The translations under genes and the position numbers were made by a program. From positions 31,429-95,428 of the forward strand of contig JAZJZQ010000084.1 of NCBI GenBank assembly GCA_040389625.1: a stretch of DNA of 64,000 bases, read 5' to 3'. Under the pieces are notes generated by a model. That model searched no databases, had not been told where the DNA came from, and saw nothing but the letters and a program-made list of their open reading frames with translations. Positions 1 through 64,000 of this stretch are shown here, in pieces; within the stretch, counting starts at the first letter, position 1; the number at the start of each line of letters is the position of its first letter. Source of the stretch: Pseudomonadota bacterium. GTDB lineage: Bacteria; Pseudomonadota; Gammaproteobacteria; Burkholderiales; Burkholderiaceae_D.

Positions 1-26
1 ACCCATAAATCGAACAGGAGACTTGA

Positions 27-1640
27 ATGATGAATAATAAAAATCCGGCACCGGAGCTGCCAGGCGCAAACGACGCCGCCATCCCGGCCGATACCGTTGG
101 CCAGTTACTGTCGGCGGCATCGTCCCGGCATGGCGAGCGCACCGCGTATATCGACCAAGGCCAGGCTTACACCTTCCGTGACGTCGAAGCGGCCGCGGAC
201 GCGTTCGCGGCCCGGCTCACTGGCCTGGGGGTGAAAAAAGGCGAGCGCCTGGCCGTGATCGCATTGAACCAGATCGAATGGGTGGTCGCGTTCTTCGCCG
301 CTGCGCGTGTCGGGGCCGTCGTTGTCGGATTGAACGTGCGCTACCGGGAAACCGAGCTTGATCACATGCTGGGGGACAGCAAGGCAAGCGTGATGATTTC
401 TCTGGCCGACTATGGCGGCTTCGATTACCAGGCCTACTTCGCGGGCCGCCGCGACAAATTGCCGCAGCTGCGCCACCATGTGCTGGTCGGCGCCCCGGGG
501 GAAGAGGGGCGCCCGGCGTTCCGCGCCGGCGAGGGCTGCGAGGCGGCATGGTCCGCGGCGCCTCCGGCGCCCGCGTCCGGCGCTGCCGTCGCACCGGACG
601 ACATGTTGATGATCATCTATACGTCCGGAACGACCGGCTTGCCCAAGGGAGTGGGGCTGTCGCACCGCTCCGCGCTGCAGGCGTCCCGGGCGCAGGCGCG
701 CCACATCGGCGCCGTGCCGGACGACCTGATCCAGCTGGCCAATCCACTCAACCATGTCGGCGGCATCACCTGTGGCATCTTGACTTTCCTGATAGGCGGC
801 GGATGTTGCGAACTGGTCCCCGTGTTCAAATCCGACACGGTCATCGAGATGATGTCGCACCATCCCCCGACCGTCATCAGCGGCGTTCCCACCATGTTGA
901 CACTGCTGATGATGCATCCTCGCATCGGGACCGTGGACCTGCAACGGGTCCGGCTGATCTTCACCGGTGGCGCCAACGCGGACGAGGCGCTGTTGGGGCG
1001 ACTCGGCGAGATGGTCCCCAATGCGCGGCTGATGAACCTGTATGGTTTGACGGAATCGTCGGGTGCCATCGTCATGACGCCCTGGGACGCGCAGCAGGAG
1101 GAATTGCTGCATTCCATCGGCAAGCCGCTGGAGGGCGCCGAGGTCAGAATCGCGCTGGCCGATGGGCGTCCTGCCCAAGCCGGCGAACCGGGCGAACTTT
1201 GGCTGCGCGGCCTGGGCGTGGTCGGCTGCTATCTCGATGCGGGTCGGGACGGCGGCACCTTCGACCGCGATGGCTGGCTGCATACGGGCGATCTGGGCTA
1301 TGTCGATGGGCGCGGCTATGTCTACTTGCTCGGCCGATCCAAGGACATGTACATCCAGGGGGGATTCAATGTCTACCCAGCGGAGACGGAAGGCGTGATT
1401 TGCAACTATCCCGGCGTGGTGCAGGTGGCCGGCATCGGCGTGCCCGACCCGGTGCTGGGAGAAATCGGCCGGTATTACGTGGTGCGAAAACCAGGCGGTA
1501 CCTGCTCGGAGCAGGACATCATCGATTACTGCAAGCAGCGCCTGGCCGATTACAAGGTGCCGCGCCAGGTCGTGTTCCGGGACGCGTTGCCGCAGACGCC
1601 CGCCGGCAAGGTGCAGAAATCCGTCCTGCGCGGGGAGTAG
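27..1640 (+). CDS. AMP-dependent acyl-CoA synthetase (class I adenylate-forming)
   Basis: YTSGTTGLPKG P-loop, YGLTE, WLHTGDLG, GRSKDM and terminal GKVQK motifs; CAGGAG RBS upstream. Confidence 0.92.
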   Translation: MMNNKNPAPELPGANDAAIPADTVGQLLSAASSRHGERTAYIDQGQAYTFRDVEAAADAFAARLTGLGVKKGERLAVIALNQIEWVVAFFAAARVGAVVVGLNVRYRETELDHMLGDSKASVMISLADYGGFDYQAYFAGRRDKLPQLRHHVLVGAPGEEGRPAFRAGEGCEAAWSAAPPAPASGAAVAPDDMLMIIYTSGTTGLPKGVGLSHRSALQASRAQARHIGAVPDDLIQLANPLNHVGGITCGILTFLIGGGCCELVPVFKSDTVIEMMSHHPPTVISGVPTMLTLLMMHPRIGTVDLQRVRLIFTGGANADEALLGRLGEMVPNARLMNLYGLTESSGAIVMTPWDAQQEELLHSIGKPLEGAEVRIALADGRPAQAGEPGELWLRGLGVVGCYLDAGRDGGTFDRDGWLHTGDLGYVDGRGYVYLLGRSKDMYIQGGFNVYPAETEGVICNYPGVVQVAGIGVPDPVLGEIGRYYVVRKPGGTCSEQDIIDYCKQRLADYKVPRQVVFRDALPQTPAGKVQKSVLRGE

Positions 1641-1660
1641 CGCCGATACCATAGTGAACC

Positions 1661-1680
1661 TATCAAGCACTTGCTTGGTA
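1661..1680. promoter_or_regulatory. Imperfect palindrome TATCAAGCACTTGCTTGGTA, candidate TetR (AtuR-like) operator 1
   Basis: CAAGCA-CT-TGCTTG inverted repeat in an AT-rich intergenic region; near-identical copy at 1734. Confidence 0.7.
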
Positions 1681-1733
1681 TAGGCCTAGTATATTATCTA
1701 TGCCGTACTGGCGAGTGATAAGATATTTCAATC

Positions 1734-1753
1734 TACCAAGCACTTGCTTTGTA
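1734..1753. promoter_or_regulatory. Imperfect palindrome TACCAAGCACTTGCTTTGTA, candidate TetR operator 2
   Basis: Second copy of the 20-bp palindrome, 73 bp after the first and upstream of the AraC-TetR pair. Confidence 0.7.
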
Positions 1754-1889
1754 ATTGAGCCTGTGTCAATCTGTTTGATAGGCACTGGGAACCTGGCAAT
1801 TTGCGGCGGGCAAATTGGTCAGGATAAAAAGCGGAGACAAGTCGCGACGGTGGGGCAGGGCGCCACGGCGCGATGGCAAGGAGAACGAC

Positions 1890-2729
1890 ATGATGCAGGG
1901 AGAGCGGCTGAAAAGCGCGCAAACAATGGCAATATCTGCTGAGCAGGCGGAACGGATGATGCTGATCACGTGCGGGCGCGTCGCCTACATCGGCCTGCTG
2001 GGGCGCCCGCAAGTGCGGGAGTTCGGGGCGTTGACGGTGTACGTCTCGCTGAGCGCGCCATTCCAGATCCAGGTTGGCGAGCGCCCCTGGGAGAGCGCCG
2101 AAATGTATGTGGTGGCGCCCGATACGCCCCATCGCATCACCACCAGCGACCGTCTGATCGGCCTGATCCTGGTGGAAACGGAAACCATCGCGCTTGCCTC
2201 CTTGCCCGCGTGGCTGCAGCCCAGTGGCGATGCAAGCCAATGCTTGCCGGGCCTGGCACAGGTGCGTAACGCCTTTCATCGATTGTGCAACAGGCAGGTG
2301 CACATCGCCACGATCCAGGAAGATTTCGACGGCTATTTCTTCGGCCAGCAATTCGTGGCCCGCAAGCTCGACGCGCGCATGGCGGTGGTGGTCGATCGCA
2401 TCAGGCATGACCCCTGCGGATTGATCGGCGCGGAAGAATGCGCAAAACTGGTGGACCTGTCGTTTTCCCGCTTCCTGCACCTGTTCAGGGAGGAGGTCGG
2501 CACCACGTTCCGTAGTTTCCGTGCCTGGAAGCGGGCCCGTAGCTTCCTGTGGTACGTCAATACCGCTGCCAGTCTGACGGACGTCGCGCTCGATATCGGC
2601 TATCCCGATTCGTCGCACTTCAGCCATACAGTGCGCCGGTACTGGGGCTTGACGCCCAAGGATATCCTGGCTGGCTCGCGCCGCCTGGCCGTCATCCACC
2701 ATAATTTTGAGCCGGTCGTCGCGGCCTGA
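1890..2729 (+). CDS. AraC-family transcriptional regulator
   Basis: C-terminal double HTH (LSFSRFLHLFREEVG; LTDVALDIGYPDSSHFSHTVRRYWGLTP); start set at ATG 1890 after AAGGAG. Confidence 0.9.
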   Translation: MMQGERLKSAQTMAISAEQAERMMLITCGRVAYIGLLGRPQVREFGALTVYVSLSAPFQIQVGERPWESAEMYVVAPDTPHRITTSDRLIGLILVETETIALASLPAWLQPSGDASQCLPGLAQVRNAFHRLCNRQVHIATIQEDFDGYFFGQQFVARKLDARMAVVVDRIRHDPCGLIGAEECAKLVDLSFSRFLHLFREEVGTTFRSFRAWKRARSFLWYVNTAASLTDVALDIGYPDSSHFSHTVRRYWGLTPKDILAGSRRLAVIHHNFEPVVAA

Positions 2730-2731
2730 GC

Positions 2732-3379
2732 ATGAAAAGCGACTACACGACGGACGGGCCGGAAGCGACGCCTGCAAGCGGGCCCACGACCCGGCGCGGG
2801 CGCGGCAAGCGGGCGTCGGACACGACGATTCCGCGCGATCGCATCCTGCATGCCGCGGCCCGGTTGTTCCACGAGCGCGGTTACCAGGGCACCAAGGTGC
2901 GCGATATCGCGGAAGCGGTCGGTATCCTGTCCGGCAGCCTGTTCTATCACTTCCGCTCCAAGGATGAGATGCTGTTCGAGATCATGCGCGAAACGGCCCT
3001 CAGCCTGTGCCTGCGCGCGGAGGATGTCGTGCAGCGGACCGGGGATCCGGCCGCCCGCCTGCAACAGATCATCGATATGGAACTCGCGTGGATGGTCAGT
3101 GACGTCAAGAAGGATTATCTTGCCGTGCTGGTGTTCGAATGGCGCGAAGTGCCGGAACCGTTGAAGGCGGAATTCACCCGCCTGCGGACGCGCTACAACG
3201 GGATTTGGCTGGACGCGCTGTCGGACTATGCCCGCCTGTGTCCCTTGCGTATTCCCGTCGATGCGGCCGCGCACATCCTGCACGGTGCGCTGATGGGCGC
3301 CATGACCTGGTTCCGCGCCTCGGGCCGCTACAGCGCGCCGGAATTTCGCGACATGCTGCTCAAGCTCATCGTGGCGTGA
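2732..3379 (+). CDS. atuR: TetR-family repressor, AtuR-like
   Basis: TetR HTH (AARLFHERGYQGTKVRDIAEAVGILSGSLFYHFRSK); C-terminal AVLVFEWR...WLDAL...GALMGAMTWFR resembles AtuR; lies beside atu-like genes. Confidence 0.75.
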   Translation: MKSDYTTDGPEATPASGPTTRRGRGKRASDTTIPRDRILHAAARLFHERGYQGTKVRDIAEAVGILSGSLFYHFRSKDEMLFEIMRETALSLCLRAEDVVQRTGDPAARLQQIIDMELAWMVSDVKKDYLAVLVFEWREVPEPLKAEFTRLRTRYNGIWLDALSDYARLCPLRIPVDAAAHILHGALMGAMTWFRASGRYSAPEFRDMLLKLIVA

Positions 3380-3531
3380 TCGGCAGCGGGTGCGTCCGGT
3401 GCGGCACCATTGAGCCCGCGGCGCAGCCAATTGGCACAAGATTGTCGCTCCCTCAGCTGTTAACCTGATGCATGAACGTGCTTGTCAGCGCGCTAGTCAT
3501 AACGATCAGGTCTAATAGAGGAGTCAACAAC

Positions 3532-4716
3532 ATGAATGAAGCCGTCATTGTCGCCACGGCGCGTACCCCCATCGGCCGCGCTTTTCGCGGCGCGCTGAAC
3601 AATACAAAGTCCCCGACCTTGCTGGGGCATGCGATTCAGCATGCGGTCAAGCGGGCCGGCATCGACGGTGCCGACGTCGACGACCTGGTGATGGGCACCG
3701 TGTTGGCGGCGGGCACCGCCGGCATGAACCTGGCCCGTTACGCCGGTATCGCGGCGGGCCTGCCGCTAAGCGTGCCGGGACAAACCATGGACCGCCAGTG
3801 CTCGTCCGGTCTGATGGCCATTGCGACGGCGGCGAAACAGATCATCGTCGATGGCATGCGGATTGTGGTCGCGGGCGGCCATGAGAACATCTCGGCGGTG
3901 CAGGGCCGCTATATGGAATGGGCCGCCGCGGAAGCCGATCCTATGGTCCTGCGACAAGCCGTGCATGCCTACTTGCCGATGTTGCAGACGGCCGAAATTG
4001 TCGCGAAAAAATACGGCATTTCCCGCGAAGCGCAGGACGCGTACGCGCTCGCCTCGCAACAGCGCACGGCGCTGGCGCAGCAACTCGGCCGGTTTGACGA
4101 TGAAATCGTGCCGATCACCACCGACATGGCCATCCAGGACAAGGAAACCAAGGCGTTGTCGTACCAGACGGTGACGTTGGCGCGGGACGAAGGGAACCGT
4201 CCCGAGACGACGCTGGCAAGCTTGCTGGCATTGAAACCGGTCATCGAAGGCGGTTCTGTCACCGGCGGCAATGCCAGCCAGTTGTCCGACGGCGCGTCGG
4301 CCTGCGTGGTGATGGATGGCCGCACGGCCGAGCGCAAGGGCCTCAATCCGCTGGGCATCTACCGTGGCATGGCGGTGGCCGGCTGCGCGCCGGAGGAAAT
4401 GGGCATTGGCCCGATTTATGCGATTCCGAAACTGCTCAAGCAGCACGGATTGACGGTGGACGACATCGGCCTGTGGGAATTGAACGAAGCTTTCGCATGC
4501 CAGGCCTTGTATTGCCGCGACCAGCTCGGCATCGACCCGGAAAAGTACAACGTCAATGGTGGCGGTATCTCGATCGGCCATCCCTACGGCATGACGGGCG
4601 CCCGCCTGGTGGGCCATGTGCTGCTCGAGGGCAAGCGCCGGAACGTGAAGTACGCGGTGGTCGCCATGTGCGTGGGCGGCGGCATGGGTGCCGCCGGACT
4701 GTTCGAGATCGTCTGA
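3532..4716 (+). CDS. Acetyl-CoA C-acyltransferase (thiolase)
   Basis: RQCSSG catalytic Cys, [13 protein letters not shown] and CVGGGMG motifs; start at ATG 3532 after GAGGAG. Confidence 0.95.
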
Positions 4717-4736
4717 GCGCGATAGTCGGGGAGAAA

Positions 4737-6311
4737 ATGATGAATTTTGCAACATTGAACGATATCCTGCCCTATCACGTTGCCGCTCGGCCCGATGCGA
4801 CGGCGATCGGCACCGACGACCGTCATGTCAGCTTTCGCGCGCTGGAGCAGTGCGTCAACCGCATCGGCAATGGCTTGCGGGAACTGGGCGTGCGGCCCGG
4901 CGACCGCGTCGCCTGCCTGACCAAGCATCACACCGAGTGCCTGATGCTGTTGCTGGCGGCATGCAAGATCGGCGCGGTCTGCATGCCCGTAAACTGGCGC
5001 CTGTCAGCGCCGGAAGTCGAATATGTCGTCAATAACGGCGAAGCGCGCTTCCTGATGGTGGACGCGGCCTTCCTGCCGGTGGTCGGGCAAGCGCAATTGC
5101 CGGGCGTGTTGCAAACAGTCTGTACCGAGCAGGACGCGAGCGGCCTGCCAGGCTTTGCATCCTGGTATGGCGGGGCCGATGCCAGCCTGGAGGCGGTGCC
5201 GGCCGAGCCTGGCGAAACGGCGTTGCAACTCTATTCCTCGGGCACGACGGGTTTTCCGAAAGGGGTGGAGTTATCGCATCGCGCGCTGCTATCGACCTGC
5301 CGCACCTGCGCCGACGCGTGGCAGTTTGACGGCGCCGGTATCTTCGGCAATCCCTTGCCTACCTTCCATGTCGCCGGCATCGCCATGCTGTTGCTGCCCT
5401 TGTATGCCGGCGGGCGCACCGTGGCTTTTGCGGAATTCGATCCATCGGCCTTCATCGCCAGTATCGGACGCCACGGTATCAGCCATACATTCGTGGTGCC
5501 GGCCATGTTGCAGTTCATGTTGAATGCCCCCAACGTGGCCGAAGGCAAGTTCGAGGGCTTGCGCCAGATCGCTTATGGCGGTTCGCCTATCAGTGAACGG
5601 CTGCTGCAGGACGCGATGCGGGTATTTCAGTGCGGCTTCCTGCAGGTCTATGGCCTGACCGAAGTGGCGGGGCCTGCCACCTTCCTGCGGTCGGAAGACC
5701 ACGAGCCGGGCGGGCCGCGCGCATATCTGTTGCGTTCGGCCGGACAAGCGGTCGGGGGCGGACGGTTGCGTATCGTCGACCCGGCCACGCTGGAGGATGC
5801 GCCGGATGGCGAGGTGGGGGAGATCTGGATCCAGTCCATCCGCAACTTCAACGGCTATTGGCGCAACCCGGAAGCGACAGCCGAAGCGTTCCCGCATGGG
5901 CGCGACGCGGCGGGGGGATGGTTCCGCTCGGGCGATATCGGTTACCTGAAGGACGGTTACCTGTTCATCCATGACCGGGTCAAGGACATGATCATCTCCG
6001 GTGGTGAAAATATCTATCCGGCCGAAGTCGAGAACATCATCATGCAACATCCGGCCGTGGCCGATTGCGCGGTGTTCGCCGTCCCTGACGACAAATGGGG
6101 CGAGGCCGTCAAAGCGGCCGTGGTCGTGCGTTCGGGGCAAGCACTGGAGGCGCAGGAATTGATTACCTTCGTGCGGGAGCGGATGGCCCATTACAAATGT
6201 CCGAAAACCGTGGACTTCGCCGAGACCCTGCCGCGCAACCCGACCGGGAAACTGCTGAAGCGGGTGTTGCGCCAGCCCTATTGGGAGGGGCGCGACAAGC
6301 TTGTCAGCTGA
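4737..6311 (+). CDS. Long-chain fatty acid-CoA ligase
   Basis: YSSGTTGFPKG, YGLTE, WFRSGDIG, DRVKDMIISGGENIYPAEVE and PRNPTGKLLK motifs. Confidence 0.93.
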   Translation: MMNFATLNDILPYHVAARPDATAIGTDDRHVSFRALEQCVNRIGNGLRELGVRPGDRVACLTKHHTECLMLLLAACKIGAVCMPVNWRLSAPEVEYVVNNGEARFLMVDAAFLPVVGQAQLPGVLQTVCTEQDASGLPGFASWYGGADASLEAVPAEPGETALQLYSSGTTGFPKGVELSHRALLSTCRTCADAWQFDGAGIFGNPLPTFHVAGIAMLLLPLYAGGRTVAFAEFDPSAFIASIGRHGISHTFVVPAMLQFMLNAPNVAEGKFEGLRQIAYGGSPISERLLQDAMRVFQCGFLQVYGLTEVAGPATFLRSEDHEPGGPRAYLLRSAGQAVGGGRLRIVDPATLEDAPDGEVGEIWIQSIRNFNGYWRNPEATAEAFPHGRDAAGGWFRSGDIGYLKDGYLFIHDRVKDMIISGGENIYPAEVENIIMQHPAVADCAVFAVPDDKWGEAVKAAVVVRSGQALEAQELITFVRERMAHYKCPKTVDFAETLPRNPTGKLLKRVLRQPYWEGRDKLVS

Positions 6312-6395
6312 GGCTGTCGAGCCGCCGTCTCCAGGGCAGTCGCGCTCGACGCGATGCGATTGCCCTCTTTTTTGATTACCGACCCGAGGAACGAC

Positions 6396-7220
6396 ATGCA
6401 AGACGTATGTGCTGATCTGCTAGAGGAATACCAGGAACTGGACGCGCTGGCGGCCCGACTGACGCCGCAGCAATGGCAAACCAGGACCGCCTTCCACGAC
6501 TGGACGCCGTGGGATGAAATCGCTCACTTGTGCCTGTTCGATGAAACCGGTTTGCTGGCCGCCACCGATGGCAATGCATTTGCCGCCGATGCGCGCGCGC
6601 TGACGGCGGCGCTCGCGAACGGCCGGCAGTTCAGCGAGTTGGCCCGGGAAAAATATCAGGCGCTGGATGGACCGGCCCTGCTGGCGCACTGGCGCGGCCG
6701 GTACACGGCGCTGGTGGCGACGCTGGCGGCGTTGGATACGCGCGCGCGCTTGCCCTGGTATGGACCGACCATGAGCGCCCGTTCGTTTGCCACCGCCCGC
6801 ATGATGGAAACCTGGGCCCACGGGCAGGATGTGTTTGACGCCATGGGCGTGCGGCGCCAGCCATCGCACCGGCTGAAACACATCGCCCATATCGGCGTGA
6901 CGACGTTTGGCTGGACCTTTGTCAACCGCAAGCTCGCCGTGCCGGAGCCGGCGCCATACGTGGAACTGAGCGCGCCCGGCGACGAGACCTGGACCTGGAA
7001 CGAGCCATCGACGGCCAATGCCGTGCGCGGCAGCGCGGAGGATTTCTGCCTGGTCGTGACGCAGCGCCGCAACGTCCTTGACACGGCGCTGCAGGTCAGC
7101 GGTGACGCGGCCACGCAATGGCTGGCCATCGCCCAATGTTTCGCCGGGCCGCCGGCCACGCCGCCCGCGCCGGGTACGCGTGGCGTACGCTGCGAGGGCG
7201 CAAATGCCAATGCGGTATAG
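6396..7220 (+). CDS. TIGR03084-like protein (DinB/MDMPI N-terminal metal-binding domain plus wyosine-formation-like C-terminal domain)
   Basis: WTPWDEIAHL, RLPWYGPTMSARSFATARMMETWAHGQD and DFCLVVTQRR motifs; GAGGA RBS. Confidence 0.75.
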   Translation: MQDVCADLLEEYQELDALAARLTPQQWQTRTAFHDWTPWDEIAHLCLFDETGLLAATDGNAFAADARALTAALANGRQFSELAREKYQALDGPALLAHWRGRYTALVATLAALDTRARLPWYGPTMSARSFATARMMETWAHGQDVFDAMGVRRQPSHRLKHIAHIGVTTFGWTFVNRKLAVPEPAPYVELSAPGDETWTWNEPSTANAVRGSAEDFCLVVTQRRNVLDTALQVSGDAATQWLAIAQCFAGPPATPPAPGTRGVRCEGANANAV

Positions 7221-7229
7221 GCGGCGGCC

Positions 7230-8102
7230 ATGAGCGACGAAGGCTTGCCGCTGACGCTGGCGTTGTGCGGGGAAATCGAGCCCCGTTTGCGCGCGCTGCG
7301 CGCCGCCTGCGGCGACCAGGCGCTGTCGGACTATGCATTTTCCAACCTGTATCTGTTCCGGCATGCGCACGCCTACCGCTATCTGCCCGGCGCGCTGCCT
7401 TGCATCAAGGGCATCACCTATGACGGCGCCAGCCACCTGTTGCCGCTGTTCGATCCGGGGCAGGCGACGGCGGACCAGCTGGCCGAGCTCCTGAGCGGGC
7501 ATGACTGCCTGTTCCCCGTCGCGGAACCGCTGCTCGCCTGCCTGGACCCTGGCCGCTTCTGCTGGAGCGATCTGGCCGGAGACGCGGACTACGTCTATCC
7601 GGCCGAGAATTTCCGCAGCTATCGCGGGGAGCTGCTGCGCAAGAAGCGCAACCTGATGCGGCAATTGTTGGCGACCAGCACTATCGTTGCGCGGCCGTTG
7701 ACGGACGACACCGTGGGGGGCGCGCTGGCGGTGCTGGACGCCTGGCTGCGCGACAAGGATAAACACGCCGGCGACGCCGACGACAGCGCCTGCCGGGAAG
7801 CGCTCCGGCAGCATGCTCAGCATGGCCTGGAGGGCCAGGTCTATTATGCGGATGGGGTGCCGGCCGGATTTTTCCTGGCACAGCCATTCACGCCGGCCGT
7901 TGCCGTGATGCGCTTTGCCAAGGGCAACGACGCATACAAGGGCATCTACCAGTACATGTTCCATCACTATTGCATCAGCCGCCCCGGCCTGCAATGGCTG
8001 AACTTCGAACAAGACCTCGGCATGGCGAATTTCCGTCAAACCAAGCGCTCCTACCAGCCTTCGGCCATGTTGCGCAAATTCCGCGTCCGCTTGCGCGCCT
8101 GA
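7230..8102 (+). CDS. DUF2156 / LPG-synthase C-terminal-like GNAT protein
   Basis: DYAFSNLYLF, DYVY, KKRNLMRQ, KGIYQY and NFEQDLGMANFRQTKRSYQP match the DUF2156 pattern. Confidence 0.7.
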   Translation: MSDEGLPLTLALCGEIEPRLRALRAACGDQALSDYAFSNLYLFRHAHAYRYLPGALPCIKGITYDGASHLLPLFDPGQATADQLAELLSGHDCLFPVAEPLLACLDPGRFCWSDLAGDADYVYPAENFRSYRGELLRKKRNLMRQLLATSTIVARPLTDDTVGGALAVLDAWLRDKDKHAGDADDSACREALRQHAQHGLEGQVYYADGVPAGFFLAQPFTPAVAVMRFAKGNDAYKGIYQYMFHHYCISRPGLQWLNFEQDLGMANFRQTKRSYQPSAMLRKFRVRLRA

Positions 8103-8131
8103 TTGCCGCCCCGGGCAAGCTACCAGCCACT

Positions 8132-8142
8132 TTACGCAAGAC
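8132..8142 (+). promoter_or_regulatory. Recurrent motif TTACGCAAGAC upstream of atuC
   Basis: TGACGCAAGAC also occurs at 19232-19242 (-) and 20785-20795 (+), each 90-150 bp upstream of a gene start and in the same orientation as that gene. Confidence 0.35.
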
Positions 8143-8246
8143 GCCCGGCGTCCCCGCGAGTAACTTACACCTACACCGCAAAACACCGCGCGACGCGCTT
8201 TGCGTGTAGCGCATTTGCGTTCCGGCCCACTTACATCAGATAAAAC

Positions 8247-9866
8247 ATGGCTATCATAGAAACCAATATTGCCACCGGTAGCGAGACATTCCAGTCCAAC
8301 CGTAGCGGCATGCTGTCCCTGCTGGGAAAAGTTCGTGAGCTCGAAGAGCGCACACGTCAGGCTTCGGCGGCGTCGAAAGCTCGCTTTGAAAAGCGCGCGC
8401 AATTGCTCCCCCGCGAGCGCTTGTCACTGCTGCTGGACCATGGAACGCCGTTCCTGGAATTGTCGACCTTGGCCGGCTATTGCATGGACAATGCGGATCC
8501 CGATAAGAGCGTGGCCGGCGGCGGCGTGATCGCGGGCATCGGTTATGTCTCCGGTGTGCGCTGCATGGTGTGCGCTTCCGATTCCGGCATCGAGGCCGGC
8601 GCCTTGCAGCCCAAGGGCCTCGATAAGCAGTTGCGCGCCCAGGAGCTGGCGCTGGACAACAAGCTGCCCTATATCCAGCTGGTCGAAAGCGCGGGCGCCA
8701 ACCTGATGGCGTACCGGGTCGAAGAGTTCGTGCGTGGCGGCAACCTGTTCCGCAACCTTGCCCGTCTGTCCGCCGCCGGTCTGCCGGTGGTGACGGTGAC
8801 GCACGGTTCGTCCACCGCGGGCGGCGCTTACCAGACTGGCTTGTCGGACTACATCATCATGGTGCGGGGCCGCTCGCGGGCCTTCCTGGCCGGGCCGCCG
8901 CTGCTGCGCGCCGCGACGGGCGAGATCGCCACCGAAGAGGAGCTGGGCGGGGCGGAGATGCACACCGGGATTTCCGGCCTGGGCGACTATCTTGCCGAGG
9001 ACGATCGCGATGCCTTGCGCATCGCGCGCGAGATCATGGCGAAAATCGAGTGGAACCGCGGTGTGTCGCAGGCCACGCCGCCGGCCAACAAGCCGCCGCG
9101 CTACGCGGCCGAAGAACTGCTCGGCGTGATGGCCATGGACCACAGGCGTCCGGCCGATATGAAGGAAGTGATCGCCCGTATCGTCGACGACTCCGATTTC
9201 CTGGAATTCGGCGAGCGCTATGGCTCGGCCACGGTGTGCGGCCATGCCATGCTGGACGGCCACCCGATCGGCATCATCACCAACAATGGGCCGATCAACC
9301 CGGCCGGCGCGGCCAAGGCCACGCACTTCATCCAGGCCTGCTGCCAGGCCCAGGTGCCCATCCTGTACCTGAACAATACCACCGGCTTCATGGTCGGCCG
9401 CAGCTACGAGGAAGCGGGCAGCATCAAGCACGGTTCCAAGATGATACAGGCGGTCACCAATGCCACCGTTCCGCAGATCACGATCTATTGCGGGGCCTCG
9501 TTCGGTGCCGGCAACTACGGCATGTGCGGCCGCGGCTTCCATCCACGCTTCTGCTTCTCCTGGCCCAATGCCAAGACGGCCGTGATGGGCGGCGAGCAGG
9601 CGGCGCAGACCATGTTGATCGTCACGGAAGCGGCGATGAAACGCAAGGGCGAAGTCGACCACGACAAGCTCGAATCGCTGCGGCGCAAGATCGTGGACAA
9701 TTTCGACCGCCAGATGGACGTGTTCACCACCAGCGCCCATGTGCTCGATGACGGCGTCATCGATCCGCGCGACACGCGCTCTATCCTGTCCTACGTGTTG
9801 TCGATCTGCCGCGAGGCGAAAGCGCGCGAACCTCACGCGATGCAGTTCTCCGTCGCCCGTCCCTGA
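8247..9866 (+). CDS. atuC: Geranyl-CoA carboxylase-like carboxyltransferase (beta) subunit
   Basis: LPRERL, LVESAGANL, GSSTAGGAY, GAGNYGMCGR and AVMGGEQAA motifs; adjacent to atuD/atuF. Confidence 0.85.
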   Translation: MAIIETNIATGSETFQSNRSGMLSLLGKVRELEERTRQASAASKARFEKRAQLLPRERLSLLLDHGTPFLELSTLAGYCMDNADPDKSVAGGGVIAGIGYVSGVRCMVCASDSGIEAGALQPKGLDKQLRAQELALDNKLPYIQLVESAGANLMAYRVEEFVRGGNLFRNLARLSAAGLPVVTVTHGSSTAGGAYQTGLSDYIIMVRGRSRAFLAGPPLLRAATGEIATEEELGGAEMHTGISGLGDYLAEDDRDALRIAREIMAKIEWNRGVSQATPPANKPPRYAAEELLGVMAMDHRRPADMKEVIARIVDDSDFLEFGERYGSATVCGHAMLDGHPIGIITNNGPINPAGAAKATHFIQACCQAQVPILYLNNTTGFMVGRSYEEAGSIKHGSKMIQAVTNATVPQITIYCGASFGAGNYGMCGRGFHPRFCFSWPNAKTAVMGGEQAAQTMLIVTEAAMKRKGEVDHDKLESLRRKIVDNFDRQMDVFTTSAHVLDDGVIDPRDTRSILSYVLSICREAKAREPHAMQFSVARP

Positions 9867-9895
9867 GTTGCGGCGCCCTACAGGAGTTCATTCAG

Positions 9896-11050
9896 ATGAA
9901 ACTTACTCAGGAACATGAGGAAATTCGCCGCACCCTGCAGCGCTTCATCGCCCAGGAAGTCAATCCCTATGTGGACGAGTGGGAGCAGGCCGAGCTCTTT
10001 CCCGCGCACCGGCTGTTCAAGCAAATGGGCGATCTGGGCTTGCTCGGATTGACCAAGCCGGTCGAATTCGGCGGCATGGGCCTGGACTTGTCCTATGGTG
10101 CCGTGCTGGCGGAGACGCTGGGTGAAGTCGATTGCGCCGGCATCCCGCTGGCCATCGGCGTGCAGACGGACATGGCGACTCCTGCCCTGGCCGAGCGCGG
10201 CTCCGACGCGTTGCGCCGGGAATTCCTGATGCCGGCCATCGCCGGGGACATGGTCGCTTGCCTCGGGGTGTCGGAAACCGGTAGCGGTTCGGACGTGGCA
10301 TCGCTGAAGACCACGGCGCGCAAGGATGGCGGCGACTACATCATCAGCGGCGGAAAGATGTGGATCACCAACGGCACGCAGGCCGATTTCTGCGTGGTGC
10401 TGGCCAATACGTCCGACGGCGCCCCGCATCGCAACAAGTCGCTGATCGTGGTGCCGATGCAGACGCGCGGCGTCGAGGTGGCCGGCAAAATCCGCAAGAT
10501 CGGCATGCATGCCTCCGATACCGCGCAACTGTTTTTTGACGAAGTCCGGGTACCGCAGCGCTACCGCATAGGCGAAGAAGGCAAGGGATTCATCTATCAG
10601 ATGGAACAGTTCCAGGCCGAGCGGATCTGGGGCGCGATGAATGCCGTCGGCGTGCTGTCCCAAGTGATCGAGCGGACCATAACCTATGCCCGCGAACGCA
10701 AGGCCTTTGGCCGCTCTATCCTCGATAACCAGTGGGTGCAGTTCAAGCTGGCCGAATACAAGACGGAAGTGGAGGCGTTACGCGCGCTATCGCACCGCGC
10801 AATCGAGATGGTCACGCAAGGGCAGGATGCCACCGAACTGGCTTCCATGGCCAAGCTCAAGGCGGGGCGTCTGATGCGCGAGGTCACCGACGGCTGCCTG
10901 CAGTTCTGGGGCGGAATGGGATTTGCCTGGGAGAGCCGCGTCTCGCGCGCCTATCGCGATGGCCGTCTGCCCTCGATCGGCGGCGGCGCGGACGAAATAA
11001 TGATGCAGATTATTTCCAAGTCCATGGGCACTTTTCCCAAAAATAACTGA
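9896..11050 (+). CDS. atuD: Acyl-CoA dehydrogenase, citronellyl-CoA dehydrogenase-like
   Basis: IGVQTDMATPALA, GSDVASLKT, KMWITNG, NKSLIVVPM and SIGGGADEIM closely resemble AtuD. Confidence 0.85.
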   Translation: MKLTQEHEEIRRTLQRFIAQEVNPYVDEWEQAELFPAHRLFKQMGDLGLLGLTKPVEFGGMGLDLSYGAVLAETLGEVDCAGIPLAIGVQTDMATPALAERGSDALRREFLMPAIAGDMVACLGVSETGSGSDVASLKTTARKDGGDYIISGGKMWITNGTQADFCVVLANTSDGAPHRNKSLIVVPMQTRGVEVAGKIRKIGMHASDTAQLFFDEVRVPQRYRIGEEGKGFIYQMEQFQAERIWGAMNAVGVLSQVIERTITYARERKAFGRSILDNQWVQFKLAEYKTEVEALRALSHRAIEMVTQGQDATELASMAKLKAGRLMREVTDGCLQFWGGMGFAWESRVSRAYRDGRLPSIGGGADEIMMQIISKSMGTFPKNN

Positions 11051-11080
11051 CGTATCACTAGGAAGCTGAACAACTACACC

Positions 11081-13078
11081 ATGACTACCACTTCCCCATA
11101 CCACAAGATCCTGATCGCCAACCGCGGCGAAATCGCGCTGCGCATCATGCGCACGGCCAAATCCATGGGATACCGCACCGTCGCCGTGTTTTCGGCCGCC
11201 GACCGGACCAGCCGCCACGTGCGCGAAGCCGACCAGGCGGTCTACATCGGCGAGGCGCTGCCGGCGCAGTCTTACCTGAACATTCCTGCCATTATCGAGG
11301 CCGCGCGCGTCAGCGGCGCTGACGCGGTCCATCCCGGCTACGGTTTCCTGGCCGAGAATGAAGACTTCGCCATGGCTTGCCGCGATGCCGGCCTGGTCTT
11401 TATCGGCCCTACGCCGGAAGCCATCGTCGCCATGGGCAACAAGGCTGGCGCCAAGAACCTGATGATCGAGGCCGGCGTGCCATGTATTCCAGGCTACCAG
11501 GGCGACGACCAGGGCGAGGAGCGCCTGTGCGCCGAGGCCGGAAAGACCGGCTACCCTGTCATGATCAAGGCCACCGCCGGCGGCGGCGGGCGCGGCATGC
11601 GCCTGGTCTCCCGGGCGGAAGACTTCCTGGCGGCCCTGCGCAGTGCGAAATCCGAAGCGCAAAGCGCATTCGGCAACGCGGAAGTGATCCTTGAGCGCGC
11701 CATCATCAATCCGCGCCATATCGAGATCCAGGTGTTCGCCGACCGCTTCGGCAATGCCATCCACCTTGGCGAACGGGACTGTTCTGTCCAGCGCCGCCAT
11801 CAAAAGGTGGTGGAAGAAGCGCCGTCGCCCGCGGTCGATGCCGGCCTGCGCGCGCGCATGGGGGCCACCGCGGTCAACGCCGTCAAGGCGATACGCTACG
11901 AAGGCGCCGGCACGCTGGAATTCCTGCTCGACACGGAAGGCAATTTCTATTTCATGGAAATGAACACCCGTCTGCAGGTTGAACACCCCGTGACGGAAGC
12001 CATCACCGGCCTCGATCTGGTCGAACTTCAGCTCCGCGTGGCGGCCGGCGAGGCGCTGCCGCTGGCGCAGGAGGATGTGCGCCTGCGCGGCCATGCGATC
12101 GAGGTGCGCCTGTGCGCGGAGGATGCCGGCGCGGGCTTCATGCCGCAGAGCGGCACAATGAGCCTGTGGCGGATGCCGGCCACCATCCGGGCGGAGCATG
12201 GCCTGGAATCCGGCTCCGAGATTTCCCCTTACTACGATTCCATGATCGCCAAGCTGATCAGCTTTGGCGGTTCGCGCGACGAGGCGCGCCGCAAACTGCT
12301 GGCGGCACTGGAAGACACCGTGGCGCTCGGTGTGAAAACCAATCAGAAATTCCTCGCCAGCTGCCTGGCACACCCGGTATTTGCGGCTGGGGGCGCGACC
12401 ACCGCCTTCATCGGCGACCATGGCACCGCCTTGCTGCAGCCCGATGCAGCGCAGGATGCGCGCGCCCACGCGCTGGCCGTGGCCCTGCTGTACGCCACCG
12501 CCAGCGCGCCCGAGGGCACGCGCGCCAGCGCCATTGCGCACCGCCTGCCGATCGCGTTCCGCCTGCAGACCGGGGCTGGCGAGTGTGTCGCCAGCCTGCG
12601 CAACCTGGGCGAGCTGTGCTACGCGGTGGACATGGGCGAGCACCGCTTCGAATTGCAGATCGTGGCGCTGGACGCCGCGCATGCCCGCATCGCGTGCAAT
12701 GGTCTGGTGGAGGGGATGGTATTCAAGCGCCTGGGCAACGAGTTGCTGCTGCAATACCAAGGGGCGGCCTACAGCGTCCAGGACACCACCCACGTGGCGC
12801 AAGCGCGCCAGGGCGAAGGCGGCGGCGACGGCAAGATACGCGCCGCGATGAATGGCCGCGTAGTGGCGGTGCACGTCGCCGAAGGCGAGATGGTCAAAGC
12901 CGGGCAGCCGGTGGTCACGCTGGACGCCATGAAAATGGAACACGTCCACGCGGCGCCCGTGGCCGGCTGTATCAAGGCGCTGCACGTCGTCATGGGCGAC
13001 CAGGTGACGGCTTACCGCGTGGTGGCGGAAGTCGAAGTCGAGGTCGAAGCGGCCCAGCCCTCGGTAGCGAACGGCTGA
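11081..13078 (+). CDS. atuF: Geranyl-CoA carboxylase-like biotin carboxylase/BCCP (alpha) subunit
   Basis: ANRGEIA, HPGYGFLAEN, GGGGRGMR, EMNTRLQVEHPVTE and biotinylation site AMKM. Confidence 0.85.
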   Translation: MTTTSPYHKILIANRGEIALRIMRTAKSMGYRTVAVFSAADRTSRHVREADQAVYIGEALPAQSYLNIPAIIEAARVSGADAVHPGYGFLAENEDFAMACRDAGLVFIGPTPEAIVAMGNKAGAKNLMIEAGVPCIPGYQGDDQGEERLCAEAGKTGYPVMIKATAGGGGRGMRLVSRAEDFLAALRSAKSEAQSAFGNAEVILERAIINPRHIEIQVFADRFGNAIHLGERDCSVQRRHQKVVEEAPSPAVDAGLRARMGATAVNAVKAIRYEGAGTLEFLLDTEGNFYFMEMNTRLQVEHPVTEAITGLDLVELQLRVAAGEALPLAQEDVRLRGHAIEVRLCAEDAGAGFMPQSGTMSLWRMPATIRAEHGLESGSEISPYYDSMIAKLISFGGSRDEARRKLLAALEDTVALGVKTNQKFLASCLAHPVFAAGGATTAFIGDHGTALLQPDAAQDARAHALAVALLYATASAPEGTRASAIAHRLPIAFRLQTGAGECVASLRNLGELCYAVDMGEHRFELQIVALDAAHARIACNGLVEGMVFKRLGNELLLQYQGAAYSVQDTTHVAQARQGEGGGDGKIRAAMNGRVVAVHVAEGEMVKAGQPVVTLDAMKMEHVHAAPVAGCIKALHVVMGDQVTAYRVVAEVEVEVEAAQPSVANG

Positions 13079-13111
13079 GCTATGAGTATCGAATCAGTAA
13101 AGGAGAGACAA

Positions 13112-13888
13112 ATGGACAACCCGGCAGTGCTGCTGGAAAAACGGGGATCGGCATACTGGATCACCCTGAACCGGCCGGACAAGCGCAATGCGATCAACCA
13201 GGACGTCATCGACGGCATCTGCGCCGGCCTGAGCCAGGCCCACCGGGATCCGGAAGTGCGGGCCATCGTGTTGACCGGCAACGGCGAGAAGGCTTTCTGC
13301 GCGGGTGCGGACCTGCAGCCGGGCAAGGGCTTCGCGTTCGACTACGCCAGGCCGACCACCCCGTATGCGGACCTGCTGCGGCAGGCAAAGAACGCGACGC
13401 TGCCGATCGTGGCCCGCATCAACGGCGCCTGCCTGGCCGGCGGCATGGGCTTGCTGTGCATCGCCGACATGGCGGTTGCCGCCGACACGGCGCTGTTCGG
13501 CTTGCCCGAGGTCAAGGTCGGGGTGTTCCCCATGCAGGTGCTGAGCCTGCTGCAAGACCTGGCGCCCCAGCGCATCGTCAGGGAGTGGTGCATCACCGGC
13601 GAACCGTTCGACGCGGCCACCGCGCTGGCGCACGGACTGGTCAACCATGTGGTGCCGGCAGCCGAACTCGATGCCCGGACCAACCGGTTACTCGATCGCA
13701 TATTGGACAAATCGCCGACGGCTATCCGCCGCGGCAAGTACGCGATGCGGGCACTGGCGGCCATGTCGTTCGACGAGGGCATCGCCTTTACGGAAAGCCA
13801 GATTGCGCTGCTGCCGCAGACCGAGGATGGCAGGGAAGGACTGGCCGCCTTTAATGAAAAACGCAAGCCGGTATGGACCGGCCGCTAA
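13112..13888 (+). CDS. Enoyl-CoA hydratase/isomerase (probable AtuE equivalent)
   Basis: LNRPDKRNA, AFCAGADL and FGLPEVKVG; first catalytic Glu replaced (GGMGL) as in glutaconyl-type hydratases; AGGAG RBS. Confidence 0.85.
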   Translation: MDNPAVLLEKRGSAYWITLNRPDKRNAINQDVIDGICAGLSQAHRDPEVRAIVLTGNGEKAFCAGADLQPGKGFAFDYARPTTPYADLLRQAKNATLPIVARINGACLAGGMGLLCIADMAVAADTALFGLPEVKVGVFPMQVLSLLQDLAPQRIVREWCITGEPFDAATALAHGLVNHVVPAAELDARTNRLLDRILDKSPTAIRRGKYAMRALAAMSFDEGIAFTESQIALLPQTEDGREGLAAFNEKRKPVWTGR

Positions 13889-13899
13889 GGGGAGCGACA

Positions 13900-15705
13900 A
13901 TGACTAATGCAATCGACAAGGTAGTCCGGATCGGCGGGGCGTCCGGCTTCTGGGGCGACAGTTCGGTCGGCGCACCGCAACTGGTGCAGGGTGCGGACAT
14001 CGATTACCTGGTGTTCGACTACCTGGCCGAACTGACCATGGCCATTCTTGCTTCGGCGCGCAGCAAAAAGCCCGAACTGGGCTACGCGACCGATTTCGTC
14101 GACGTCGCCATGAAGAATGTGCTGGCCGAGGTGGCGGCACGGGGTATCAAGGTGGTCACCAACGCGGGCGGCATCAATCCTCAAGGCTGCGCGGACGCGC
14201 TGGGCCGTCTGGCCCAGGAATTGGGCGTGAAATTGAAGATCGCCGTGGTCGAAGGCGACGATGTGAGCGCGCTGCTGCCGGCCCTGCGCGAGGCCGGCCA
14301 GACCGATATGTTCACCGGCGAGGCGCTGCCAGCGCGCATCCTGAGCGCCAACGCCTATCTGGGCGCTTTCCCGGTGGCGCAAGCGTTGGCCGCGGGGGCG
14401 GATGTGGTGATTACCGGACGCTGCGTCGACAGCGCGGTGACGCTGGGCCCGTTGATCCATGAATTCGGCTGGCGCGAAACTGACTACGACCTGCTGGCGG
14501 CGGGCAGCCTGGCCGGCCATATCATCGAGTGCGGCTGCCAGGCCACCGGCGGCCTGCATACTGATTGGGAAGCGGTGCCCGACTGGGCCAACATCGGCTA
14601 TCCAGTGATTGAATGTAGCGCCGATGGCAGCGTGGTGGTCACCAAACCGAAGGGAACCGGCGGCAGTGTGATCGAGGCGGCCGTTGCGGAACAGATCCTG
14701 TACGAGATCGGCGATCCCGGCGCCTACGTCCTGCCGGACGTCGTGTGCGACTTCCGCCAGGTGCGGGTCACCCAGCAAGGTGAAGACCGCGTGGCCGTAT
14801 CGGGCGCCCGTGGCTTTGCGCCGACGAGCTCGTACAAGGTGTCGGCCACCTACATGGATGGCTACCGCAGCAATGGCACCATGGTCATCGTCGGCATCGA
14901 CGCCGTCGCCAAGGCCAGGCGCACCGGGCAAGCCATCATCGAACGCACCCAGGCCATGTTCGAGAAGGCCGGCCTGTCGGACTACAGCGCCACGCATGTC
15001 GAAGTGATCGGGGCGGAAAGCCTGTACGGGCCGCACGCGCGCACGACCAAGGCGCGCGAAGTGATGATGCGGGTCGCGGTCAACCATCCAATGAAGCCGG
15101 CGCTGGAGATCTTTGCGCGGGAAATCGCGCCGGCCGGTACGTCGTGGGCGCCGGGAACCACCGGGCCCGCGCTGTCCCGCCCATCGGCCTCGCCGCTGAT
15201 CAAGCAGTTTGCCTTTACGCTGCTCAAATACAAGGTTCCCGTCAACATCGTCATGGACGGTGAAACGCGGCCGGTGCGCATCGCGGTGGAGGGCGGCTAC
15301 CAGCCGCAGGCCATGGGGGCGGATGCGGAGCCGATGCCGGCCGCACCGGCGCCGGCTGTGCCGGACGCCGTGCTGGTGCCCCTGATTAAGCTGGCCTATG
15401 CGCGCAGCGGCGACAAGGGCAACATCTCCAATATCGGCGTCATCGCGCGGAAGCCGGAATACCTGCCCTTGATCCTGGACCAGGTGACGCCAGCGGTGGT
15501 CGGCCAATACTTTGCCCACCTGGTGTCGGGCAAGGTGCTGCGCTATCTCGTTCCGGGTCTCAATGCCTGCAATTTCATGCTGTACGAGGCATTGGACGGT
15601 GGTGGCACCGCATCGATGCGCATGGACCCGCTGGGCAAGGGCATGGGGCAGATGTTGCTCGATCTGCCGGTGCCGGTGCCCCGTAGCTTGGCCGCGACAC
15701 TCTGA
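13900..15705 (+). CDS. atuA: Acyclic terpene utilization AtuA family protein
   Basis: GASGFWGD, DYLAELTM, NAGGINP, GHIIECGCQATGG, ARSGDKG and DPLGKG motifs. Confidence 0.93.
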   Translation: MTNAIDKVVRIGGASGFWGDSSVGAPQLVQGADIDYLVFDYLAELTMAILASARSKKPELGYATDFVDVAMKNVLAEVAARGIKVVTNAGGINPQGCADALGRLAQELGVKLKIAVVEGDDVSALLPALREAGQTDMFTGEALPARILSANAYLGAFPVAQALAAGADVVITGRCVDSAVTLGPLIHEFGWRETDYDLLAAGSLAGHIIECGCQATGGLHTDWEAVPDWANIGYPVIECSADGSVVVTKPKGTGGSVIEAAVAEQILYEIGDPGAYVLPDVVCDFRQVRVTQQGEDRVAVSGARGFAPTSSYKVSATYMDGYRSNGTMVIVGIDAVAKARRTGQAIIERTQAMFEKAGLSDYSATHVEVIGAESLYGPHARTTKAREVMMRVAVNHPMKPALEIFAREIAPAGTSWAPGTTGPALSRPSASPLIKQFAFTLLKYKVPVNIVMDGETRPVRIAVEGGYQPQAMGADAEPMPAAPAPAVPDAVLVPLIKLAYARSGDKGNISNIGVIARKPEYLPLILDQVTPAVVGQYFAHLVSGKVLRYLVPGLNACNFMLYEALDGGGTASMRMDPLGKGMGQMLLDLPVPVPRSLAATL

Positions 15706-15738
15706 AACACACGATAACGATGAAATTGGGAGAGAACT

Positions 15739-16566
15739 GTGCAACTTGATTTTGACTTCGCCGGCAAGCACGTGGTGGTGTTCGGCGGAACCACCGGCAT
15801 CAACTTCGGCATCGCCCAGGCGTTCGCCAGGCAGGGCGCCGCCGTCACGGTGGCGAGCCGCAAGCAGGAAAACGTGGATGCGGCTTGTGCCGAACTGCGC
15901 AAATTCGGCGCGCCCGTCTTCGGTGCCAGCGCCGACGTGCGCGATTTCGAGGCCGTCGGCAAGGCCCTGGACGAGGCCGTGCAGCGGCTGGGCGCCATCG
16001 ACGTGCTGGTGTCCGGCGCGGCCGGCAACTTCCTGTGTGAAGCGAAAGACATGTCGGCCAACGGTTTTCGCGTAGTCATCGACATCGACCTGGTGGGCTC
16101 GTTCCACGTCTTGCGCCAGGCCTACCGCCACCTGCGTAAGCCGGGCGCCGCGGTCATCAACATCACGGCGCCGCAATCGTTTATTCCGATGCGTTACCAG
16201 GCGCATGCGGGCGCGGCGAAAGCGGGGATAGACCAGCTGACCCGCACACTGGCCCTGGAGTGGGGCATCGACGGCATCCGGATCAATTCGATTTCGCCCG
16301 GGCCGATCGATGGCACCGAGGGCTTCCGTAAATTGATGGCCAACGATGCCCAGCAGCGCGAGCGCGCGGTGGAGGCGGTCCCGTTGAAGCGCATCGGTAC
16401 GCTCGACGATATTGCCAACCTGGCGCTGTTCCTCGGTTCGCCTTATGCCGGCTATATCTCCGGCGCCCTGATTCCGTGCGATGGCGGGGGCGCGCTGGAA
16501 AGCGTGAAGCCGCCGCTGGAAGCGGCCGGCGCGGCGCTGGCGCGCCAGGCCAGAGGGGAGGCTTGA
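15739..16566 (+). CDS. SDR oxidoreductase, 2,4-dienoyl-CoA-reductase-like subgroup
   Basis: [25 protein letters not shown] and LALEWG motifs; GTG start after GGGAG. Confidence 0.85.
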
Positions 16567-16567
16567 G

Positions 16568-17317
16568 ATGAAGATCATGGTCCCTGTCAAACGCGTCGTC
16601 GATTTCAACGTCAAGCTACGGGTGAAAGCCGACGGCACCGGAGTGGAACTGGCCAACATCAAGATGGCGATCAACCCATTCGATGAGATTGCCGTGGAGG
16701 AAGCCACCCGCCTCAAAGAGCGCGGCGCGGCGGCCGAAGTGGTGGCGGTGTCCTGTGGCGTGGCGCAGTGCCAGGAAACGCTGCGCACGGCGATGGCGAT
16801 CGGTGCCGACCGCGGCATCCTGGTCGAGAGCGACGCCGAGCTGCAACCGCTGGCCGTGGCCAAGCTGCTGAAGGCAGTGGCGGCCAAGGAACAGCCGCAA
16901 CTGATTATCCTCGGCAAGCAAGCCGTCGACGACGATTGCAATCAGACCGGACAGATGTTGGCGGCGCTGCTGGGCTGGCCGCAGGCCACCTTTGCATCGC
17001 AGTTGTCCATCGAAGGGGACAAGGCGCTCGTCACGCGCGAGGTCGATGGCGGCCTCGAGACCGTGTCGCTCACCTTGCCGGCCGTGATCACCACGGACCT
17101 GCGGCTGAACGAGCCGCGCTATGTGACGCTGCCGAACATCATGAAGGCGAAGAAAAAGGCGCTGGAAACCGTCACGCCGGCCATGCTCGGCGTCGACGTG
17201 GCGCCGCGCATCCAGACCCTCAAGGTGAGCGAGCCGCCGGCCCGCGCCGCCGGGATCAGGGTGCCCGATGTTCCCGCCTTGCTCGACAAGCTCAGGAACG
17301 ATGCCAAGGTCATTTAA
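16568..17317 (+). CDS. etfB: Electron transfer flavoprotein beta subunit
   Basis: [25 protein letters not shown] and DLRLNEPRY motifs. Confidence 0.96.
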
Positions 17318-17368
17318 ACCACCAGCGTAGCCGCATCGGGCGACCGGCATCCGGCTCAGGAGTCCACC

Positions 17369-17545
17369 ATGGATAAGCAACGCATCCGTCAACTCATACG
17401 TGCCTGGATGGCGCAGCGCAGGGACCATCCCGAACCGCTGCCGTCGCTGGAGCAAATCCGTCGCGCCGTGGGCTGGGCTGAAGAGGACCGGCCCGCGGAT
17501 TGTACGGCCGAGTCCCCGATTGCCCTGGCACCGGTCGCGGCTTGA
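17369..17545 (+). CDS. 58-aa small protein MDKQRIRQLIRAWMAQRRDHPEPLPSLEQIRRAVGWAEEDRPADCTAESPIALAPVAA
   Basis: Translated by hand (below the ORF-track cutoff); CAGGAG RBS 6 nt before ATG; fills most of the etfB-etfA gap. Confidence 0.6.
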   Translation: MDKQRIRQLIRAWMAQRRDHPEPLPSLEQIRRAVGWAEEDRPADCTAESPIALAPVAA

Positions 17546-17579
17546 ATCTCCCGCTCAACCTGAACCTATATTTCACGTC

Positions 17580-18509
17580 ATGAAAACACTCGTTATTGCA
17601 GAACACGACAACGCCTCCCTGAAAGGCTGCACGCTCAATACCGTCACCGCCGCGACCCAGTGTGGCGCGGAGGTCCATGTGTTGGTGGCCGGCCATCATG
17701 CCAGCGCCGTCGCCGAGGCCGCCTCGCGCATCACCGGCGTGGCCAAAGTCCTGGTGGCCGATGCGGCCCACCTGGCCGACGGCATGGCTGAAAACATGGC
17801 GGCGCAAATCGTCGCCGTCGCCGGCCATTACTCGCACATCCTGGCGCCTGCCACCGCTTACGGCAAGAATTTCCTGCCGCGGGTGGCCGCCTTGCTCGAC
17901 GTCGGGCAAGTGTCCGACATCACCCGGGTGGTGAGCGCCGATACGTTTGAACGGCCGATATACGCTGGCAATGCGATCGCAACCGTTCGCTCGGCCGAGT
18001 CCGTCAAGGTCATCACGGTCCGCACGACCGGCTTCGATGCCGCGTCAGAAGACGGCAAGGCGACGGTGGAGGCGATCGCCGCGGTGCCGGACTGCGGCGG
18101 TGCCGCGCTGACGTCGCGGCAGTTGACACGCTCCGAGCGTCCCGAACTGAGCGCCGCCAAGACGATCGTCGCCGGCGGACGTGGCATGGGTTCCGGCGAC
18201 GCTTTCAAGATCCTCGAGCCGTTGGCGGACAAGTTGGGCGCCGCGATGGGGGCGTCCCGGGCCGCGGTCGATGCGGGTTTCGTGCCGAACGACTGGCAGG
18301 TTGGACAGACCGGCAAGATCGTGGCGCCACAGCTGTACATCGCGGTGGGCATTTCCGGCGCGATCCAGCATTTGGCCGGGATGAAGGATTCGAAGACCAT
18401 CGTGGCGATCAACAAAGATCCTGAAGCCCCCATTTTTGCGGTGGCCGACTACGGTATCGTCGGCGACCTGTTCGACATTGTGCCGCAATTGGCGGCCGCT
18501 TTACCTTGA
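17580..18509 (+). CDS. etfA: Electron transfer flavoprotein alpha subunit
   Basis: RPIYAGNA, GASRAAVDAG, QVGQTGK, GISGAIQHLAG and AINKD motifs. Confidence 0.96.
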   Translation: MKTLVIAEHDNASLKGCTLNTVTAATQCGAEVHVLVAGHHASAVAEAASRITGVAKVLVADAAHLADGMAENMAAQIVAVAGHYSHILAPATAYGKNFLPRVAALLDVGQVSDITRVVSADTFERPIYAGNAIATVRSAESVKVITVRTTGFDAASEDGKATVEAIAAVPDCGGAALTSRQLTRSERPELSAAKTIVAGGRGMGSGDAFKILEPLADKLGAAMGASRAAVDAGFVPNDWQVGQTGKIVAPQLYIAVGISGAIQHLAGMKDSKTIVAINKDPEAPIFAVADYGIVGDLFDIVPQLAAALP

Positions 18510-18680
18510 ATCGCAGGGAACTGAAAACATGACTATCGTAGCGCACTTTTTATTTTGCACCGCAACCCAGAAATGGCCACCGCCGGTGCTGCAAGCCGTA
18601 CTGCCATCGGACCTGATCGGGGACGAGATCTAGCACCTGCCCCGATCGCTGCCGTGGCCCGCGATGGCGGGCCACGGTCA

Positions 18681-19142
18681 TCAGATCTGCTGGTAGACGC
18701 CACACAGGACGATGATGTCACCGGCCTTTTCGAAGTAGCTTGCCTTGTGCTCGATGGCCGATGAAACCGGATCCACCCATTTGTAGTTGACCCATCCCTT
18801 ACCCTTGGCATTGGCCAGCGCGTAAATTTCCTGGACGAAGTACCTGCCGTCCGCATCCCGTATATTCATCATGGCTTTGCCCACGATTCTTGGGTTGCCG
18901 CCGTGGGCCAGCATATTGCCTTCGAGATCGCCGACAACGATGTAGAGGTCGCGATCCTTGAATGCGCTGCTGGACTTGTTGAACTCGGCAAACGCTTTTT
19001 CCTGGCCGTGCGTCTTGATGTAAGTGACGGCTTTTTTTACCAGCGCGACCGCGTCGTCCGGGGAACCGTGTTCCGCGGCCTGGATGGATGCGCTGAATGC
19101 CAGCGCGGCGATGCAATAGGCGATCCGCTTGAATATCTTCAT
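18681..19142 (-). CDS. Stand-alone periplasmic single Cache (sCache_2) domain protein
   Basis: Sec signal ending IQA; FKDRDLY, LAHG, DADG, GKGWVNYKW and K-SY motifs; no TM or output domain. Confidence 0.85.
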   Translation of the reverse strand: MKIFKRIAYCIAALAFSASIQAAEHGSPDDAVALVKKAVTYIKTHGQEKAFAEFNKSSSAFKDRDLYIVVGDLEGNMLAHGGNPRIVGKAMMNIRDADGRYFVQEIYALANAKGKGWVNYKWVDPVSSAIEHKASYFEKAGDIIVLCGVYQQI

Positions 19143-19340
19143 GACTGTGCTCCTGTTGTTGGTTTGGTTGGTCTGGCCGGCAGGGAGGTTTCCCGGCCAG
19201 CAGGACAGTGTTGGCGAACGGGCTGCCGCGCGTCTTGCGTCAGCCTGCTATGCGCCGCCATGCAGCCAGTAGACGCAAGCTGCGCACCACCCGGACTGCT
19301 ATCTTGAGCGCCTTTGACCTAGCGGAAAGGATGAGCAAAG

Positions 19341-20684
19341 ATGAGCGATATCGTGACATTTGCGACACAAGACGCGGTTGCCGCGCAAAACGGTGAGGCG
19401 GCCAATTTACCCGATGCGTTGCGCGCAGCACCCTTGCGGCCGATCCGCAAGGTCGGCGTCCTCGGGGCCGGTACCATGGGCGGCGGCATTGCCATGAACT
19501 TCGCCAATGCCGGCATACCCGTCATCATTGTCGATATGACAGCGCAGGCGCTCGAGCGCGGCCTCGCCATCGTCAGCAAGAACTATGACGCCAGCGTGAG
19601 CAAGGGCAAGCTGAGCAGGGAGGAGGCTGACGCCCGCATAGCGCTTCTGACGGGCTCGCTCGATGACCAGGAACTGGGCCACTGCGACCTGGTCATCGAA
19701 GCCGTCTATGAACATCTCGACATCAAGAAGCAGGTGGTGCGCCGCCTGGCGACGATTTGCCGGCCTGGCGCGATCTTGGCCAGCAACACGTCCACACTAG
19801 ACATCGATGTGCTGGCCGAGGAAAGCGGGCGCGCCGCCGATTTCGTCGGCATGCATTTTTTCAGCCCGGCCAATGTCATGCGCCTGCTGGAGATTGTGCG
19901 CGGCGCGCGCACCGCGCCGGACGTGCTGGCCACCGTGGTCGGCGTGGCCGGCACCATCGGCAAGGTGCCAGTGGTGTCCGGCGTTTGCTACGGCTTCATC
20001 GGCAATCGCATGTTGGAATCGTATTTGCGCGAATCGGAATTCCTGATGCTGGAGGGGATCAGTCCCGCCCGGATCGACAAGGCGATCGAGTCGCTCGGCT
20101 TGCCCATGGGGCCATGTCGCATGCTGGACTTGGCCGGTCTGGACGTAGCGGCCAAGGTGTTGATCGAGCGAGGCAAGGCTGGCGGCCTGCCGGCCGATCC
20201 TGCCTATCGGGTGGTCGTGCAGGAAATGATGCGGCTAGGCCGCTTCGGCCAGAAAACCGGCGCCGGCTATTACCGCTACGACGGCCGCACAGCGGTGAGC
20301 GATCCGGAAGTCGAGCGGATCTGCACTGCGCTGGCCGAACGGCACGGCGTGGCGCGCCGCGCCGACATCACGGACAAGGAAATCATCGAACGCTGCCTGT
20401 ACCCCTTGATCAACGAGGGGGCCAGGATACTGGAAGAGGGGATCGCCTATGGCCCTGACGATATCGATCTGGTCTGGGTAAATGGTTATGGTTTCCCGGC
20501 GCACCGTGGGGGACCTATGCGGTTGGCCGACACCGTCGGCGTCGCGAACATTGCCGATCGCCTCCGTCATTACGGCCATCTGCGTGGCGACCGCTACGGT
20601 TACTGGAGCCTGTCGCCGTTGCTGGTGGCGCTCGCGGCGCGCGGGCAAGGCTTCCGCGACTGGCAAGCTACGCCGGTGCGCTGA
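19341..20684 (+). CDS. 3-hydroxyacyl-CoA dehydrogenase (FadB/FadJ-type, hydratase domain absent)
   Basis: GAGTMGGGIA, EAVYE, SNTS, HFFSPANVMRLLE and GFIGNR motifs; duplicated C-terminal domain. Confidence 0.88.
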   Translation: MSDIVTFATQDAVAAQNGEAANLPDALRAAPLRPIRKVGVLGAGTMGGGIAMNFANAGIPVIIVDMTAQALERGLAIVSKNYDASVSKGKLSREEADARIALLTGSLDDQELGHCDLVIEAVYEHLDIKKQVVRRLATICRPGAILASNTSTLDIDVLAEESGRAADFVGMHFFSPANVMRLLEIVRGARTAPDVLATVVGVAGTIGKVPVVSGVCYGFIGNRMLESYLRESEFLMLEGISPARIDKAIESLGLPMGPCRMLDLAGLDVAAKVLIERGKAGGLPADPAYRVVVQEMMRLGRFGQKTGAGYYRYDGRTAVSDPEVERICTALAERHGVARRADITDKEIIERCLYPLINEGARILEEGIAYGPDDIDLVWVNGYGFPAHRGGPMRLADTVGVANIADRLRHYGHLRGDRYGYWSLSPLLVALAARGQGFRDWQATPVR

Positions 20685-20940
20685 GGCGATCAAGGCCAGC
20701 GTTGCGCCGGCCGCATGGGGCGCGATGGCACACCGCTCCCCAAATGCGGCGCAGCGCGGCGACCCGCGGCGCAAGATAGCTGGTTGACGCAAGACCTGGC
20801 CAGCGTGCTGCGCAAAAATGGTTGGCACCGCAGAGATTTCTTTGCTGGGTGCCATACCTTGCTGACGGCGCCGGGCTGCTGGCCGATGCACGACCGAGGT
20901 AGCAAACGTCAATCAGACATATAAAAAATTGGAGACAAAG

Positions 20941-22149
20941 ATGAAAAAGCAATTGTTGGCCGTGTTGATCGCGGCGTCCTGCGCAACGCCGGTCTTGGCG
21001 CAATCGAATGTCGCGATCTACGGGCTGGCCGATGCAGGCTTGCAGGTGTCCAACTTTGGCAACGGTCGGAAAGTCAATCTGACCAGCGGCACGGAAGGGG
21101 GCTCGCGCCTGGGCTTCAGGGGTAAGGAAGATCTGGGCGACGGCTACCACGCATTATTTACGCTGGAGGCGCGCGTTGAGCTCGACACGGGTGCACAGTC
21201 CAACGGCCTGCTGTCCACCGGCGTAAATGAAAACATCACGGCGGGGATGAGCGCGGCCGGTGCGGCGGCGGTCCGGAGCCATACGCCGACCACCATCGTC
21301 AATTCCGCCGGCGCCTTGTTCGATCGCCAGTCGTTCGCTGGCCTGGATACGCCGTACGGCATGATCCTGCTCGGCCGCCAATACACGCCCGGTGTGGAGG
21401 TGTTCGCCCTTAGTGACGTGTTCGATCTGGGCACCACCGGCACCTGGCTCAACCTGGTGATGGGCGATGCGGGCGTGTCCGCGCCCGGTATCGCGCTGCG
21501 TGCCAACCAGGCGTTGCAATATCGCCTGCAATTGCCAAGCGGCGTAGGCGTGTCGGCCATGTATGGATTCAACAACACGGGATCGCTCAATTTGGCCAAG
21601 CGCTTTGCCGGCGGCAATGTGCGCTACCGCGCCAATGGTATCGACGCCGGTATCGGCTACAACCGGGAGCAGGATCAGGTCGGCAATCAGGCGCTGACGT
21701 CGCTGACGGCGGGTGGGTCATACGTCGCGGGCGATGCGAAATTCTTCGCCGGTTATCACCGCATGAAGAGCGACCACAGCGCGTTCGGCCGGGCCTTGGC
21801 GCCGCTGCTGACCACGCCGGGCGACGCCGCGGCGCTGTTTTCTAACCTGAAACTCGATGGGGCGCTCTATACCATCGGCATGCACTACCGGATTGGCGTC
21901 GACCGTGTCATGGTGGGCATCAACCATCTCAACGACAAGCTGTCGACCAACGGCGACGCGACATTATTCGCCGTGGGCTACGATCATTTCCTGTCCAAGC
22001 GCACGAATCTGTACGCGGTGGTGGCCCATGTCAGCAACCATGGCGCGGCCCAGTATGCCCTCGGTGGTGGCGGTTACTTCGGCGGCTCCACCTCGAAACG
22101 GGGACAGGATGGCAACGCGTTGCAACTGGGGATGCGGCACCAGTTTTAA
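20941..22149 (+). CDS. Gram-negative porin (betaproteobacterial OmpC-like)
   Basis: Signal peptide, AQSNVAIYG, SRLGFRGKEDLG, FDRQSFAGL, LSKRTNLY; ends GMRHQF. Confidence 0.93.
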   Translation: MKKQLLAVLIAASCATPVLAQSNVAIYGLADAGLQVSNFGNGRKVNLTSGTEGGSRLGFRGKEDLGDGYHALFTLEARVELDTGAQSNGLLSTGVNENITAGMSAAGAAAVRSHTPTTIVNSAGALFDRQSFAGLDTPYGMILLGRQYTPGVEVFALSDVFDLGTTGTWLNLVMGDAGVSAPGIALRANQALQYRLQLPSGVGVSAMYGFNNTGSLNLAKRFAGGNVRYRANGIDAGIGYNREQDQVGNQALTSLTAGGSYVAGDAKFFAGYHRMKSDHSAFGRALAPLLTTPGDAAALFSNLKLDGALYTIGMHYRIGVDRVMVGINHLNDKLSTNGDATLFAVGYDHFLSKRTNLYAVVAHVSNHGAAQYALGGGGYFGGSTSKRGQDGNALQLGMRHQF

Positions 22150-22371
22150 GCCGGGTGAGTGGCATTTCCCTGCGCGGTGCGAGGAACAACTGGCTTCGTC
22201 CGCCGCTTGCTTTTACTCCTGATGATCAGCGGCTCGGCCTCGATGGGGGGCTGTGCCGGTGACTCTGAAACTGCAGCAGGGAGTCGGAATGCGGTTCGCG
22301 TCGACGGCCGGGCCGTGCCGGACACCATGAAGTTTGAGAACAGCGCGGTCAATGTGCTTAGTTGCAACGCT

Positions 22372-23277
22372 TCAGTCCGAGCCGGCCTTGCGCAAGTGCG
22401 TCAATAATTTACCGGCTTCCGGCAAAAGCGCCGGTTCGGATTTAACGCCCAGCCATAGTGTGCGGGAAGCCCAGGCGTCACGCAGCGGAATGGCGCGCAA
22501 TCCGGCGCTCAGCATCTCAGGCCGCACCGCACCGTCTGGCAGCACGCCAATGCCCAAGCCCGCCTCTATCATGCAGAAAATGCCGTCAAAGCTGCTGACC
22601 TGGATGCGCAAGCGGAGCGGCTTGTCGTGAACGAGTGATGCGTCGATCAATCGCTGGAGAAGCGAACTACCCTGGTTAAGGCCAACAAAGTCATAATCAA
22701 GCGCTTCGGCAAAATGCAGTTCGGGCAGGGATGCCAGCGGATGATCCGCACGCATCAGGAGCACCAGCTTGTCTCTGCGGTAGAGAAATTTCTCCAGGCC
22801 ACGGGTCGGCACGTTGTCCGCAAAAATGCCAAGATCGGCTTCGCCGGTGATGACCGCGTTGACGATCTGATCGCTGAGTTTCTCCTCCAGGCCGATGCGT
22901 ATCAACGGTTGCTCGCGCAAGAAGGCGGCAAGATCGTAAGGGAGGAATTGAATAATGGCTGAAGTGTTGGCCCAAATTCTCACGTGGCCGCGCACCCCGA
23001 TGGCGAAGTCCTCCATTTCACCGGCCATCCGATTCACCGTGTCGAGCACGCTGCGAGCGTGCTGCGCCAGTTGCTGGCCTGCCGATGTCAATTCGAGTCC
23101 GCGCGGCATGCGCAGAAACAAGGGGCAATCGACAACACGCTCCAGTTCGGCAATCCGCTTGCTCAGCGCCGATAAAGTCATGTGCGTCTTATCTGTCGCC
23201 TTGGTCAGGCTGCCTGTTTGTGCGACTAGCAGAAAGATGCGCAGCGATTGCAGATCGAAATGGTTGGGGTTGATCAC
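22372..23277 (-). CDS. LysR-family regulator
   Basis: FDLQSLRIF...GSLTKA...LSALSKRIAELE HTH and GHVRIWANTSA; probable GTG start at 23277. Confidence 0.92.
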   Translation of the reverse strand: MINPNHFDLQSLRIFLLVAQTGSLTKATDKTHMTLSALSKRIAELERVVDCPLFLRMPRGLELTSAGQQLAQHARSVLDTVNRMAGEMEDFAIGVRGHVRIWANTSAIIQFLPYDLAAFLREQPLIRIGLEEKLSDQIVNAVITGEADLGIFADNVPTRGLEKFLYRRDKLVLLMRADHPLASLPELHFAEALDYDFVGLNQGSSLLQRLIDASLVHDKPLRLRIQVSSFDGIFCMIEAGLGIGVLPDGAVRPEMLSAGLRAIPLRDAWASRTLWLGVKSEPALLPEAGKLLTHLRKAGSD

Positions 23278-23687
23278 GGCATCAGTCAGAGGAGGGGGGG
23301 CCGAACTGGGCAGTCGGTATTGGCCGAGGTTAGTAGACGGAGTTGGTTTTGTCAAACAATGGCAACAGTTGTTTGGGGGGGGAGGACGCCTCCAACATGA
23401 CGAGCACGCAACTATCGTGGGGCGGGCGCCGTCGAGGAAGCGCTGGTATTCCTGATTGGAAAGGATATTTGAGCATACGGAAATTGTCGGCATCTGTTGG
23501 CCGCCAGTAACCTTATGCGAAACGCTGCCGTATTGGCTACCGGAAATGAACGCTTCTCGCGGGTCATTGGAACGGACGCCAGCATGCAGCAGTCCGCTGC
23601 GCTCGGGCATCTAATGAGCGCGTTCCACTCTTGGTGTCATCTTCTTCCGGCGCCATCCATCCCGACATTCGCCCACCCCACTACGCT

Positions 23688-25298
23688 ATGCATACACTTC
23701 ATTCGATCCGTATTTCCACCCGTCTTGCTACCGGCTTCGCGCTGCTATTGCTTTTGTCGATCGCCGGCATCGCCATATCGCTCTCTGCCGCATGGGAAAA
23801 TGCCGCCGCAAGCAAGAAAATGATGGCGTTGCCGCTTGCGAAGGAAAGGCTGCTCTCCGACTGGGTGAGCTCCCAGGCGGCGGCGATGGTGCGAACGACG
23901 GTGATCGCCCGCAGTGCCGACTTGACGCTAGCGGTGGCGTTCAAAGAGGAGATGGCGGCATCGGTCACGGCGGGGACCGAATTGGTCAAGCGCGTGGAGG
24001 CGTTGCTGGCCTCGGATGAGGAACGGCTGCTGTTCAACGAAATTGTTGCCTTACGCGCCAAATTTCAGACGGCCAAAAAAGAGATCATGCAGCTGCATGC
24101 GCAAGGCAATGGCGTCGAAGCGGCACGGTTTTACGACGCCGTCTTCGCCCCTGCCAGCAAAGCGTACGCCAGCCGGGTACGCGACTTGCTAACCATGCAA
24201 CGTCTGCAGATCGATCAAATGGCAACCGACATCGAACGCGCGAACGTACGCGCCATTAAGGAGACCTTGGTGCTGGCGGCACTGGTGGTGTCGGCGGGGG
24301 TGTTCGGGGCATGGTATCTCGCGCGCAGCATCACCATACCGCTACGGAACGCCGTGCAGGTGGCCGCCAAGGTGGCGGCCGGTGATCTGACTGTCGTCAT
24401 CGATACGCGCGCAAAGGATGAGCTGGGCGACTTGATGCGGGCATTGGCGACCATGTGCTCGTCGTTGGGAGAAATCGTTCAACAGGTACAGACCGGGGCG
24501 GAGGCGATCGCCACGGCGGCCGATGAAATTTCGACAGGAAATTCGGATTTATCCAACCGCACCGAGCAGCAGGCCGGGTCGTTGGAGGAGACCGCCGCCT
24601 CCATCGAGGAATTAACAGCGGCGGTCCGCCAGAATGCCGAGCATGCACAGCACGCGAATGCGCTTGCGGCGGCCGCTTCCGACGTTGCGCGACGTGGAGG
24701 CATCGTGGTGACGCAAGTTGTGGAAACGATGGGGACCATTCATGCGTCGGCGAGGCAGATCGTGGACATCATCGCGGTCATTGACAGCATCGCCTTCCAG
24801 ACCAATATCCTGGCGCTCAATGCCGCCGTCGAGGCGGCCAGGGCGGGGGAGCAAGGGCAAGGGTTCGCCGTGGTGGCGGCCGAGGTGAGAAGTCTTGCTC
24901 AAAAGTCGGCCACCGCGGCGAAGGAAATCAAAACCTTGATCGGCGCCTCGGTCGAGCAGATCAACGCAGGGGCGACGCTGGTCGACCAGGCGGGTGTCAC
25001 TATGGGCGACGTCGTCGGCAGCGTGCAGAACGTGACGGCAATCATGGGCGAGATCCTGGTAGCGAGCAGGGAGCAGAGCGCAGGTATCGATCAGGTCAAC
25101 CGTGCGGTGATCGAGATGGACGAGACCACGCAGCACAATGCGGCGCTGGTGGAGCAGGCTGCGGCGGCCGCGCAGAGTATGCGGGAACAGACCGATACGT
25201 TGGCGAGCCTGGTCAGTACTTTTACCTTGCCCGCAAGGCAGGGAAGCGAAGTTCGATCAGTGAATTCTTTGGTTTTCCTGGCGGGAAAGGCGGGTTGA
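23688..25298 (+). CDS. Methyl-accepting chemotaxis protein (4-helix-bundle sensor)
   Basis: Two TM segments, HAMP (DELGDL) and [30 protein letters not shown] signature. Confidence 0.95.
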
Positions 25299-25373
25299 GG
25301 AAACAGCGATTATCAGGGAATGCCTTTGCTTCTAAGATGCTTTCAGAACAGCATGACTTATGAGGAGACGTTC

Positions 25374-26564
25374 ATGATAAAACCATTGGAAGGCTTGCGC
25401 GTGATCGAGCTGGGCCAGTTGATCGCAGGGCCGTTCGCCGCCAAGATGCTGGCCGAGTTCGGTGCAGAGGTCATCAAGATCGAGCCGCCCGGCACAGGTG
25501 ATCCACTGCGCAAATGGCGCCTGCTGCACGAAGGGACTTCCGTCTGGTGGGCAGCGCAGTCGCGCAACAAGCAATCCGTGACGCTCGACCTGCGCTCGGA
25601 AGAGGGGCAGGAGGTGATCCGTACGCTGGTCCGGGAAAGTGATGTCCTGATCGAAAATTTCCGCCCCGGCACGATGGAAGGATGGGGGCTGGGCTGGGAT
25701 GCGCTGCACGCGCTCAACCCGCGCCTGGTCATGTTGCGGGTGTCGGGCTATGGCCAGGACGGTCCGTATCGCGACCGCCCCGGCTTCGGGGTGGTGGGCG
25801 AGGCGATGGGCGGCTTGCGTCATCTGAGTGGTGAGCCTGGCCGCACGCCGGTGCGGGTCGGCGTCTCCATCGGTGACTCGCTGTCGGCCCTGCATGGCGT
25901 GATCGGCGTCCTGCTGGCGTTGCGCCACCGCGACCAGCATGGTGGCCAAGGCCAGATGATCGATGTGGCCCTGTACGAGTCGGTCTTCAACATGATGGAA
26001 AGCTTGTTGCCGGAATATTCGGTGTTTGGTGCGGTACGTGCGCCGGCCGGCAGCAGCTTGCCGGGCATCGCCCCGACCAATGCCTATCAGTGCGCGGATG
26101 GCAAGTATGCCCTGATTGCAGGCAATGGCGATGGCATATTCCGGCGCTTGATGGACGTGATCGAGCGCCCCGACCTGCGTGACGAGCCTGCGCTGGCCAG
26201 CAACGACGGGCGCGTCCAGCATGTCGCGCGACTCGATGCCGCCATCGGCGCCTGGACCGCGCAGCGCAGCCTGGACGAGACGCTGGCGGCCTTGAATGGC
26301 GCCGGCATTCCGGCGGGCCGCATCTACGACATCGCCGACATCGCGGCCGATCCCCACTACCGGGCCCGCGACATGATCCTCGACGCCGAACTGGACGACG
26401 GCACGCCGGTGCAACTGCCCGGCATCCTGCCCAAACTGAGTGCGACGCCGGGCAGCGTGCGCCGACCGGCGCCGCGGCTGGGCCAGCATACCGACGAGGT
26501 ACTGGCCGGTATCGGTATCGATAGCTCCACCCGCGCGGCATGGCGCCAGCGCGGCATCATCTGA
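25374..26564 (+). CDS. Family III (CaiB/BaiF) CoA-transferase
   Basis: PLEGLRVIELG, AEVIKIEPP, RNKQSVTLDL, ENFRPG, SGYGQDGP and catalytic Asp in SIGDS. Confidence 0.94.
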   Translation: MIKPLEGLRVIELGQLIAGPFAAKMLAEFGAEVIKIEPPGTGDPLRKWRLLHEGTSVWWAAQSRNKQSVTLDLRSEEGQEVIRTLVRESDVLIENFRPGTMEGWGLGWDALHALNPRLVMLRVSGYGQDGPYRDRPGFGVVGEAMGGLRHLSGEPGRTPVRVGVSIGDSLSALHGVIGVLLALRHRDQHGGQGQMIDVALYESVFNMMESLLPEYSVFGAVRAPAGSSLPGIAPTNAYQCADGKYALIAGNGDGIFRRLMDVIERPDLRDEPALASNDGRVQHVARLDAAIGAWTAQRSLDETLAALNGAGIPAGRIYDIADIAADPHYRARDMILDAELDDGTPVQLPGILPKLSATPGSVRRPAPRLGQHTDEVLAGIGIDSSTRAAWRQRGII

Positions 26565-26577
26565 ACAGGAATCCATT

Positions 26578-27531
26578 ATGAGCAAGCAGCGTTTATACAT
26601 ACAGGAAGTGGCCACGCGCGACGGTTTTCAGAACGAGGCGGCCTATGTCGACACCGACGCCAAGATCGCCCTGATCGACCATCTGAGCGGCTGCGGCTAT
26701 GCCAAGATCGAGGTGACGTCGTTTACGTCGCCCAGGGCCATTCCGGCACTGCGCGATGCGGAGGCGGTGATGCACCAGATCCAGCGCCGCGAGGGTGTCA
26801 TCTATACCGTGCTGGTGCCAAACATCCGCGGCGCCGAGCGGGCCTTGTCGTGCAATGTCGACGAGGTCAATCTGGTGATGTCGGTCAGTGAAAGCCATAA
26901 CCGCACCAATTTGCGGATGACACGCGAACAGTCGTTCGCGCAGCTGCGCGAGGTCATCGGCGTCGTACGCACCAGTCCGGTGGCGATCAACGTGTCGCTG
27001 TCGACGGCGATGGGGTGCCCGATGGAAGGCGACATTCCGGCGGCGACCGTGCTGGAGTGGATGCAACGTTTTGCCGACCTCGGCGTCGACGGTGTGACCT
27101 TGTGCGACACCACCGGCATGGCCTATCCGGCGCAAGTGGCCGCCCTCAGTGCAGCGGCCCGTGCGCGCTTCCCCCAGCTTCAGCTGACCCAGCATTTCCA
27201 CAATACGCGCGGCCTCGCACTGGCCAATACGCAGGCAGCGCTGGCCGCCGGTATCGACCGCTTCGACGCGTCGCTCGGCGGTCTCGGTGGTTGTCCTTAC
27301 GCCCCGGGGGCGACCGGCAACGTTTGCACCGAGGAGCTTGTGCACATGCTGGAACTGGAGGGCTATGACACCGGCATCAACCTGGGCGGTATTCTGGCTG
27401 CGGCGGCGCACTTGCCGGAACTGATCGGGCACGATGTGCCCAGCCAGTTGTTGAAAGCGGGAACCCGCCTGAGCTTGCATCCCATGCCGCAGGGCGACGC
27501 CGGCATGCCGGTGCAACAGGCATTCAACTAA
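26578..27531 (+). CDS. HMG-CoA lyase family (DRE-TIM) 3-hydroxyacyl-CoA lyase
   Basis: EVATRDGFQNE, CDTTGMA, HFHNTRG and GGLGGCPYAPGATGNVCTE motifs. Confidence 0.92.
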   Translation: MSKQRLYIQEVATRDGFQNEAAYVDTDAKIALIDHLSGCGYAKIEVTSFTSPRAIPALRDAEAVMHQIQRREGVIYTVLVPNIRGAERALSCNVDEVNLVMSVSESHNRTNLRMTREQSFAQLREVIGVVRTSPVAINVSLSTAMGCPMEGDIPAATVLEWMQRFADLGVDGVTLCDTTGMAYPAQVAALSAAARARFPQLQLTQHFHNTRGLALANTQAALAAGIDRFDASLGGLGGCPYAPGATGNVCTEELVHMLELEGYDTGINLGGILAAAAHLPELIGHDVPSQLLKAGTRLSLHPMPQGDAGMPVQQAFN

Positions 27532-27541
27532 GGGGGACAAG

Positions 27542-27928
27542 ATGGCCTTCATCGATAGTCTGGATCACCTGGTCCTCACTTGCGTGGACCAGGATGCCAC
27601 CTTGCGCTTCTACACGGAGGTGTTGCAGATGCAGCTGGAGACTTTCGGCAACGGCCGCATGGCCTTTCGCTTTGGAAACCAGAAAATCAACCTGCATCAT
27701 CGGGGCAGCGAATTCGAACCGAAGGCGCATCTGCCCGTGCCGGGCGCACTGGATTTGTGTTTCATCGCCGCCGTGCCGCTCGATGCCGTGATCTCGCATC
27801 TGCGCGATTGCCGCTGGCCCATCATCGAGGGACCGGTTGAACGGACCGGCGCCACCGGCAAGATCCGCTCGGTCTATGTGCGTGATCCGGACCTGAACCT
27901 GATCGAGATAGCGGAGCGCATGCCGTAG
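27542..27928 (+). CDS. VOC/glyoxalase family protein (GLOD5/PA0880/STM3117-like)
   Basis: LDHLVLT, FGNQKINLH, EPKA, DLCF and GPVERTGATGKIRSVYVRDPDLNLIE motifs. Confidence 0.9.
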   Translation: MAFIDSLDHLVLTCVDQDATLRFYTEVLQMQLETFGNGRMAFRFGNQKINLHHRGSEFEPKAHLPVPGALDLCFIAAVPLDAVISHLRDCRWPIIEGPVERTGATGKIRSVYVRDPDLNLIEIAERMP

Positions 27929-27977
27929 CAAATCGTGTCGGTCGTGAAATTCATAACAATTTTTGGAGACAAGTCAA

Positions 27978-29300
27978 ATGAACAGCATTGCACAAATTGG
28001 CGAGCCGCCGGTGCCACCGGTCATCGCAGCAAAGCGCAAGAAATGGTGGCAGCAACTTTATATTCAGGTCGTTGCCGCGGTCATCCTGGGCATCTTGCTG
28101 GGCCATTTCTATCCCTCGACGGCGGCGGCGATGAAGCCGCTTGGCGATAATTTCCTCAAGCTCGTCAAATTGATGGTCGCCCCGTTGATTTTCTGCACGG
28201 TGGTGCATGGCATCGCCAGCATGACCGACATCAAGGCCGTCGGGCGTATCGGGCTGAAGTCGCTGATCTATTTTGAAGTGATGACGACCTTTGCGTTGAT
28301 CATCGGCTTGTTGATGGTCAATTTACTCCAACCCGGCAGCGCCATGCACGTCAATCCGGCCACGTTGGATGCCACCGCGATTGAAGGTTTCACCAAGGCG
28401 GCCCATGACCAGACCGTGGTGGGCTTCCTGTCGCACGTTATCCCGAAGACGGTGTTTGGCGCGTTCGCCGAGGGGGACCTGCTGCAGGTGCTGTTCATTT
28501 CCATCATCTTCGCGTTCGGTCTGCAAATGTTGGGCGAGGCGGGCAAACCGATGTTGAAGGTGATCGACGTCGGCGCCCAGACCTTCTTCAACATGGTGCG
28601 CATGGTGATGGTGGTATCGCCCATCGGCGCGTTCGGCGCGATCGCCTTCACGATAGGCCAGTACGGCGTCGGTTCACTGGCCTCGTATGGCAGGCTGCTG
28701 GGCACCTATTACATCACGGCGGCCTTGTTCGTCGTCATCGTGTTGGGCCTGACCTGCCGGCTCGCGGGCTTTAGCCTGCTCAAACTGCTGAAGTATATCC
28801 GCGACGAGTTGCTGATCGTGCTGGGTACGTCCTCTTCCGAATCGGTGCTGCCGCGGATCATGGCGAAACTGGAACGTCTGGGCTGCGACAAATCCGCCGT
28901 AGGCCTGGTGGTTCCGGCCGGATACTCCTTCAACCTCGACGGCAGTTGCATCAACATGACGGTGCTGGCCATTTTCATTGCCCAGGCCACCGATACCTTC
29001 CTCTCGTTCGGACAACAGGTGACGCTGCTGCTGGTGCTCCTGCTGGCCTCCAAGGGCGCGGCCAGCGTCAGCGGCGGTGCGTTCGTCGTGCTGGCGGCCA
29101 CCCTTGGTTCCGTGCCCGGCTTCCCTGTGGCAGGCCTGGTGCTGGTGCTCGGCGTCTATCGCTTCATTTCCGAAGGGGGCGCCATCGTCAACGTCATCGG
29201 CAATACCGTTGCCACCATCGTGATCTCGAAATGGGAAGGCGTGTTGGACGAAGCGACGTTCCGTCGAGAACTCGACAGGGCGCCAGTCGCGGTGGCCTGA
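27978..29300 (+). CDS. dctA: C4-dicarboxylate:cation symporter (DctA family)
   Basis: LYIQV, FLKLVKLMVAPLIF, LGTSSSESVLP and GYSFNLDG motifs. Confidence 0.9.
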   Translation: MNSIAQIGEPPVPPVIAAKRKKWWQQLYIQVVAAVILGILLGHFYPSTAAAMKPLGDNFLKLVKLMVAPLIFCTVVHGIASMTDIKAVGRIGLKSLIYFEVMTTFALIIGLLMVNLLQPGSAMHVNPATLDATAIEGFTKAAHDQTVVGFLSHVIPKTVFGAFAEGDLLQVLFISIIFAFGLQMLGEAGKPMLKVIDVGAQTFFNMVRMVMVVSPIGAFGAIAFTIGQYGVGSLASYGRLLGTYYITAALFVVIVLGLTCRLAGFSLLKLLKYIRDELLIVLGTSSSESVLPRIMAKLERLGCDKSAVGLVVPAGYSFNLDGSCINMTVLAIFIAQATDTFLSFGQQVTLLLVLLLASKGAASVSGGAFVVLAATLGSVPGFPVAGLVLVLGVYRFISEGGAIVNVIGNTVATIVISKWEGVLDEATFRRELDRAPVAVA

Positions 29301-29338
29301 TCGTATTGCATTGTAAATTTTTGAAAGCGTGAACTCCC

Positions 29339-30256
29339 ATGAAAGTCGTATTTCTTGACGCGGGCACCTTGCCCAATCCATTGTCCTTTCCGGCCGACAC
29401 CGTCGACTACGTCGCCTACCCGGCCACCCACGCCACGGAAGTGGGCGAGCGTATCAGCGGAGCTGCCGTGGTCATCACCAATAAGGTGCGCCTGACCGCC
29501 GCGCAGATGCAGGCCGCGCCACAATTGCGCCTGATCGTGGTGGCGGCGGCCGGCACCGACAACATCGACTTGCCCGCCGCCGCTGCACAGGGGATCAATG
29601 TGCATAACGTTCCCGACTACGGATCCGATTCGGTGGCCGAACACGTCATCGCCACGCTGTTTGCCCTGCGGCGTAACTTGATGACCTATGCGGCCGCGGC
29701 GATCGACGGGCGCTGGTCCGCGGCCCCCCAGTTTTGCTGGAACGGTCCGCGTATCCGGGACGTCGGCGGCAGCATGTTCGGCGTCGTTGGCCGGGGCCGT
29801 ATCGGCCAGGCGGCGGCCCGGTTGGCGCAGGGATTGGGGATGAAAGTCGTGTTCGCCCAGACCCCGGGCAAGGCGTGCCGGACCGACGAATTGCCGCTTG
29901 ACGAGCTGATCGGGCGCGCGGACGTGCTGACGCTGCACGTGCCCTTGACCGATGCAACACGGGGATTAATCGATCGCGCCACCTTGGCGCGCATGAAGCC
30001 CGAGGCGGTGCTGATCAACACCGGCAGAGGCGCTTTGGTCGATCCCGTCGCACTGGCTTGGGCGCTGCGCAACGGGGTGATCGCCGGCGCCGCGATCGAT
30101 GTGCTCGAGGTGGAGCCGCCGCCGCCGGATCACCCGCTGCTGGCGGGCGACATCCCGGGGCTGTTGTGCACGCCGCACGTGGCATGGGCCAGCGAGCGCG
30201 CGCAAGCCCGGCTGGCGGCGACCATTATGCAACTGGTCCAGCACGAGCTGCGGTGA
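29339..30256 (+). CDS. D-2-hydroxyacid dehydrogenase, glycerate dehydrogenase/hydroxypyruvate reductase type
   Basis: VITNKV, GTDNID, SVAEH, W..APQFC, GRGRIG, INTGRG and TPHVAWAS, typical of HprA-like enzymes. Confidence 0.85.
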   Translation: MKVVFLDAGTLPNPLSFPADTVDYVAYPATHATEVGERISGAAVVITNKVRLTAAQMQAAPQLRLIVVAAAGTDNIDLPAAAAQGINVHNVPDYGSDSVAEHVIATLFALRRNLMTYAAAAIDGRWSAAPQFCWNGPRIRDVGGSMFGVVGRGRIGQAAARLAQGLGMKVVFAQTPGKACRTDELPLDELIGRADVLTLHVPLTDATRGLIDRATLARMKPEAVLINTGRGALVDPVALAWALRNGVIAGAAIDVLEVEPPPPDHPLLAGDIPGLLCTPHVAWASERAQARLAATIMQLVQHELR

Positions 30257-30276
30257 GTGGCGCGATGGAGGATGCG

Positions 30277-31470
30277 ATGACCAATGCGATGTGCCCCGAC
30301 CGGCAACGGGGCGCCGGACCGCTGCGTGTGCTGGTCGCACCGGACTCGTTCAAAGGCAGCCTGGGGGCGGTGGAGGTCGCCGCACGGATCGCGGCGGGGG
30401 TGCGCAGCGCCGTGCCCGACAGTATCGTGACCGAAGCGCCCATGGCCGATGGTGGCGAGGGCACCGCGCTGGCCGTCGCCACGGCATTGGACGGCGTCTG
30501 GGACACGGTCGCGGCCATTGATGCCAACGGCGTGTTGATCGACGTGCCGTTCGCCGTCTGCAGCAGTGCTCACCTGGGCGCGTTCGCCATTTTTGATGTG
30601 GCCGAGATCGTGGGATTGCATGCGGCCACCAATCCGCCCGGGCTGCGTTCCACCCGCGGCGTAGGTCAGGCCATCCGCGCGATACGGAGCCTGGGGCACA
30701 AGCGCATCGTGCTGGGACTGGGCGGCTCGTCCACCAACGATGGCGGCGCGGGCATGCTGGCCGAGCTGCTTTTCAATTTTGTCGACACGGCCGGGGCGCG
30801 CGTCGTGCCGGTCTTTAACAACCTGGCACGCATCGACGCGGTTGAATTCCGGGATGACAGGCATTGGCTGTCCGAGCTCGAGTTGATGGGATTGACGGAC
30901 GTAGGCAGTCCACTGACCGGTCCGTGCGGGGCCAGCATGGTGTTTGGCGCCCAGAAGGGTTTTGCCGACCTCGAGCAGGCGGACCGGCTGCTGCAGGGGC
31001 TGGCGCAGCGCTGCGACGCGCTCGTCGCCACCCCATGCGCCGACGTCGAGGGGGCGGGTGCTGCCGGCGGCTTGGGATACGGCATATGCCTGCTGGGCGG
31101 AAAATTGTCGTCTGGTGCGCGCTTTGTGCTGGACGCGCTCCACCTGACCGATGGCAACGTCAACTACGACTGGATCATCACCGGCGAGGGGCGTTCGGAC
31201 CGGCAGACGCTGTTGGGCAAGGCGCCCGCGCTGGTCGCGCAGCTGGCAAGAAGCGCCAAGATTCCCGTGACCTTGCTGTCGGGCGCGGTCGATTATGACG
31301 CCGCGCTGGAAGAAGCGTTCGATGGTTGCTTTTCCGTGCAATCGGGCCCTGTGACGCTGGAGTATGCGATGAACCATGCCGCTCCCTTGCTGGAAGCGGC
31401 GAGCCGGCAACTGAGCACACTGTTCGTGCGGACCGGTCTGCGCCAGTGGAGCGACGGGGCCGCGCATTAA
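30277..31470 (+). CDS. glxK: Glycerate kinase (GlxK/GarK family)
   Basis: APDSFKGSL, MADGGEGT, GLGGSSTNDGGAG, FGAQKG, GAGAAGG and TGEGR motifs. Confidence 0.9.
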   Translation: MTNAMCPDRQRGAGPLRVLVAPDSFKGSLGAVEVAARIAAGVRSAVPDSIVTEAPMADGGEGTALAVATALDGVWDTVAAIDANGVLIDVPFAVCSSAHLGAFAIFDVAEIVGLHAATNPPGLRSTRGVGQAIRAIRSLGHKRIVLGLGGSSTNDGGAGMLAELLFNFVDTAGARVVPVFNNLARIDAVEFRDDRHWLSELELMGLTDVGSPLTGPCGASMVFGAQKGFADLEQADRLLQGLAQRCDALVATPCADVEGAGAAGGLGYGICLLGGKLSSGARFVLDALHLTDGNVNYDWIITGEGRSDRQTLLGKAPALVAQLARSAKIPVTLLSGAVDYDAALEEAFDGCFSVQSGPVTLEYAMNHAAPLLEAASRQLSTLFVRTGLRQWSDGAAH

Positions 31471-31540
31471 CACAAAAAGATCATGCACCTGCATGTTTGG
31501 CACTGTTGATAACTGCTATAGACACTAAAAGGAGACTAAT

Positions 31541-32059
31541 ATGTCTGAACCCTGTTTTAATGCCGGCCGTCGCGCCACCCTGGAAACCTTAGGCCTGGGC
31601 GTGGCCACGCTGGCCGCGGTGGGTATCGTCGGTCCGGCGCGGGCCGACGATACGGCCCCGTCATCGCACGGCGCCGTGGTGCTTGACCGCCTGGACCACG
31701 TCGTGCTCACCGTCGCGGACATCGACAAGACTTGCGAATTCTATGCGCGCGCCGTGGGCATGCAGATCCAGACTTTTGGCGCCGGACGGAAAGCGCTGGT
31801 ATTTGGCAGGCAGAAATTCAATCTGCATCAGTTAGGGCATGAGTTCAACCCCAAGGCCAGGCGGCCCACCCCTGGCGCCATCGACCTGTGCCTGATTGCC
31901 GTGACGCCGGTGGAGGCGGTCATCACCCACCTGAAATCCGTTGGTGTGGCGATAGAAGAGGGACCGGTGATGCGCACCGGTGCGATGGGGCCAATCAAAT
32001 CGGTCTATTTCCGCGATCCGGATGACAATCTGATTGAGATTTCCAATTACGTGTCCTGA
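31541..32059 (+). CDS. VOC/glyoxalase protein with twin-arginine (Tat) signal
   Basis: GRRATL, hydrophobic stretch and ARA cleavage site; mature domain paralogous to 27542-27928. Confidence 0.85.
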   Translation: MSEPCFNAGRRATLETLGLGVATLAAVGIVGPARADDTAPSSHGAVVLDRLDHVVLTVADIDKTCEFYARAVGMQIQTFGAGRKALVFGRQKFNLHQLGHEFNPKARRPTPGAIDLCLIAVTPVEAVITHLKSVGVAIEEGPVMRTGAMGPIKSVYFRDPDDNLIEISNYVS

Positions 32060-32207
32060 CGCACCAGTGAGTTGGCGCGCCGGGCAGCCTGGCCGGTGCC
32101 CGGCGGTTCGAACGACGGACCGCCGGCGCCGTCAGGCCAGGTACGCCGGCTGCGGCAACCGCCAGGTCCGGCTTGGCGCGCCTGTGGCGATGCGGGTGGC
32201 GTGTATT

Positions 32208-32597
32208 TCAGATGGGCGGGGCCGGCGCGTCGACCAGGCGTTCCGGATCGAGCGCGCGGATGCGCTGTTCGACATAGTAACCGCCAGCTTCCGTATAGCG
32301 CAGGTATGTCCGTCCGCATATTGCGCATTCCACCACCGCACATCGGTTGTAAGGAAAATACCGTGGCGCGATAGGCGCCAGGGTGGACCAGTATTCCGTG
32401 GCCGACGGATGATACTCCGTGTAAGTCGGTTCGGCGTACGGATCGTCCATCAGGGTGCCGATCTGGCGCAGTTGCGATTCGGGAAACGCGGGCGGCACCC
32501 GTTCCCAGCCGGCGAACGGGCAGGCGGCGCAGCCGCACGGTTGCGTGACCGTCGCTGAACGGCGTGCCAGCGCCATGAGCGTATCGAATGTGAGCAT
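32208..32597 (-). CDS. Hypothetical Cys-rich protein (possible metal-binding)
   Basis: CGCAAC, YHPSATEYW, APIAPRYFPYNRC, CAICGR and LRYTEAGGYYVE; protein-like composition; start uncertain. Confidence 0.65.
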   Translation of the reverse strand: MLTFDTLMALARRSATVTQPCGCAACPFAGWERVPPAFPESQLRQIGTLMDDPYAEPTYTEYHPSATEYWSTLAPIAPRYFPYNRCAVVECAICGRTYLRYTEAGGYYVEQRIRALDPERLVDAPAPPI

Positions 32598-32897
32598 AGG
32601 GTTCAATGAGTCGGTGCGATGCAGACCGAATGGGGCACGGCCCGATGGCCGAACAGGAACAGTGTCCTCTAATTTGCCTGGTATATCAAACATCGAATAC
32701 TGAATGTTACATCAATAAAACTGAACCTGGTGGGATGGCTGTCGCGGTAAAGCACCGTCGCGATGTCGCTTGTATGCCGATGGCGCAGGCCGGTGATCGG
32801 CGCGCGGACAGGCGCATTGCGGGGCGATAGACTTGCCTTCCCATCGCTAAATCGAATTAAATGGCTGGATAGAACATAATTCGATAGCGGAGTAGGA

Positions 32898-33824
32898 ATG
32901 CGATTCAATAAACTCGATCTCAATTTGCTCGTTGGCCTGGATGCGCTGTTGGCCGAGCGCAGTATCACCCGGGCCGCCCGGCACTTGAATCTGAGTCAGT
33001 CGGCCACCAGCGGCATGCTGGCCAGGCTGCGCGACTATTTCGGCGATGAGCTGCTGACCCAGGTCGGCCGCAATATGCTGCTGACACCGCTCGGGGAAAA
33101 CCTGGCCGATCCGGTCCGCAACATCCTGCTGCAAATCCAGTCGACGGTGGAAACCCGGGTGGCCTTCGATCCGATCGAGTCGCGGCGGCACTTCCGCCTG
33201 GTCGCTTCCGATTACCCGATTTCGGTCCTGCTGGCCGAAGTGACCAGGCAACTGAGCCTGCAAGCGCCCAGGATCACCATGGAGATCCTCGCGCCCGACG
33301 ACGCGCCACACCTGCAACTGGACCGGGGCGATGTCGACCTGCTGTTTATGCCGGAAAAATTCATCCAGGGCGAACATCCCAGCGAGGCGCTGTTCGCCGA
33401 CAGCTATAGCTGCGTGGTCTGGACCGGCAATACCTTGGTGCAGGAGGTCATGTCACGCGAACAGTATCTGTCGCTCGGCCACGTCGCCACACTGTGGGGC
33501 AAACGGCAGCAGCCCAGCATGGAAGAGTGGTTCCTGCAGAATGCCGGGCTGATGCGCCATATCGAGGTCTCGGTAGGCAACTTCAACGCATTGCCGCACC
33601 TGCTGATCGGCACCAACCGTATCGCGACGATGCACACCAGGATGGCGCGCATGTTCGCCCAATACTACCCGTTGCGGCTCTTGCCGCCGCCGATAGACAT
33701 GCCGGCCGTCGTCATGAAAATGCAATGGCATAAATATCTCGACCAGGATCCGGCCCATCGCTGGTTCCGCCAGCTGGTGGCCCGCATCGCCATGCCTGAG
33801 CGCCAGCGCGGCGGCGATAATTAA
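32898..33824 (+). CDS. NodD-like LysR-family regulator
   Basis: MRFNKLDLNLLV...LARLRDYFGDELL, RHFRLVASDY, IGTNRIATMHTR and QWH...DPAHRW are NodD-subfamily hallmarks. Confidence 0.9.
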   Translation: MRFNKLDLNLLVGLDALLAERSITRAARHLNLSQSATSGMLARLRDYFGDELLTQVGRNMLLTPLGENLADPVRNILLQIQSTVETRVAFDPIESRRHFRLVASDYPISVLLAEVTRQLSLQAPRITMEILAPDDAPHLQLDRGDVDLLFMPEKFIQGEHPSEALFADSYSCVVWTGNTLVQEVMSREQYLSLGHVATLWGKRQQPSMEEWFLQNAGLMRHIEVSVGNFNALPHLLIGTNRIATMHTRMARMFAQYYPLRLLPPPIDMPAVVMKMQWHKYLDQDPAHRWFRQLVARIAMPERQRGGDN

Positions 33825-33825
33825 G

Positions 33826-33873
33826 TATCGCCGCTGGCGATACATCACATCGATATAACAGACTTCCCAATTA
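33826..33873 (+). promoter_or_regulatory. nod-box-like LysR operator upstream of the cytochrome b561 operon
   Basis: T-ATC-GCCGCTGGC-GAT-ACATCAC-ATC-GATATAACA-GAC-TTCCCAAT, i.e. ATC-N9-GAT-N7-ATC-N9-GAC. Confidence 0.65.
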
Positions 33874-33930
33874 ATAGCCTCGAAGCTACTCTGCTCGACC
33901 AGGAACCCTGATCTGAGAAGGAGCCGTTTC

Positions 33931-34521
33931 ATGGCCGCACCACACCCCGCATTCACCACGCCACGGCGTCCCGCGCTCGTCATCGCGCTGCATTGGTTGA
34001 CGCTGGCGGCGCTGCTGCTGGGTGTCGTCTTGATATTGGTACGCGATGGCGTCGACGGCCGCATACTGCGCGGCTGGTTGCTGGAAGGGCACCGGCACCT
34101 GGGCTTGCTGGTGCTGGGCTTGTTGCTGGCCCGCCTGGCGGTACGGCTGCTGCGCCATCGGCTGGCGGCGATCGGCGCCCATTCCCTGGCGGCGCGCGCC
34201 GCCGCCGCCGCCGTGCACGTGGCGCTCTATCTGCTGCTCGCGGCCGTTCCCATGCTCGGCTGGACCTTGAGTAACGCGCATGGACAGGAGCCCCATTTCC
34301 TCGGTCTGCCACTGCCGACACTGGTGGCTGCGGACGACGACCTGGCCGATACCCTGCAACTATGGCACGCCCGTGCCGCATGGACCCTGTTGATCCTGGG
34401 GCTGGTGCACGCTTTGGCTGCGCTCTGGCACCACTTCATCCGTCGCGACGCCGTGCTGGCCGCGATGCTGCCGTTCCGGCGGAATAGCGCCATCTCCGCC
34501 GAGGACAGTCTGGCGCCCTGA
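33931..34521 (+). CDS. Cytochrome b561 (CybB/YceJ-like di-heme inner-membrane protein)
   Basis: Four TM helices with His ligands (LHWL, GHRHLG, LWHA, LVHALAALWHH); AAGGAG RBS. Confidence 0.9.
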   Translation: MAAPHPAFTTPRRPALVIALHWLTLAALLLGVVLILVRDGVDGRILRGWLLEGHRHLGLLVLGLLLARLAVRLLRHRLAAIGAHSLAARAAAAAVHVALYLLLAAVPMLGWTLSNAHGQEPHFLGLPLPTLVAADDDLADTLQLWHARAAWTLLILGLVHALAALWHHFIRRDAVLAAMLPFRRNSAISAEDSLAP

Positions 34522-34571
34522 CCGGGGGCGTTGTTCGCAATACCATTCATAATCACTTATAGGGGACTTGC

Positions 34572-35939
34572 ATGACTTTGATGTTACGCGTGATACGCCG
34601 CGCCTCGGCGTTGACCGGACTGGCGCTGGCGCTGTTGAATTGCGGCCCGGCGCAAGCCTTGCCCAGCTTCGCCCGGCAGACCGGCTCCGAATGTGCGGCC
34701 TGCCACATCGGTGCCTACGGCCCGCACCTGACCGCCTTCGGCCAGCTGTTCAAGATGGCCGGCTACACCGACACCGGAGGCGATCAGGGCGCAGGCTCGG
34801 TCCCGCTGTCCGCGCGTCTGCGCATCAACAACATCAATCCGGTGCAGGGCGGTTCCGATACCCGCGTCGACGAGGCCGACGTTTATCTGGCCGGCCGTCT
34901 GATGAACAATGTCGGCGCCCTGGTCGACGTGCGCCGCGACGACGCGGGCAACGGGAGCGTCAACACCTACCTGCGCAATCTGGACCTGCGCTACGTGCGC
35001 GAGCTGAAGCTGGGGGACAAGGACGCGTTGCTCGGCCTGACGCTCAATAACAATCCCGGCATCCAGGACCCGATCGACGCCAATATGGCCTGGGGTTTCC
35101 CCGCGATCGCCACGGACGGCAGCCTGTTCAACCCTACCCCCGGCAGCGGGCAGTTGCCCGGCCGCGTGTTGGGCTTGACCGCCTATACCTATGTGGACAA
35201 GACCTGGTATGCGGAGGCAGGCGCTTACCGTACCATGTCGCGCAGCCTGCAGGACCGGCTGCGGCTGGACCCGACCGCGCAAGATCCGGGCGCCATGGAC
35301 GGCATCGCGCCTTACTGGCGTCTCGCCTATATCCATGATTTCAAGAGCCAGGCGGTGTCGCTGGGCTGGTACGGCATGACGGCGGACAAGCACCTGTCCG
35401 TACTGAGCGCACCGGGCGCGCCGCGCGTGACCGAGCGCAGCGGTCCGGCCGACCACTACCGCGATGTCGGCCTCGACGCCAGCTACCTGTATCGTGGCGA
35501 CCGCAGCAACACCTGGCAGCTGCGCGCCAACTTCGTCGAAGAGCGGCGCGACTATGGCAGCACACCGGTGGTGTTCGGCCGCACCGCCGGCGGCAGCGGC
35601 AAGGTGCGCGAGGCGACCTTCATGGCGACCTACAGCTTCAATGAAACCTGGTCGGCCAGTGCGGCGCGCCTGCGTTCGCGCACCAGCGAGGACCCGGTGC
35701 GCTACCTGAACGGCACGGCCGACAGCGACCTCAAATATTACGAATTGGCGTGGGTACCGTTCGGCAAGGAGGATTCGTGGGGCGCGCCATGGGCCAACCT
35801 GCGCATACTGGCCGCCTGGCTCAAGTTCGACAAGTTCAATGGCGCGTCCAACGATATCTTCGGGTCGCGCTTCGGTGGTCCGCTGGTCAATGCCAACGAT
35901 CTGAGTTCGCTGCAGATCTCGGCCTCGCTGACATTCTGA
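34572..35939 (+). CDS. cyc2: Cyc2-like outer-membrane monoheme cytochrome c-porin fusion
   Basis: Signal peptide (AQA), then LPSFARQTGSECAACH..GPHLTAFGQLFKMAGY (Cyc2 N-terminal motif); amphipathic beta-strands; C-terminal Phe. Confidence 0.8.
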   Translation: MTLMLRVIRRASALTGLALALLNCGPAQALPSFARQTGSECAACHIGAYGPHLTAFGQLFKMAGYTDTGGDQGAGSVPLSARLRINNINPVQGGSDTRVDEADVYLAGRLMNNVGALVDVRRDDAGNGSVNTYLRNLDLRYVRELKLGDKDALLGLTLNNNPGIQDPIDANMAWGFPAIATDGSLFNPTPGSGQLPGRVLGLTAYTYVDKTWYAEAGAYRTMSRSLQDRLRLDPTAQDPGAMDGIAPYWRLAYIHDFKSQAVSLGWYGMTADKHLSVLSAPGAPRVTERSGPADHYRDVGLDASYLYRGDRSNTWQLRANFVEERRDYGSTPVVFGRTAGGSGKVREATFMATYSFNETWSASAARLRSRTSEDPVRYLNGTADSDLKYYELAWVPFGKEDSWGAPWANLRILAAWLKFDKFNGASNDIFGSRFGGPLVNANDLSSLQISASLTF

Positions 35940-35956
35940 TGTGCAAGGAGAGGGCG

Positions 35957-36331
35957 ATGAAGAAGTGGTTCTGCCTGGCCGGCATGTTGCTGGCCGCAGC
36001 GGGCGCGCCGGCGCTGGCGGCCGGCGATGCCAGGGTGGGCGCGAAAGTGTTTTCCGCCGAATGTTCCGAGTGTCATAGCGTGAAGGAAGGACGCAACAAG
36101 AAGGGACCGTCGCTGTTCGCGCTGCTGGGGCGCAAGGCCGGCACCGTGCCGGAGGTCGATTACTCGGAGCCGCTGCGCAAGTCGGGCTGGGTATGGAATG
36201 AGGAGACCTTGCGCCGCTATCTCGGCAAGGCCACCAAGGAGACCAATCCCGGCAGCAAGATGAAGTATGACGGCCTGCGCGACGCCCAGGCGCTCGAGGA
36301 TCTGCTGGCGTATTTCAACACCGTCAAATAG
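35957..36331 (+). CDS. Periplasmic class I cytochrome c (c2-like)
   Basis: Signal peptide, CSECH, NKKGPSL, GRKAG and distal Met in PGSKM. Confidence 0.93.
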   Translation: MKKWFCLAGMLLAAAGAPALAAGDARVGAKVFSAECSECHSVKEGRNKKGPSLFALLGRKAGTVPEVDYSEPLRKSGWVWNEETLRRYLGKATKETNPGSKMKYDGLRDAQALEDLLAYFNTVK

Positions 36332-36367
36332 CGCCGGCGCGGCGGCGCCTGCGGTCTCGTCAAGGCG

Positions 36368-36408
36368 AAAGCCGGGGTCGGCCCACTTGGGCCTGGCGCC
36401 GGCTTTTT
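36368..36408 (+). terminator. Probable intrinsic terminator of the cytochrome operon
   Basis: AAAGCCGG...GGCCC-ACTT-GGGCC...CCGGC followed by TTTTT. Confidence 0.55.
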
Positions 36409-36576
36409 GCCGTGGGGCGGGCCCGCCGACCCGCGCCATGGCCGCCACCGTGGTCACGCCGGCTTGCCGCTGGCGCTCCTACAGGAAATTGGGGATTTCC
36501 TGACAGCGTGCGCCCGGCATGCCGTGATAAATTTCCCTACGGCAATTTCGCCGTCGATCAATCACCAGGAGTATCT

Positions 36577-37755
36577 ATGCAACGAACGACCGTGCTGTGC
36601 AAACTGAAACACCTGGCGCTGGCCGCCAGCCTGTGCTGGATGGCTGCCGCCCATGCCACCGACGTCACCACCGAGAGCGCGCCCGCCGACGGCTGGGCCG
36701 GCGCGTCAGGATCGACCAGCGGCGGCGCGGCGGCGGTGTCATCGCGCATCTACCTGGTGAGCTCACCGTCGCAATTGCTGGCGGCGATACGCGCGGCGGG
36801 CAGCTATCCCAAGATCATCAAGGTGGCCGGCACCATCGACATGACCGCCGCCGACAACGGTGGCCCGTTCACCAGCGAGACCGACCAGAACACGCGCAAC
36901 CGCATCACACTGAAGAGCAACACCACGCTGATCGGCCTGGGCCACGACGCCACGCTGCTCAACGCGGCGGTGCTGATCAAGAAGATCGACAACGTCATCG
37001 TGCGCAACCTGAATATCGTCAACCCCTGCGACATCGCGCCGGTATGGGATCCCACCGACGGCGCCAGCGGCAACTGGAATTCCCAGTACGACGGCATCGT
37101 GATCGACCAGTCCACCCACGTGTGGATCGACCACAACAGCTTCACCGATGCGCCGCAGACCGACGACCTGGCGCCGATCGAGAACGGCAAGCTCAAACAA
37201 TGCCATGACGGCGCGCTGGACATCAAGAACGCGGCCGACTTCGTCACCGTGTCCTACAACGTCTTCGACCAGCACGACAAGAACAACCTGGTCGGCTCTT
37301 CGGACAGCACCACCACGGACGACGGCCACCTGCGCGTGACCTTCCACCACAACCTGTTCTCGCGCATCGTGCAGCGCGCGCCGCGGGTGCGCTTCGGCAT
37401 GGTCCACGTGTACAACAACTACTATGCCGGCGACACCAGCGATCCGGTGTACGGCCATGAATACAGCCTGGGCGTGGGCTACATGGCCAAGATCATCTCG
37501 GAGAACAACGCCTTCGACATCGTGGGCGTTTCCTCGTGCGCCAAGATCGCGCTCAATCCGGGCTCCTACAGCAGGCCTGGCGCGATCACCGACGCCGGCT
37601 CGCTGTTGAACGGGGCGCCGCTGGCGTTGGCCACCGCCTGCGCGCTGCAAGCGAACGTCGGCTGGAGCGTGCCTTACCCGTACGTGCTGACGCCGGCGGA
37701 CGCGGTCAAGGACGCGGTGCAGGGCGCGGCCGGCGCCGGCAAGCTGGCCTTGTAA
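36577..37755 (+). CDS. Secreted pectate lyase (PL1)
   Basis: Signal peptide; SNTTLIG, NVIVRNL, VWIDHNSF, HDGALD, QRAPRVRFG and HVYNNYY motifs. Confidence 0.93.
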   Translation: MQRTTVLCKLKHLALAASLCWMAAAHATDVTTESAPADGWAGASGSTSGGAAAVSSRIYLVSSPSQLLAAIRAAGSYPKIIKVAGTIDMTAADNGGPFTSETDQNTRNRITLKSNTTLIGLGHDATLLNAAVLIKKIDNVIVRNLNIVNPCDIAPVWDPTDGASGNWNSQYDGIVIDQSTHVWIDHNSFTDAPQTDDLAPIENGKLKQCHDGALDIKNAADFVTVSYNVFDQHDKNNLVGSSDSTTTDDGHLRVTFHHNLFSRIVQRAPRVRFGMVHVYNNYYAGDTSDPVYGHEYSLGVGYMAKIISENNAFDIVGVSSCAKIALNPGSYSRPGAITDAGSLLNGAPLALATACALQANVGWSVPYPYVLTPADAVKDAVQGAAGAGKLAL

Positions 37756-37802
37756 CGCCGCGCCGACATGACGTGAGCGGGCCGGGCCTGCTCGTCGCGG
37801 AC

Positions 37803-37870
37803 ATAGCAAATTCAGCATAGCTGCTTTCCCCGCCGCGGCCTTACCCGGCCCCGGCGCCTCCCCTAAGATG
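37803..37870 (+). promoter_or_regulatory. Candidate LysR-controlled promoter shared with 41321-41388
   Basis: AGCTGCT...CGCCGCG...GGCGCC...CTAAG spans an identical 49 nt upstream of both the DapA-like and OCD-like genes. Confidence 0.4.
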
Positions 37871-37903
37871 GGTTGCTTGGAACAACTCACAATCGGAGGC
37901 CAG

Positions 37904-38923
37904 ATGGCTAAGTATCGCAAGCAAGACGCACGCGCCTGGGCGCGTCAATACCTGGTGGGCTGCAGCGGCGTCACCATTCCCAGCTACAGCGCGGACCTCA
38001 AGCGGCTCAATGAACAGGGCATACGCCACGACATCGGCCTGGCCATGGAATACGGCTACAGCTATACCTTGCTGTGCTCGGAAGTGGCAATCACGCCGGA
38101 AGAAAACGCCCAGTTCACGGCCTGGGCCAGGGACACGGCGGGCGACCGCATGGGCCTGTTCTTCCATGCCGCCTTCGGCACGCTGCAGGAAAATATCGAG
38201 GCGGTCAAGCTGGCGGAGCAGGCCGGCGCCGACATCGTGCTGCTGTCCTATCCGCCCCAGTTCTGGCCCACCTCCTTGCAGGAAATCTACGACTACACCA
38301 AGGCCTTCTGCGACGCCACCGCGCTGGCGGTGATGCTGTTCCCGATCCCGCTGTGGGGTTTCGAGCGGGTGCATCCGGCCGGCATGCCGCCCGAGTTCGT
38401 GCGCCGGCTGCTGGACGATATCCCCAATATCGTGGCGATCAAATCGGAGCAGGGCTTCCCGCTCGTGTCGGGCCTGTGCGAGATGTGGCACCACTTCCGC
38501 GACGAAGTCGTCATCAGCTGCCCGATCGAGGGCGATGCCATTCCGATGATGAGCCTGATGAACCTGCAGTTCTCCGGCACCAGCAATACGCAGTGGATGG
38601 GCGCTTACTATCCCAAGGCCTTCGAACTGGCGCGCAGCGGCCACTGGGAGCAAGCCATGCAGCTGTTCTGGCAGATGGCGCCGGCCCGCAACGCGAACGG
38701 CGCGGCGGCCCAGAGTTATGCGGGCGGCACAGGGGTGCTCAATCGCAGCATGTGGAAATACCAGGACTGGCTGGCCGGCTTCAACGGCGGCCCGCTGCGG
38801 GCACCGGCCATGCGGGTGCCGGACCGCCTGATGAAGATGCTGCGCCAGGGACTGGCCGCTTCAGGCGTCACCCCGACCGCCGATCCGGACAGCCAGTTCA
38901 TCATTGGCCGCCATCCATCCTGA
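37904..38923 (+). CDS. DapA/NAL-family class I aldolase (hydratase-aldolase-like)
   Basis: GADIVLLSYP, IYDYTKAFCDAT and Schiff-base Lys in PNIVAIKSE; GGAGG RBS. Confidence 0.8.
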   Translation: MAKYRKQDARAWARQYLVGCSGVTIPSYSADLKRLNEQGIRHDIGLAMEYGYSYTLLCSEVAITPEENAQFTAWARDTAGDRMGLFFHAAFGTLQENIEAVKLAEQAGADIVLLSYPPQFWPTSLQEIYDYTKAFCDATALAVMLFPIPLWGFERVHPAGMPPEFVRRLLDDIPNIVAIKSEQGFPLVSGLCEMWHHFRDEVVISCPIEGDAIPMMSLMNLQFSGTSNTQWMGAYYPKAFELARSGHWEQAMQLFWQMAPARNANGAAAQSYAGGTGVLNRSMWKYQDWLAGFNGGPLRAPAMRVPDRLMKMLRQGLAASGVTPTADPDSQFIIGRHPS

Positions 38924-38944
38924 CACCATTAGCGAGGAAGCACC

Positions 38945-40396
38945 ATGCGATATCCTGAAGTTGACGCGGTCCCCAACGGTTTGTACATCAACGGCGCCTG
39001 GCGCCAGGCCAGCGGCGGCGAAACTTTCGACGTCACCGATCCGGCCACCGAAGAGGTGCTCGCCAGCGTGGCCAGCGCCACCGTCGACGACGCGCTCGAT
39101 GCGGTGGCCGCGGCGCATGCCGCCGGCGAGCGCTGGCGCGCCACGGCGCCACGCCTGCGCGGCGAAGTGCTGCGCAAGGCCTACGAGCTGCTGACCGGGC
39201 GCAGCGAGCAATTGGCGCGCCTGATCGTGCTCGAAAGCGGCAAGGCGCTGGCCGAGGCGCGCGGCGAAGTGCAATACGCCGCCGAGTTCCTGCGCTGGTA
39301 CGCGGAAGAGGCGGTGCGCATCGGCGGTGAAATCTGCACCGCGCCAGGCGGCGCCAACCGCATCGTGGTGCTGCGCCAGCCGATCGGGGTGGCGGTCCTG
39401 GTCACGCCATGGAATTTTCCGGCCGCCATGGCCACCCGCAAGATCGGCCCGGCGTTGGCCGCCGGCTGCACGGTGGTGTTGAAGCCCGCCTCCGAAACGC
39501 CGCTCACCGCGCTGGCCTTGGCCGCCCTGTTCGAGCAGGCCGGCGTGCCGCCCGGCGTGCTCAACGTGGTGCCGTCGCGCCAGTCGGGCCAGATCGTGAA
39601 GGCGATGCTGGGCGACCCCAGGGTCCGCAAGCTGTCGTTCACCGGCTCGACAGAGGTTGGCCGCACCCTGCTGGCGCAGGCGGCGGACAAGGTGGTCAAG
39701 TGCTCGATGGAGTTGGGCGGTAACGCGCCCTTCATCGTGCTGGCCGATGCCGACCTCGATCTGGCGGTCGCGTCGGCCATGGTGGCCAAGCTGCGCAACG
39801 GCGGCGAATCGTGTACCGCGGCCAACCGCTTCTATGTGGCGCGGCCGGTGGCGGAGGAATTCTGCCGGCGCTTCGCCGCGGCGATGGCCGCCGTCAAACT
39901 CGGTTCGGGGCTGGACGAGAGCGTGCAGCTGGGCCCCCTGGTCAACCGCGCCACGCTCGACAAGGTGGCGCGGCTGGTCGGCGAGGCGGTCGAACAGGGC
40001 GCGACGGTGCTGACCGGCGGCCGGGCGCGCGAAGGGCAGGGCTACTATTACGAGCCGACCCTGCTGGCCGGCGTGCGCCCCGACGCCGCCATCCTGCGCC
40101 AGGAAATCTTCGGACCGGTGGCGCCGGTCTGCGTATTCGACACGGTGGAGGAGGCGATCGCGCTGGCCAACGATACCGAGTTCGGGCTGGTGGCCTTCGT
40201 GCATACACGCGACCTGGCGCAGGCACTGGCGGTGTCCGAACGCATCGAGGCCGGCATGGTCGGCATCAACCGGGGCGTGGTGTCCGATCCGGCGGCGCCG
40301 TTCGGCGGCTGGAAGCAAAGCGGGGTTGGACGCGAAGGCGGACATGACGGCTTGCTCGAATACCTGGAATCCAAGTATATTTGCGTATCCTGGTAG
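38945..40396 (+). CDS. NAD(P)-dependent aldehyde dehydrogenase, succinate-semialdehyde dehydrogenase-like
   Basis: TPWNFP, SFTGSTEVG, MELGGNAP, GESCTAAN, EIFGP and PFGGWKQSG motifs. Confidence 0.92.
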   Translation: MRYPEVDAVPNGLYINGAWRQASGGETFDVTDPATEEVLASVASATVDDALDAVAAAHAAGERWRATAPRLRGEVLRKAYELLTGRSEQLARLIVLESGKALAEARGEVQYAAEFLRWYAEEAVRIGGEICTAPGGANRIVVLRQPIGVAVLVTPWNFPAAMATRKIGPALAAGCTVVLKPASETPLTALALAALFEQAGVPPGVLNVVPSRQSGQIVKAMLGDPRVRKLSFTGSTEVGRTLLAQAADKVVKCSMELGGNAPFIVLADADLDLAVASAMVAKLRNGGESCTAANRFYVARPVAEEFCRRFAAAMAAVKLGSGLDESVQLGPLVNRATLDKVARLVGEAVEQGATVLTGGRAREGQGYYYEPTLLAGVRPDAAILRQEIFGPVAPVCVFDTVEEAIALANDTEFGLVAFVHTRDLAQALAVSERIEAGMVGINRGVVSDPAAPFGGWKQSGVGREGGHDGLLEYLESKYICVSW

Positions 40397-40408
40397 AACC
40401 CGCCCCCT

Positions 40409-41302
40409 ATGCTGCCGATACTCGATCCGCGCTGGCACCTGTTTGCAGCCGTCGCCCAGCTGGGCAGCCTGACGCGCGCCGCCGACGCGCTCAACTCGCC
40501 GCAATCGGTGATCAGCCGCCAGATCGCGCAGCTGGAAACCCAATGCGGCGGCAAACTGTTCCGGCGCACCGGGCGCGGCGTGGTGCTGACCGAATTCGGC
40601 CAGATCGTCCACGCCCGTATCGTGCCCATGATCGCTGAAGCCGACCAGCTGGCCGACGAGATCCTGACCACCAACGGCATACCCATCGGCGAGGTCCACG
40701 TGGGGCTGTTGCCGTCGTCGGTGCCCCAATTCGCCGGCCGGCTGTTTCGCGCGGCGCGCGAGCAGCTGCCGCGCGTCCGCCTGCATCTGGCCGAAGGTGC
40801 CAGCGCCCAGCTGGAAGAGTGGCTCGATGCCGGACGCCTGGACCTGGCGCTGCTGCTGCGCGAAGGGCAGGAGGCCGGTCCCGGCGTCACCTGCCTGCGC
40901 AGCATGGCGCTCGACCTGATCGGCCCGGCCGGCGACCCCGCGCTGGCCGGCGATCACATCGCGTTCGCCGCGCTCGCCTGCCTGCCGCTGATCGTGCCGG
41001 CCGAGCCGCACGTGCTGCGCAAGCGGCTCGACGCGCTGGCCCGCGAGCGCGGCCTGCGCCTGACGGTCGCGATGGAGGCCGACACCATCGAACTGCAGAA
41101 GGAACTTGCGATTGCGGGGGCGGGCTACGCCATCGTCGCCTCGGTGGCCGGCACCGTGGCCGGCAACGCCCGGCTGGCCGCCGCCCGCATCGTCCAGCCG
41201 GAGCTGATGCGCAGCATCGTGCTGGGCACCACCCGGCACCGGCCCCATACATTGGCCACGCGGGCCGTCTCGCGCCTGATCGCCTCCCTGTTTGCCGCCT
41301 GA
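40409..41302 (+). CDS. LysR-family regulator (Nac-like)
   Basis: GSLTRAA...QSVISRQIAQLE...LFRRTGRGVVLTEFG HTH. Confidence 0.92.
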   Translation: MLPILDPRWHLFAAVAQLGSLTRAADALNSPQSVISRQIAQLETQCGGKLFRRTGRGVVLTEFGQIVHARIVPMIAEADQLADEILTTNGIPIGEVHVGLLPSSVPQFAGRLFRAAREQLPRVRLHLAEGASAQLEEWLDAGRLDLALLLREGQEAGPGVTCLRSMALDLIGPAGDPALAGDHIAFAALACLPLIVPAEPHVLRKRLDALARERGLRLTVAMEADTIELQKELAIAGAGYAIVASVAGTVAGNARLAAARIVQPELMRSIVLGTTRHRPHTLATRAVSRLIASLFAA

Positions 41303-41424
41303 ACGCGGCGCCGCCGCCGTTATCCGGATTTGCCAAAGCTGCTATGCCGGCGCCGCGCTTCCCCGCCATGGCGCCGCCCGCTAAGGTATGCCTGTCATTC
41401 ATTCAATCGATAGGAGTCCTGCCC

Positions 41425-42411
41425 ATGTCCACCTTGTTCTTAACCGACGGCGACGTCAGTGCGTTGCACGATTGGAAAGCCGCGATCGCGGCGCTGCGTG
41501 CCGCCTATGCGGCGCCGATCGAGGCGCGGATGGTGCCGCCCCGTTCCATGGCGCGCGGCGACGGCATCTGGCTGCGCGGCCTGAGCGCGGTGTCGCCCAC
41601 CGGCGGCCATCTGGGCAGCAAGCAGATCGCCGCCTCGCCCCGCGCCGGCTGCGCCAGCTACCTGGTGTCGCTGTTCGACGCCCGGACGATGGAGCTGGCG
41701 GCGCTGATCGACGGCAACCAGATCACCGCCATCCGCACTGCGGCGACGGCGGCGCTGGCGGTCGATGCGCTGGCGCCGCGATGCCCGCTGCGGGTGGCGA
41801 TGATCGGTTCCGGTTTCGAGGCGCGCGCGCAGCTGCAGGCGCTGCACGCGGCGCGCGAGATCCGCTCGGTGGCCGTCTTCAGCCCGACGCCGGCCAGCCG
41901 CCAGCGCTTCGCCGACGATTGCCAGGCGATGCTGGGGCTGGAGGTGCACGCGGCCGGCACGCCGCGCCAGGCGCTGGAAGGCGCCGACGTGGTGATCTGC
42001 GCCGCACGCTCGCGCGACGAATCGCCGGTCTTGCTCGGAGCCTGGCTGGCGCCGGGCATGACGGTGGTGTCGATTGGATCGACGCTGCCGGAACAGCGCG
42101 AGGTCGACGTGGAAGTGATACGGCGCGCCGCGCTGATCGTGGCGGATATGGTGGAGGAGGTGAGCCATGATACCGGCGACCTGATCGCCGCTACCCGCGA
42201 CGGCGTTCAGTTCAGCCACAAGCTGCATGCGCTGGCCGATCTGATCGGGCAGCGCGTGCCGGGACGGTGCGCGGCGGACGACATCGTACTCTACAAATCG
42301 GTAGGGTCGGCCCTGCAGGATGTGGCGACGGCGGAAATGCTGCTGCAGCGTGCGCGCAGCCTGGGATTGGGCACGGAGCTGCCGGTCAGCATCGCGCCGG
42401 TGCAGAAGTGA
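41425..42411 (+). CDS. Ornithine cyclodeaminase/mu-crystallin family (imine reductase-like)
   Basis: ITAIRTAA, IGSGFEA, VSIGS and YKSVGSALQD motifs; AGGAG RBS. Confidence 0.9.
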   Translation: MSTLFLTDGDVSALHDWKAAIAALRAAYAAPIEARMVPPRSMARGDGIWLRGLSAVSPTGGHLGSKQIAASPRAGCASYLVSLFDARTMELAALIDGNQITAIRTAATAALAVDALAPRCPLRVAMIGSGFEARAQLQALHAAREIRSVAVFSPTPASRQRFADDCQAMLGLEVHAAGTPRQALEGADVVICAARSRDESPVLLGAWLAPGMTVVSIGSTLPEQREVDVEVIRRAALIVADMVEEVSHDTGDLIAATRDGVQFSHKLHALADLIGQRVPGRCAADDIVLYKSVGSALQDVATAEMLLQRARSLGLGTELPVSIAPVQK

Positions 42412-42462
42412 AGGTTGGCCCGGATGCGCGGGCGCGCCGGGCCGCCGTTCGTGCCGCGCTCC

Positions 42463-43410
42463 TTAATGAGCGGGCTCGAGCGCCTGCCGGATCAGGCGGG
42501 CCGCGTCGCCATCATGGCGGAAGCCGGCAGCCAGGGCCGCGGCTGCGTGCAGCGCCGGATAGCGGCCGAACAGGGCTTCGATGCGCGGGTCCGGCTGGTG
42601 ACTGAGCAGCTGCCGGCAGTGGGCGCCATAGCGTTGCGCCAGCGCGGCCAGGATCTGTTCCATGCTCAGGTGAAGCACCGGCAGCTGCCAGCGGCGCGAC
42701 GCCGGCGCGTCCGCGGTGCTCAGCGCCGCCCCATGCAGCAGGTTGTCGACGCAGCAGGGCAGCGACATCCACCAGGCCGTCGCCTGCGCCGATACCGGGC
42801 AGACGTACGGTTCGCCGGCCGCCAGCCGGTGCAGGACGAGGCTCATGAAGGCCGAACCGTGCCCCGATTCGGTGGCCGGCCGGGCCACGATGCCGGGCAG
42901 GCGCAGGCTGACCGCGTCCAGCTCGCCGCGCCGGCTCAGATCGGCCAGTTCGATTTCCGCCATCAGCTTGTGGGCGCCGTAGCTGAGCGCCGGCCGGGCC
43001 GGCTGGTCGTCGTGCACCGCGTGCGCGCCGAGCGGACCGTAGACCGCGACCGAACTGGCAAACACGAAGCGGGGCGCGCGCCGCCGCTGGCGGCCCTGCG
43101 CGGCGAGCCGGTGCGCCAGCGTCAGCGTGGCCTGCAAATTGACCGAATAGCCCAGGGCATGGTCGCGCTCGGCCAGCGAACCGGGCACACTGGCCAGATG
43201 GAACACGGTGTCGGCCGGCAGCTGCAGCGCCTCATCCAGCAGGGCGGGGTCGCCGAATGAGCCTTGGAGCTGGCGCGCAGGCGCAGCGCAAGATGCGCTG
43301 TCGAACGACTGGTCGATCAGCGTCAACCGGTGCCGCCGGTCTTGCTGCAGGCGGCGTACCAGCGCGCGCCCGACAAAGCCGTTGGCGCCGGTGATGACGA
43401 TATGGCTCAT
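42463..43410 (-). CDS. fdeJ: NAD-dependent epimerase/dehydratase (FdeJ-like)
   Basis: TGANGFVG, FASSVAVYG, YGAHK and RLPGIVARP motifs; position in the fde-like cluster. Confidence 0.75.
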   Translation of the reverse strand: MSHIVITGANGFVGRALVRRLQQDRRHRLTLIDQSFDSASCAAPARQLQGSFGDPALLDEALQLPADTVFHLASVPGSLAERDHALGYSVNLQATLTLAHRLAAQGRQRRRAPRFVFASSVAVYGPLGAHAVHDDQPARPALSYGAHKLMAEIELADLSRRGELDAVSLRLPGIVARPATESGHGSAFMSLVLHRLAAGEPYVCPVSAQATAWWMSLPCCVDNLLHGAALSTADAPASRRWQLPVLHLSMEQILAALAQRYGAHCRQLLSHQPDPRIEALFGRYPALHAAAALAAGFRHDGDAARLIRQALEPAH

Positions 43411-44396
43411 GCCGGGCGCTCCGCCCGCACTACTGTCTGCTCGATGATGCCGAACGGGCCGTGGCCGGCGCCGGGCCAGAGCGCTTCCATGCGGACCTTG
43501 TCGCCGAAGCGCATGAAGTTGGTGCGGGCACCGCCCAGGTCGATCATCTCGATCACGCGCCGCTCCGCGATGCAGGCCGAACCGGCCGCGCGGCTGGCGT
43601 TGGACACGGTGCCGGTGCCGATGATGGTGCCCGGCGTCAGGCGCCGCGTGCGCGCCGCATGGGCGATCAGCTCGCCGAAGCCGAAGCCCATCTCGCCGCC
43701 ATGGGGCTGGCCGAAGCGCTCGCCGTTCCAGCTGACGTCCAGTTTCAAATGTACCCGGCCGTCGTGCCACGCCTCACCCAGTTCGTCGGGGGTGACGGCG
43801 ACCGGCGCGAAGCTGGTCGACGGCTTGGCCTGCAGGAAGCCGAAGCCGGTGCGCATCTCGCGCGGCCCCATGGCGCGCAGGCTCCAGTCGTTCAGCTGCA
43901 CCACCAGCCGCACCGACGCCAGCGCCGCGGCCGGCGTGCTGGCCATCGCCACCGTGTCGACGATGACGCCGAATTCGCCCTCGAAGTCGATGCCGTCCGC
44001 CTCGCTGGGCAGCGCCACGTCGTCGTGTGGGCCGAGGAAGTCGTCGCTGGCGCCCTGGTACATCAGGGGTATGGTCTCCAGGTCGGGAATGGGCGGGGTG
44101 TCGAAAGCTTGCGCCATCAGGTGCGCATGGTTCAGGAAGGCGGAACCGTCGCACCATTGCGGGCTGCGCGGCAGCGGCGCGCCGCAGCGGCGGGGATCGA
44201 AAGGCTGGCTGTCCAGTTTGCCGGTATTGAGCGCATCGTAGCGTTCGTGCAGCGCCGCTTCGACGTCGTTCCAGTGCTGCAGCGCGTACAACAGGGAAGG
44301 GGCGATGGCGCCGGCTTCGGCGCAGCGGGTCAGGTCGCGCGAGACGATCAGCAGGCGCCCGTCCAGGGTATGGTCTTGCAGGGTAGCGAATTTCAT
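43407..44396 (-). CDS. fdeI: Fumarylacetoacetate hydrolase family (FdeI-like)
   Basis: MYQGASD, IDFEGE, NDWSLR, QAKP and GTGTVSN motifs. Confidence 0.8.
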   Translation of the reverse strand: MKFATLQDHTLDGRLLIVSRDLTRCAEAGAIAPSLLYALQHWNDVEAALHERYDALNTGKLDSQPFDPRRCGAPLPRSPQWCDGSAFLNHAHLMAQAFDTPPIPDLETIPLMYQGASDDFLGPHDDVALPSEADGIDFEGEFGVIVDTVAMASTPAAALASVRLVVQLNDWSLRAMGPREMRTGFGFLQAKPSTSFAPVAVTPDELGEAWHDGRVHLKLDVSWNGERFGQPHGGEMGFGFGELIAHAARTRRLTPGTIIGTGTVSNASRAAGSACIAERRVIEMIDLGGARTNFMRFGDKVRMEALWPGAGHGPFGIIEQTVVRAERPA

Positions 44397-44423
44397 CGGT
44401 GGTTTTCCGTCTGTAGGTTGAGC

Positions 44424-45002
44424 TCAGCGTTGCGCCAGCGCGGCGGCGATGGCCGGGTCGTAGGTGGCGTCGATCAGCGCGAACAGGACGCGGCAAGGAC
44501 GCTGCGAGCGGTTGGCCCAGGCATGGTTGGTACCGCGCTGTATCACCACGCTGCCGGGCCGCAGCTGCACTTCGGAGTCGTCCAGCACCAGCGTCAGTTC
44601 GCCGTCGATCACGATGCCGTAGTCGACCGATTCGGTGCGGTGCATCAGCGGGTGCGGCGAATGGGCGCGCACCGTCGATGCGGCGGCGTCGCCGACCTCG
44701 TTGAAGGCTTGCTGCATGCGGGCCGCGCCATGGGCCAGGAACTCGGCGGTATCGGGAGGAATGTCGACGAAGCGCAGCCGCGTGCCCAGTTTCGGTGGCG
44801 GCAGCGTGAGCGCACCGATGGTGGGGTCGGGCCCGTTGTCGGCTGGCGCCGGCGTGGCGGCGGTGCTCCACACTTCGTGGAACACGGTGCCGGGAATGGC
44901 CGCCAGTTCGACCACGGTAGGCAGCGCGCCGTCGCTGCTGACGATGGCCTTGCCGGCCGCGTCATGGCCGGTGACGACCCGGTGTATGGGGGGAAAGGTC
45001 AT
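44424..45002 (-). CDS. fdeH: Cupin domain protein (FdeH-like)
   Basis: RVVTGHDAAGKA, MHRTESVDYGIV and QRGTNHAWANRS motifs. Confidence 0.8.
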   Translation of the reverse strand: MTFPPIHRVVTGHDAAGKAIVSSDGALPTVVELAAIPGTVFHEVWSTAATPAPADNGPDPTIGALTLPPPKLGTRLRFVDIPPDTAEFLAHGAARMQQAFNEVGDAAASTVRAHSPHPLMHRTESVDYGIVIDGELTLVLDDSEVQLRPGSVVIQRGTNHAWANRSQRPCRVLFALIDATYDPAIAAALAQR

Positions 45003-45021
45003 AGCGAAACTCCAGTTTCTA

Positions 45022-46182
45022 TCATGAGGACAGTACGGTGGCGCGGCGGCGGCCGGCCTGCGCGAAGCAGTAGACCGCGGCAATGGCCAGCACCACGGCG
45101 GCAGTTCCCAGCATGCCGTAGCCGGCATGCTGGACGAGGGTGCCGCCCAGCACCGGACCGATAGCGGCGCCCACCATCAGCATGGCCGGCGTTGCCGACA
45201 GCGCGCGGCCGCCGGGGTCGAGCTGCGCCACCAGGCCGAAGGCGAAGGTGTGGGTGAAGATCATCACGGCCGCGAACAGGGCGCCGGCGATGGCATAGGG
45301 GGCGTAGCCCGTGCTGGCGGCGATGGTCAGCGCCAGCGCGGCCTGCGCCACCGGCCCGCCCAGCACGACCAGGTGCGCCGGCCAGCGCCGTTGCAGCAGG
45401 GCCGCCAGCGGCGCCGGGATCAGGTTGACGAAGCCCAGCGCGATCAGCACGGTGGTGACGGCGCCGGGCGCGAAGCCGCGGTCGGCGCCGATCCGCTCGA
45501 GGAAGCTGAACATCATCGCCTGCACCAGTCCCATGCAGCTGATGCCCAGCGCGGCGAACCAGACCGCGACGCTGACGCTCCCGGTGCCGCCGGCGTGGCG
45601 GGCCCGGGCCGCGGCGGTGGGGCCGGCCGGGAAGGCGACGGCGGTGACCACGGCGGCCACCATCATCACGGCGGCGAATACCCGGAACAGCACCGGGCCG
45701 CCGGCGGCCGCCACCAGGCCCGGTGTCAGGCCGAGGAAGGCGATGGCGAACATGCCCAGTGCCAGGCCGGCCAGCGCGAACATGCGGTGCGGATTGCCGC
45801 TGCGACCCATGGTGCCGTGGGTCACGCTCAGGGCGCTGCCCGCCGCCGCGCCGGCCAGCAGGTGCAGCAGCGCCATCAGCGTGAAGTCGGTGCTATCGGC
45901 GACGCCGAAGAAGGCGAAGGCCGCCAGCGCGAAGCCGCATGGCGCCACCACGTCGGCGCGCAGCCGGTGAAACAGCGGCGCGCATACCAGGCTGCAGCCG
46001 ACCGCGCCCAGCAGGAACAGCGTGGCCAGCGCCCCGGCGCGCTGCGGATCAAAGCCATAGCGGGTGATCAGCGTGCCGACCCACACCGGCAGCGCCACCA
46101 GGTCCACCATGCCAGCGCAGTGCGCCACCATCAGCGCGATACGGCCGGGCCAGCGCAGGTCGAACTCGTCGTGATTGTCCAT
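45022..46182 (-). CDS. fdeG: MFS transporter (FdeG-like)
   Basis: About 12 hydrophobic helices; AHCAGMVDLVALPVWVG N-terminus; GAGGA RBS. Confidence 0.75.
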   Translation of the reverse strand: MDNHDEFDLRWPGRIALMVAHCAGMVDLVALPVWVGTLITRYGFDPQRAGALATLFLLGAVGCSLVCAPLFHRLRADVVAPCGFALAAFAFFGVADSTDFTLMALLHLLAGAAAGSALSVTHGTMGRSGNPHRMFALAGLALGMFAIAFLGLTPGLVAAAGGPVLFRVFAAVMMVAAVVTAVAFPAGPTAAARARHAGGTGSVSVAVWFAALGISCMGLVQAMMFSFLERIGADRGFAPGAVTTVLIALGFVNLIPAPLAALLQRRWPAHLVVLGGPVAQAALALTIAASTGYAPYAIAGALFAAVMIFTHTFAFGLVAQLDPGGRALSATPAMLMVGAAIGPVLGGTLVQHAGYGMLGTAAVVLAIAAVYCFAQAGRRRATVLSS

Positions 46183-46196
46183 GGAGGTCCTCACGC

Positions 46197-47327
46197 TCAG
46201 ATCGGCGCGGCCAGCGCCATGTGGGTGTCGCGCATGATCTGCGCATGTTCGGCCTTGTCGCCGCCGGTGATCTCGATCTCGCCCAGCCGGCCCGAGTTTT
46301 CCACCACCATGCGGCAGCGTTCCCAGCGCCGGCTTTCGAACTGCCTGAGCGCCTGTTCGACACTGGCCGCACTGCCCAGCTCCTCGGCCAACACGATGGC
46401 GTCCTCGATGCCGATGCAGGCGCCGGACGCCATGTGCGGCGTGGTGGCGTGCACGGTGTCGCCGATCAGCACCACGCGGCCTTGATGCCATGGCTGGCGC
46501 ACCAGCAGCTGCTCGAGCGGACGGTAGACGATTTGCGAGTCCTCGGTGAGCGCGGCGCGGCATTTCTGCATCAACGGCGCGGAGAAAGGGGCCAGCAGTT
46601 CCGACAGCATGGGCGCGAACTGCTTGGGGTCGATCTGCACGTTGTCGACGCGGTCCTCGGTAACGAACAGATACATCTGGTCGCGCGAGACCGGGTTGAC
46701 GCCGGTCTTGATCTTGGGGCCGACCCACATCATGGCCCGTTCCACTTCGGCCGGGCGCGGCAGCACGGCGCGCCACACGCACTGGCCGGTGTATTGCGGC
46801 TGCGGCGCCTGCGGCAGCACCGCCTCGCGCACCTTGGAGTACAGGCCGTCGGCGCCGATCACCAGGTCGTAGTTGCGCGTCTCGCCGTCGGTGAAGGTGA
46901 CTTCGACGCCGCCGGCGTGCTGGCGCAACGCGGTGAAGGTGCAGCCCAGGCGCACCTTGGCGCCGCTGGCGATGGTGGCGTCGGCCAGGATATTGGCCAG
47001 CACCGGGCGCATGATGGCGCCGCCGCCCGGGATCTCGGGACCGGCCAGGCGCGGCGTCGGCAGGGAAGCGATATGCTGTCCGTGCGGCAGGAACAGGTCG
47101 ACGCCGTCGGCCGCCGCGCCTTGCGCCATGAATTGCTCGAGGATGCCCAGCGTCTTGAAGGCGCGCAGGGTGGCGCCGCCCAGGCTGATGCCGGCGCCAT
47201 AGGAACGCCAGCCCGGATCGATTTCGGCCACTTCCACGGCCAGGCCTTGCTTGCGCAGCTCGATGGCCGCGGACATGCCGGAAAAGCCGCCGCCGATGAT
47301 CAGGATGTTTTGTGCTGGGGATGTCAT
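46197..47327 (-). CDS. fdeE: FAD-dependent monooxygenase (FdeE-like flavonoid hydroxylase)
   Basis: GGGFSG, GADGLYS and LIGDTVHATTPHMASGACIGIEDA motifs; cluster context. Confidence 0.8.
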   Translation of the reverse strand: MTSPAQNILIIGGGFSGMSAAIELRKQGLAVEVAEIDPGWRSYGAGISLGGATLRAFKTLGILEQFMAQGAAADGVDLFLPHGQHIASLPTPRLAGPEIPGGGAIMRPVLANILADATIASGAKVRLGCTFTALRQHAGGVEVTFTDGETRNYDLVIGADGLYSKVREAVLPQAPQPQYTGQCVWRAVLPRPAEVERAMMWVGPKIKTGVNPVSRDQMYLFVTEDRVDNVQIDPKQFAPMLSELLAPFSAPLMQKCRAALTEDSQIVYRPLEQLLVRQPWHQGRVVLIGDTVHATTPHMASGACIGIEDAIVLAEELGSAASVEQALRQFESRRWERCRMVVENSGRLGEIEITGGDKAEHAQIMRDTHMALAAPI

Positions 47328-47394
47328 GTGAGTCTCCGTTGGTTCAATGGTGTCGTTGTATGCTGCTTTCGGCCTAGTGTGCGGATTCAGGCCT

Positions 47395-47442
47395 TATTTG
47401 TAAAATTGATTAAATGCATGGCTTATATCGGCGCCATCGATG
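47395..47442 (-). promoter_or_regulatory. nod-box-like operator upstream of the monooxygenase
   Basis: Minus strand C-ATC-GATGGCGCC-GAT-ATAAGCC-ATG-CATTTAATC-AAT-TTTACAAATA; near-duplicate of 58149-58196. Confidence 0.8.
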
Positions 47443-49072
47443 GGTGCGGCGCCTGGAACAGGCGCACCAGGCCGACCAGCCGTCCCGCTTCGGCGCCGAG
47501 GACGGCGGCGGTATCGACCGAGGCGGCGCCCATGGCCGCGTTCTGCTGCGTCATCGCGTCCAGCTGGTTCAATACGGCGCCGATTTCCCGCAGGCTGGCG
47601 TTCTGCTCGATGGCGGCGCGGGAAATGTCGCTGACCAGCGCCGCCACGCTGTCGGTCATCGCCATCAGCGTGGCGGCATTGGCCGCCGCGTGCGCCACCT
47701 GCGCGCCGCTGGCGGCGATGCGGCTGTCGGCCTCACGGCTGAGATTGCCGATCTGGGTCGCGGCGCCGGCCGCGCGCTGGGCCAGCGTGCGGACCTCGGC
47801 CGCGACCACCGCGAAGCCGCGCCCATGTTCGCCGGCGCGCGCCGCCTCCACGGCGGCGTTGAGCGCCAGGATATTGGTCTGGAAGGCGATGCCGCTGATG
47901 ATGCCGACGATATCGTCGATCTTGCGGGTGGCCTGGCGGATGCCCTCCATGCCCACCGTGACCTGCGCCATGGCGCTGCCGCCGTCCTGGGCCTGGCGCC
48001 GCACGTTGTCGGTCTGGGTCTTTGCCAGTTGGGCCGCGTCGGCGCTGCGGGTCACCATGGCCGCCAGGTCGTGCATGGCGGCGGTGGTCTGGCGCAGTCC
48101 GGACGCGGCGTGCTCGGTGCGTTCGGACAGCTCGCGGCTGCTGACGGCGATGGCGCCGCTGGCGCCGGCGATGGCGTCGGACGAGGCGCCCAGGCCGCCG
48201 ACGATCTGGCGCAGCTTGTCCTGCATGGCGCCGATCGCGCCCAGCAGCCGCCCCAGTTCGTCCGCGCGCCGGACCTTGACCTCCGACGCCAGGTCGCCTC
48301 CCGCAATCGCCTCGGCCACCTGGGTCGCCTCGGCCACCGGCAGCGTGATGTTGCGGGCCAGGCCGAGCGCCAGCGGCACGCTGGCCGTGGTCACCAGCGC
48401 CAGGGCCGACAGCAGCAGGACGCGGGCCTGGCGGGCCTGCTCCCTGGTCTGCTGATAGGCCGCCTCGTTGCCGCGGGCGATATGGGTGACAATGGCGGCG
48501 ATGCGTGCCCGCCATTGCTGCTCGGCGCGCTCGGTCTGCAGCAGCAAGGCGAACGCCGCCTCGGCACCGGCGCCTTGCATCACCAGCTCCACTGCGCGCT
48601 CGTGCACCGGGGCGATCTCGGCGCGCACGGCGCGGATGGCGGCCAGCTGGCTGGCAAGTGTCGGTTCCGCTTCGCCCGCTTCCGGCGGCAGGGCCGCCAG
48701 CTGAGCCTCGGTGCGGTCATAGCCTGCCTTGGCTTGCCGCAGCAGCAGCGACTGGGCCTTCAAGTCTTCGGCGTCCGTCATCGGCAGCAGCGTGCGCTCC
48801 TGCATGCCGACGTCGAGCAGCGCCGTCTGCAGGCGGTGCGCCAGATCGGCACGGCGGGCGTCGCGTTCGACGATCCGCTGCAACTGGCCCGACGCCGATT
48901 GCAGGTGCCACAGCGCCAGCACCGTAGTGGCGCCGAACAGCAGCATCAGCGACCCCATGCCCAGCAACAGCCGGGGCCGCAGGCCCAGTTGGCGCCGCCG
49001 CGGCTGGCCTTGGGACGGTTGCGGCCGAAGCAGCGCCAAGGTCGAAGGCCGGCGCCAGCGTAGTAGTTTCAT
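47423..49072 (-). CDS. Methyl-accepting chemotaxis protein within the flavonoid cluster
   Basis: TM-4HB-TM-HAMP architecture and [30 protein letters not shown] signature. Confidence 0.93.
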
Positions 49073-49090
49073 GTTGTCTCCCGCTTTTTT

Positions 49091-49444
49091 TTATAGTGTA
49101 TCGGCAGCCAGCCAGACTTCACCGGCAGCGCCGACGGTGACGGCCACCGGCGTTAGCGCCTGGCCCAGGCAAGGACCGCGCACGCAGGCCCCGCCGTCAA
49201 TCTCGAACAAGGCGCCGTGCGCGGCGCAGACGATGTGGCTGCGCTGCGCGTTCAGGTAGGCGTGCCGGCGCCACGCCATCGGAGTGTCGCCGTAGTGCGG
49301 GCACAGGTCGCGGTAGGCGTGCAAGCGCCCACCCTGGCGCACCACCAGCACGCTGTCCTGGCCGCCGCCCAGCGGGTCGAAGCCGCGCGCTTCGCCGTCG
49401 GGCAGATCGTCCAGGCGGCACAGCAGGATGTCGGGGGCCGGCAT
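49091..49444 (-). CDS. fdeD: Rieske 2Fe-2S ferredoxin (FdeD-like)
   Basis: CPH...CAAHGALF and GPCLG motifs. Confidence 0.85.
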   Translation of the reverse strand: MPAPDILLCRLDDLPDGEARGFDPLGGGQDSVLVVRQGGRLHAYRDLCPHYGDTPMAWRRHAYLNAQRSHIVCAAHGALFEIDGGACVRGPCLGQALTPVAVTVGAAGEVWLAADTL

Positions 49445-49454
49445 GGCGCGCCGC

Positions 49455-50417
49455 CTAGCGCCCGGCCGGTGGGCCGCCCGGCGCGCCCGGCGGCGGGCCG
49501 GACGGCGCCCACTTCTCGCGCGACTGGAACAGGAACAGTTGCGAGGCGTCGGCGCTCATCGGCACGCTGCGCGGCAGCCAGGCGGCGTCGTGCAGGTCCA
49601 TGTCGGCGTCATATTCGACGTGGCAGCCCAGCGGGCTGTTGAAGTACCAGAACCAGTTGGAGCCGAACTTGTGGCGGCCCGGGCCCCAGAACGACTGGTA
49701 GCCCTTGTCGACGAAGCGGGTGCCGGCCTGCATCAACTCGGTTGGCCCGCCCAGGTGGAAGGTGAAGTGCTCGACGCCCTGCATGAACGGCGGGGTCTGG
49801 ATCAAGAACAGGGTGTGGTGGTCCAGCGTGCCGGCCGGCTGCAGGAAGGGGCCGGCGCCGCCCAGGCGGTCGGTGCAGCGAAAGCCGAGGCGCTCGACGT
49901 AGAACGCTTCCGCCTTGACGGCATCGGGCACGAAGTAGACCACGTGCGACAGCGTGCGCGGCCGGCACACGGCCTGTTCATCCACCGCCACCACGTTGGC
50001 GCCGCGCTGCGCCGGGGCGCCGGGGGCGTTGATGGTTTCGGCCGGCAGCGCGATGGCGCGCCGCACCGTGACCTGGAAGCCCAGCGCGAAGCCCATGTCG
50101 TCGGTGGTGTCGATCGAGCCGTCCGGCAGGCGGCGCACGTCGCGGTCCTTGCCCAGTTCCTCGGCGATGGCGTCCAAAGTGGGGCGGTCGGCCACGCCGT
50201 AGATGGTCTTGCGCAGCATGGTGCGCGTCGGCAACGGCGGCGGCAGCGTGGCGTCGTCCTGGTGGGCGATGACGATGGCGGTGCCGTCGAGCGCTTCGAA
50301 GCGGCCGCCGGCGGCGCTCGCGCCCACCGGCGTCAGGCCGTAATCCGTCAGGTACTGGCTGCAGGCGGCGACGTCGTCGACGCCGAAAACGAGTGCATCT
50401 GGTCCGATAATATTCAT
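49455..50417 (-). CDS. fdeC: VOC extradiol ring-cleavage dioxygenase (FdeC-like)
   Basis: LSHVVYF, DHHTLF, EHFTFH and WGPGRHKFGSNWFWYFNSPLGCHVEY motifs. Confidence 0.8.
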   Translation of the reverse strand: MNIIGPDALVFGVDDVAACSQYLTDYGLTPVGASAAGGRFEALDGTAIVIAHQDDATLPPPLPTRTMLRKTIYGVADRPTLDAIAEELGKDRDVRRLPDGSIDTTDDMGFALGFQVTVRRAIALPAETINAPGAPAQRGANVVAVDEQAVCRPRTLSHVVYFVPDAVKAEAFYVERLGFRCTDRLGGAGPFLQPAGTLDHHTLFLIQTPPFMQGVEHFTFHLGGPTELMQAGTRFVDKGYQSFWGPGRHKFGSNWFWYFNSPLGCHVEYDADMDLHDAAWLPRSVPMSADASQLFLFQSREKWAPSGPPPGAPGGPPAGR

Positions 50418-50435
50418 GTTTTTTTCCTTGTTGGC

Positions 50436-51596
50436 TTAGAGGGAGACACGGCCGCCCAGGGTCTCGGCGACCCAGTCGGCGATATAGGCGCCGGCATTGG
50501 CGGAATTGTCGAAGCTCGAGTGCTGCACGCCGCCTTCGCGTTCGGTGAAGATCTTCAGCTCGCGTTTGGGGCTGTTGACCAGCTGTTCGTAGGTGCGCTC
50601 GGCCCAGTGCAGCGGGATCTGGGCATCCTTGCTGCCGTGGGTGACCAGGAACGGCACCTTGATGCGCTCGACCACGCCGTCCAGGTGCACGTTCTGCGCG
50701 ATCTGCATGAATTCATCCATGTCCCGGGCGCCCCACACCCACTGCACGTGCTGCCAGTAGTGCGGTACCGGGAAGCTGCCTTCCTTCTGCAGACGCTTCA
50801 TCTGCACGTCGCGCCAGTCGTGGTTGGCGCCCCACACCACGCCACAGGCGAAGCGCCGTTCGAAGGCGACCGCGCGCGGGCAGTAGTAGCCGCCCAGCGA
50901 CACGCCTTCGCAGCCGATGCGCGCGGGGTCGACGTCGGCGCGCGTTTCGAGCCAGTCGACCACCTTGCTGGCCCACACTTCGCTGTTGTGGACGGCCGGC
51001 ATGCCGTGCAGGCGCAGGGCTTCGCCGGTGCCCGGCTGGTCGATGATCAGCGAGGACACGCCGCGCTGCGCCAGCCAGCGCGGCAGGCCGACGCGGTATT
51101 TCATCTCCTTGGTCGAATCGAGGCCGTTCACCTGCACCAGCAGTGGCGCGCGGCCGGCGACGCCCTCGGCGCGCACGTACAGGCCGGCGATGTGGGCGTC
51201 GCCATAGGGAATCTCGACCCGTCCGCAGTTCTCGCCGGCCAGCGCGATGCCCTTGGCAAACACGTCCAGGAAGCGCCGGTACAGCGCGACGCGGCCCTCG
51301 GCGCCGTGGGCCTGCAGCCGTTCGGCGGTCAGGTAGTAGGTGGCGGCGCGGCCGTACTTGTCGCCGGCCGAGATCAGGCGGCCGCGCGCCTCGTCCTCCT
51401 GGGCCAGCTCGCACAGCTTGTCGGCCATGCGCACCCAGGTGGTGCGGAACGCTTGCGTGCCGGCGGCGTCGGGCTGCTTGGCGGCCTCCTGCAGCGGCGC
51501 GCACATCTCCTGGATCTCGCCCATTTTTGCGCCCATCTCGATGGCGAGATTGACCGAGAGATCCCAGACGTAGTTGGTGGGGAAGTAGCGAAACAT
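50436..51596 (-). CDS. fdeA: Alpha/beta hydrolase, 2,6-dihydroxy-pseudooxynicotine-hydrolase-like (FdeA-like)
   Basis: NGLDSTKE, DQPGTGEA, nucleophile GVSLGGYY and EGGVQH motifs. Confidence 0.8.
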   Translation of the reverse strand: MFRYFPTNYVWDLSVNLAIEMGAKMGEIQEMCAPLQEAAKQPDAAGTQAFRTTWVRMADKLCELAQEDEARGRLISAGDKYGRAATYYLTAERLQAHGAEGRVALYRRFLDVFAKGIALAGENCGRVEIPYGDAHIAGLYVRAEGVAGRAPLLVQVNGLDSTKEMKYRVGLPRWLAQRGVSSLIIDQPGTGEALRLHGMPAVHNSEVWASKVVDWLETRADVDPARIGCEGVSLGGYYCPRAVAFERRFACGVVWGANHDWRDVQMKRLQKEGSFPVPHYWQHVQWVWGARDMDEFMQIAQNVHLDGVVERIKVPFLVTHGSKDAQIPLHWAERTYEQLVNSPKRELKIFTEREGGVQHSSFDNSANAGAYIADWVAETLGGRVSL

Positions 51597-51611
51597 GGAT
51601 GCTCCTTGTGG

Positions 51612-53972
51612 TTAAATCGTTTTGGCTGCCGGCTTGAGCAGGAAGTGGGACAGGGCCGGCACCAGGATCAGCGCGCCGAGCATATTCCACAGGAACATGA
51701 AGCCCAGCAGCAGGCCCATATCGGCCTGGAACTTGATCGGGCTGAAGGTCCAGGTGATGACGCCGATGGCCAGCGTGACGCCGGTCAGCATCACCACCTT
51801 GCCGGTAAACAGCAGCGCGCGGTAATAGGCGGCCGACAGGCTGGCGCCCTGGCGCAACTGCGACAGCGTGATGCTGAGGATGTACAGCGCGTAGTCGACG
51901 CCGATGCCGACGCCGAGCGCGATCACGGGCAGCGTGGCGACCTTGACGCCCATGCCGAACAGCACCATCAGCGCCTCGGCCAGCACCGAGGTCAGCATCA
52001 GCGGCAGCACTGCCACCAGCACCGCGCGCCAGGAGCGGAAGGTGATGAAGCACAGCAGCACCACCGCCGCATACACCAGCAGCAGCATGCGGCGCCAGGC
52101 CTGGTGCACCACGATATTGGTGGCGGCCTCGATGCCGGCCGATCCGGCCGCCAGCTGGAAGCGCACGTCCTTGCTGTCGTTGGCGGCGGCGAACGCTTCG
52201 ACGTGGGCCACCACGCGCGCCAGCGTGTCGGCCTTGTGGTCGCGCAGGTAGGCGTACACCGTCAGCAGGTTGCAGCTGTCGTTGTACAGGCCGCGCGGGG
52301 CGCCGGCGGTGACGGTGTTGAGCATGTCCTGGTTGGGCAGGAACTCATACCATTTCGGGTTGCCTTCATTCAGGCCCACCAGCACGCGGCGGTTCAGCAG
52401 CGCCAGGCTGTTGCTGCTCTCGACGCCGTCGATCTGGCGCAGCTGCCATTCCAGCGCGTCGATCTTGTTGAGCGTGTCGTATTGCGCGCACTGGCCGTCC
52501 GGGGTCTTGACCATGACCGCCAGCACGTCGCTGGAGGCGCCGTAGGCGGCCGACAGGGCGGCCACGTCGCGGTTGTAGCGGCTGTCGGCGCGCAGTTCCG
52601 GCGCCCCCGGATCGAGGTCGCCGATCTTCAGCCTGGTGCTGAGCGCATAGCCGCCGGCGGCCAGCAGCAGCGCCGCCACGATGGCGCCGCTCGCCCAGCG
52701 GCGGCCCGTGAAACGGTCCAGCAGTGCCCACAGCGGGTGGCGCGCCTGGCCGGACGCCTCGGCCGCCTCGGCGCGCAGGCTGCGGGCCGCGGCGTCGGCG
52801 CTGACGCCGGTGTAACTGAGCAGGATGGGCAGCAGGATCAGGTTGGTGAAGATCAGCATACCCACGCCCAGCGAGGCGGCCACCGCCAGTTCGCGGATCA
52901 CGGCGATGTCGATCGCCGACAGCACCGCGAAGCCGACGGCGTCGGCCAGCAGCGCCGTCAGGCCGGCCAGGAACAGGCGGCGGAAGGTGTAGCGCGCCGC
53001 CACCAGCTTGTGCATGCCGCGCCCGACGTCCTGCATGATGCCGTTCATCTTCTGGGCGCCGTGGCTCATGCCGATGGCGAACACCAGGAACGGCACCAGG
53101 ATGGAGTAGGGGTCGAGCGCGTAGCCCAGCAGCGGCAGCAGGCCGAGCTGCCACACCACCGCCACCAGCGAGGCCAGCACCACCAGCGCGGTCGAGCGCG
53201 TGCAGCGCGTGTACCAGTAGACCATGGCGGTGGCGATGGCGACGGCGATGGCGAAGAACAGCAGCACCACGCGCACGCCGGCGATCAGGTCGCCCACCAG
53301 CTTGGCGAAGCCGGTGATGTGGATGCGCACCCCCTGGCGCTCGTATTTGGCGCGCAGCGCTTCGAGCCGCTGGGCGAACTGGCCGTAGTCGAGCGCCTTG
53401 CCGTCGCCGTCGCGCGCCAGCAGCGGCACGTAGACGACGCTGGACCTGGCATCGAAGGCCACCAGCTGGCCGATCTCGCCGGAGCGGGCGATGTTGGCCT
53501 GCAGCTGCGCCAGGCTGGCGGCGCCGCCATCGTAGCCGTCCGGGATCACCGGGCCGCCTTCAAGGCCGTCCTCGGTCACGCCGACCCAGCGCGTGCCGGG
53601 CGTCCACAGGGACTTCATCTGGTTGCGTGCCACGCCGGGCAGCAGGAACACTTCCTCGCTCAGTTGGCGCAGGGTGTCGAGGTAGGCCCGGTCGTAGATG
53701 CTGCCGCGCGGATTATCGACCGCGATGCGTACCGCGTTGCCCAGCCCCGTCAACTCGGCCTGGTTGGCCAGGTAGTTCTCGATGTAGGGATGATGGGCCG
53801 GGATGGTTTTCTCGAAGCTGGCGTTGATGCTCAGCCTGGTGGCCTGCCAGCCCAGCACGAGGGTGACCAGCGCGCAGGCGATCATCACCAGCAGGCGGTG
53901 GTTGAACAGCAGCCGTTCGATCAGGGACCCGGAACTGCGGTCGAACCGCGTCAAGTCTTCGGACATATTCAT
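51612..53972 (-). CDS. RND/MMPL family inner-membrane transporter
   Basis: Two repeats with FAIGMSHGAQ and LGVGIGVDYALY; SPIKFQADMG; typical partner of YCF48/DUF1329. Confidence 0.9.
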   Translation of the reverse strand: MNMSEDLTRFDRSSGSLIERLLFNHRLLVMIACALVTLVLGWQATRLSINASFEKTIPAHHPYIENYLANQAELTGLGNAVRIAVDNPRGSIYDRAYLDTLRQLSEEVFLLPGVARNQMKSLWTPGTRWVGVTEDGLEGGPVIPDGYDGGAASLAQLQANIARSGEIGQLVAFDARSSVVYVPLLARDGDGKALDYGQFAQRLEALRAKYERQGVRIHITGFAKLVGDLIAGVRVVLLFFAIAVAIATAMVYWYTRCTRSTALVVLASLVAVVWQLGLLPLLGYALDPYSILVPFLVFAIGMSHGAQKMNGIMQDVGRGMHKLVAARYTFRRLFLAGLTALLADAVGFAVLSAIDIAVIRELAVAASLGVGMLIFTNLILLPILLSYTGVSADAAARSLRAEAAEASGQARHPLWALLDRFTGRRWASGAIVAALLLAAGGYALSTRLKIGDLDPGAPELRADSRYNRDVAALSAAYGASSDVLAVMVKTPDGQCAQYDTLNKIDALEWQLRQIDGVESSNSLALLNRRVLVGLNEGNPKWYEFLPNQDMLNTVTAGAPRGLYNDSCNLLTVYAYLRDHKADTLARVVAHVEAFAAANDSKDVRFQLAAGSAGIEAATNIVVHQAWRRMLLLVYAAVVLLCFITFRSWRAVLVAVLPLMLTSVLAEALMVLFGMGVKVATLPVIALGVGIGVDYALYILSITLSQLRQGASLSAAYYRALLFTGKVVMLTGVTLAIGVITWTFSPIKFQADMGLLLGFMFLWNMLGALILVPALSHFLLKPAAKTI

Positions 53973-55075
53973 GGTTTGCCTCCCGCGGACGGCGCCGCCA
54001 CCGGCACCATGCCCTGCAGCGTCAGCGCCAGCAGCTGGCCGTTATTGAGTTCGAGCACGCCGTTCAGCGGCGGCAGCGGATGGGCGGCGGCGGTCGGCAC
54101 CAGTGCCCGGTCGCGCATGGTCAGCAGCAGGCCGGCCTGGTTGGCAAACAGCAGCGAGCCGTCGGCACGCACCACCGAGGCCGTGATGGACACCGGCATC
54201 GGCGCGGCCAGTTGCTGCCAGCTGCGGCCGCCGTCGGCCGAGCGCCAGGCGTTGCCGCGCAGGCCGGCCAGCACCAGTTCATCGTGGCCGGCCGGCGGCA
54301 GTTCGGCGGTGAAGAAGCTGCCCTGGTAGGGCACGTCCAGGCGCCGGAAGGTGCGCCCGCCGTCGCCCGACAGCAGCGCCAGTCCGCGCTCGCCGCCGAT
54401 CAGGATGGTGTCGCCGCGCCGGCGCACCGCGTTCAGGTGCAAGCCCTTGGGATTGTCGATGCGGTCCATCCACGAGCGCCAGGTCTGGCCGCCGTCGTCG
54501 CTGCCGAAGGCCAGGCCGTAGGCGCCCACCGCCAGCAAGCGGCCGTCCCCGAGCAGGCAGACGTCCAGCAGCGGCTTGTCGGCGCCGTCGGCCGCCAGCC
54601 GTTCGGCGTCGCGTAGCGCGGCGGCGTCGTTGCGGGCCTTGGCCGCCGCCAGCGCCAGCGCGGCGATGCGCTGGCCGTCCAGCACGGCCCGCCAGTGGGC
54701 GCCGCCGTCGGCGCTGGTCAACACCACTCCGGCATGGCCGACCGCGACGCCGTGCCGGGCGTCCGCGAAGCGCACCGCCGTCAGTGTCACGCTGGTCGGC
54801 ACGGCGGCCTGGCGCCAGTGCTGGCCGCTGTCGTCGCTGAGCACGATGAGGCCGCGTTCGCCGACCGCGACGATGCGCGTGCCGGCCAGGGCCGCGCCCA
54901 GCATCACCGACTGCGCGGCGGTGCGCGACGCCACGGCAGGCCGCAGCCGGGCCGCCGTCACCGCGTCCGGCGCCGGCGCGTCCGGCAGGTCGGCGCCGGC
55001 GGCCCATACGGGCGCCGCGCCCAGCGCCAGTGCGCAATACCATGCGCACTCCATCAGGTACGTTTTCATCGACAT
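53969..55075 (-). CDS. YCF48-related BNR/beta-propeller protein
   Basis: Repeated S.D.G..W (BNR) motifs, AVGERG and AVGHAG; start codon overlaps the upstream stop (TGATG). Confidence 0.88.
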   Translation of the reverse strand: MSMKTYLMECAWYCALALGAAPVWAAGADLPDAPAPDAVTAARLRPAVASRTAAQSVMLGAALAGTRIVAVGERGLIVLSDDSGQHWRQAAVPTSVTLTAVRFADARHGVAVGHAGVVLTSADGGAHWRAVLDGQRIAALALAAAKARNDAAALRDAERLAADGADKPLLDVCLLGDGRLLAVGAYGLAFGSDDGGQTWRSWMDRIDNPKGLHLNAVRRRGDTILIGGERGLALLSGDGGRTFRRLDVPYQGSFFTAELPPAGHDELVLAGLRGNAWRSADGGRSWQQLAAPMPVSITASVVRADGSLLFANQAGLLLTMRDRALVPTAAAHPLPPLNGVLELNNGQLLALTLQGMVPVAAPSAGGKP

Positions 55076-56433
55076 CAGCGCGCACCTTCGCCGGCCATGG
55101 CGTCCGGCGTGAAGACGCTGTCCTGGTAGCGCGGCTTGAGCGGGTATTGCGCCGTCTTCGAGGTGTACAGGTCGCCCACGAAGCCGGTGCCGGAGACCAG
55201 GTCGGTGAAGCCGAAGGCGCCGATCACGGTGCCCGGCAGGTCCGGCGCGACGAAGGTCTGCGACCACAGCGTCTTCCACAACTGGCCGTTCGCGTCCCAG
55301 CGGTCGCCCAGCACGCAGTTCCAGGTATCTTCGTCGCAGTAGTAGCGGCTCCTGGGCGCCTGGTGGCGCTGGCCGGCGCGCAGCGTGGCCTCGACCACCC
55401 ACACGCGGTGCCGTTCCCAGCGCACATGGTCGGGATTGAGGTAAGCCTTGCCGATCACTTCGGCATCGGTCCTCGGTTGCAGCAGCTTGTTGCCGTTATA
55501 GGGGATCAGCAGTTCCTGCTTGCCCAGCAGCTTCCAGTCGAAACGGTCGGTGCGCCCGGTCCAGGTCGCGATCTCGTCGAAACTCATCACGCCGGCCGTC
55601 GAGGGCGTGGGCGTGTCGCAGCACGGGTTCGGCAGCTTGCGCACGCGGCGCTGGCCGGTCAGGTAGACCCAGGCCTGGTCCTTGCTCGGATCGATGCTGT
55701 CGCGGCCGACGATGGCCTCGCCGGCGCGGATCGGCGGACCGGAATTGATCAGGCGGATCAGCCAGAACTCGTTGGCCTTGGTGAACTGCTCCAGCGAGCC
55801 TTCCTGGAAGTAGTACGGCATCTGCAGATCGGCCGTGCCGCTGGTGGTCAGCACGGCCTTGCCGTCGGCGGTCAGCTGGTATTGGTTGAGCGGGGTCTGC
55901 CATGACGTACCGCGCCAGCGCAGCAGATGGTTCCACATCACCTCGGCGCCGCTCTTGGGGATGGGGAAGGGCACGCCGCCATAGGCGCCGCTGACCACGT
56001 CGCTGGCCAGCTTGGCGTGGGTGGCGTTCTTGAACGTGTTGTCATACACCCAGCGCGGGGCGGCGGCCGTGCGGTGGGTCGGGTACACGTCGAGCCGGTA
56101 CTCCGGGTATTTCTTCAGCATGGCCCTGGTGCCGTCGCTCAGCAGCGCGGCATACTGGTCGGCGTTTTTCGCCGTGACGACGTACACCGGCTTCTCGTCC
56201 TTGAACGGATCGCCGCGGCGTCCGCCCGGCTTGTCGCCGGGGATGGGCGTGGTGTAGCCCCCGGTCCAGGCGGGGATGCTGCCGTCCTTGTTGCCGGCCT
56301 TTTCGGCGCCCAGCGGCGTCAGTTCGGACTTCAGCTTGGCCGCTTCGTCGGACGAGACGGCGGCGGCGGCGGGCAGCGACGCGGCCAGCGTGGCCAGCGC
56401 CGCCAGGGCGGATATCAGGCGTGGGTGTTTCAT
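55075..56433 (-). CDS. DUF1329 periplasmic protein (LolA-like fold)
   Basis: LTPLGAEKAGNKDGSIPAWTGG, GQRRVRKLP, IPYN and RWERHRVWVVEATLR motifs. Confidence 0.9.
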   Translation of the reverse strand: MKHPRLISALAALATLAASLPAAAAVSSDEAAKLKSELTPLGAEKAGNKDGSIPAWTGGYTTPIPGDKPGGRRGDPFKDEKPVYVVTAKNADQYAALLSDGTRAMLKKYPEYRLDVYPTHRTAAAPRWVYDNTFKNATHAKLASDVVSGAYGGVPFPIPKSGAEVMWNHLLRWRGTSWQTPLNQYQLTADGKAVLTTSGTADLQMPYYFQEGSLEQFTKANEFWLIRLINSGPPIRAGEAIVGRDSIDPSKDQAWVYLTGQRRVRKLPNPCCDTPTPSTAGVMSFDEIATWTGRTDRFDWKLLGKQELLIPYNGNKLLQPRTDAEVIGKAYLNPDHVRWERHRVWVVEATLRAGQRHQAPRSRYYCDEDTWNCVLGDRWDANGQLWKTLWSQTFVAPDLPGTVIGAFGFTDLVSGTGFVGDLYTSKTAQYPLKPRYQDSVFTPDAMAGEGAR

Positions 56434-56452
56434 GGGGTCTCCTGTGTGGTCA

Positions 56453-58093
56453 TTAGAAGGTGCGGCGCAACGACAGCGCGAGATAGTCGCGGTCCGCCAG
56501 CGCGTTGCCGCTGCTGTAGACCGGGGCGCCGTTGGTCAGCAGCGGGCTGAAATTGACAAACGGTTCGGCCTTGCCCAGGTATTTGTTGTAACTGATGGAG
56601 AATTGCCACACGCCCTGATAGGTCCCCTCCACGCCCAGCGTGGCGGTGCCGCTGTGCTTGGCGCCCCAACCGAGGCCGGTGACCGAGGAATTGCCGTCGA
56701 CGATGTAGCGCAGCCCGAGCGGCACGTTCAGGTCCAGGCCGGCCAGCGCCTGGCGGTAGCTCGGCGTGAAGATCACTTGCAGCGCGGTGGCATCGCGCGT
56801 GCGCAGCGCGTCCATGGTGTGGAATGGATCGTCCAGCGACAACACGCGGTTCCAGGCCAGTTCGCCGATCAGCGACGTTTCGCGCGCCAGCCAGTTGGGG
56901 CTCAGGGTGCTGAGCCAGGACAGGTTGGCGTGCGCGGTGTGGCCCCTGGCATAGGCCGGCGCCGGCTGCACGTTCGGATAGACCACGTTCTGGTTCGTCA
57001 GCGGCATGTTGTTGCGGACCGAGGCCTCCAGCGCCAGGCTGCTATTGCCGATCGCGTGGGTGGCGCTGACGCCCCAGGTGGTGATGGCCTCGGGGAAGAT
57101 GTAGTACCAGCTGCCCGGCGCGGCGCTGGTGACGTTCAGCTGCGAATAGAACTGGCCGGCCTTGTCGTGGTAGCGCGCGGCGTAGAAGCCGAGGTCCGTT
57201 TCGTCGAGGCGCCACTTGAGCTGGGCGCCGAACTGGCCGCCGTTGGACGGACGCCGCGCTTCGCCCGGCAGCAGCACGCTGCCGTTGACGAATTCCGGCA
57301 GCGTCGAGCCGCCCCAGATGTTGTTGGACGTATTGAAGTAGCTGCCGGCCGGCGCCATGCGGTCGGCCTCCCAGCGGAACTGGTAGTAGGCGCCCAGGCT
57401 CAGGTCCGGGCTCAACTGCAGCTGGCCGGAGACCTGCGGCACCGGCCGGATGATCTCCTTGAACTGGGCATTGGGCGAGGACTGCAGCTTCATCACGTCG
57501 ATCGGCCCTTGCGCGCGGGCGATGCCGTTATCGCCGAAGAACAGCGTCTCGCCGTACACCAGCGCGTGCTGGCCCAGGCGCACGTTCAACTTGTGGCCCG
57601 GGCTCAGCTCCCAGCCGCCGAAGACGAAGGCGTCCAGCACCTCGGCCTTGCGGCCGGCCAGCTTGCGGGTGGCGTCGGGCATGGCGTTGTAGGGCGCCTG
57701 GCCGTTCAGGGTGTCGATGGCGTCGGTGCTGCCGCCGTAGGCCTGGTCGTACCAGGCGGCGCCGCTCAGGCGCAGGCCGAAGTCCCGGCGGTAGACGGCA
57801 TCGAATTCGCTCAGCAGGTCGACCCGCTTGGAGACCCAGCCCCGGTTGCGAAAGTTGTCGTCGCCGGCGTTGAAGTTCAGCGCCTGCGGAAAGGCCGATG
57901 CCGGCACGCCCGGCACCAGCAGGCGGGTGCTGTCGGCCAGCAGCGGATCGGCGTCGTGCAGACGGTATAGCGCGCTGGCCTTGACGGTGTTGTCGAAGCG
58001 GATGCTCCAGTCGGGGTTGGCCAGCTCGATTTCGGCGGCGTGGCCGGCGCCGGCGGCCAGGGCGGCCGCCAGCACGGTCAGGGATTTGTTCAT
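56453..58093 (-). CDS. DUF1302 outer-membrane beta-barrel
   Basis: Signal peptide, FDNTVK, GDDNF, EVLDAF and KEIIRP; ends DRDYLALSLRRTF. Confidence 0.88.
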   Translation of the reverse strand: MNKSLTVLAAALAAGAGHAAEIELANPDWSIRFDNTVKASALYRLHDADPLLADSTRLLVPGVPASAFPQALNFNAGDDNFRNRGWVSKRVDLLSEFDAVYRRDFGLRLSGAAWYDQAYGGSTDAIDTLNGQAPYNAMPDATRKLAGRKAEVLDAFVFGGWELSPGHKLNVRLGQHALVYGETLFFGDNGIARAQGPIDVMKLQSSPNAQFKEIIRPVPQVSGQLQLSPDLSLGAYYQFRWEADRMAPAGSYFNTSNNIWGGSTLPEFVNGSVLLPGEARRPSNGGQFGAQLKWRLDETDLGFYAARYHDKAGQFYSQLNVTSAAPGSWYYIFPEAITTWGVSATHAIGNSSLALEASVRNNMPLTNQNVVYPNVQPAPAYARGHTAHANLSWLSTLSPNWLARETSLIGELAWNRVLSLDDPFHTMDALRTRDATALQVIFTPSYRQALAGLDLNVPLGLRYIVDGNSSVTGLGWGAKHSGTATLGVEGTYQGVWQFSISYNKYLGKAEPFVNFSPLLTNGAPVYSSGNALADRDYLALSLRRTF

Positions 58094-58148
58094 CTGCGTC
58101 TCCATCGATGATTTTTGTTTGGAGCGCCCAGTTTGCCGTTGCCCGCTA

Positions 58149-58196
58149 TATGTGTAAAATTGATTGTATGCATTCGACGTATCGATGCCATTGATA
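58149..58196 (-). promoter_or_regulatory. nod-box-like operator in the divergent fdeR/DUF1302 promoter
   Basis: Minus strand T-ATC-AATGGCATC-GAT-ACGTCGA-ATG-CATACAATC-AAT-TTTACACATA, matching nod-box spacing and the ACAATCAATTTTAC core. Confidence 0.85.
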
Positions 58197-58220
58197 CATA
58201 TAGCACCAAGGGGAGACCGT

Positions 58221-59168
58221 ATGCGCTTCAACAAGCTCGATTTGAATCTGCTGGTGGCGCTCGACGCCATGTTCACGCTGCGCAGCGTGAGCCGCGCGGC
58301 GGAGCAGCTGCACATGAGCCAATCGGCGCTCAGCAGTTCGCTGGCGCGCCTGCGCGACTATTTCGACGACGAACTGCTGGTGCAGGTCGGCCGTCATATG
58401 GAGCTCACGCCGCGCGCCGAGGTACTGCAGGAGGCGGTGCGCGACGTGCTGGTGCGGGTCAACACGACGATCACGGCCACGCCGCACTTCAACCCGACGC
58501 AGTCGGACCGCGAGTTCCGCATCTTCGTGTCGGACTTTTCGATGGCGGTGCTGCTGCCGCATCTGTTGGCGCTGGCGCAGGAACAAGGGAGCACGGTGCG
58601 CTTCCACCTGCTGCCGCAGACGCGCCAACCGCAGCGCACGCTGGAGCATGGCGACGCCGACCTGCTGGTGATCCCGCAAGACTACTGTTCGCCCGACCAT
58701 CCGACGGAGCCTTTGTTCGAGGAGGAGTTCTGCTGCGTGGTGTGGAATCAGAGCAGCCACGCCAGGGCAGGCGCGATGACGCTGGAGGCATACAAGGCGG
58801 CCGGCCACGTGGTGATGCAGCCGCCGGGCATGGACCGCACCTTCGAATATCTGTTCATGGAAGGCACCGGCATCGCGCGCCGGGTCGAGGTGACTTCGTT
58901 CAGCTTCCTGGCGGCGCCCTACCTGGTGGTGGGCACCGAGCGTGTCGCTACCGTGCACCGCCGGCTGGCGGACGCGGTTGGCCGCGGCCTGCCGTTGTCG
59001 ATCCTGCCGATGCCGATGCCGATGAAGCGCATGGAGCAGGTCATGCAGTGGCACAAATACCGTACCCAGGATCCGGGGCTGGTGTGGCTGCGCGAGCTGT
59101 TGCACCGGGCGGTGCTGCGCATGGACACGGGTATCGAAGCGGTGGATGGGGCGGATCGACGGAAGTGA
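58221..59168 (+). CDS. fdeR: NodD-like LysR regulator (FdeR-like flavonoid sensor)
   Basis: MRFNKLDLNLLVALD...LARLRDYFDDELLVQVGR, VVGTERVATVHRRLA and QWHKYRTQDPGLVWLR; divergent from the fde-like operon. Confidence 0.85.
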   Translation: MRFNKLDLNLLVALDAMFTLRSVSRAAEQLHMSQSALSSSLARLRDYFDDELLVQVGRHMELTPRAEVLQEAVRDVLVRVNTTITATPHFNPTQSDREFRIFVSDFSMAVLLPHLLALAQEQGSTVRFHLLPQTRQPQRTLEHGDADLLVIPQDYCSPDHPTEPLFEEEFCCVVWNQSSHARAGAMTLEAYKAAGHVVMQPPGMDRTFEYLFMEGTGIARRVEVTSFSFLAAPYLVVGTERVATVHRRLADAVGRGLPLSILPMPMPMKRMEQVMQWHKYRTQDPGLVWLRELLHRAVLRMDTGIEAVDGADRRK

Positions 59169-59227
59169 TTGTACAAGGGCGGCCCGCGGCGCTTAGCATA
59201 GGCGGATCAACCACAGAAAGGAAACCT

Positions 59228-60016
59228 ATGCCGCGCCGTTTTGTCGACCTGTCGATCTATCTGGAGAACGAAGTGTTGTCCGATCCGCCCATCCTGGCGC
59301 CCAGGATCGAGTATCAGAACCACAAGGAGACGCTGGGCGAATTCATGCACATGCTGCCTGGTACCAAACCCAGCGACTTTCCCGATGGCGAGGCGGCTGC
59401 CGCCGAATGGGTGCGCCTGACCACGCACAGCGGCACCCACCTGGACGCGCCTTACCATTTTCATTCGACCATGAACCGCAAGCTGGGTGAGGCGGAGCGC
59501 TCGATCACGATCGATGAAGTACCGCTCGAGTGGTGCTTCCAGCCGGGCGTGAAGCTCGATTTTCGCCATCTGCCGGACGGCCATGTGGTCAGCGCGGCGG
59601 AAGTGGAGGCGGAGCTGGCGCGCATCGGCCACACCCTGCGACCGCTGGAGATCGTGGTGATCAACACCCGCGCCGGCGGCCGCTATGGCCAGCCGGACTA
59701 TGTCAACGCCGGCTGCGGCATGGGCTACGAGGCCACCATGTATCTGCTCGAGCGCGGCGTGCGCCTGACGGGCACCGACGCCTGGAGCTGGGACGCGCCG
59801 TTCAGCTTCACCGCGCAGAAAATCCAGGAAACCGGCAACGTCAATCTGATCTGGGAAGGTCACAAGGCCGGCCGCGACATCGGCTATTGCCACCTGGAGA
59901 AGATGCACAATCTGGAGGCCTTGCCGCCGACCGGCTTTACCATCAGCTGCTTCCCGCACAAGATCCGCGCCGCCTCCGCCGGCTGGACCCGGGCGGTGGC
60001 GATCTTCGAGGATTAG
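59228..60016 (+). CDS. fdeB: Cyclase/kynurenine-formamidase family metal hydrolase (FdeB-like)
   Basis: HSGTHLDAP, GTDAWSWD and HLEKMHNL motifs. Confidence 0.8.
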   Translation: MPRRFVDLSIYLENEVLSDPPILAPRIEYQNHKETLGEFMHMLPGTKPSDFPDGEAAAAEWVRLTTHSGTHLDAPYHFHSTMNRKLGEAERSITIDEVPLEWCFQPGVKLDFRHLPDGHVVSAAEVEAELARIGHTLRPLEIVVINTRAGGRYGQPDYVNAGCGMGYEATMYLLERGVRLTGTDAWSWDAPFSFTAQKIQETGNVNLIWEGHKAGRDIGYCHLEKMHNLEALPPTGFTISCFPHKIRAASAGWTRAVAIFED

Positions 60017-61230
60017 GGCGTATTTGCCCCGGCGCCCGGCGTCGGCAAGTTCAGCCTGTGCGCCCGTTGGTTCGCCCTCCTGAGGTGCATCAGCAGCGCT
60101 GATACCAGGGCGAGGCTGAGAATGGCCAGCCCTAGCGTGGCCACGAGGGTGCCGCGTGCGCCAAGGTATGCCAGGCTATAGCTGCCCATCAACGGCGTGG
60201 CCGCCTGACCGATCAGGGCAGGGCGCGCCAGCCGGCCCATCACGGCGCTGTACTGATTGGCAGGAAAAACCGCTAACGGCAGGGTTCCCCGCACTACTGC
60301 GCGCAAGCCGTTTCCCGCGCCGAAAATCAGGATGGCAATCAGGCCGGCCGCCGGCGCGACGCAGAGCAAAGCGATGCCCGTGGCGACCAGCAGGCAGGAC
60401 GCAAACGTGGTCCAGGCCGGATGCATGTTTTTTGCAAAGACTTCGACTATGCGGGCGATAACCTGCGTGGGACCCAGCATGGAACTCAAGGCGATGGCAC
60501 CCACCATCGAGTAGCCGATGCCTTTCAGGATGGGGATAAGATGGATGGACATCATGGTCATGGTCACGGAAGCCAGGACAAAAACCAGGCTGACCAGCAT
60601 GTAGGTGGTGGCGTCGATGGTGCCGGCGCCTGCCTGGGCCGGCGCCGCCGCCGGAGGAACGCCGTTGCGCTTTACTGCGTTCTGCGCGAAGGCGTGGCGA
60701 TACATCAGTGGCACCGCCAGCAGCAGGATTGCGGCGTATGCCGCACATGCGCCGCGCCAGCCGAGCCAGGAGAGCAGGAAGGCCAGTAGGGGAAAAGTAA
60801 TCGTGGTGCAAAAACCGGACACCAGGGTGATGTGCACAATCGCGGCGCGCGCGTCCGTTCGATAGATGTTGCCCAGCGCGGCAAACAAGGCATCATAGAG
60901 CCCGCCGGCCATACCCATGCCTATCAACGTCCAGGCCAGGATGTAGACCGGCAGGCAGGTGCTGATCGCCATCACCAGCAGGCCCGCCGCGATGAACGCC
61001 GTGCCCAGCACCAGCACCCGCAGTTCGCCCCATTTTTGCAGCCGCGCCATCACGAATGGCGAAGCCAGGCCGGCTACCAGCACCCCTAGTGAGAGTGCGG
61101 CAAGGACCGCTTGGCGGGACCAGCCGGTATCGCTGATGATGGGATCAGCCAGCACCGCCAGGAGAAAAAAGGAGCCACCCCATGCAAGGATCTGGGCCGT
61201 CCCCAACAGGAAAGTTGACCTGAATGTCAT
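60013..61230 (-). CDS. MFS transporter
   Basis: QILAWGGSFF, GMAGGLYDALFA, ITLVSGFCTT and GPTQVIAR motifs; about 12 TMs; visibly more AT-rich codon use than neighbours. Confidence 0.85.
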   Translation of the reverse strand: MTFRSTFLLGTAQILAWGGSFFLLAVLADPIISDTGWSRQAVLAALSLGVLVAGLASPFVMARLQKWGELRVLVLGTAFIAAGLLVMAISTCLPVYILAWTLIGMGMAGGLYDALFAALGNIYRTDARAAIVHITLVSGFCTTITFPLLAFLLSWLGWRGACAAYAAILLLAVPLMYRHAFAQNAVKRNGVPPAAAPAQAGAGTIDATTYMLVSLVFVLASVTMTMMSIHLIPILKGIGYSMVGAIALSSMLGPTQVIARIVEVFAKNMHPAWTTFASCLLVATGIALLCVAPAAGLIAILIFGAGNGLRAVVRGTLPLAVFPANQYSAVMGRLARPALIGQAATPLMGSYSLAYLGARGTLVATLGLAILSLALVSALLMHLRRANQRAHRLNLPTPGAGANTP

Positions 61231-61352
61231 TGCATGGCCGTCAACTCGACGGTCCTGGGGCTGAAATGGAAAATGTGATCCAGGCGTAACGGGACGCGAT
61301 AGATCCCCCGGCATGGGTATCGTTGTGCCACGGCGATGGGATGGCGGCATGC

Positions 61353-62531
61353 TCAGATCGCGTGCGCTTCGCGCAAGCTGGCGATGGCCTGGTCACCGTA
61401 GCCCAGTTCGCGGAGTATGGCGCCTGTATGCTGCCCCAGCGCCGGCACGGCATCCATCCTGGGCGTGACGCCTTCGGGTATGCCGGGCGGCAGCAGTGCC
61501 GGGACCGGGCCGCCGGCCGTCTCCACCTCGGTCCAGCGCCCGCGCGCCTTCAGTTGCGGATGGGCCCACACGTCGTGCATGTCATTGACCTGGGCGTTGG
61601 CGATGCGAGCCTGTTCCAGGCGCGCCAGCACCTGTTCCGCGGTCAGCCCGGTGAAGGCGGCCAGGATCAACGCCTTGAGCTCGTCGCGCGCGGCGACCCG
61701 GCGCGCATTCGAGCAAAAGCGCTCGTCCCCTGCCAGCTCGGGCGCCAGCAGTACCTGTTCGCAGAACAGCGCCCATTCGCGCTCGTTCTGGATGCCCAGC
61801 ATGACCGACTTGCCGTCGCCGGCCGCGAACGGACCGTAGGGATAGATGGTGGCGTGCGCGGAGGCAGTACGCGGTGGCGGCGCGGCGCCGTCGTAAGCGT
61901 AGTACAGCGGATAGTTCATCCATTCCACCATGCTCTCCAGCATGGACACGTCGATGCGGCAACCCTTGCCAGTGCGGCCGCGCTGCAGCAGCGCGGCCAG
62001 GATGTTGGTGTAGGCGTACATGCCGGCCGCGATGTCGGCGATCGAGCAGCCGGCCTTGGACGGCTCGTCGGGCGTGCCGGTGATGGACAGGAAGCCCGAT
62101 TCGCTCTGGATCAGCAGGTCGTACGCCTTGCGGTCCCGGTAAGGTCCGTCGGCGCCGTAGCCCGAGATGTCGCATACGATCAGGCGCGGATGGCGTTCCT
62201 TGAGCGCTTCGTACGACAGTCCAAGGCGCTCCGCCGCGCCGGGCGCGAGGTTCTGCACCAGCACGTCGGCGCTTTCCAGTAACTGCGCCAGCACGCCGGC
62301 GGCAGCTTGGTGTTTCACGTCCAGCGTCAGGCTCTCCTTGGAACGGTTGGTCCATACGAAGTGCGACGCCAGGCCGTTCACGCGGCTGTCATAGGCGCGC
62401 GCGAAGTCGCCCACGCCTGGCCGCTCGACCTTGATCACCCGCGCCCCCAAATCCGCCAGCTGGCGGGTGCAGAAGGGCGCGGCGATCGCGTGTTCCAGCG
62501 TGACGACGGTAATGCCATCGAGTGGTCGCAT
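61353..62531 (-). CDS. ict: Family III CoA-transferase, itaconate CoA-transferase-like
   Basis: RPLDGITVVTLEHAIAAPFCTRQLADLGARVIK...FVWTNRSKESLTLD resembles Pseudomonas Ict; next to an Ich-like gene. Confidence 0.7.
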   Translation of the reverse strand: MRPLDGITVVTLEHAIAAPFCTRQLADLGARVIKVERPGVGDFARAYDSRVNGLASHFVWTNRSKESLTLDVKHQAAAGVLAQLLESADVLVQNLAPGAAERLGLSYEALKERHPRLIVCDISGYGADGPYRDRKAYDLLIQSESGFLSITGTPDEPSKAGCSIADIAAGMYAYTNILAALLQRGRTGKGCRIDVSMLESMVEWMNYPLYYAYDGAAPPPRTASAHATIYPYGPFAAGDGKSVMLGIQNEREWALFCEQVLLAPELAGDERFCSNARRVAARDELKALILAAFTGLTAEQVLARLEQARIANAQVNDMHDVWAHPQLKARGRWTEVETAGGPVPALLPPGIPEGVTPRMDAVPALGQHTGAILRELGYGDQAIASLREAHAI

Positions 62532-62541
62532 GGTGGCCTCT

Positions 62542-63699
62542 TCAGAACGAGCGTGGCAGGCCAAGCACGTGTTCCGCCACGTGCGCCAGGATCAGGTTGG
62601 TCGAAATCGGCGCCACCTGGTACAAGCGCGTCTCGCGGAACTTGCGCTCGACGTCGTACTCGGCGGCAAAGCCGAAGCCGCCATGGAATTGCAGGCAGGC
62701 GTTGGCTGCCTCCCACGAGGCTTCCGCCGCCAGCATCTTGGCCATGTTGGCTTCCGCACCGCAGGGCTGATGCGCGTCGAACTTCGCGCACGCCTTGAAG
62801 CGCATCAGGTTGGCCGCCTCGACATTGATGAAGGCGCGGGCGATGGGGAACTGCACGCCCTGGTTCTGGCCGATCGGGCGGCCGAACACTTCGCGCTCCT
62901 TCACATACTTGCTGACCTTGTCGATGAACCAGTAGCCGTCGCCGATACATTCGGCCGCGATCAGGGTGCGTTCGGCGTTCAGGCCATCGAGGATGTACTT
63001 GAAGCCTTTGCCCTCCTGGCCGATCAGGTTCTCGGCCGGGATTTCCAGGTTCTCGAAGAACAGTTCATTGGTTTCGTGGTTGACCATGTTGGCGATGGGC
63101 TGCACCACCAGGCCCTTGCCGATCGCCTCGCGCAGGTCGACCACGAAGATGGACATGCCTTCGGACTTCCTGGTGACCTCGGCCAGCGGCGTGGTGCGCG
63201 CCAGCAGTATCATCAGGTCCGAATGCTGTACCCGGGAGATCCACACCTTCTGGCCGTTGATCACGTAGCGGTCGCCCTTCTTGACGGCCGTGGTCTTGAT
63301 CTTGGTGGTGTCGGTGCCGGTGGTGGGTTCGGTCACGGCCATCGATTGCAGGCGCAATTCGCCGCTGGCGATCTTGGGCAGGTACAAGCGCTTTTGCGCT
63401 TCCGAGCCATGGCGCAGCAGGGTGCCCATGTTGTACATCTGGCCGTGGCAGGCGCCGGAGTTGCCGCCGGAGCGGTTGATCTCTTCCATGATCACGGACG
63501 CTTCGGTCAGGCCGAGTCCTGAACCGCCGTATTCCTGGGGGATCAGGGCGGCCAGCCAGCCCGCCCGGGTCAGCGCGTCCACGAATTTTTCGGGGTAGCC
63601 GCGCTGTTCGTCGACCTTGCGGAAGTATTCGGCCGGGAATTCGGCGCATAGGTCGCGGACGGCGTCGCGGATGTCCTGGAAATCGTTCTGGATGGTCAT
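62542..63699 (-). CDS. Acyl-CoA dehydrogenase (methylsuccinyl-CoA dehydrogenase-like of itaconate operons)
   Basis: HGQMYNM, TEPTTGTDTT, GQKVWISR and ERKFRETRLYQVAPISTN motifs. Confidence 0.88.
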   Translation of the reverse strand: MTIQNDFQDIRDAVRDLCAEFPAEYFRKVDEQRGYPEKFVDALTRAGWLAALIPQEYGGSGLGLTEASVIMEEINRSGGNSGACHGQMYNMGTLLRHGSEAQKRLYLPKIASGELRLQSMAVTEPTTGTDTTKIKTTAVKKGDRYVINGQKVWISRVQHSDLMILLARTTPLAEVTRKSEGMSIFVVDLREAIGKGLVVQPIANMVNHETNELFFENLEIPAENLIGQEGKGFKYILDGLNAERTLIAAECIGDGYWFIDKVSKYVKEREVFGRPIGQNQGVQFPIARAFINVEAANLMRFKACAKFDAHQPCGAEANMAKMLAAEASWEAANACLQFHGGFGFAAEYDVERKFRETRLYQVAPISTNLILAHVAEHVLGLPRSF

Positions 63700-63703
63700 G
63701 CTC

Positions 63704-64000
63704 TTACTCCTCGTTGTTTGCTTTATTTAAGATGGCTTCGGCGCGCATACTCAGGTGGCCTTGCTCGTTCCTGGCCCACAGGCTGACTGTCTTGCCGTCG
63801 GCGTGCACGCGCCCGCAGACCTGGAACGGCTTGTCGTGGAACAGCGGCTGCATGGCGCGGAAGGAATATTCGGCCACTTCGGCGGCCGGCCAATTGCGGT
63901 GCAGCAGGTCCAGCAGCAGCGTGGCGACCAGGGGGCCGTGCACCACCAGGCCCGGATAGCCCTCCACCTGCGTCGCATAAGGCAGGTCGTAGTGGATGCG
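63704..64000 (-). CDS. ich: MaoC/hot-dog hydratase, itaconyl-CoA hydratase-like (5' end outside the window)
   Basis: RIHYDLPYATQVEGYPGLVVHGPL and YSFRAMQPLF motifs; frame open to the window edge. Confidence 0.65.
   Translation of the reverse strand, partial: RIHYDLPYATQVEGYPGLVVHGPLVATLLLDLLHRNWPAAEVAEYSFRAMQPLFHDKPFQVCGRVHADGKTVSLWARNEQGHLSMRAEAILNKANNEE

Follow-up and report, generated by a model that had tools for sequence, protein, structure and literature searches.

What does the operon at positions 22372..32059 degrade? In the window, by which we mean the whole 64,000-nucleotide stretch of Burkholderiales DNA analysed, these nine genes had been read in the first-pass annotation as a candidate catabolic pathway for itatartarate and its lactone, 2-hydroxyparaconate. 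Bacteria tested so far merely detoxify these two antimicrobial by-products of fungal itaconate, and according to PMC9875883 itatartarate is a dead end for the bacteria examined. It has also been proposed that 2-hydroxyparaconate serves fungi against competitors able to degrade itaconate, and that it is a candidate antimicrobial (PMC9875883; PMC11626831).

Organization and conservation of the locus

All nine genes were recovered where they had been annotated, one divergent gene on the − strand and eight on the + strand, and their families were set by Pfam and NCBIfam. The eight + strand genes are separated by gaps of 10–75 bp (20 bp between reductase and kinase). Because the same arrangement was found again in other genomes, it is not a product of chance. 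The cluster recurs across soil and water Burkholderiales, with a conserved core consisting of a family III CoA-transferase, an HMG-CoA-lyase-like lyase, a VOC protein of the GLOD5/PA0880 type, a carboxylate transporter and a LysR-type regulator. The locus is a real, conserved and apparently undescribed catabolic module.

The regulator (22372..23277, − strand; Pfam HTH_1 and LysR_substrate) probably starts at the GTG at 23277, giving 301 aa rather than the 412-aa open reading frame. Its homologues (56–76% identity) adjoin the lyase in most of 80 close loci, and we predict it to be a substrate-responsive activator. The MCP with a 4HB sensor (23688..25298, + strand; Pfam MCPsignal, HAMP and 4HB_MCP_1) had been given a sensing role to which conservation lends no support: in none of the 80 close loci does an MCP lie between the regulator and the transferase. 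It stands outside the conserved core and is specific to the window; unrelated MCPs come after the transporter in L136 and L142. The DctA-type dicarboxylate symporter (27978..29300, + strand; PRK01663 passed) is the predicted itatartarate importer. Of 84 close loci, 71 have a carboxylate transporter near the lyase, which is a DctA in 15.

The itaconate-type genes noted earlier at 61–64 kb are indeed present, as a separate cluster 29 kb away (61353..63699, − strand; Mcd-like, then Ict-like). Their products are 82% (Mcd-like) and 68% (Ict-like) identical to their counterparts in L221, an ich-mcd-VOC-mmgE-ict-ccl-dctP cluster, and Ich-like (52%) and CitE-like (43%) genes lie beyond the window end. 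The cluster matches in part the Pseudomonas/Yersinia itaconate pathway, which is marked by Ict, Ich and a CitE-type (S)-citramalyl-CoA lyase; neither Ich nor CitE occurs within 22372–32059. Itaconate-type genes also adjoin lyase homologues in L101, L125, L128, L129 and L130, with weaker adjacency in L054, L075, L135, L136, L139 and L142.

Predicted lactone opening and glycerate exit

The cytoplasmic VOC (27542..27928, + strand; PF00903) matches STM3117 (E 5e-41) and human GLOD5 (E 6e-39) in the PDB and is 58–67% identical to eight VOCs at the PA0880 position, whose orthology to PA0880 rests on gene order. It is, then, a small GLOD5/STM3117-type protein close to those at the PA0880 position, and the alignment holds 36 invariant residues over 53 rows, including H9, H52 and E122. 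It adjoins the lyase in 74 of 82 close loci and falls in a separate, well-supported clade that mixes lyase-linked, itaconate-end and stand-alone VOCs. The second VOC (31541..32059, + strand) is 58% identical to the first and 61–66% identical to VOCs at the PA0880 position. Read by eye, it has a twin-arginine motif, a hydrophobic stretch and a cleavage site, and the RR-plus-hydrophobic leader is conserved in 11 of 14 fetched relatives. In L025 the Tat-type VOC is the sole VOC, alongside DctA and the reductase. We predict the first VOC to be a 2-hydroxyparaconate lactonase and the second to be a periplasmic lactonase; pairing the latter with a dicarboxylate carrier fits an open form that is a diacid.

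That PA0880 opens this lactone had been part of the first-pass reading, and PMC9875883 reports just this: PA0880 converts (S)-2-hydroxyparaconate to itatartarate in vivo, as shown in cells rather than with purified enzyme. According to the same paper, itatartarate builds up as 2-hydroxyparaconate is removed, no strain grew on the mixture, and the authors suspect itatartaryl-CoA to be a dead end. Ustilago Rdo1, the proposed fungal lactonase, is reported to be 59.7% identical to PA0880. Against the itatartarate reading, the VOC family is generic: in one pseudomonad family 88 of 251 genomes encode it, and when 20 of the VOC loci were widened, 14 had neither an itaconate-type nor a lyase neighbour.

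The D-2-hydroxyacid dehydrogenase (29339..30256, + strand) is GHRC-like (HprA-type). Its best PDB match is 5TX7 (E 5.5e-62), called a GHRC representative in PMC6303947, and its best NCBIfam model, PRK06487, scores 328 bits, under the 448 cut-off. The Asn-Lys motif (Lys52 in 5TX7) is present as N48-K49 in all 56 operon reductases, and W283 of the window enzyme aligns with Trp288; Trp135, described as an absolutely conserved GHRC diagnostic, is F132 in 56 of 56 copies. We predict a hydroxypyruvate reductase that works in the manner of GHRC. The class I glycerate kinase follows (30277..31470, + strand; TIGR00045 passed). Of 82 close loci, 55 have a GHRC-type reductase adjoining the lyase. The reductases sit in at least six different places with respect to the core and form three lineages, the other two only 40–49% identical to the window's. 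Class I kinases recur in L040, L054, L055, L075 and L231 and class II (MOFRL) kinases in L032, L132, L242, L263 and L264. An SMP-30 lactonase accompanies or replaces the VOC in 5 of 83 close loci and also occurs in L230 and L231; non-homologous substitutes are recurrent (class II glycerate kinase, hydroxypyruvate isomerase, SMP-30 lactonase). The genome carries another GHRC (C346), class II kinases and a separate leucine-type lyase, so the operon copies are extras.

Co-conservation of the glycerate genes with the lyase and VOC had been set beforehand as a check, and the outcome was favourable: among 193 loci, a reductase and/or glycerate kinase lies beside the lyase in 58 of 104 with a VOC versus 1 of 89 without. 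After correction for kinship this association falls short of significance (7 independent pairs, of which a mean of 2.4 go in the same direction and none in the opposite, median p 0.5; p 0.25 in another run), and the 46 of 104 VOC loci without a nearby glycerate gene also count against itatartarate. Among five genomes lacking a reductase at the locus, two, whose completeness is not given, have no match anywhere at E 1e-40. In the second lyase clade (58–66% identity), 23 of 27 newly fetched loci carry a VOC, L242 and L263 have the order lyase-VOC-TctC-reductase-class II kinase, and the L264 locus continues into gcl-hyi-tsar-class II kinase; all this favours the itatartarate reading.

GHRC enzymes also reduce glyoxylate (PMC6303947), and the lyase could instead cleave (R)-malyl-CoA to acetyl-CoA and glyoxylate for reduction by the GHRC-like enzyme. 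The geometry of (R)-malyl-CoA is right, DctA transports malate, and L264 encodes a glyoxylate carboligase. However, a carboligase was found beside that locus only, and in its absence glycerate kinase would have no glyoxylate-derived substrate; moreover, malate needs no lactonase, and a tartrate/D-malate dehydrogenase is encoded elsewhere in the genome (C320). We consider malyl-CoA very unlikely. A substrate that yields hydroxypyruvate and forms a lactone is well supported by context, namely by the PA0880 report, the VOC identity and the co-conserved glycerate genes.

The transferase–lyase pair and the choice of substrate

The CoA-transferase (25374..26564, + strand) belongs to family III (CaiB/BaiF; CoA_transf_3, PF02515, E 6.6e-133), retains Asp168 and, in 167 of 193 loci, is encoded no more than 5 kb away from the lyase. 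It reaches no NCBIfam equivalog cut-off and is only 29% identical to Ict of L221; we predict a succinyl-CoA:itatartarate CoA-transferase. The lyase (26578..27531, + strand) is a DRE-TIM retro-Claisen enzyme in which R14, D15, T178, H206, H208, C239 and N248 are unvaried across 194 rows. We take R14-D15 to be the DRE-TIM Arg-Asp, H206 and H208 the metal histidines and C239 the signature-loop cysteine, so that the DRE-TIM residues of HMG-CoA lyase (EC 4.1.3.4) are present.

It passes PRK05692 and is named HMG-CoA lyase in all sources, and human succinate-HMG CoA-transferase is among the transferase's PDB matches (E 2e-59), as expected of an ordinary 3-hydroxy-3-methylglutarate unit. The pocket points elsewhere: N98, V100, S102, H107, N138, S140 and C176 stand where human HMGCL has V125, F127, A129, F134, R165, Y167 and G203, and at F127, R165 and Y167, which presumably line the human pocket, nearly all relatives likewise have V, N and S. 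The conventional lyase (C84:30522, 38% identity) lies with leucine genes just beyond the window, no acetoacetate-using gene is conserved, and HMG would leave the lactonase, reductase and kinase without explanation. We find this annotation hardly credible.

The remodelled pocket is also seen in VOC-less relatives (N98, S102, H107 and N138 are common to the whole lyase subfamily), which tells against itatartarate and suits a system of the (R)-citramalate type, like the transferase and lyase of Chloroflexus, that handles 2-substituted malates in general (citramalate, 2-isopropylmalate, homocitrate) and in which the VOC would only detoxify lactones and the glycerate genes would serve otherwise. 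Transferase and lyase occur with neither VOC nor glycerate genes in 88 of 193 loci, LeuCD-like hydratases follow the lyase in the VOC-less L161, L236, L272 and L280, and the substrate geometry is identical. Yet pyruvate, 2-oxoisovalerate and 2-oxoglutarate require neither a GHRC reductase nor glycerate kinase, which are retained in a variety of arrangements, the kinases being of two unrelated classes; citramalate makes no gamma-lactone; and T77 is found in all 105 VOC-linked lyase rows versus 44 of 89 others. We rate such a system as unlikely.

Stereochemistry bears on itatartarate, the favoured candidate substrate. CitE-type lyases use (S)-citramalyl-CoA and (R)-HMG-CoA and TIM-barrel HMG-CoA lyases use (S)-HMG-CoA (PMC6689899). 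By comparison of configurations, (S)-itatartaryl-CoA shares the geometry of (S)-HMG-CoA and (R)-citramalyl-CoA, and the fungal (S) centre thus matches cleavage of the HMG-CoA-lyase type, not the CitE type. The predicted reaction is (S)-itatartaryl-CoA to acetyl-CoA and hydroxypyruvate.

Hydroxycitrate or its lactone (Garcinia or Hibiscus acid) would by general chemistry require the identical lactonase, transferase, lyase, reductase and kinase. Garcinia and Hibiscus acids are 2-hydroxyparaconate plus one carboxyl, and hydroxycitryl-CoA would be split into acetyl-CoA and oxaloglycolate, the latter turning into hydroxypyruvate on loss of CO2. TctC receptors are encoded at 4 of the 84 close loci and at most second-clade loci, a tartrate dehydrogenase (TIGR02089 passed; the family handles oxaloglycolate) lies upstream of the unit in L132, and both C3 configurations are compatible with the lyase geometry, each through one of two binding modes. 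Set against this, the open form is a tricarboxylate, ill-suited to the pairing of DctA with a periplasmic lactonase seen in the window and L025, the loci share no conserved decarboxylase, 2-hydroxyparaconate is the only lactone with measured activity in this VOC family, and the itaconate link, unexpected for hydroxycitrate, is observed. On bacterial hydroxycitrate degradation, the literature matches listed (20 of 29) comprised only nutrition and physiology papers. We think hydroxycitrate rather unlikely. Of the proposal as first made, the premises and the co-conservation stood; the exact molecule did not gain the same footing, given the equivalence of hydroxycitrate lactone, the 46 loci and the kinship test.

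Proposed pathway and comparison with known systems

On the evidence of gene families and neighbourhoods, the operon probably, though by no means certainly, produces acetyl-CoA and glycerate by degrading (S)-2-hydroxyparaconate and itatartarate, its open form; we infer the molecule, as we do direction and induction. The Tat-exported VOC would open the lactone in the periplasm, DctA would bring the dicarboxylate into the cell, and the transferase would form itatartaryl-CoA from itatartarate and succinyl-CoA. The lyase would release acetyl-CoA and hydroxypyruvate, which the reductase and kinase would convert to phosphoglycerate. The cytoplasmic VOC would open lactone entering intact and, on chemical grounds, may also rescue lactone that arises anew through attack of the CH2OH group of itatartaryl-CoA on the molecule's own thioester. 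Chemically, the pathway is of a known type.

We lean slightly towards the broader view that this is the missing assimilation pathway for itatartarate/2-hydroxyparaconate, mirror-handed relative to itaconate degradation, by which Burkholderia, Paraburkholderia, Caballeronia, Cupriavidus, Ralstonia, Massilia and a second Burkholderiales clade would make food of a fungal anti-resistance metabolite. If so, a full degradation route common among soil Burkholderiales would be the next move in an arms race and would indicate which bacteria to expect to be insensitive. A large group now misannotated as HMG-CoA lyase would be re-annotated with a new activity, itatartaryl-CoA lyase; GLOD5-type VOCs would gain a testable function as lactonases, with a second role in repairing a CoA ester that lactonises itself; and the enzymes and LysR sensor would serve itaconate-derivative biotechnology. 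Both compounds can be produced at ~85% purity (PMC11626831), so the substrate is directly testable.

Like the window operon, the itaconate/methylsuccinate cluster PA0878-0886 of P. aeruginosa (Ich, Mcd, RdoPA, MmgE, Ict, Ccl, TRAP) combines a family III CoA-transferase and a retro-Claisen lyase with a carboxylate transporter, and the VOCs of the two belong to one family (PMC9875883; PMC12290011). In contrast, the window operon lacks Ich, Mcd and MmgE, adds a reductase and glycerate kinase, and has a lyase of the HMG-CoA-lyase rather than the CitE type, hence of opposite handedness; the PA0878-0886 route ends at itatartarate. Ustilago Cyp3/Rdo1, which forms 2-hydroxyparaconate and itatartarate, is biosynthetic and fungal, unlike the operon. 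Chloroflexus aurantiacus has an adjacent succinyl-CoA:(R)-citramalate CoA-transferase (family III) and HMG-CoA-lyase-like (R)-citramalyl-CoA lyase. Compared by description, this pair acts on a 2-substituted malate of this handedness, as predicted for the window's, but it has no lactonase, reductase or kinase and its product is pyruvate; no NCBIfam model for it was among the matches listed. Relative to (S)-HMG-CoA lyases (human HMGCL, P. aeruginosa PA2011, Brucella, Bacillus), the window lyase keeps the catalytic and metal residues and aligns gap-free to the human HMGCL chain, with polar or smaller pocket residues and in an operon unrelated to leucine catabolism. Tartrate utilisation (ttuC, ttuD, ttuE) and the HprA/glycerate kinase module share the glycerate/phosphoglycerate exit; L054 adds pyruvate kinase to it, and L132 has a tartrate dehydrogenase and a class II kinase in common with tartrate utilisation. 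Entry is by oxidation in tartrate utilisation and would be by CoA activation and carbon–carbon cleavage in the window operon.

Gene content and surroundings of the operon

All nine open reading frames proposed for window 22372-32059 in the first-pass annotation were found, in the same order and on the same strands. By Pfam and NCBIfam they encode LysR, MCP, a family III CoA-transferase, an HMGL-like lyase, a VOC protein, DctA, a D-2-hydroxyacid dehydrogenase, a class I glycerate kinase and a second VOC protein. NCBIfam cut-offs are passed by the lyase (PRK05692), DctA (PRK01663) and the glycerate kinase (TIGR00045), and the best model for the dehydrogenase, PRK06487, scores below its cut-off. 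Spacing is short throughout the eight plus-strand genes. The most likely starts are the GTG at 23277 for LysR and 30277 for the glycerate kinase. The second VOC protein (31541-32059) has a twin-arginine leader, also present in 11 of the 14 match-list relatives retrieved and in the VOC of locus L025, whose annotated database start leaves the leader out.

A sigma-70 promoter scan returned no sites against 2.7 expected, and a terminator scan gave no excess. Between LysR and MCP lies a T-N11-A inverted repeat (23449-23461), a possible LysR box. Directly after the operon, a Cys-rich minus-strand ORF of 161 aa (32208-32693) has no Pfam or NCBIfam match. For window 25374-32059, at least half of the sampled words also occur in one soil and three groundwater public metagenomes (three studies), the possible source aside.

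The itaconate-type genes at 61-64 kb, earlier read as a sign of the same niche, are present, and such genes also adjoin lyase homologues at other loci; they are supportive context but nothing beyond that. The itaconate/methylsuccinate-type cluster etfB-etfA-citE-ich-mcd-ict covers window 61353-64000 and C84:95132-98534 of the same genome, and the genome has at C84:267-5900 a second ict/ich/citE-like cluster, this one accompanied by TRAP genes. MmgE had no match in this genome, which is 82% complete. At L135, L136, L139 and L142, an itaconyl-CoA-hydratase-like gene (44-45% identity with Ich of L221) comes next, in the same orientation, after the transferase, lyase, VOC and TctC genes, with MCP in between at two of the four.

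Product, substrate and handedness

The best PDB match of the operon reductase is 5TX7, named in passages of PMC6303947 as representative of the glyoxylate/hydroxypyruvate reductase group GHRC, the one characterised enzyme of which reduces both hydroxypyruvate and glyoxylate. The operon reductase carries two marks of this group, the Asn-Lys motif and the second Trp, and has Phe in place of Trp135. Across homologous loci the reductase copies form three supported lineages and vary in placement (divergent upstream of the transferase, between VOC and MFS genes, after DctA, after LysR, upstream co-directional, or convergent after TctC). Two unrelated glycerate kinase classes are linked to the unit, class I in the window and at L040, L054 (with pyruvate kinase), L055, L075 and the plasmid locus L231, and class II at L032, L132, L242, L263 and L264. 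At L264, lyase and VOC lead straight into a carboligase, hydroxypyruvate isomerase, a tartronate-semialdehyde-reductase-like gene and the kinase. The product thus looks like hydroxypyruvate, which accounts for every reductase and kinase layout, whereas glyoxylate accounts for L264 alone. Besides the operon copies, the window genome has another GHRC reductase and class II kinases; a full operon of the tartrate type lies at C320:12570-17882 and comprises genes for tartrate dehydrogenase, DctA, class II glycerate kinase and pyruvate kinase.

Release of acetyl-CoA and hydroxypyruvate by a retro-Claisen enzyme requires 2-(hydroxymethyl)malyl-CoA, or hydroxycitryl-CoA, whose cleavage followed by CO2 loss also yields hydroxypyruvate. 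Hydroxycitrate would be compatible with the handedness argument below, but we consider it improbable; the pairing of a predicted lactonase in the periplasm with a carrier for dicarboxylates speaks for a diacid. That the substrate forms a lactone and yields hydroxypyruvate is likely in our judgment. Itatartarate, with its lactone 2-hydroxyparaconate, is the best single candidate and somewhat favoured; the earlier assignment to this exact molecule is retained at that level. On chemical grounds, none of tartrate, apionate, threonate, mevalonate, isocitric lactone and paraconate gives acetyl-CoA and hydroxypyruvate, and these were rejected. Natural sources of the candidate substrate include Ustilaginaceae and, according to an excerpt of PMC11278011, Aspergillus terreus.

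With itatartarate as substrate, the lactone would be opened in the periplasm, taken up through DctA as the diacid, activated by CoA transfer and cleaved to acetyl-CoA and hydroxypyruvate, which would be reduced and then phosphorylated. Itatartaryl-CoA, a gamma-hydroxy thioester, would tend to re-cyclise to the toxic lactone, which would account for the cytoplasmic VOC gene (27542-27928) right beside the lyase.

A handedness argument, new relative to the first reading, bears on the lyase type. In the relevant passages of PMC6689899, CitE-type lyases act on (S)-citramalyl-CoA and (R)-HMG-CoA, and (S)-HMG-CoA is cleaved by PA2011 and the human enzyme. A CIP calculation gave one geometry for (S)-HMG-CoA, (R)-citramalyl-CoA and (S)-itatartaryl-CoA. 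Since the fungal compound is (S), an HMG-CoA-lyase-type enzyme would be needed, the CitE lyase of the itaconate pathway having the wrong hand. This fits the reported itatartarate dead end: in PMC9875883, PA0880 was required for (S)-2-hydroxyparaconate removal and itatartarate built up, no strain grew on a mix of the two (P. putida KT2440 included), and the authors suggested a CoA ester that resists degradation. The earlier claim that PA0880 opens this lactone is thereby borne out by report, although an excerpt of PMC12290011 still terms the lactonase role proposed.

The lyase aligns with human HMG-CoA lyase free of gaps, and R14, D15, T178, H206, H208, C239 and N248 are kept in 194/194 lyase rows. 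Human V125, F127, A129, F134, R165, Y167 and G203 become N, V, S, H, N, S and C, at positions that we take to line the substrate pocket. As these changes are common to VOC-less relatives, four of them with LeuCD-like hydratases, the subfamily as a whole appears to consist of lyases acting on 2-substituted malyl-CoAs, with the substrate marked by genomic context. Eight positions came out as specific to the close clade, and VOC-bearing distant lyases share none of them. The four VOC-less transferase-lyase pairs followed directly by LeuCD-like hydratases (L161:571-2639, L236:7961-10036, L272:8958-11020, L280:5945-7983) probably represent a route for citraconate or a 2-alkylmaleate that passes through an (R)-type 2-alkylmalate. 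The window genome has a separate lyase with leucine genes (C84:30522, 38% identity). The sole passage found on PP_3394 deals with a lysine transporter.

Taking as PA0880 stand-ins the VOCs that ich-mcd-VOC-mmgE-ict-ccl-dctP clusters encode between mcd and mmgE, identity is 58-67% for the first VOC and 61-66% for the second, and the alignment has 36 invariant residues in 53 rows. An SMP-30/gluconolactonase gene lies alongside VOC at L009, L021, L044, L055 and L230. At L047, and in the 8 kb fetched for L231, such a gene occurs without VOC. We discounted an acyl-CoA epimerase role for VOC, given that one copy bears a Tat export signal and that an SMP-30 lactonase may take the place of VOC. The family is common (88/251 pseudomonad-family genomes), and 14 of 20 widened VOC loci had neither itaconate nor lyase neighbours; in the Pseudomonadales sample, all but 8 of 15 matches were widened.

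Distribution of the unit

The locus set comprised the best 80 of 240 relatives from a lyase scan of species genomes and every non-self match from two samples, one of 301 genomes at phylum level and one of 401 genomes at order level. A 251-genome family sample contributed the 27 top places, of 64, that were new to the set. The 200 genomes sampled from the window's family contributed 13 of their 28 non-self places, a tally that includes one unpublished genome, not fetched. Removal of two duplicates left 193 loci, some cut by contig ends.

Near the 82 lyases of at least 72% identity were 71 transferase, 74 VOC, 55 reductase and five glycerate kinase genes, and 71/84 loci had a carboxylate transporter (MFS type 50, DctA 15, second MFS type 6, DctP 4, TctC 4). 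VOC occurred with reductase or kinase at 58 of all 193 loci and alone at 46, reductase or kinase alone at one, and neither at 88; among those of the first 155 loci that are flanked by 5 kb on either side, the same four counts are 51, 20, 1 and 55. The expected co-conservation of glycerate genes with lyase and VOC is thus seen in the counts (58 loci against one without VOC) but not in a kinship-corrected test: most positive loci fall in one clade, and independent pairs (seven; mean 2.4 in the same direction, 0 opposite) gave a median p of 0.5, not significant; a second such test (p 0.25) did not reach significance either. Other genomes of the window's genus gave no match (0/7), so the unit is patchy. 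Environmental strains that carry it include Massilia niastensis DSM 21313 (L032) and Paraburkholderia madseniana RP11 (L004). A metagenome scan that included glycerate kinase found eight distant loci (30-34% identity), none adjoining other queried genes.

A Caballeronia group (L043, L053, L056, L059, L067, L068, L070, L072, L076) has lyase and VOC only, lacking transferase and reductase, and adjoins a divergent thioesterase and an MFS gene; in three such genomes checked, transferase matches elsewhere reach only 58-60%. An alpha/beta hydrolase (BD-FAE/Abhydrolase_3), which may be an esterase or further lactonase, follows VOC in 17/83 close loci (L030:11516-12463 and 16 other Burkholderia loci).

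Relation to known systems

No paper was found that unites 2-hydroxyparaconate or itatartarate with hydroxypyruvate and glycerate, in a search outside which lay most subscription journals and older work, nor was the operon's gene combination found in the Burkholderia literature, bioRxiv supplements likewise lying outside; with coverage incomplete, absence from print is not proven. Among the matches listed for GLOD5 and lactonases, no such pathway appears in titles or abstract openings, and the operon is not shown in the portions of PMC13491972 consulted.

The first VOC (27542-27928) closely resembles human GLOD5 and Salmonella STM3117, for the latter of which a passage of PMC7397319 reports glyoxalase activity, and an excerpt of PMC6320622 describes strong induction of an Aspergillus niger GLOD5 homologue in itaconate-producing strains. 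GLOD5-type proteins more widely may be lactonases for itaconate-derived lactones. The operon itself is a variant on the known CoA-transferase plus lyase type.

What the first reader, a model, noticed from the sequence alone, without database searches (positions are those of the whole stretch)
32898..36408. NodD-like-regulated Cyc2-like porin-cytochrome with cytochrome c and b561: candidate trans-envelope electron conduit in a heterotroph
Seen: one compact, apparently terminated operon encoding an inner-membrane di-heme b561, an outer-membrane barrel whose N-terminus is LPSFARQTGxxCAACH..PxL..FG..FK..GY, and a periplasmic class I cytochrome c, preceded by a NodD-like LysR and a nod-box-like site. 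Known: that motif defines Cyc2, the Fe(II) oxidase of iron oxidizers, and CybB-type b561 exchanges electrons with quinone. Inference: an OM-periplasm-quinone wire induced by a small aromatic ligand, for Fe(II) oxidation, redox cycling of plant phenolics or redox defence. I know of no described Cyc2 system with this layout and control. Many Cyc2 homologs have unproven function.
Basis: partly seen in the sequence, partly recalled or inferred. Interest (0 to 1): 0.82.

Follow-up and report, generated by a model that had tools for sequence, protein, structure and literature searches.

The report
Flavonoid-regulon Cyc2 electron wire, likely outward
A three-gene set with one haem protein for each layer of the cell envelope, built around a relative of the iron-oxidation marker Cyc2, sits behind the same kind of control site as this bacterium's predicted flavonoid-breakdown genes, and likely sends electrons out of the cell when plant phenolics are present rather than taking them in from iron.

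Summary
In detail: LysR, b561, Cyc2-type barrel and cytochrome c are all there. The trio is a conserved module. In one Cyc2 clade, 52 of 58 fully flanked loci pair cytochrome c with b561 (43) or NapC (9); none of 81 outside loci do. The scan noted this trio earlier on other DNA (e1-5202159). New here is the control. A matrix built from relatives' fde-type (flavonoid-degradation) promoters ranks the site at 33825 fourth of 11.2 million genome positions, behind three promoters of an fde-like cluster 6-24 kb away. The LysR's closest relatives mostly sit in such clusters, and three other close cassettes lie in or beside fde-like genes or carry the box. The link is subclade-specific and optional. 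A His/Met cytochrome c, a quinone-site b561 with an acidic periplasmic face, and the NapC swap favour flow from quinol to the cell surface. Nothing is shown at the bench: direction, substrate and inducer are inferred. Verdict: new variant of a known kind; interest 0.72.

The parts
32898..33824 (+). NodD/FdeR-like LysR regulator (308 aa), likely activator of the cassette
   Evidence: Pfam HTH_1+LysR_substrate; homologs named nod-box-dependent activators; all 9 genus genomes with a close homolog also carry fdeC-like genes; 8 of 12 fetched homolog regions hold fde-like enzyme genes
33825..33873 (+). nod/fde-box-like site, ATC-N9-GAT-N7-ATC-N9-GAC; 5' part strong, 3' part degenerate
   Evidence: rank 4 of 11,175,048 positions with a matrix from relatives' fde-type promoters; pattern counts
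33931..34521 (+). CybB-type di-haem cytochrome b561 (196 aa): haem ligands H21, H54, H146, H160; quinone-site H96, H167, D173, R72; acidic periplasmic loop D135/D137/D140
   Evidence: PF01292; PDB 5OC0 E 6e-14; conservation and loop charge
34572..35939 (+). Cyc2-family fused monohaem cytochrome-porin (455 aa), predicted 16-strand barrel
   Evidence: motif; model; fold matches; 1567 homologs among 7998 candidates scored
35957..36331 (+). periplasmic class I cytochrome c of the c2/mitochondrial type (124 aa), His40/Met102, net charge +4 in the mature part
36364..36411 (+). probable terminator hairpin with U-run
   Evidence: z -2.8; not listed by the scan
42466..51596 (-). fde-like catabolic genes in the order hydrolase, VOC dioxygenase, Rieske, (MCP), FAD monooxygenase, MFS, cupin, FAA hydrolase, epimerase (fdeB-C-D-E-F-H-I-J pattern); box at 47395-47443. 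Associated regulon, not part of the cassette
   Evidence: Pfam against the fde gene list in PMC11069340 supplement Fig. S5; synteny in 10 genus relatives
51615..58197 (-). MMPL, YCF48-like, DUF1329, DUF1302 uptake genes with the strongest box at 58149-58197 (associated regulon)
58221..60016 (+). second NodD-like LysR (42% to the first) followed by a box at 59131-59179 and an fdeG-like cyclase (associated regulon)

Best explanation
The three genes form a conserved envelope-spanning module that is likely switched on with the fde-like genes by a NodD/FdeR-type LysR sensing a flavonoid or related phenolic, and that likely carries electrons outward. Inferred path: quinol is oxidised at the b561 quinone site, electrons cross its two haems, pass to the basic cytochrome c docked on the acidic periplasmic loop, then to the Cyc2 haem, which reduces a small soluble oxidant entering the pore. 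The most likely acceptors are oxidised polyphenols (quinones) or their Fe(III) chelates; reducing them would detoxify them, restore substrate for ring cleavage, or free iron. Shown from sequence: anatomy, conservation, partner swap, box, neighbourhood. Inferred: induction, contacts, direction, substrate.
For: Module: 43 b561+c and 9 NapC+c among 58 fully flanked loci of one clade, 0 of 81 outside; NapC identity by Pfam. Regulation: box rank 4 of 11.2 million, top three are the fde-like promoters on this contig; L107 (64% Cyc2) has a 47.6-bit box before b561; in L110 the cassette lies between an FdeR-like gene and FAD monooxygenase/EthD/fdeC-/fdeE-like genes, flanked by an 85-88% identical duplicated promoter and leader; in L108/L109 it lies one AraC gene from fdeJ-I-H-G-F-like genes; L111/L112 lie next to two VanA-type demethylases; 9 of 9 genus genomes with a close LysR homolog are among the 29 of 118 with fdeC-like genes; the layout LysR gene, box, same-strand target recurs twice in L287. 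Direction: Met ligand kept in 69 of 70 aligned cytochromes, best PDB hits are mitochondrial c and c2, a class I recall at about +250 to +370 mV; E. coli CybB haems are -23 and +48 mV and it runs in reverse from quinol (10.1101/2021.12.23.473985, passages); MtoD at +155 mV is too high to feed the NapC-family ImoA (PMC13390432, passages). Quinone-site residues of CybB (PMC11869295, passages) are kept. Periplasmic loop charge has median -4 in 44 cassette b561s against 0 in 29 non-cassette b561s.
Against: No expression or biochemical data. The phenolic link rests on few loci (window, L107, L108/109, L110, L111/112); L107 carries frameshifts and may be an error-prone contig, and L108, L110 and L111 do not score on the matrix. 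Only 1 of 46 wider cassette genomes has an fdeC-like gene and none of 29 fdeC-positive genus genomes has a Cyc2 match, so neither needs the other. The box lacks the 3' half seen in the three fde-like promoters. No fde protein of Herbaspirillum was compared directly, so 'flavonoid' is by gene content and order. All biochemically tested Cyc2 proteins oxidise Fe(II) (10.1101/228056), and in the Mto cluster neighbouring genes proved not to be partners. Potentials of these particular haems are unknown. Kin share traits, so the counts overstate independence.
Confidence: 0.42

Rival explanations
1. Inward conduit: Cyc2 oxidises Fe(II) (made when flavonoids reduce soil iron) or the reduced polyphenols themselves, and cytochrome c passes the electrons to a terminal oxidase; b561 or NapC is a side branch feeding the same cytochrome c.
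For: Tested Cyc2 proteins are Fe(II) oxidases at +208 and +560 mV. The genome has haem-copper oxidase motifs and a CcoP-like protein. MtoD is proposed to lead to an oxidase despite its neighbours. 13 of 46 cassette genomes have a RuBisCO-family match.
Against: It does not explain why a quinone-linked protein is kept beside the gene in 52 of 58 loci. No oxidase gene was identified among the neighbours annotated. 33 of 46 cassette genomes and this one lack a RuBisCO match. The genome has a separate Cyc2 with a dihaem c4 partner.
Confidence: 0.25
2. Reactive-oxygen defence without one continuous wire: polyphenol autoxidation makes superoxide, b561 acts as a CybB-type superoxide:quinone oxidoreductase, and cytochrome c and Cyc2 scavenge radicals separately.
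For: CybB fold and quinone site kept; a basic residue near the first periplasmic loop is kept in 37 of 44; 8-hydroxyflavonoids made by FdeE are unstable (PMC11303751, passages); the b561 LcoA protects against lipid peroxidation (PMC9113575, abstract).
Against: The periplasmic face is acidic overall, which should repel superoxide; NapC, which is not a superoxide enzyme, replaces b561 in 9 loci.
Confidence: 0.13
3. Redox-sensing accessory: the module reports outside redox state to a regulator rather than carrying useful flux.
For: 18 of 44 widely flanked loci have a 2CSK_N kinase with an OmpR-type regulator (nearest models QseC and PmrA/TctD/QseB, all below cut-off) and 13 an ECF sigma gene.
Against: The regulators differ between subclades while the trio stays; the window has none of them; LysRs sense cytoplasmic ligands.
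Confidence: 0.08
4. Chance capture: a mobile cassette landed behind a left-over FdeR-type gene and box, and has no role in phenolic metabolism.
For: No close copy in 118 genus genomes or 400 family genomes searched; the closest fde-bearing relative has other genes at this position; degenerate 3' half of the box.
Against: The link to fde-like genes or boxes recurs in different arrangements in L107, L108/109 and L110, on separate branches.
Confidence: 0.12

Closest known systems
Cyc2 fused cytochrome-porins (A. ferrooxidans Cyc2, Mariprofundus Cyc2PV-1, Leptospirillum Cyt572; 10.1101/228056)
   Same: Family motif before a single CxxCH, PxL after it, signal-peptide-like N-terminus, 16-strand barrel
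   Different: Described partners are c4/Cyc1, rusticyanin and oxidases (PMC5566968, PMC10654088 passages); here a c2-type cytochrome and b561 or NapC, in a heterotroph, behind a nod-type box
Mto cluster of Sideroxydans ES-1 (MtoAB-MtoD-ImoA) and the Cytc1-Cytc2-Cytbc operon of culture KS (PMC13390432; PMC5566968)
   Same: Outer-membrane conduit, small periplasmic cytochrome and quinone-active inner-membrane protein (NapC family, or a b561 fusion) encoded together
   Different: Decahaem MtoA in a 26-strand porin rather than a fused monohaem porin; autotrophic iron oxidisers; a low-potential carrier (PmcA) serves inward flow, for which no counterpart was seen here
E. coli CybB superoxide:quinone oxidoreductase (PDB 5OC0) and Burkholderia LcoA-BcnA
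   Same: Four-helix di-haem b561 with the same haem ligands and quinone-site residues
   Different: Acidic periplasmic loop, and linkage to cytochrome c and Cyc2 rather than standing alone or with a lipocalin
fde/FdeR naringenin system of Herbaspirillum seropedicae and ifc cluster of Variovorax (PMC11069340)
   Same: Nine of the ten listed fde gene types in matching order, NodD-like regulators, nod-box-like promoters
   Different: No cytochrome is named in the main-text passages or supplements searched; fdeA was not matched; the cassette is an optional satellite

Membership tests
Cyc2 | AxPxFAR[Q/K][T/Y] motif before a single CxxCH and PxL after it | tested here: met
   spacers are 3 and 5 residues against the 5 and 4 stated in 10.1101/228056
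Cyc2 | at least 365 aa, N-terminal signal peptide, 16-strand porin | tested here: met
   455 aa; 16 barrel strands counted in the model; OprP/OprO and general porins matched; signal peptide judged by eye, no predictor run
Cyc2 | assignment to cluster 1, 2 or 3 by FeGenie HMMs or the reference tree | not testable with these tools
   no HMMs or named reference sequences at hand; PMC10654088 links A. ferrooxidans Cyc2 to Rhodanobacteraceae and Burkholderiales homologs, which hints at cluster 2
Cyc2 iron oxidase | covalent haem, outer-membrane location, Fe(II) oxidation | not testable with these tools
   bench work needed; cytochrome c assembly genes are present
CybB-type cytochrome b561 | four haem histidines and quinone-site H87/H158/D164/R63 equivalents | tested here: met
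   H21 43/44, H54, H146, H160, H167 44/44, H96 42/44, D173 41 D + 3 E, R72 42/44; alignment to 5OC0; below the NCBIfam PRK11513 cut-off
superoxide oxidase (SOO) | positively charged periplasmic patch that collects superoxide | tested here: inconclusive
   one basic position kept, but the two loops together have median charge -4; sequence count only, no electrostatics
FdeR/NodD regulon | nod-box-like site upstream of the target | tested here: met
   3' half degenerate
FdeR/NodD regulon | regulator orthologous to FdeR and activated by a flavonoid | tested here: inconclusive
   homologs reside in fde-like clusters; no direct comparison with H. seropedicae FdeR; ligand untested
fde cluster (neighbour) | fdeB-J gene types in conserved order | tested here: met
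   fdeA not matched; by Pfam type and order, not by identity to the named proteins

The most novel reading that the evidence does not exclude
A clade of Cyc2 proteins, counted in genome surveys as iron-oxidation markers, works in reverse as a quinol-fed surface reductase, and root-zone Oxalobacteraceae-type bacteria have placed it under NodD-like flavonoid control to reduce plant polyphenol quinones or their iron chelates outside the cell.
Probability: 0.3. Interest if true: 0.9.

Novelty: new variant of a known kind. Interest (0 to 1): 0.72.

Why it matters
Cyc2 is widely used as evidence of iron oxidation, yet most homologs outside cluster 1 are untested (10.1101/228056). This clade has fixed partners, cultured carriers (Dyella, Luteibacter, Pelomonas, Uliginosibacterium) and, in this subclade, a candidate inducer, so the question of what non-iron-oxidiser Cyc2 does becomes testable. 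If electrons run outward, iron-cycling inventories misread these genes, and a nod-type plant signal would be tied to extracellular electron transfer.

Tried and rejected
Single-protein locus scans found nothing; alignments worked. No solved structure matches the barrel by sequence. No RNA holder was listed. The representatives search was busy and not run. Whole records behind the metagenome loci are not held, so L107-L112 could not be extended. The careful tree did not finish; quick trees were used. A matrix from the six fdeG-type rows alone, one of them spurious, ranked the site only 69th to 112th; dropping that row and using all box types gave rank 4. Motif checks for bc1, NarG and NosZ found nothing and are too crude to use. 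Rejected: LysR as a universal part of the module; the cassette as a required part of fde clusters; pectate lyase as part of it (no hit in other loci); a composition anomaly as a sign of recent transfer (GC3 0.82-0.85, within the range of neighbours). Literature: ten searches showed no description of a b561-Cyc2-cytochrome c operon or a Cyc2-flavonoid link. One search needed only two of five terms and was swamped by flavonoid papers, so it is a weak test; one of two hits (PMC10512742) was seen as a listing only. Two CybB journal papers were not held. Marin 2016 and Wassem 2017 were seen only as citations. The figshare trees and supplements of the Cyc2 papers were not seen and may show this clade.
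Full report
Observation. Family searches give a LysR, a b561 and a class I cytochrome c; the 455-aa protein has no library hit. It carries the Cyc2 motif defined in 10.1101/228056 (parts 1-4 of 7 read; motif check). Its model is a 16-strand barrel, mean pLDDT 86, with the haem end poorly modelled, and matches porins at Z about 22. The host is an Oxalobacteraceae-type bacterium near Duganella by the named homologs of a neighbouring regulator. The genome is 82% complete, has cytochrome c assembly genes, no RuBisCO match, and two further Cyc2-like genes, one with a dihaem c4 and one alone.

The trio is a module. I collected Cyc2-like loci from named genomes (best 80 of 589 confirmed), metagenomes (24) and genome searches, and built a tree of 225 rows after dropping 8 duplicate or distant loci and any locus without an intact motif-bearing frame. 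One clade of 131 rows (FastTree 91; the matching group has 95 and 98 in two smaller IQ-TREE runs) holds 58 loci with both flanks: 43 have b561 and cytochrome c, 9 NapC/NirT and cytochrome c, 5 cytochrome c only, 1 neither. Of 81 such loci outside, none has these partners; 43 have c4. The sample is biased towards relatives of the query, and kin are not independent. The NapC loci form one well-supported group among b561-bearing ones, so one quinone-linked protein has apparently replaced the other. Regulators vary: of 44 widely flanked loci, 18 have an OmpR-type pair with a 2CSK_N kinase, 13 an ECF sigma gene, 1 a NodD-like LysR, 1 a lone response regulator, 11 none.

The control points to phenolic catabolism. 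The window holds, 6-24 kb downstream, nine of the ten gene types listed for the Herbaspirillum fde naringenin operon, in matching order with the cyclase moved beside a second NodD-like LysR (list from the supplement of PMC11069340; section 15 read). This is a match by family and order, not by identity to the named proteins. In ten relatives the cluster is syntenic and no cassette gene was hit in the regions fetched. Their promoters share a 49-bp nod-box-like element (the nod-box consensus itself is recalled). A matrix from 19 such sites of relatives ranks the top four of 11,175,048 positions in this genome as the DUF1302, fdeE-like and fdeG-like promoters and then the site at 33825 (27.1 bits; next 10.8). 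Using only the columns not used as anchor it ranks third; its 3' half alone does not score. The adjacent LysR belongs with these clusters. All 9 genus genomes with a close homolog are among the 29 of 118 with an fdeC-like gene (only 19 candidates per genome were scored). Of 12 regions fetched around homologs, 8 hold fde-like enzyme genes, 1 the uptake genes only, 2 have fdeC-like genes 15 and 25 kb away and 1 none; the layout LysR, box, same-strand target occurs twice in L287. Either LysR of the window could read the box: their DNA-binding ends agree at 41 of 60 positions.

The closest cassettes repeat the link in other layouts. L107 (64%) has a 47.6-bit box before b561 and a NodD-like gene downstream, but it is frameshifted and may be an error-prone contig. 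In L110 (44%) the cassette sits between an FdeR-like gene and FAD monooxygenase, EthD, fdeC- and fdeE-like genes, bracketed by a duplicated promoter and leader (89 nt at 85%, 66 nt at 88%, 2.65 kb apart). L108/L109 (51%) end one AraC gene from fdeJ-I-H-G-F-like genes, and L111/L112 (44%) lie beside two VanA-type demethylases. Against generality: only the window and L107 of 45 b561 upstream regions score on the matrix, 1 of 46 wider cassette genomes has an fdeC-like gene, none of the 29 fdeC-positive genus genomes has a Cyc2 match, and no close copy was found in 400 family or 400 order genomes (best 42%). The cassette is an optional satellite in one subclade.

Direction. The cytochrome c keeps its Met ligand in 69 of 70 aligned rows, is basic, and is closest to mitochondrial c and c2; I recall such proteins at about +250 to +370 mV. 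The b561 keeps the haem ligands and the quinone-site residues defined for E. coli CybB, whose haems lie at -23 and +48 mV and which also runs from quinol outward. Inward flow through CybB is suggested to build proton-motive force, so by inference the membrane potential favours outward flow. For the NapC family, MtoD at +155 mV was found too high to donate to ImoA. The second periplasmic loop of cassette b561s has median charge -4 (n 44) against 0 in 29 non-cassette b561s, with D137 in 43 of 44 against 1 of 29: a plausible dock for a basic cytochrome and a poor lure for superoxide. The controls are mostly one subfamily, so this is one contrast, not many. The only downhill route through all three proteins is therefore quinol to b561 or NapC, to cytochrome c, to Cyc2, whose tested relatives lie at +208 and +560 mV. 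A narrow pore with one haem suits small soluble acceptors. Oxidised polyphenols or their Fe(III) chelates fit the regulon; 8-hydroxyflavonoids made by FdeE are unstable. The acceptor is a guess within that logic.

Comparison and novelty. The protein meets the sequence and fold tests for Cyc2; cluster and activity could not be tested. It is organised like Mto-type conduits but with a fused monohaem porin. Ten literature searches showed no description of this operon or of Cyc2 under flavonoid control, with the limits given under Tried and rejected; He et al. 2017 mention a b561 fusion only beside mto genes (section 12 and passages), and PMC10654088, PMC13390463, PMC7029218 and 10.1101/2024.12.25.630300 were read as passages. 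Verdict: a real, conserved new variant of the Cyc2 systems, with good sequence evidence for membership of an fde-type regulon here and a reasoned but unproven case for outward flow (0.42).

Noticed in passing
window 42466-60016: Near-complete fde-like cluster with three strong nod-box-like promoters; a chemoreceptor gene (47426-48946) lies inside it, also in the closest relative; fdeC-like genes occur in 29 of 118 genus genomes.
   Followed up: yes
G000:C99:44-2040 and G000:C351:5728-7041 (L001, L002): Two more Cyc2-like genes in this genome, one with a dihaem c4 and one alone near the topoisomerase gene; both types occur in a few genus relatives.
   Followed up: partly
L003 7961-11160 and 12 similar loci: In Dyella, Luteibacter and related loci the trio is followed by a small unknown gene, an ECF sigma factor, a zf-HC2-type anti-sigma and a subtilase.
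   Followed up: partly
L012, L024, L039, L116, L120, L121: NapC/NirT gene divergent from cyc2 and co-directional with a response regulator and 2CSK_N kinase; in L015 and L041 NapC lies downstream instead.
   Followed up: partly
window 32208-32693 (-): 161-aa Cys-rich protein with no Pfam hit, divergent from the LysR; homologs lie at the edge of an fde-like cluster in L279 (58%) and 4 kb from the trio in L013 (41%).
   Followed up: partly
window 32854-32888: Inverted repeat ATCGAATT-N19-AATTCGAT just upstream of the LysR; it does not score on the fde matrix.
   Followed up: partly
window 37904-42411: DHDPS-family, aldehyde dehydrogenase, LysR and cyclodeaminase-family block that travels with fde-like clusters and appears beside the cassette in L107 and L110.
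   Followed up: partly
window 36577-37755 and 8247-15705: Pectate lyase after the cassette, and carboxyltransferase plus AtuA-type genes earlier in the window, in keeping with a plant-associated lifestyle.
   Followed up: no
L046 5316-11261: Uliginosibacterium gangwonense carries the trio and a c4-type Cyc2 pair within 6 kb.
   Followed up: no
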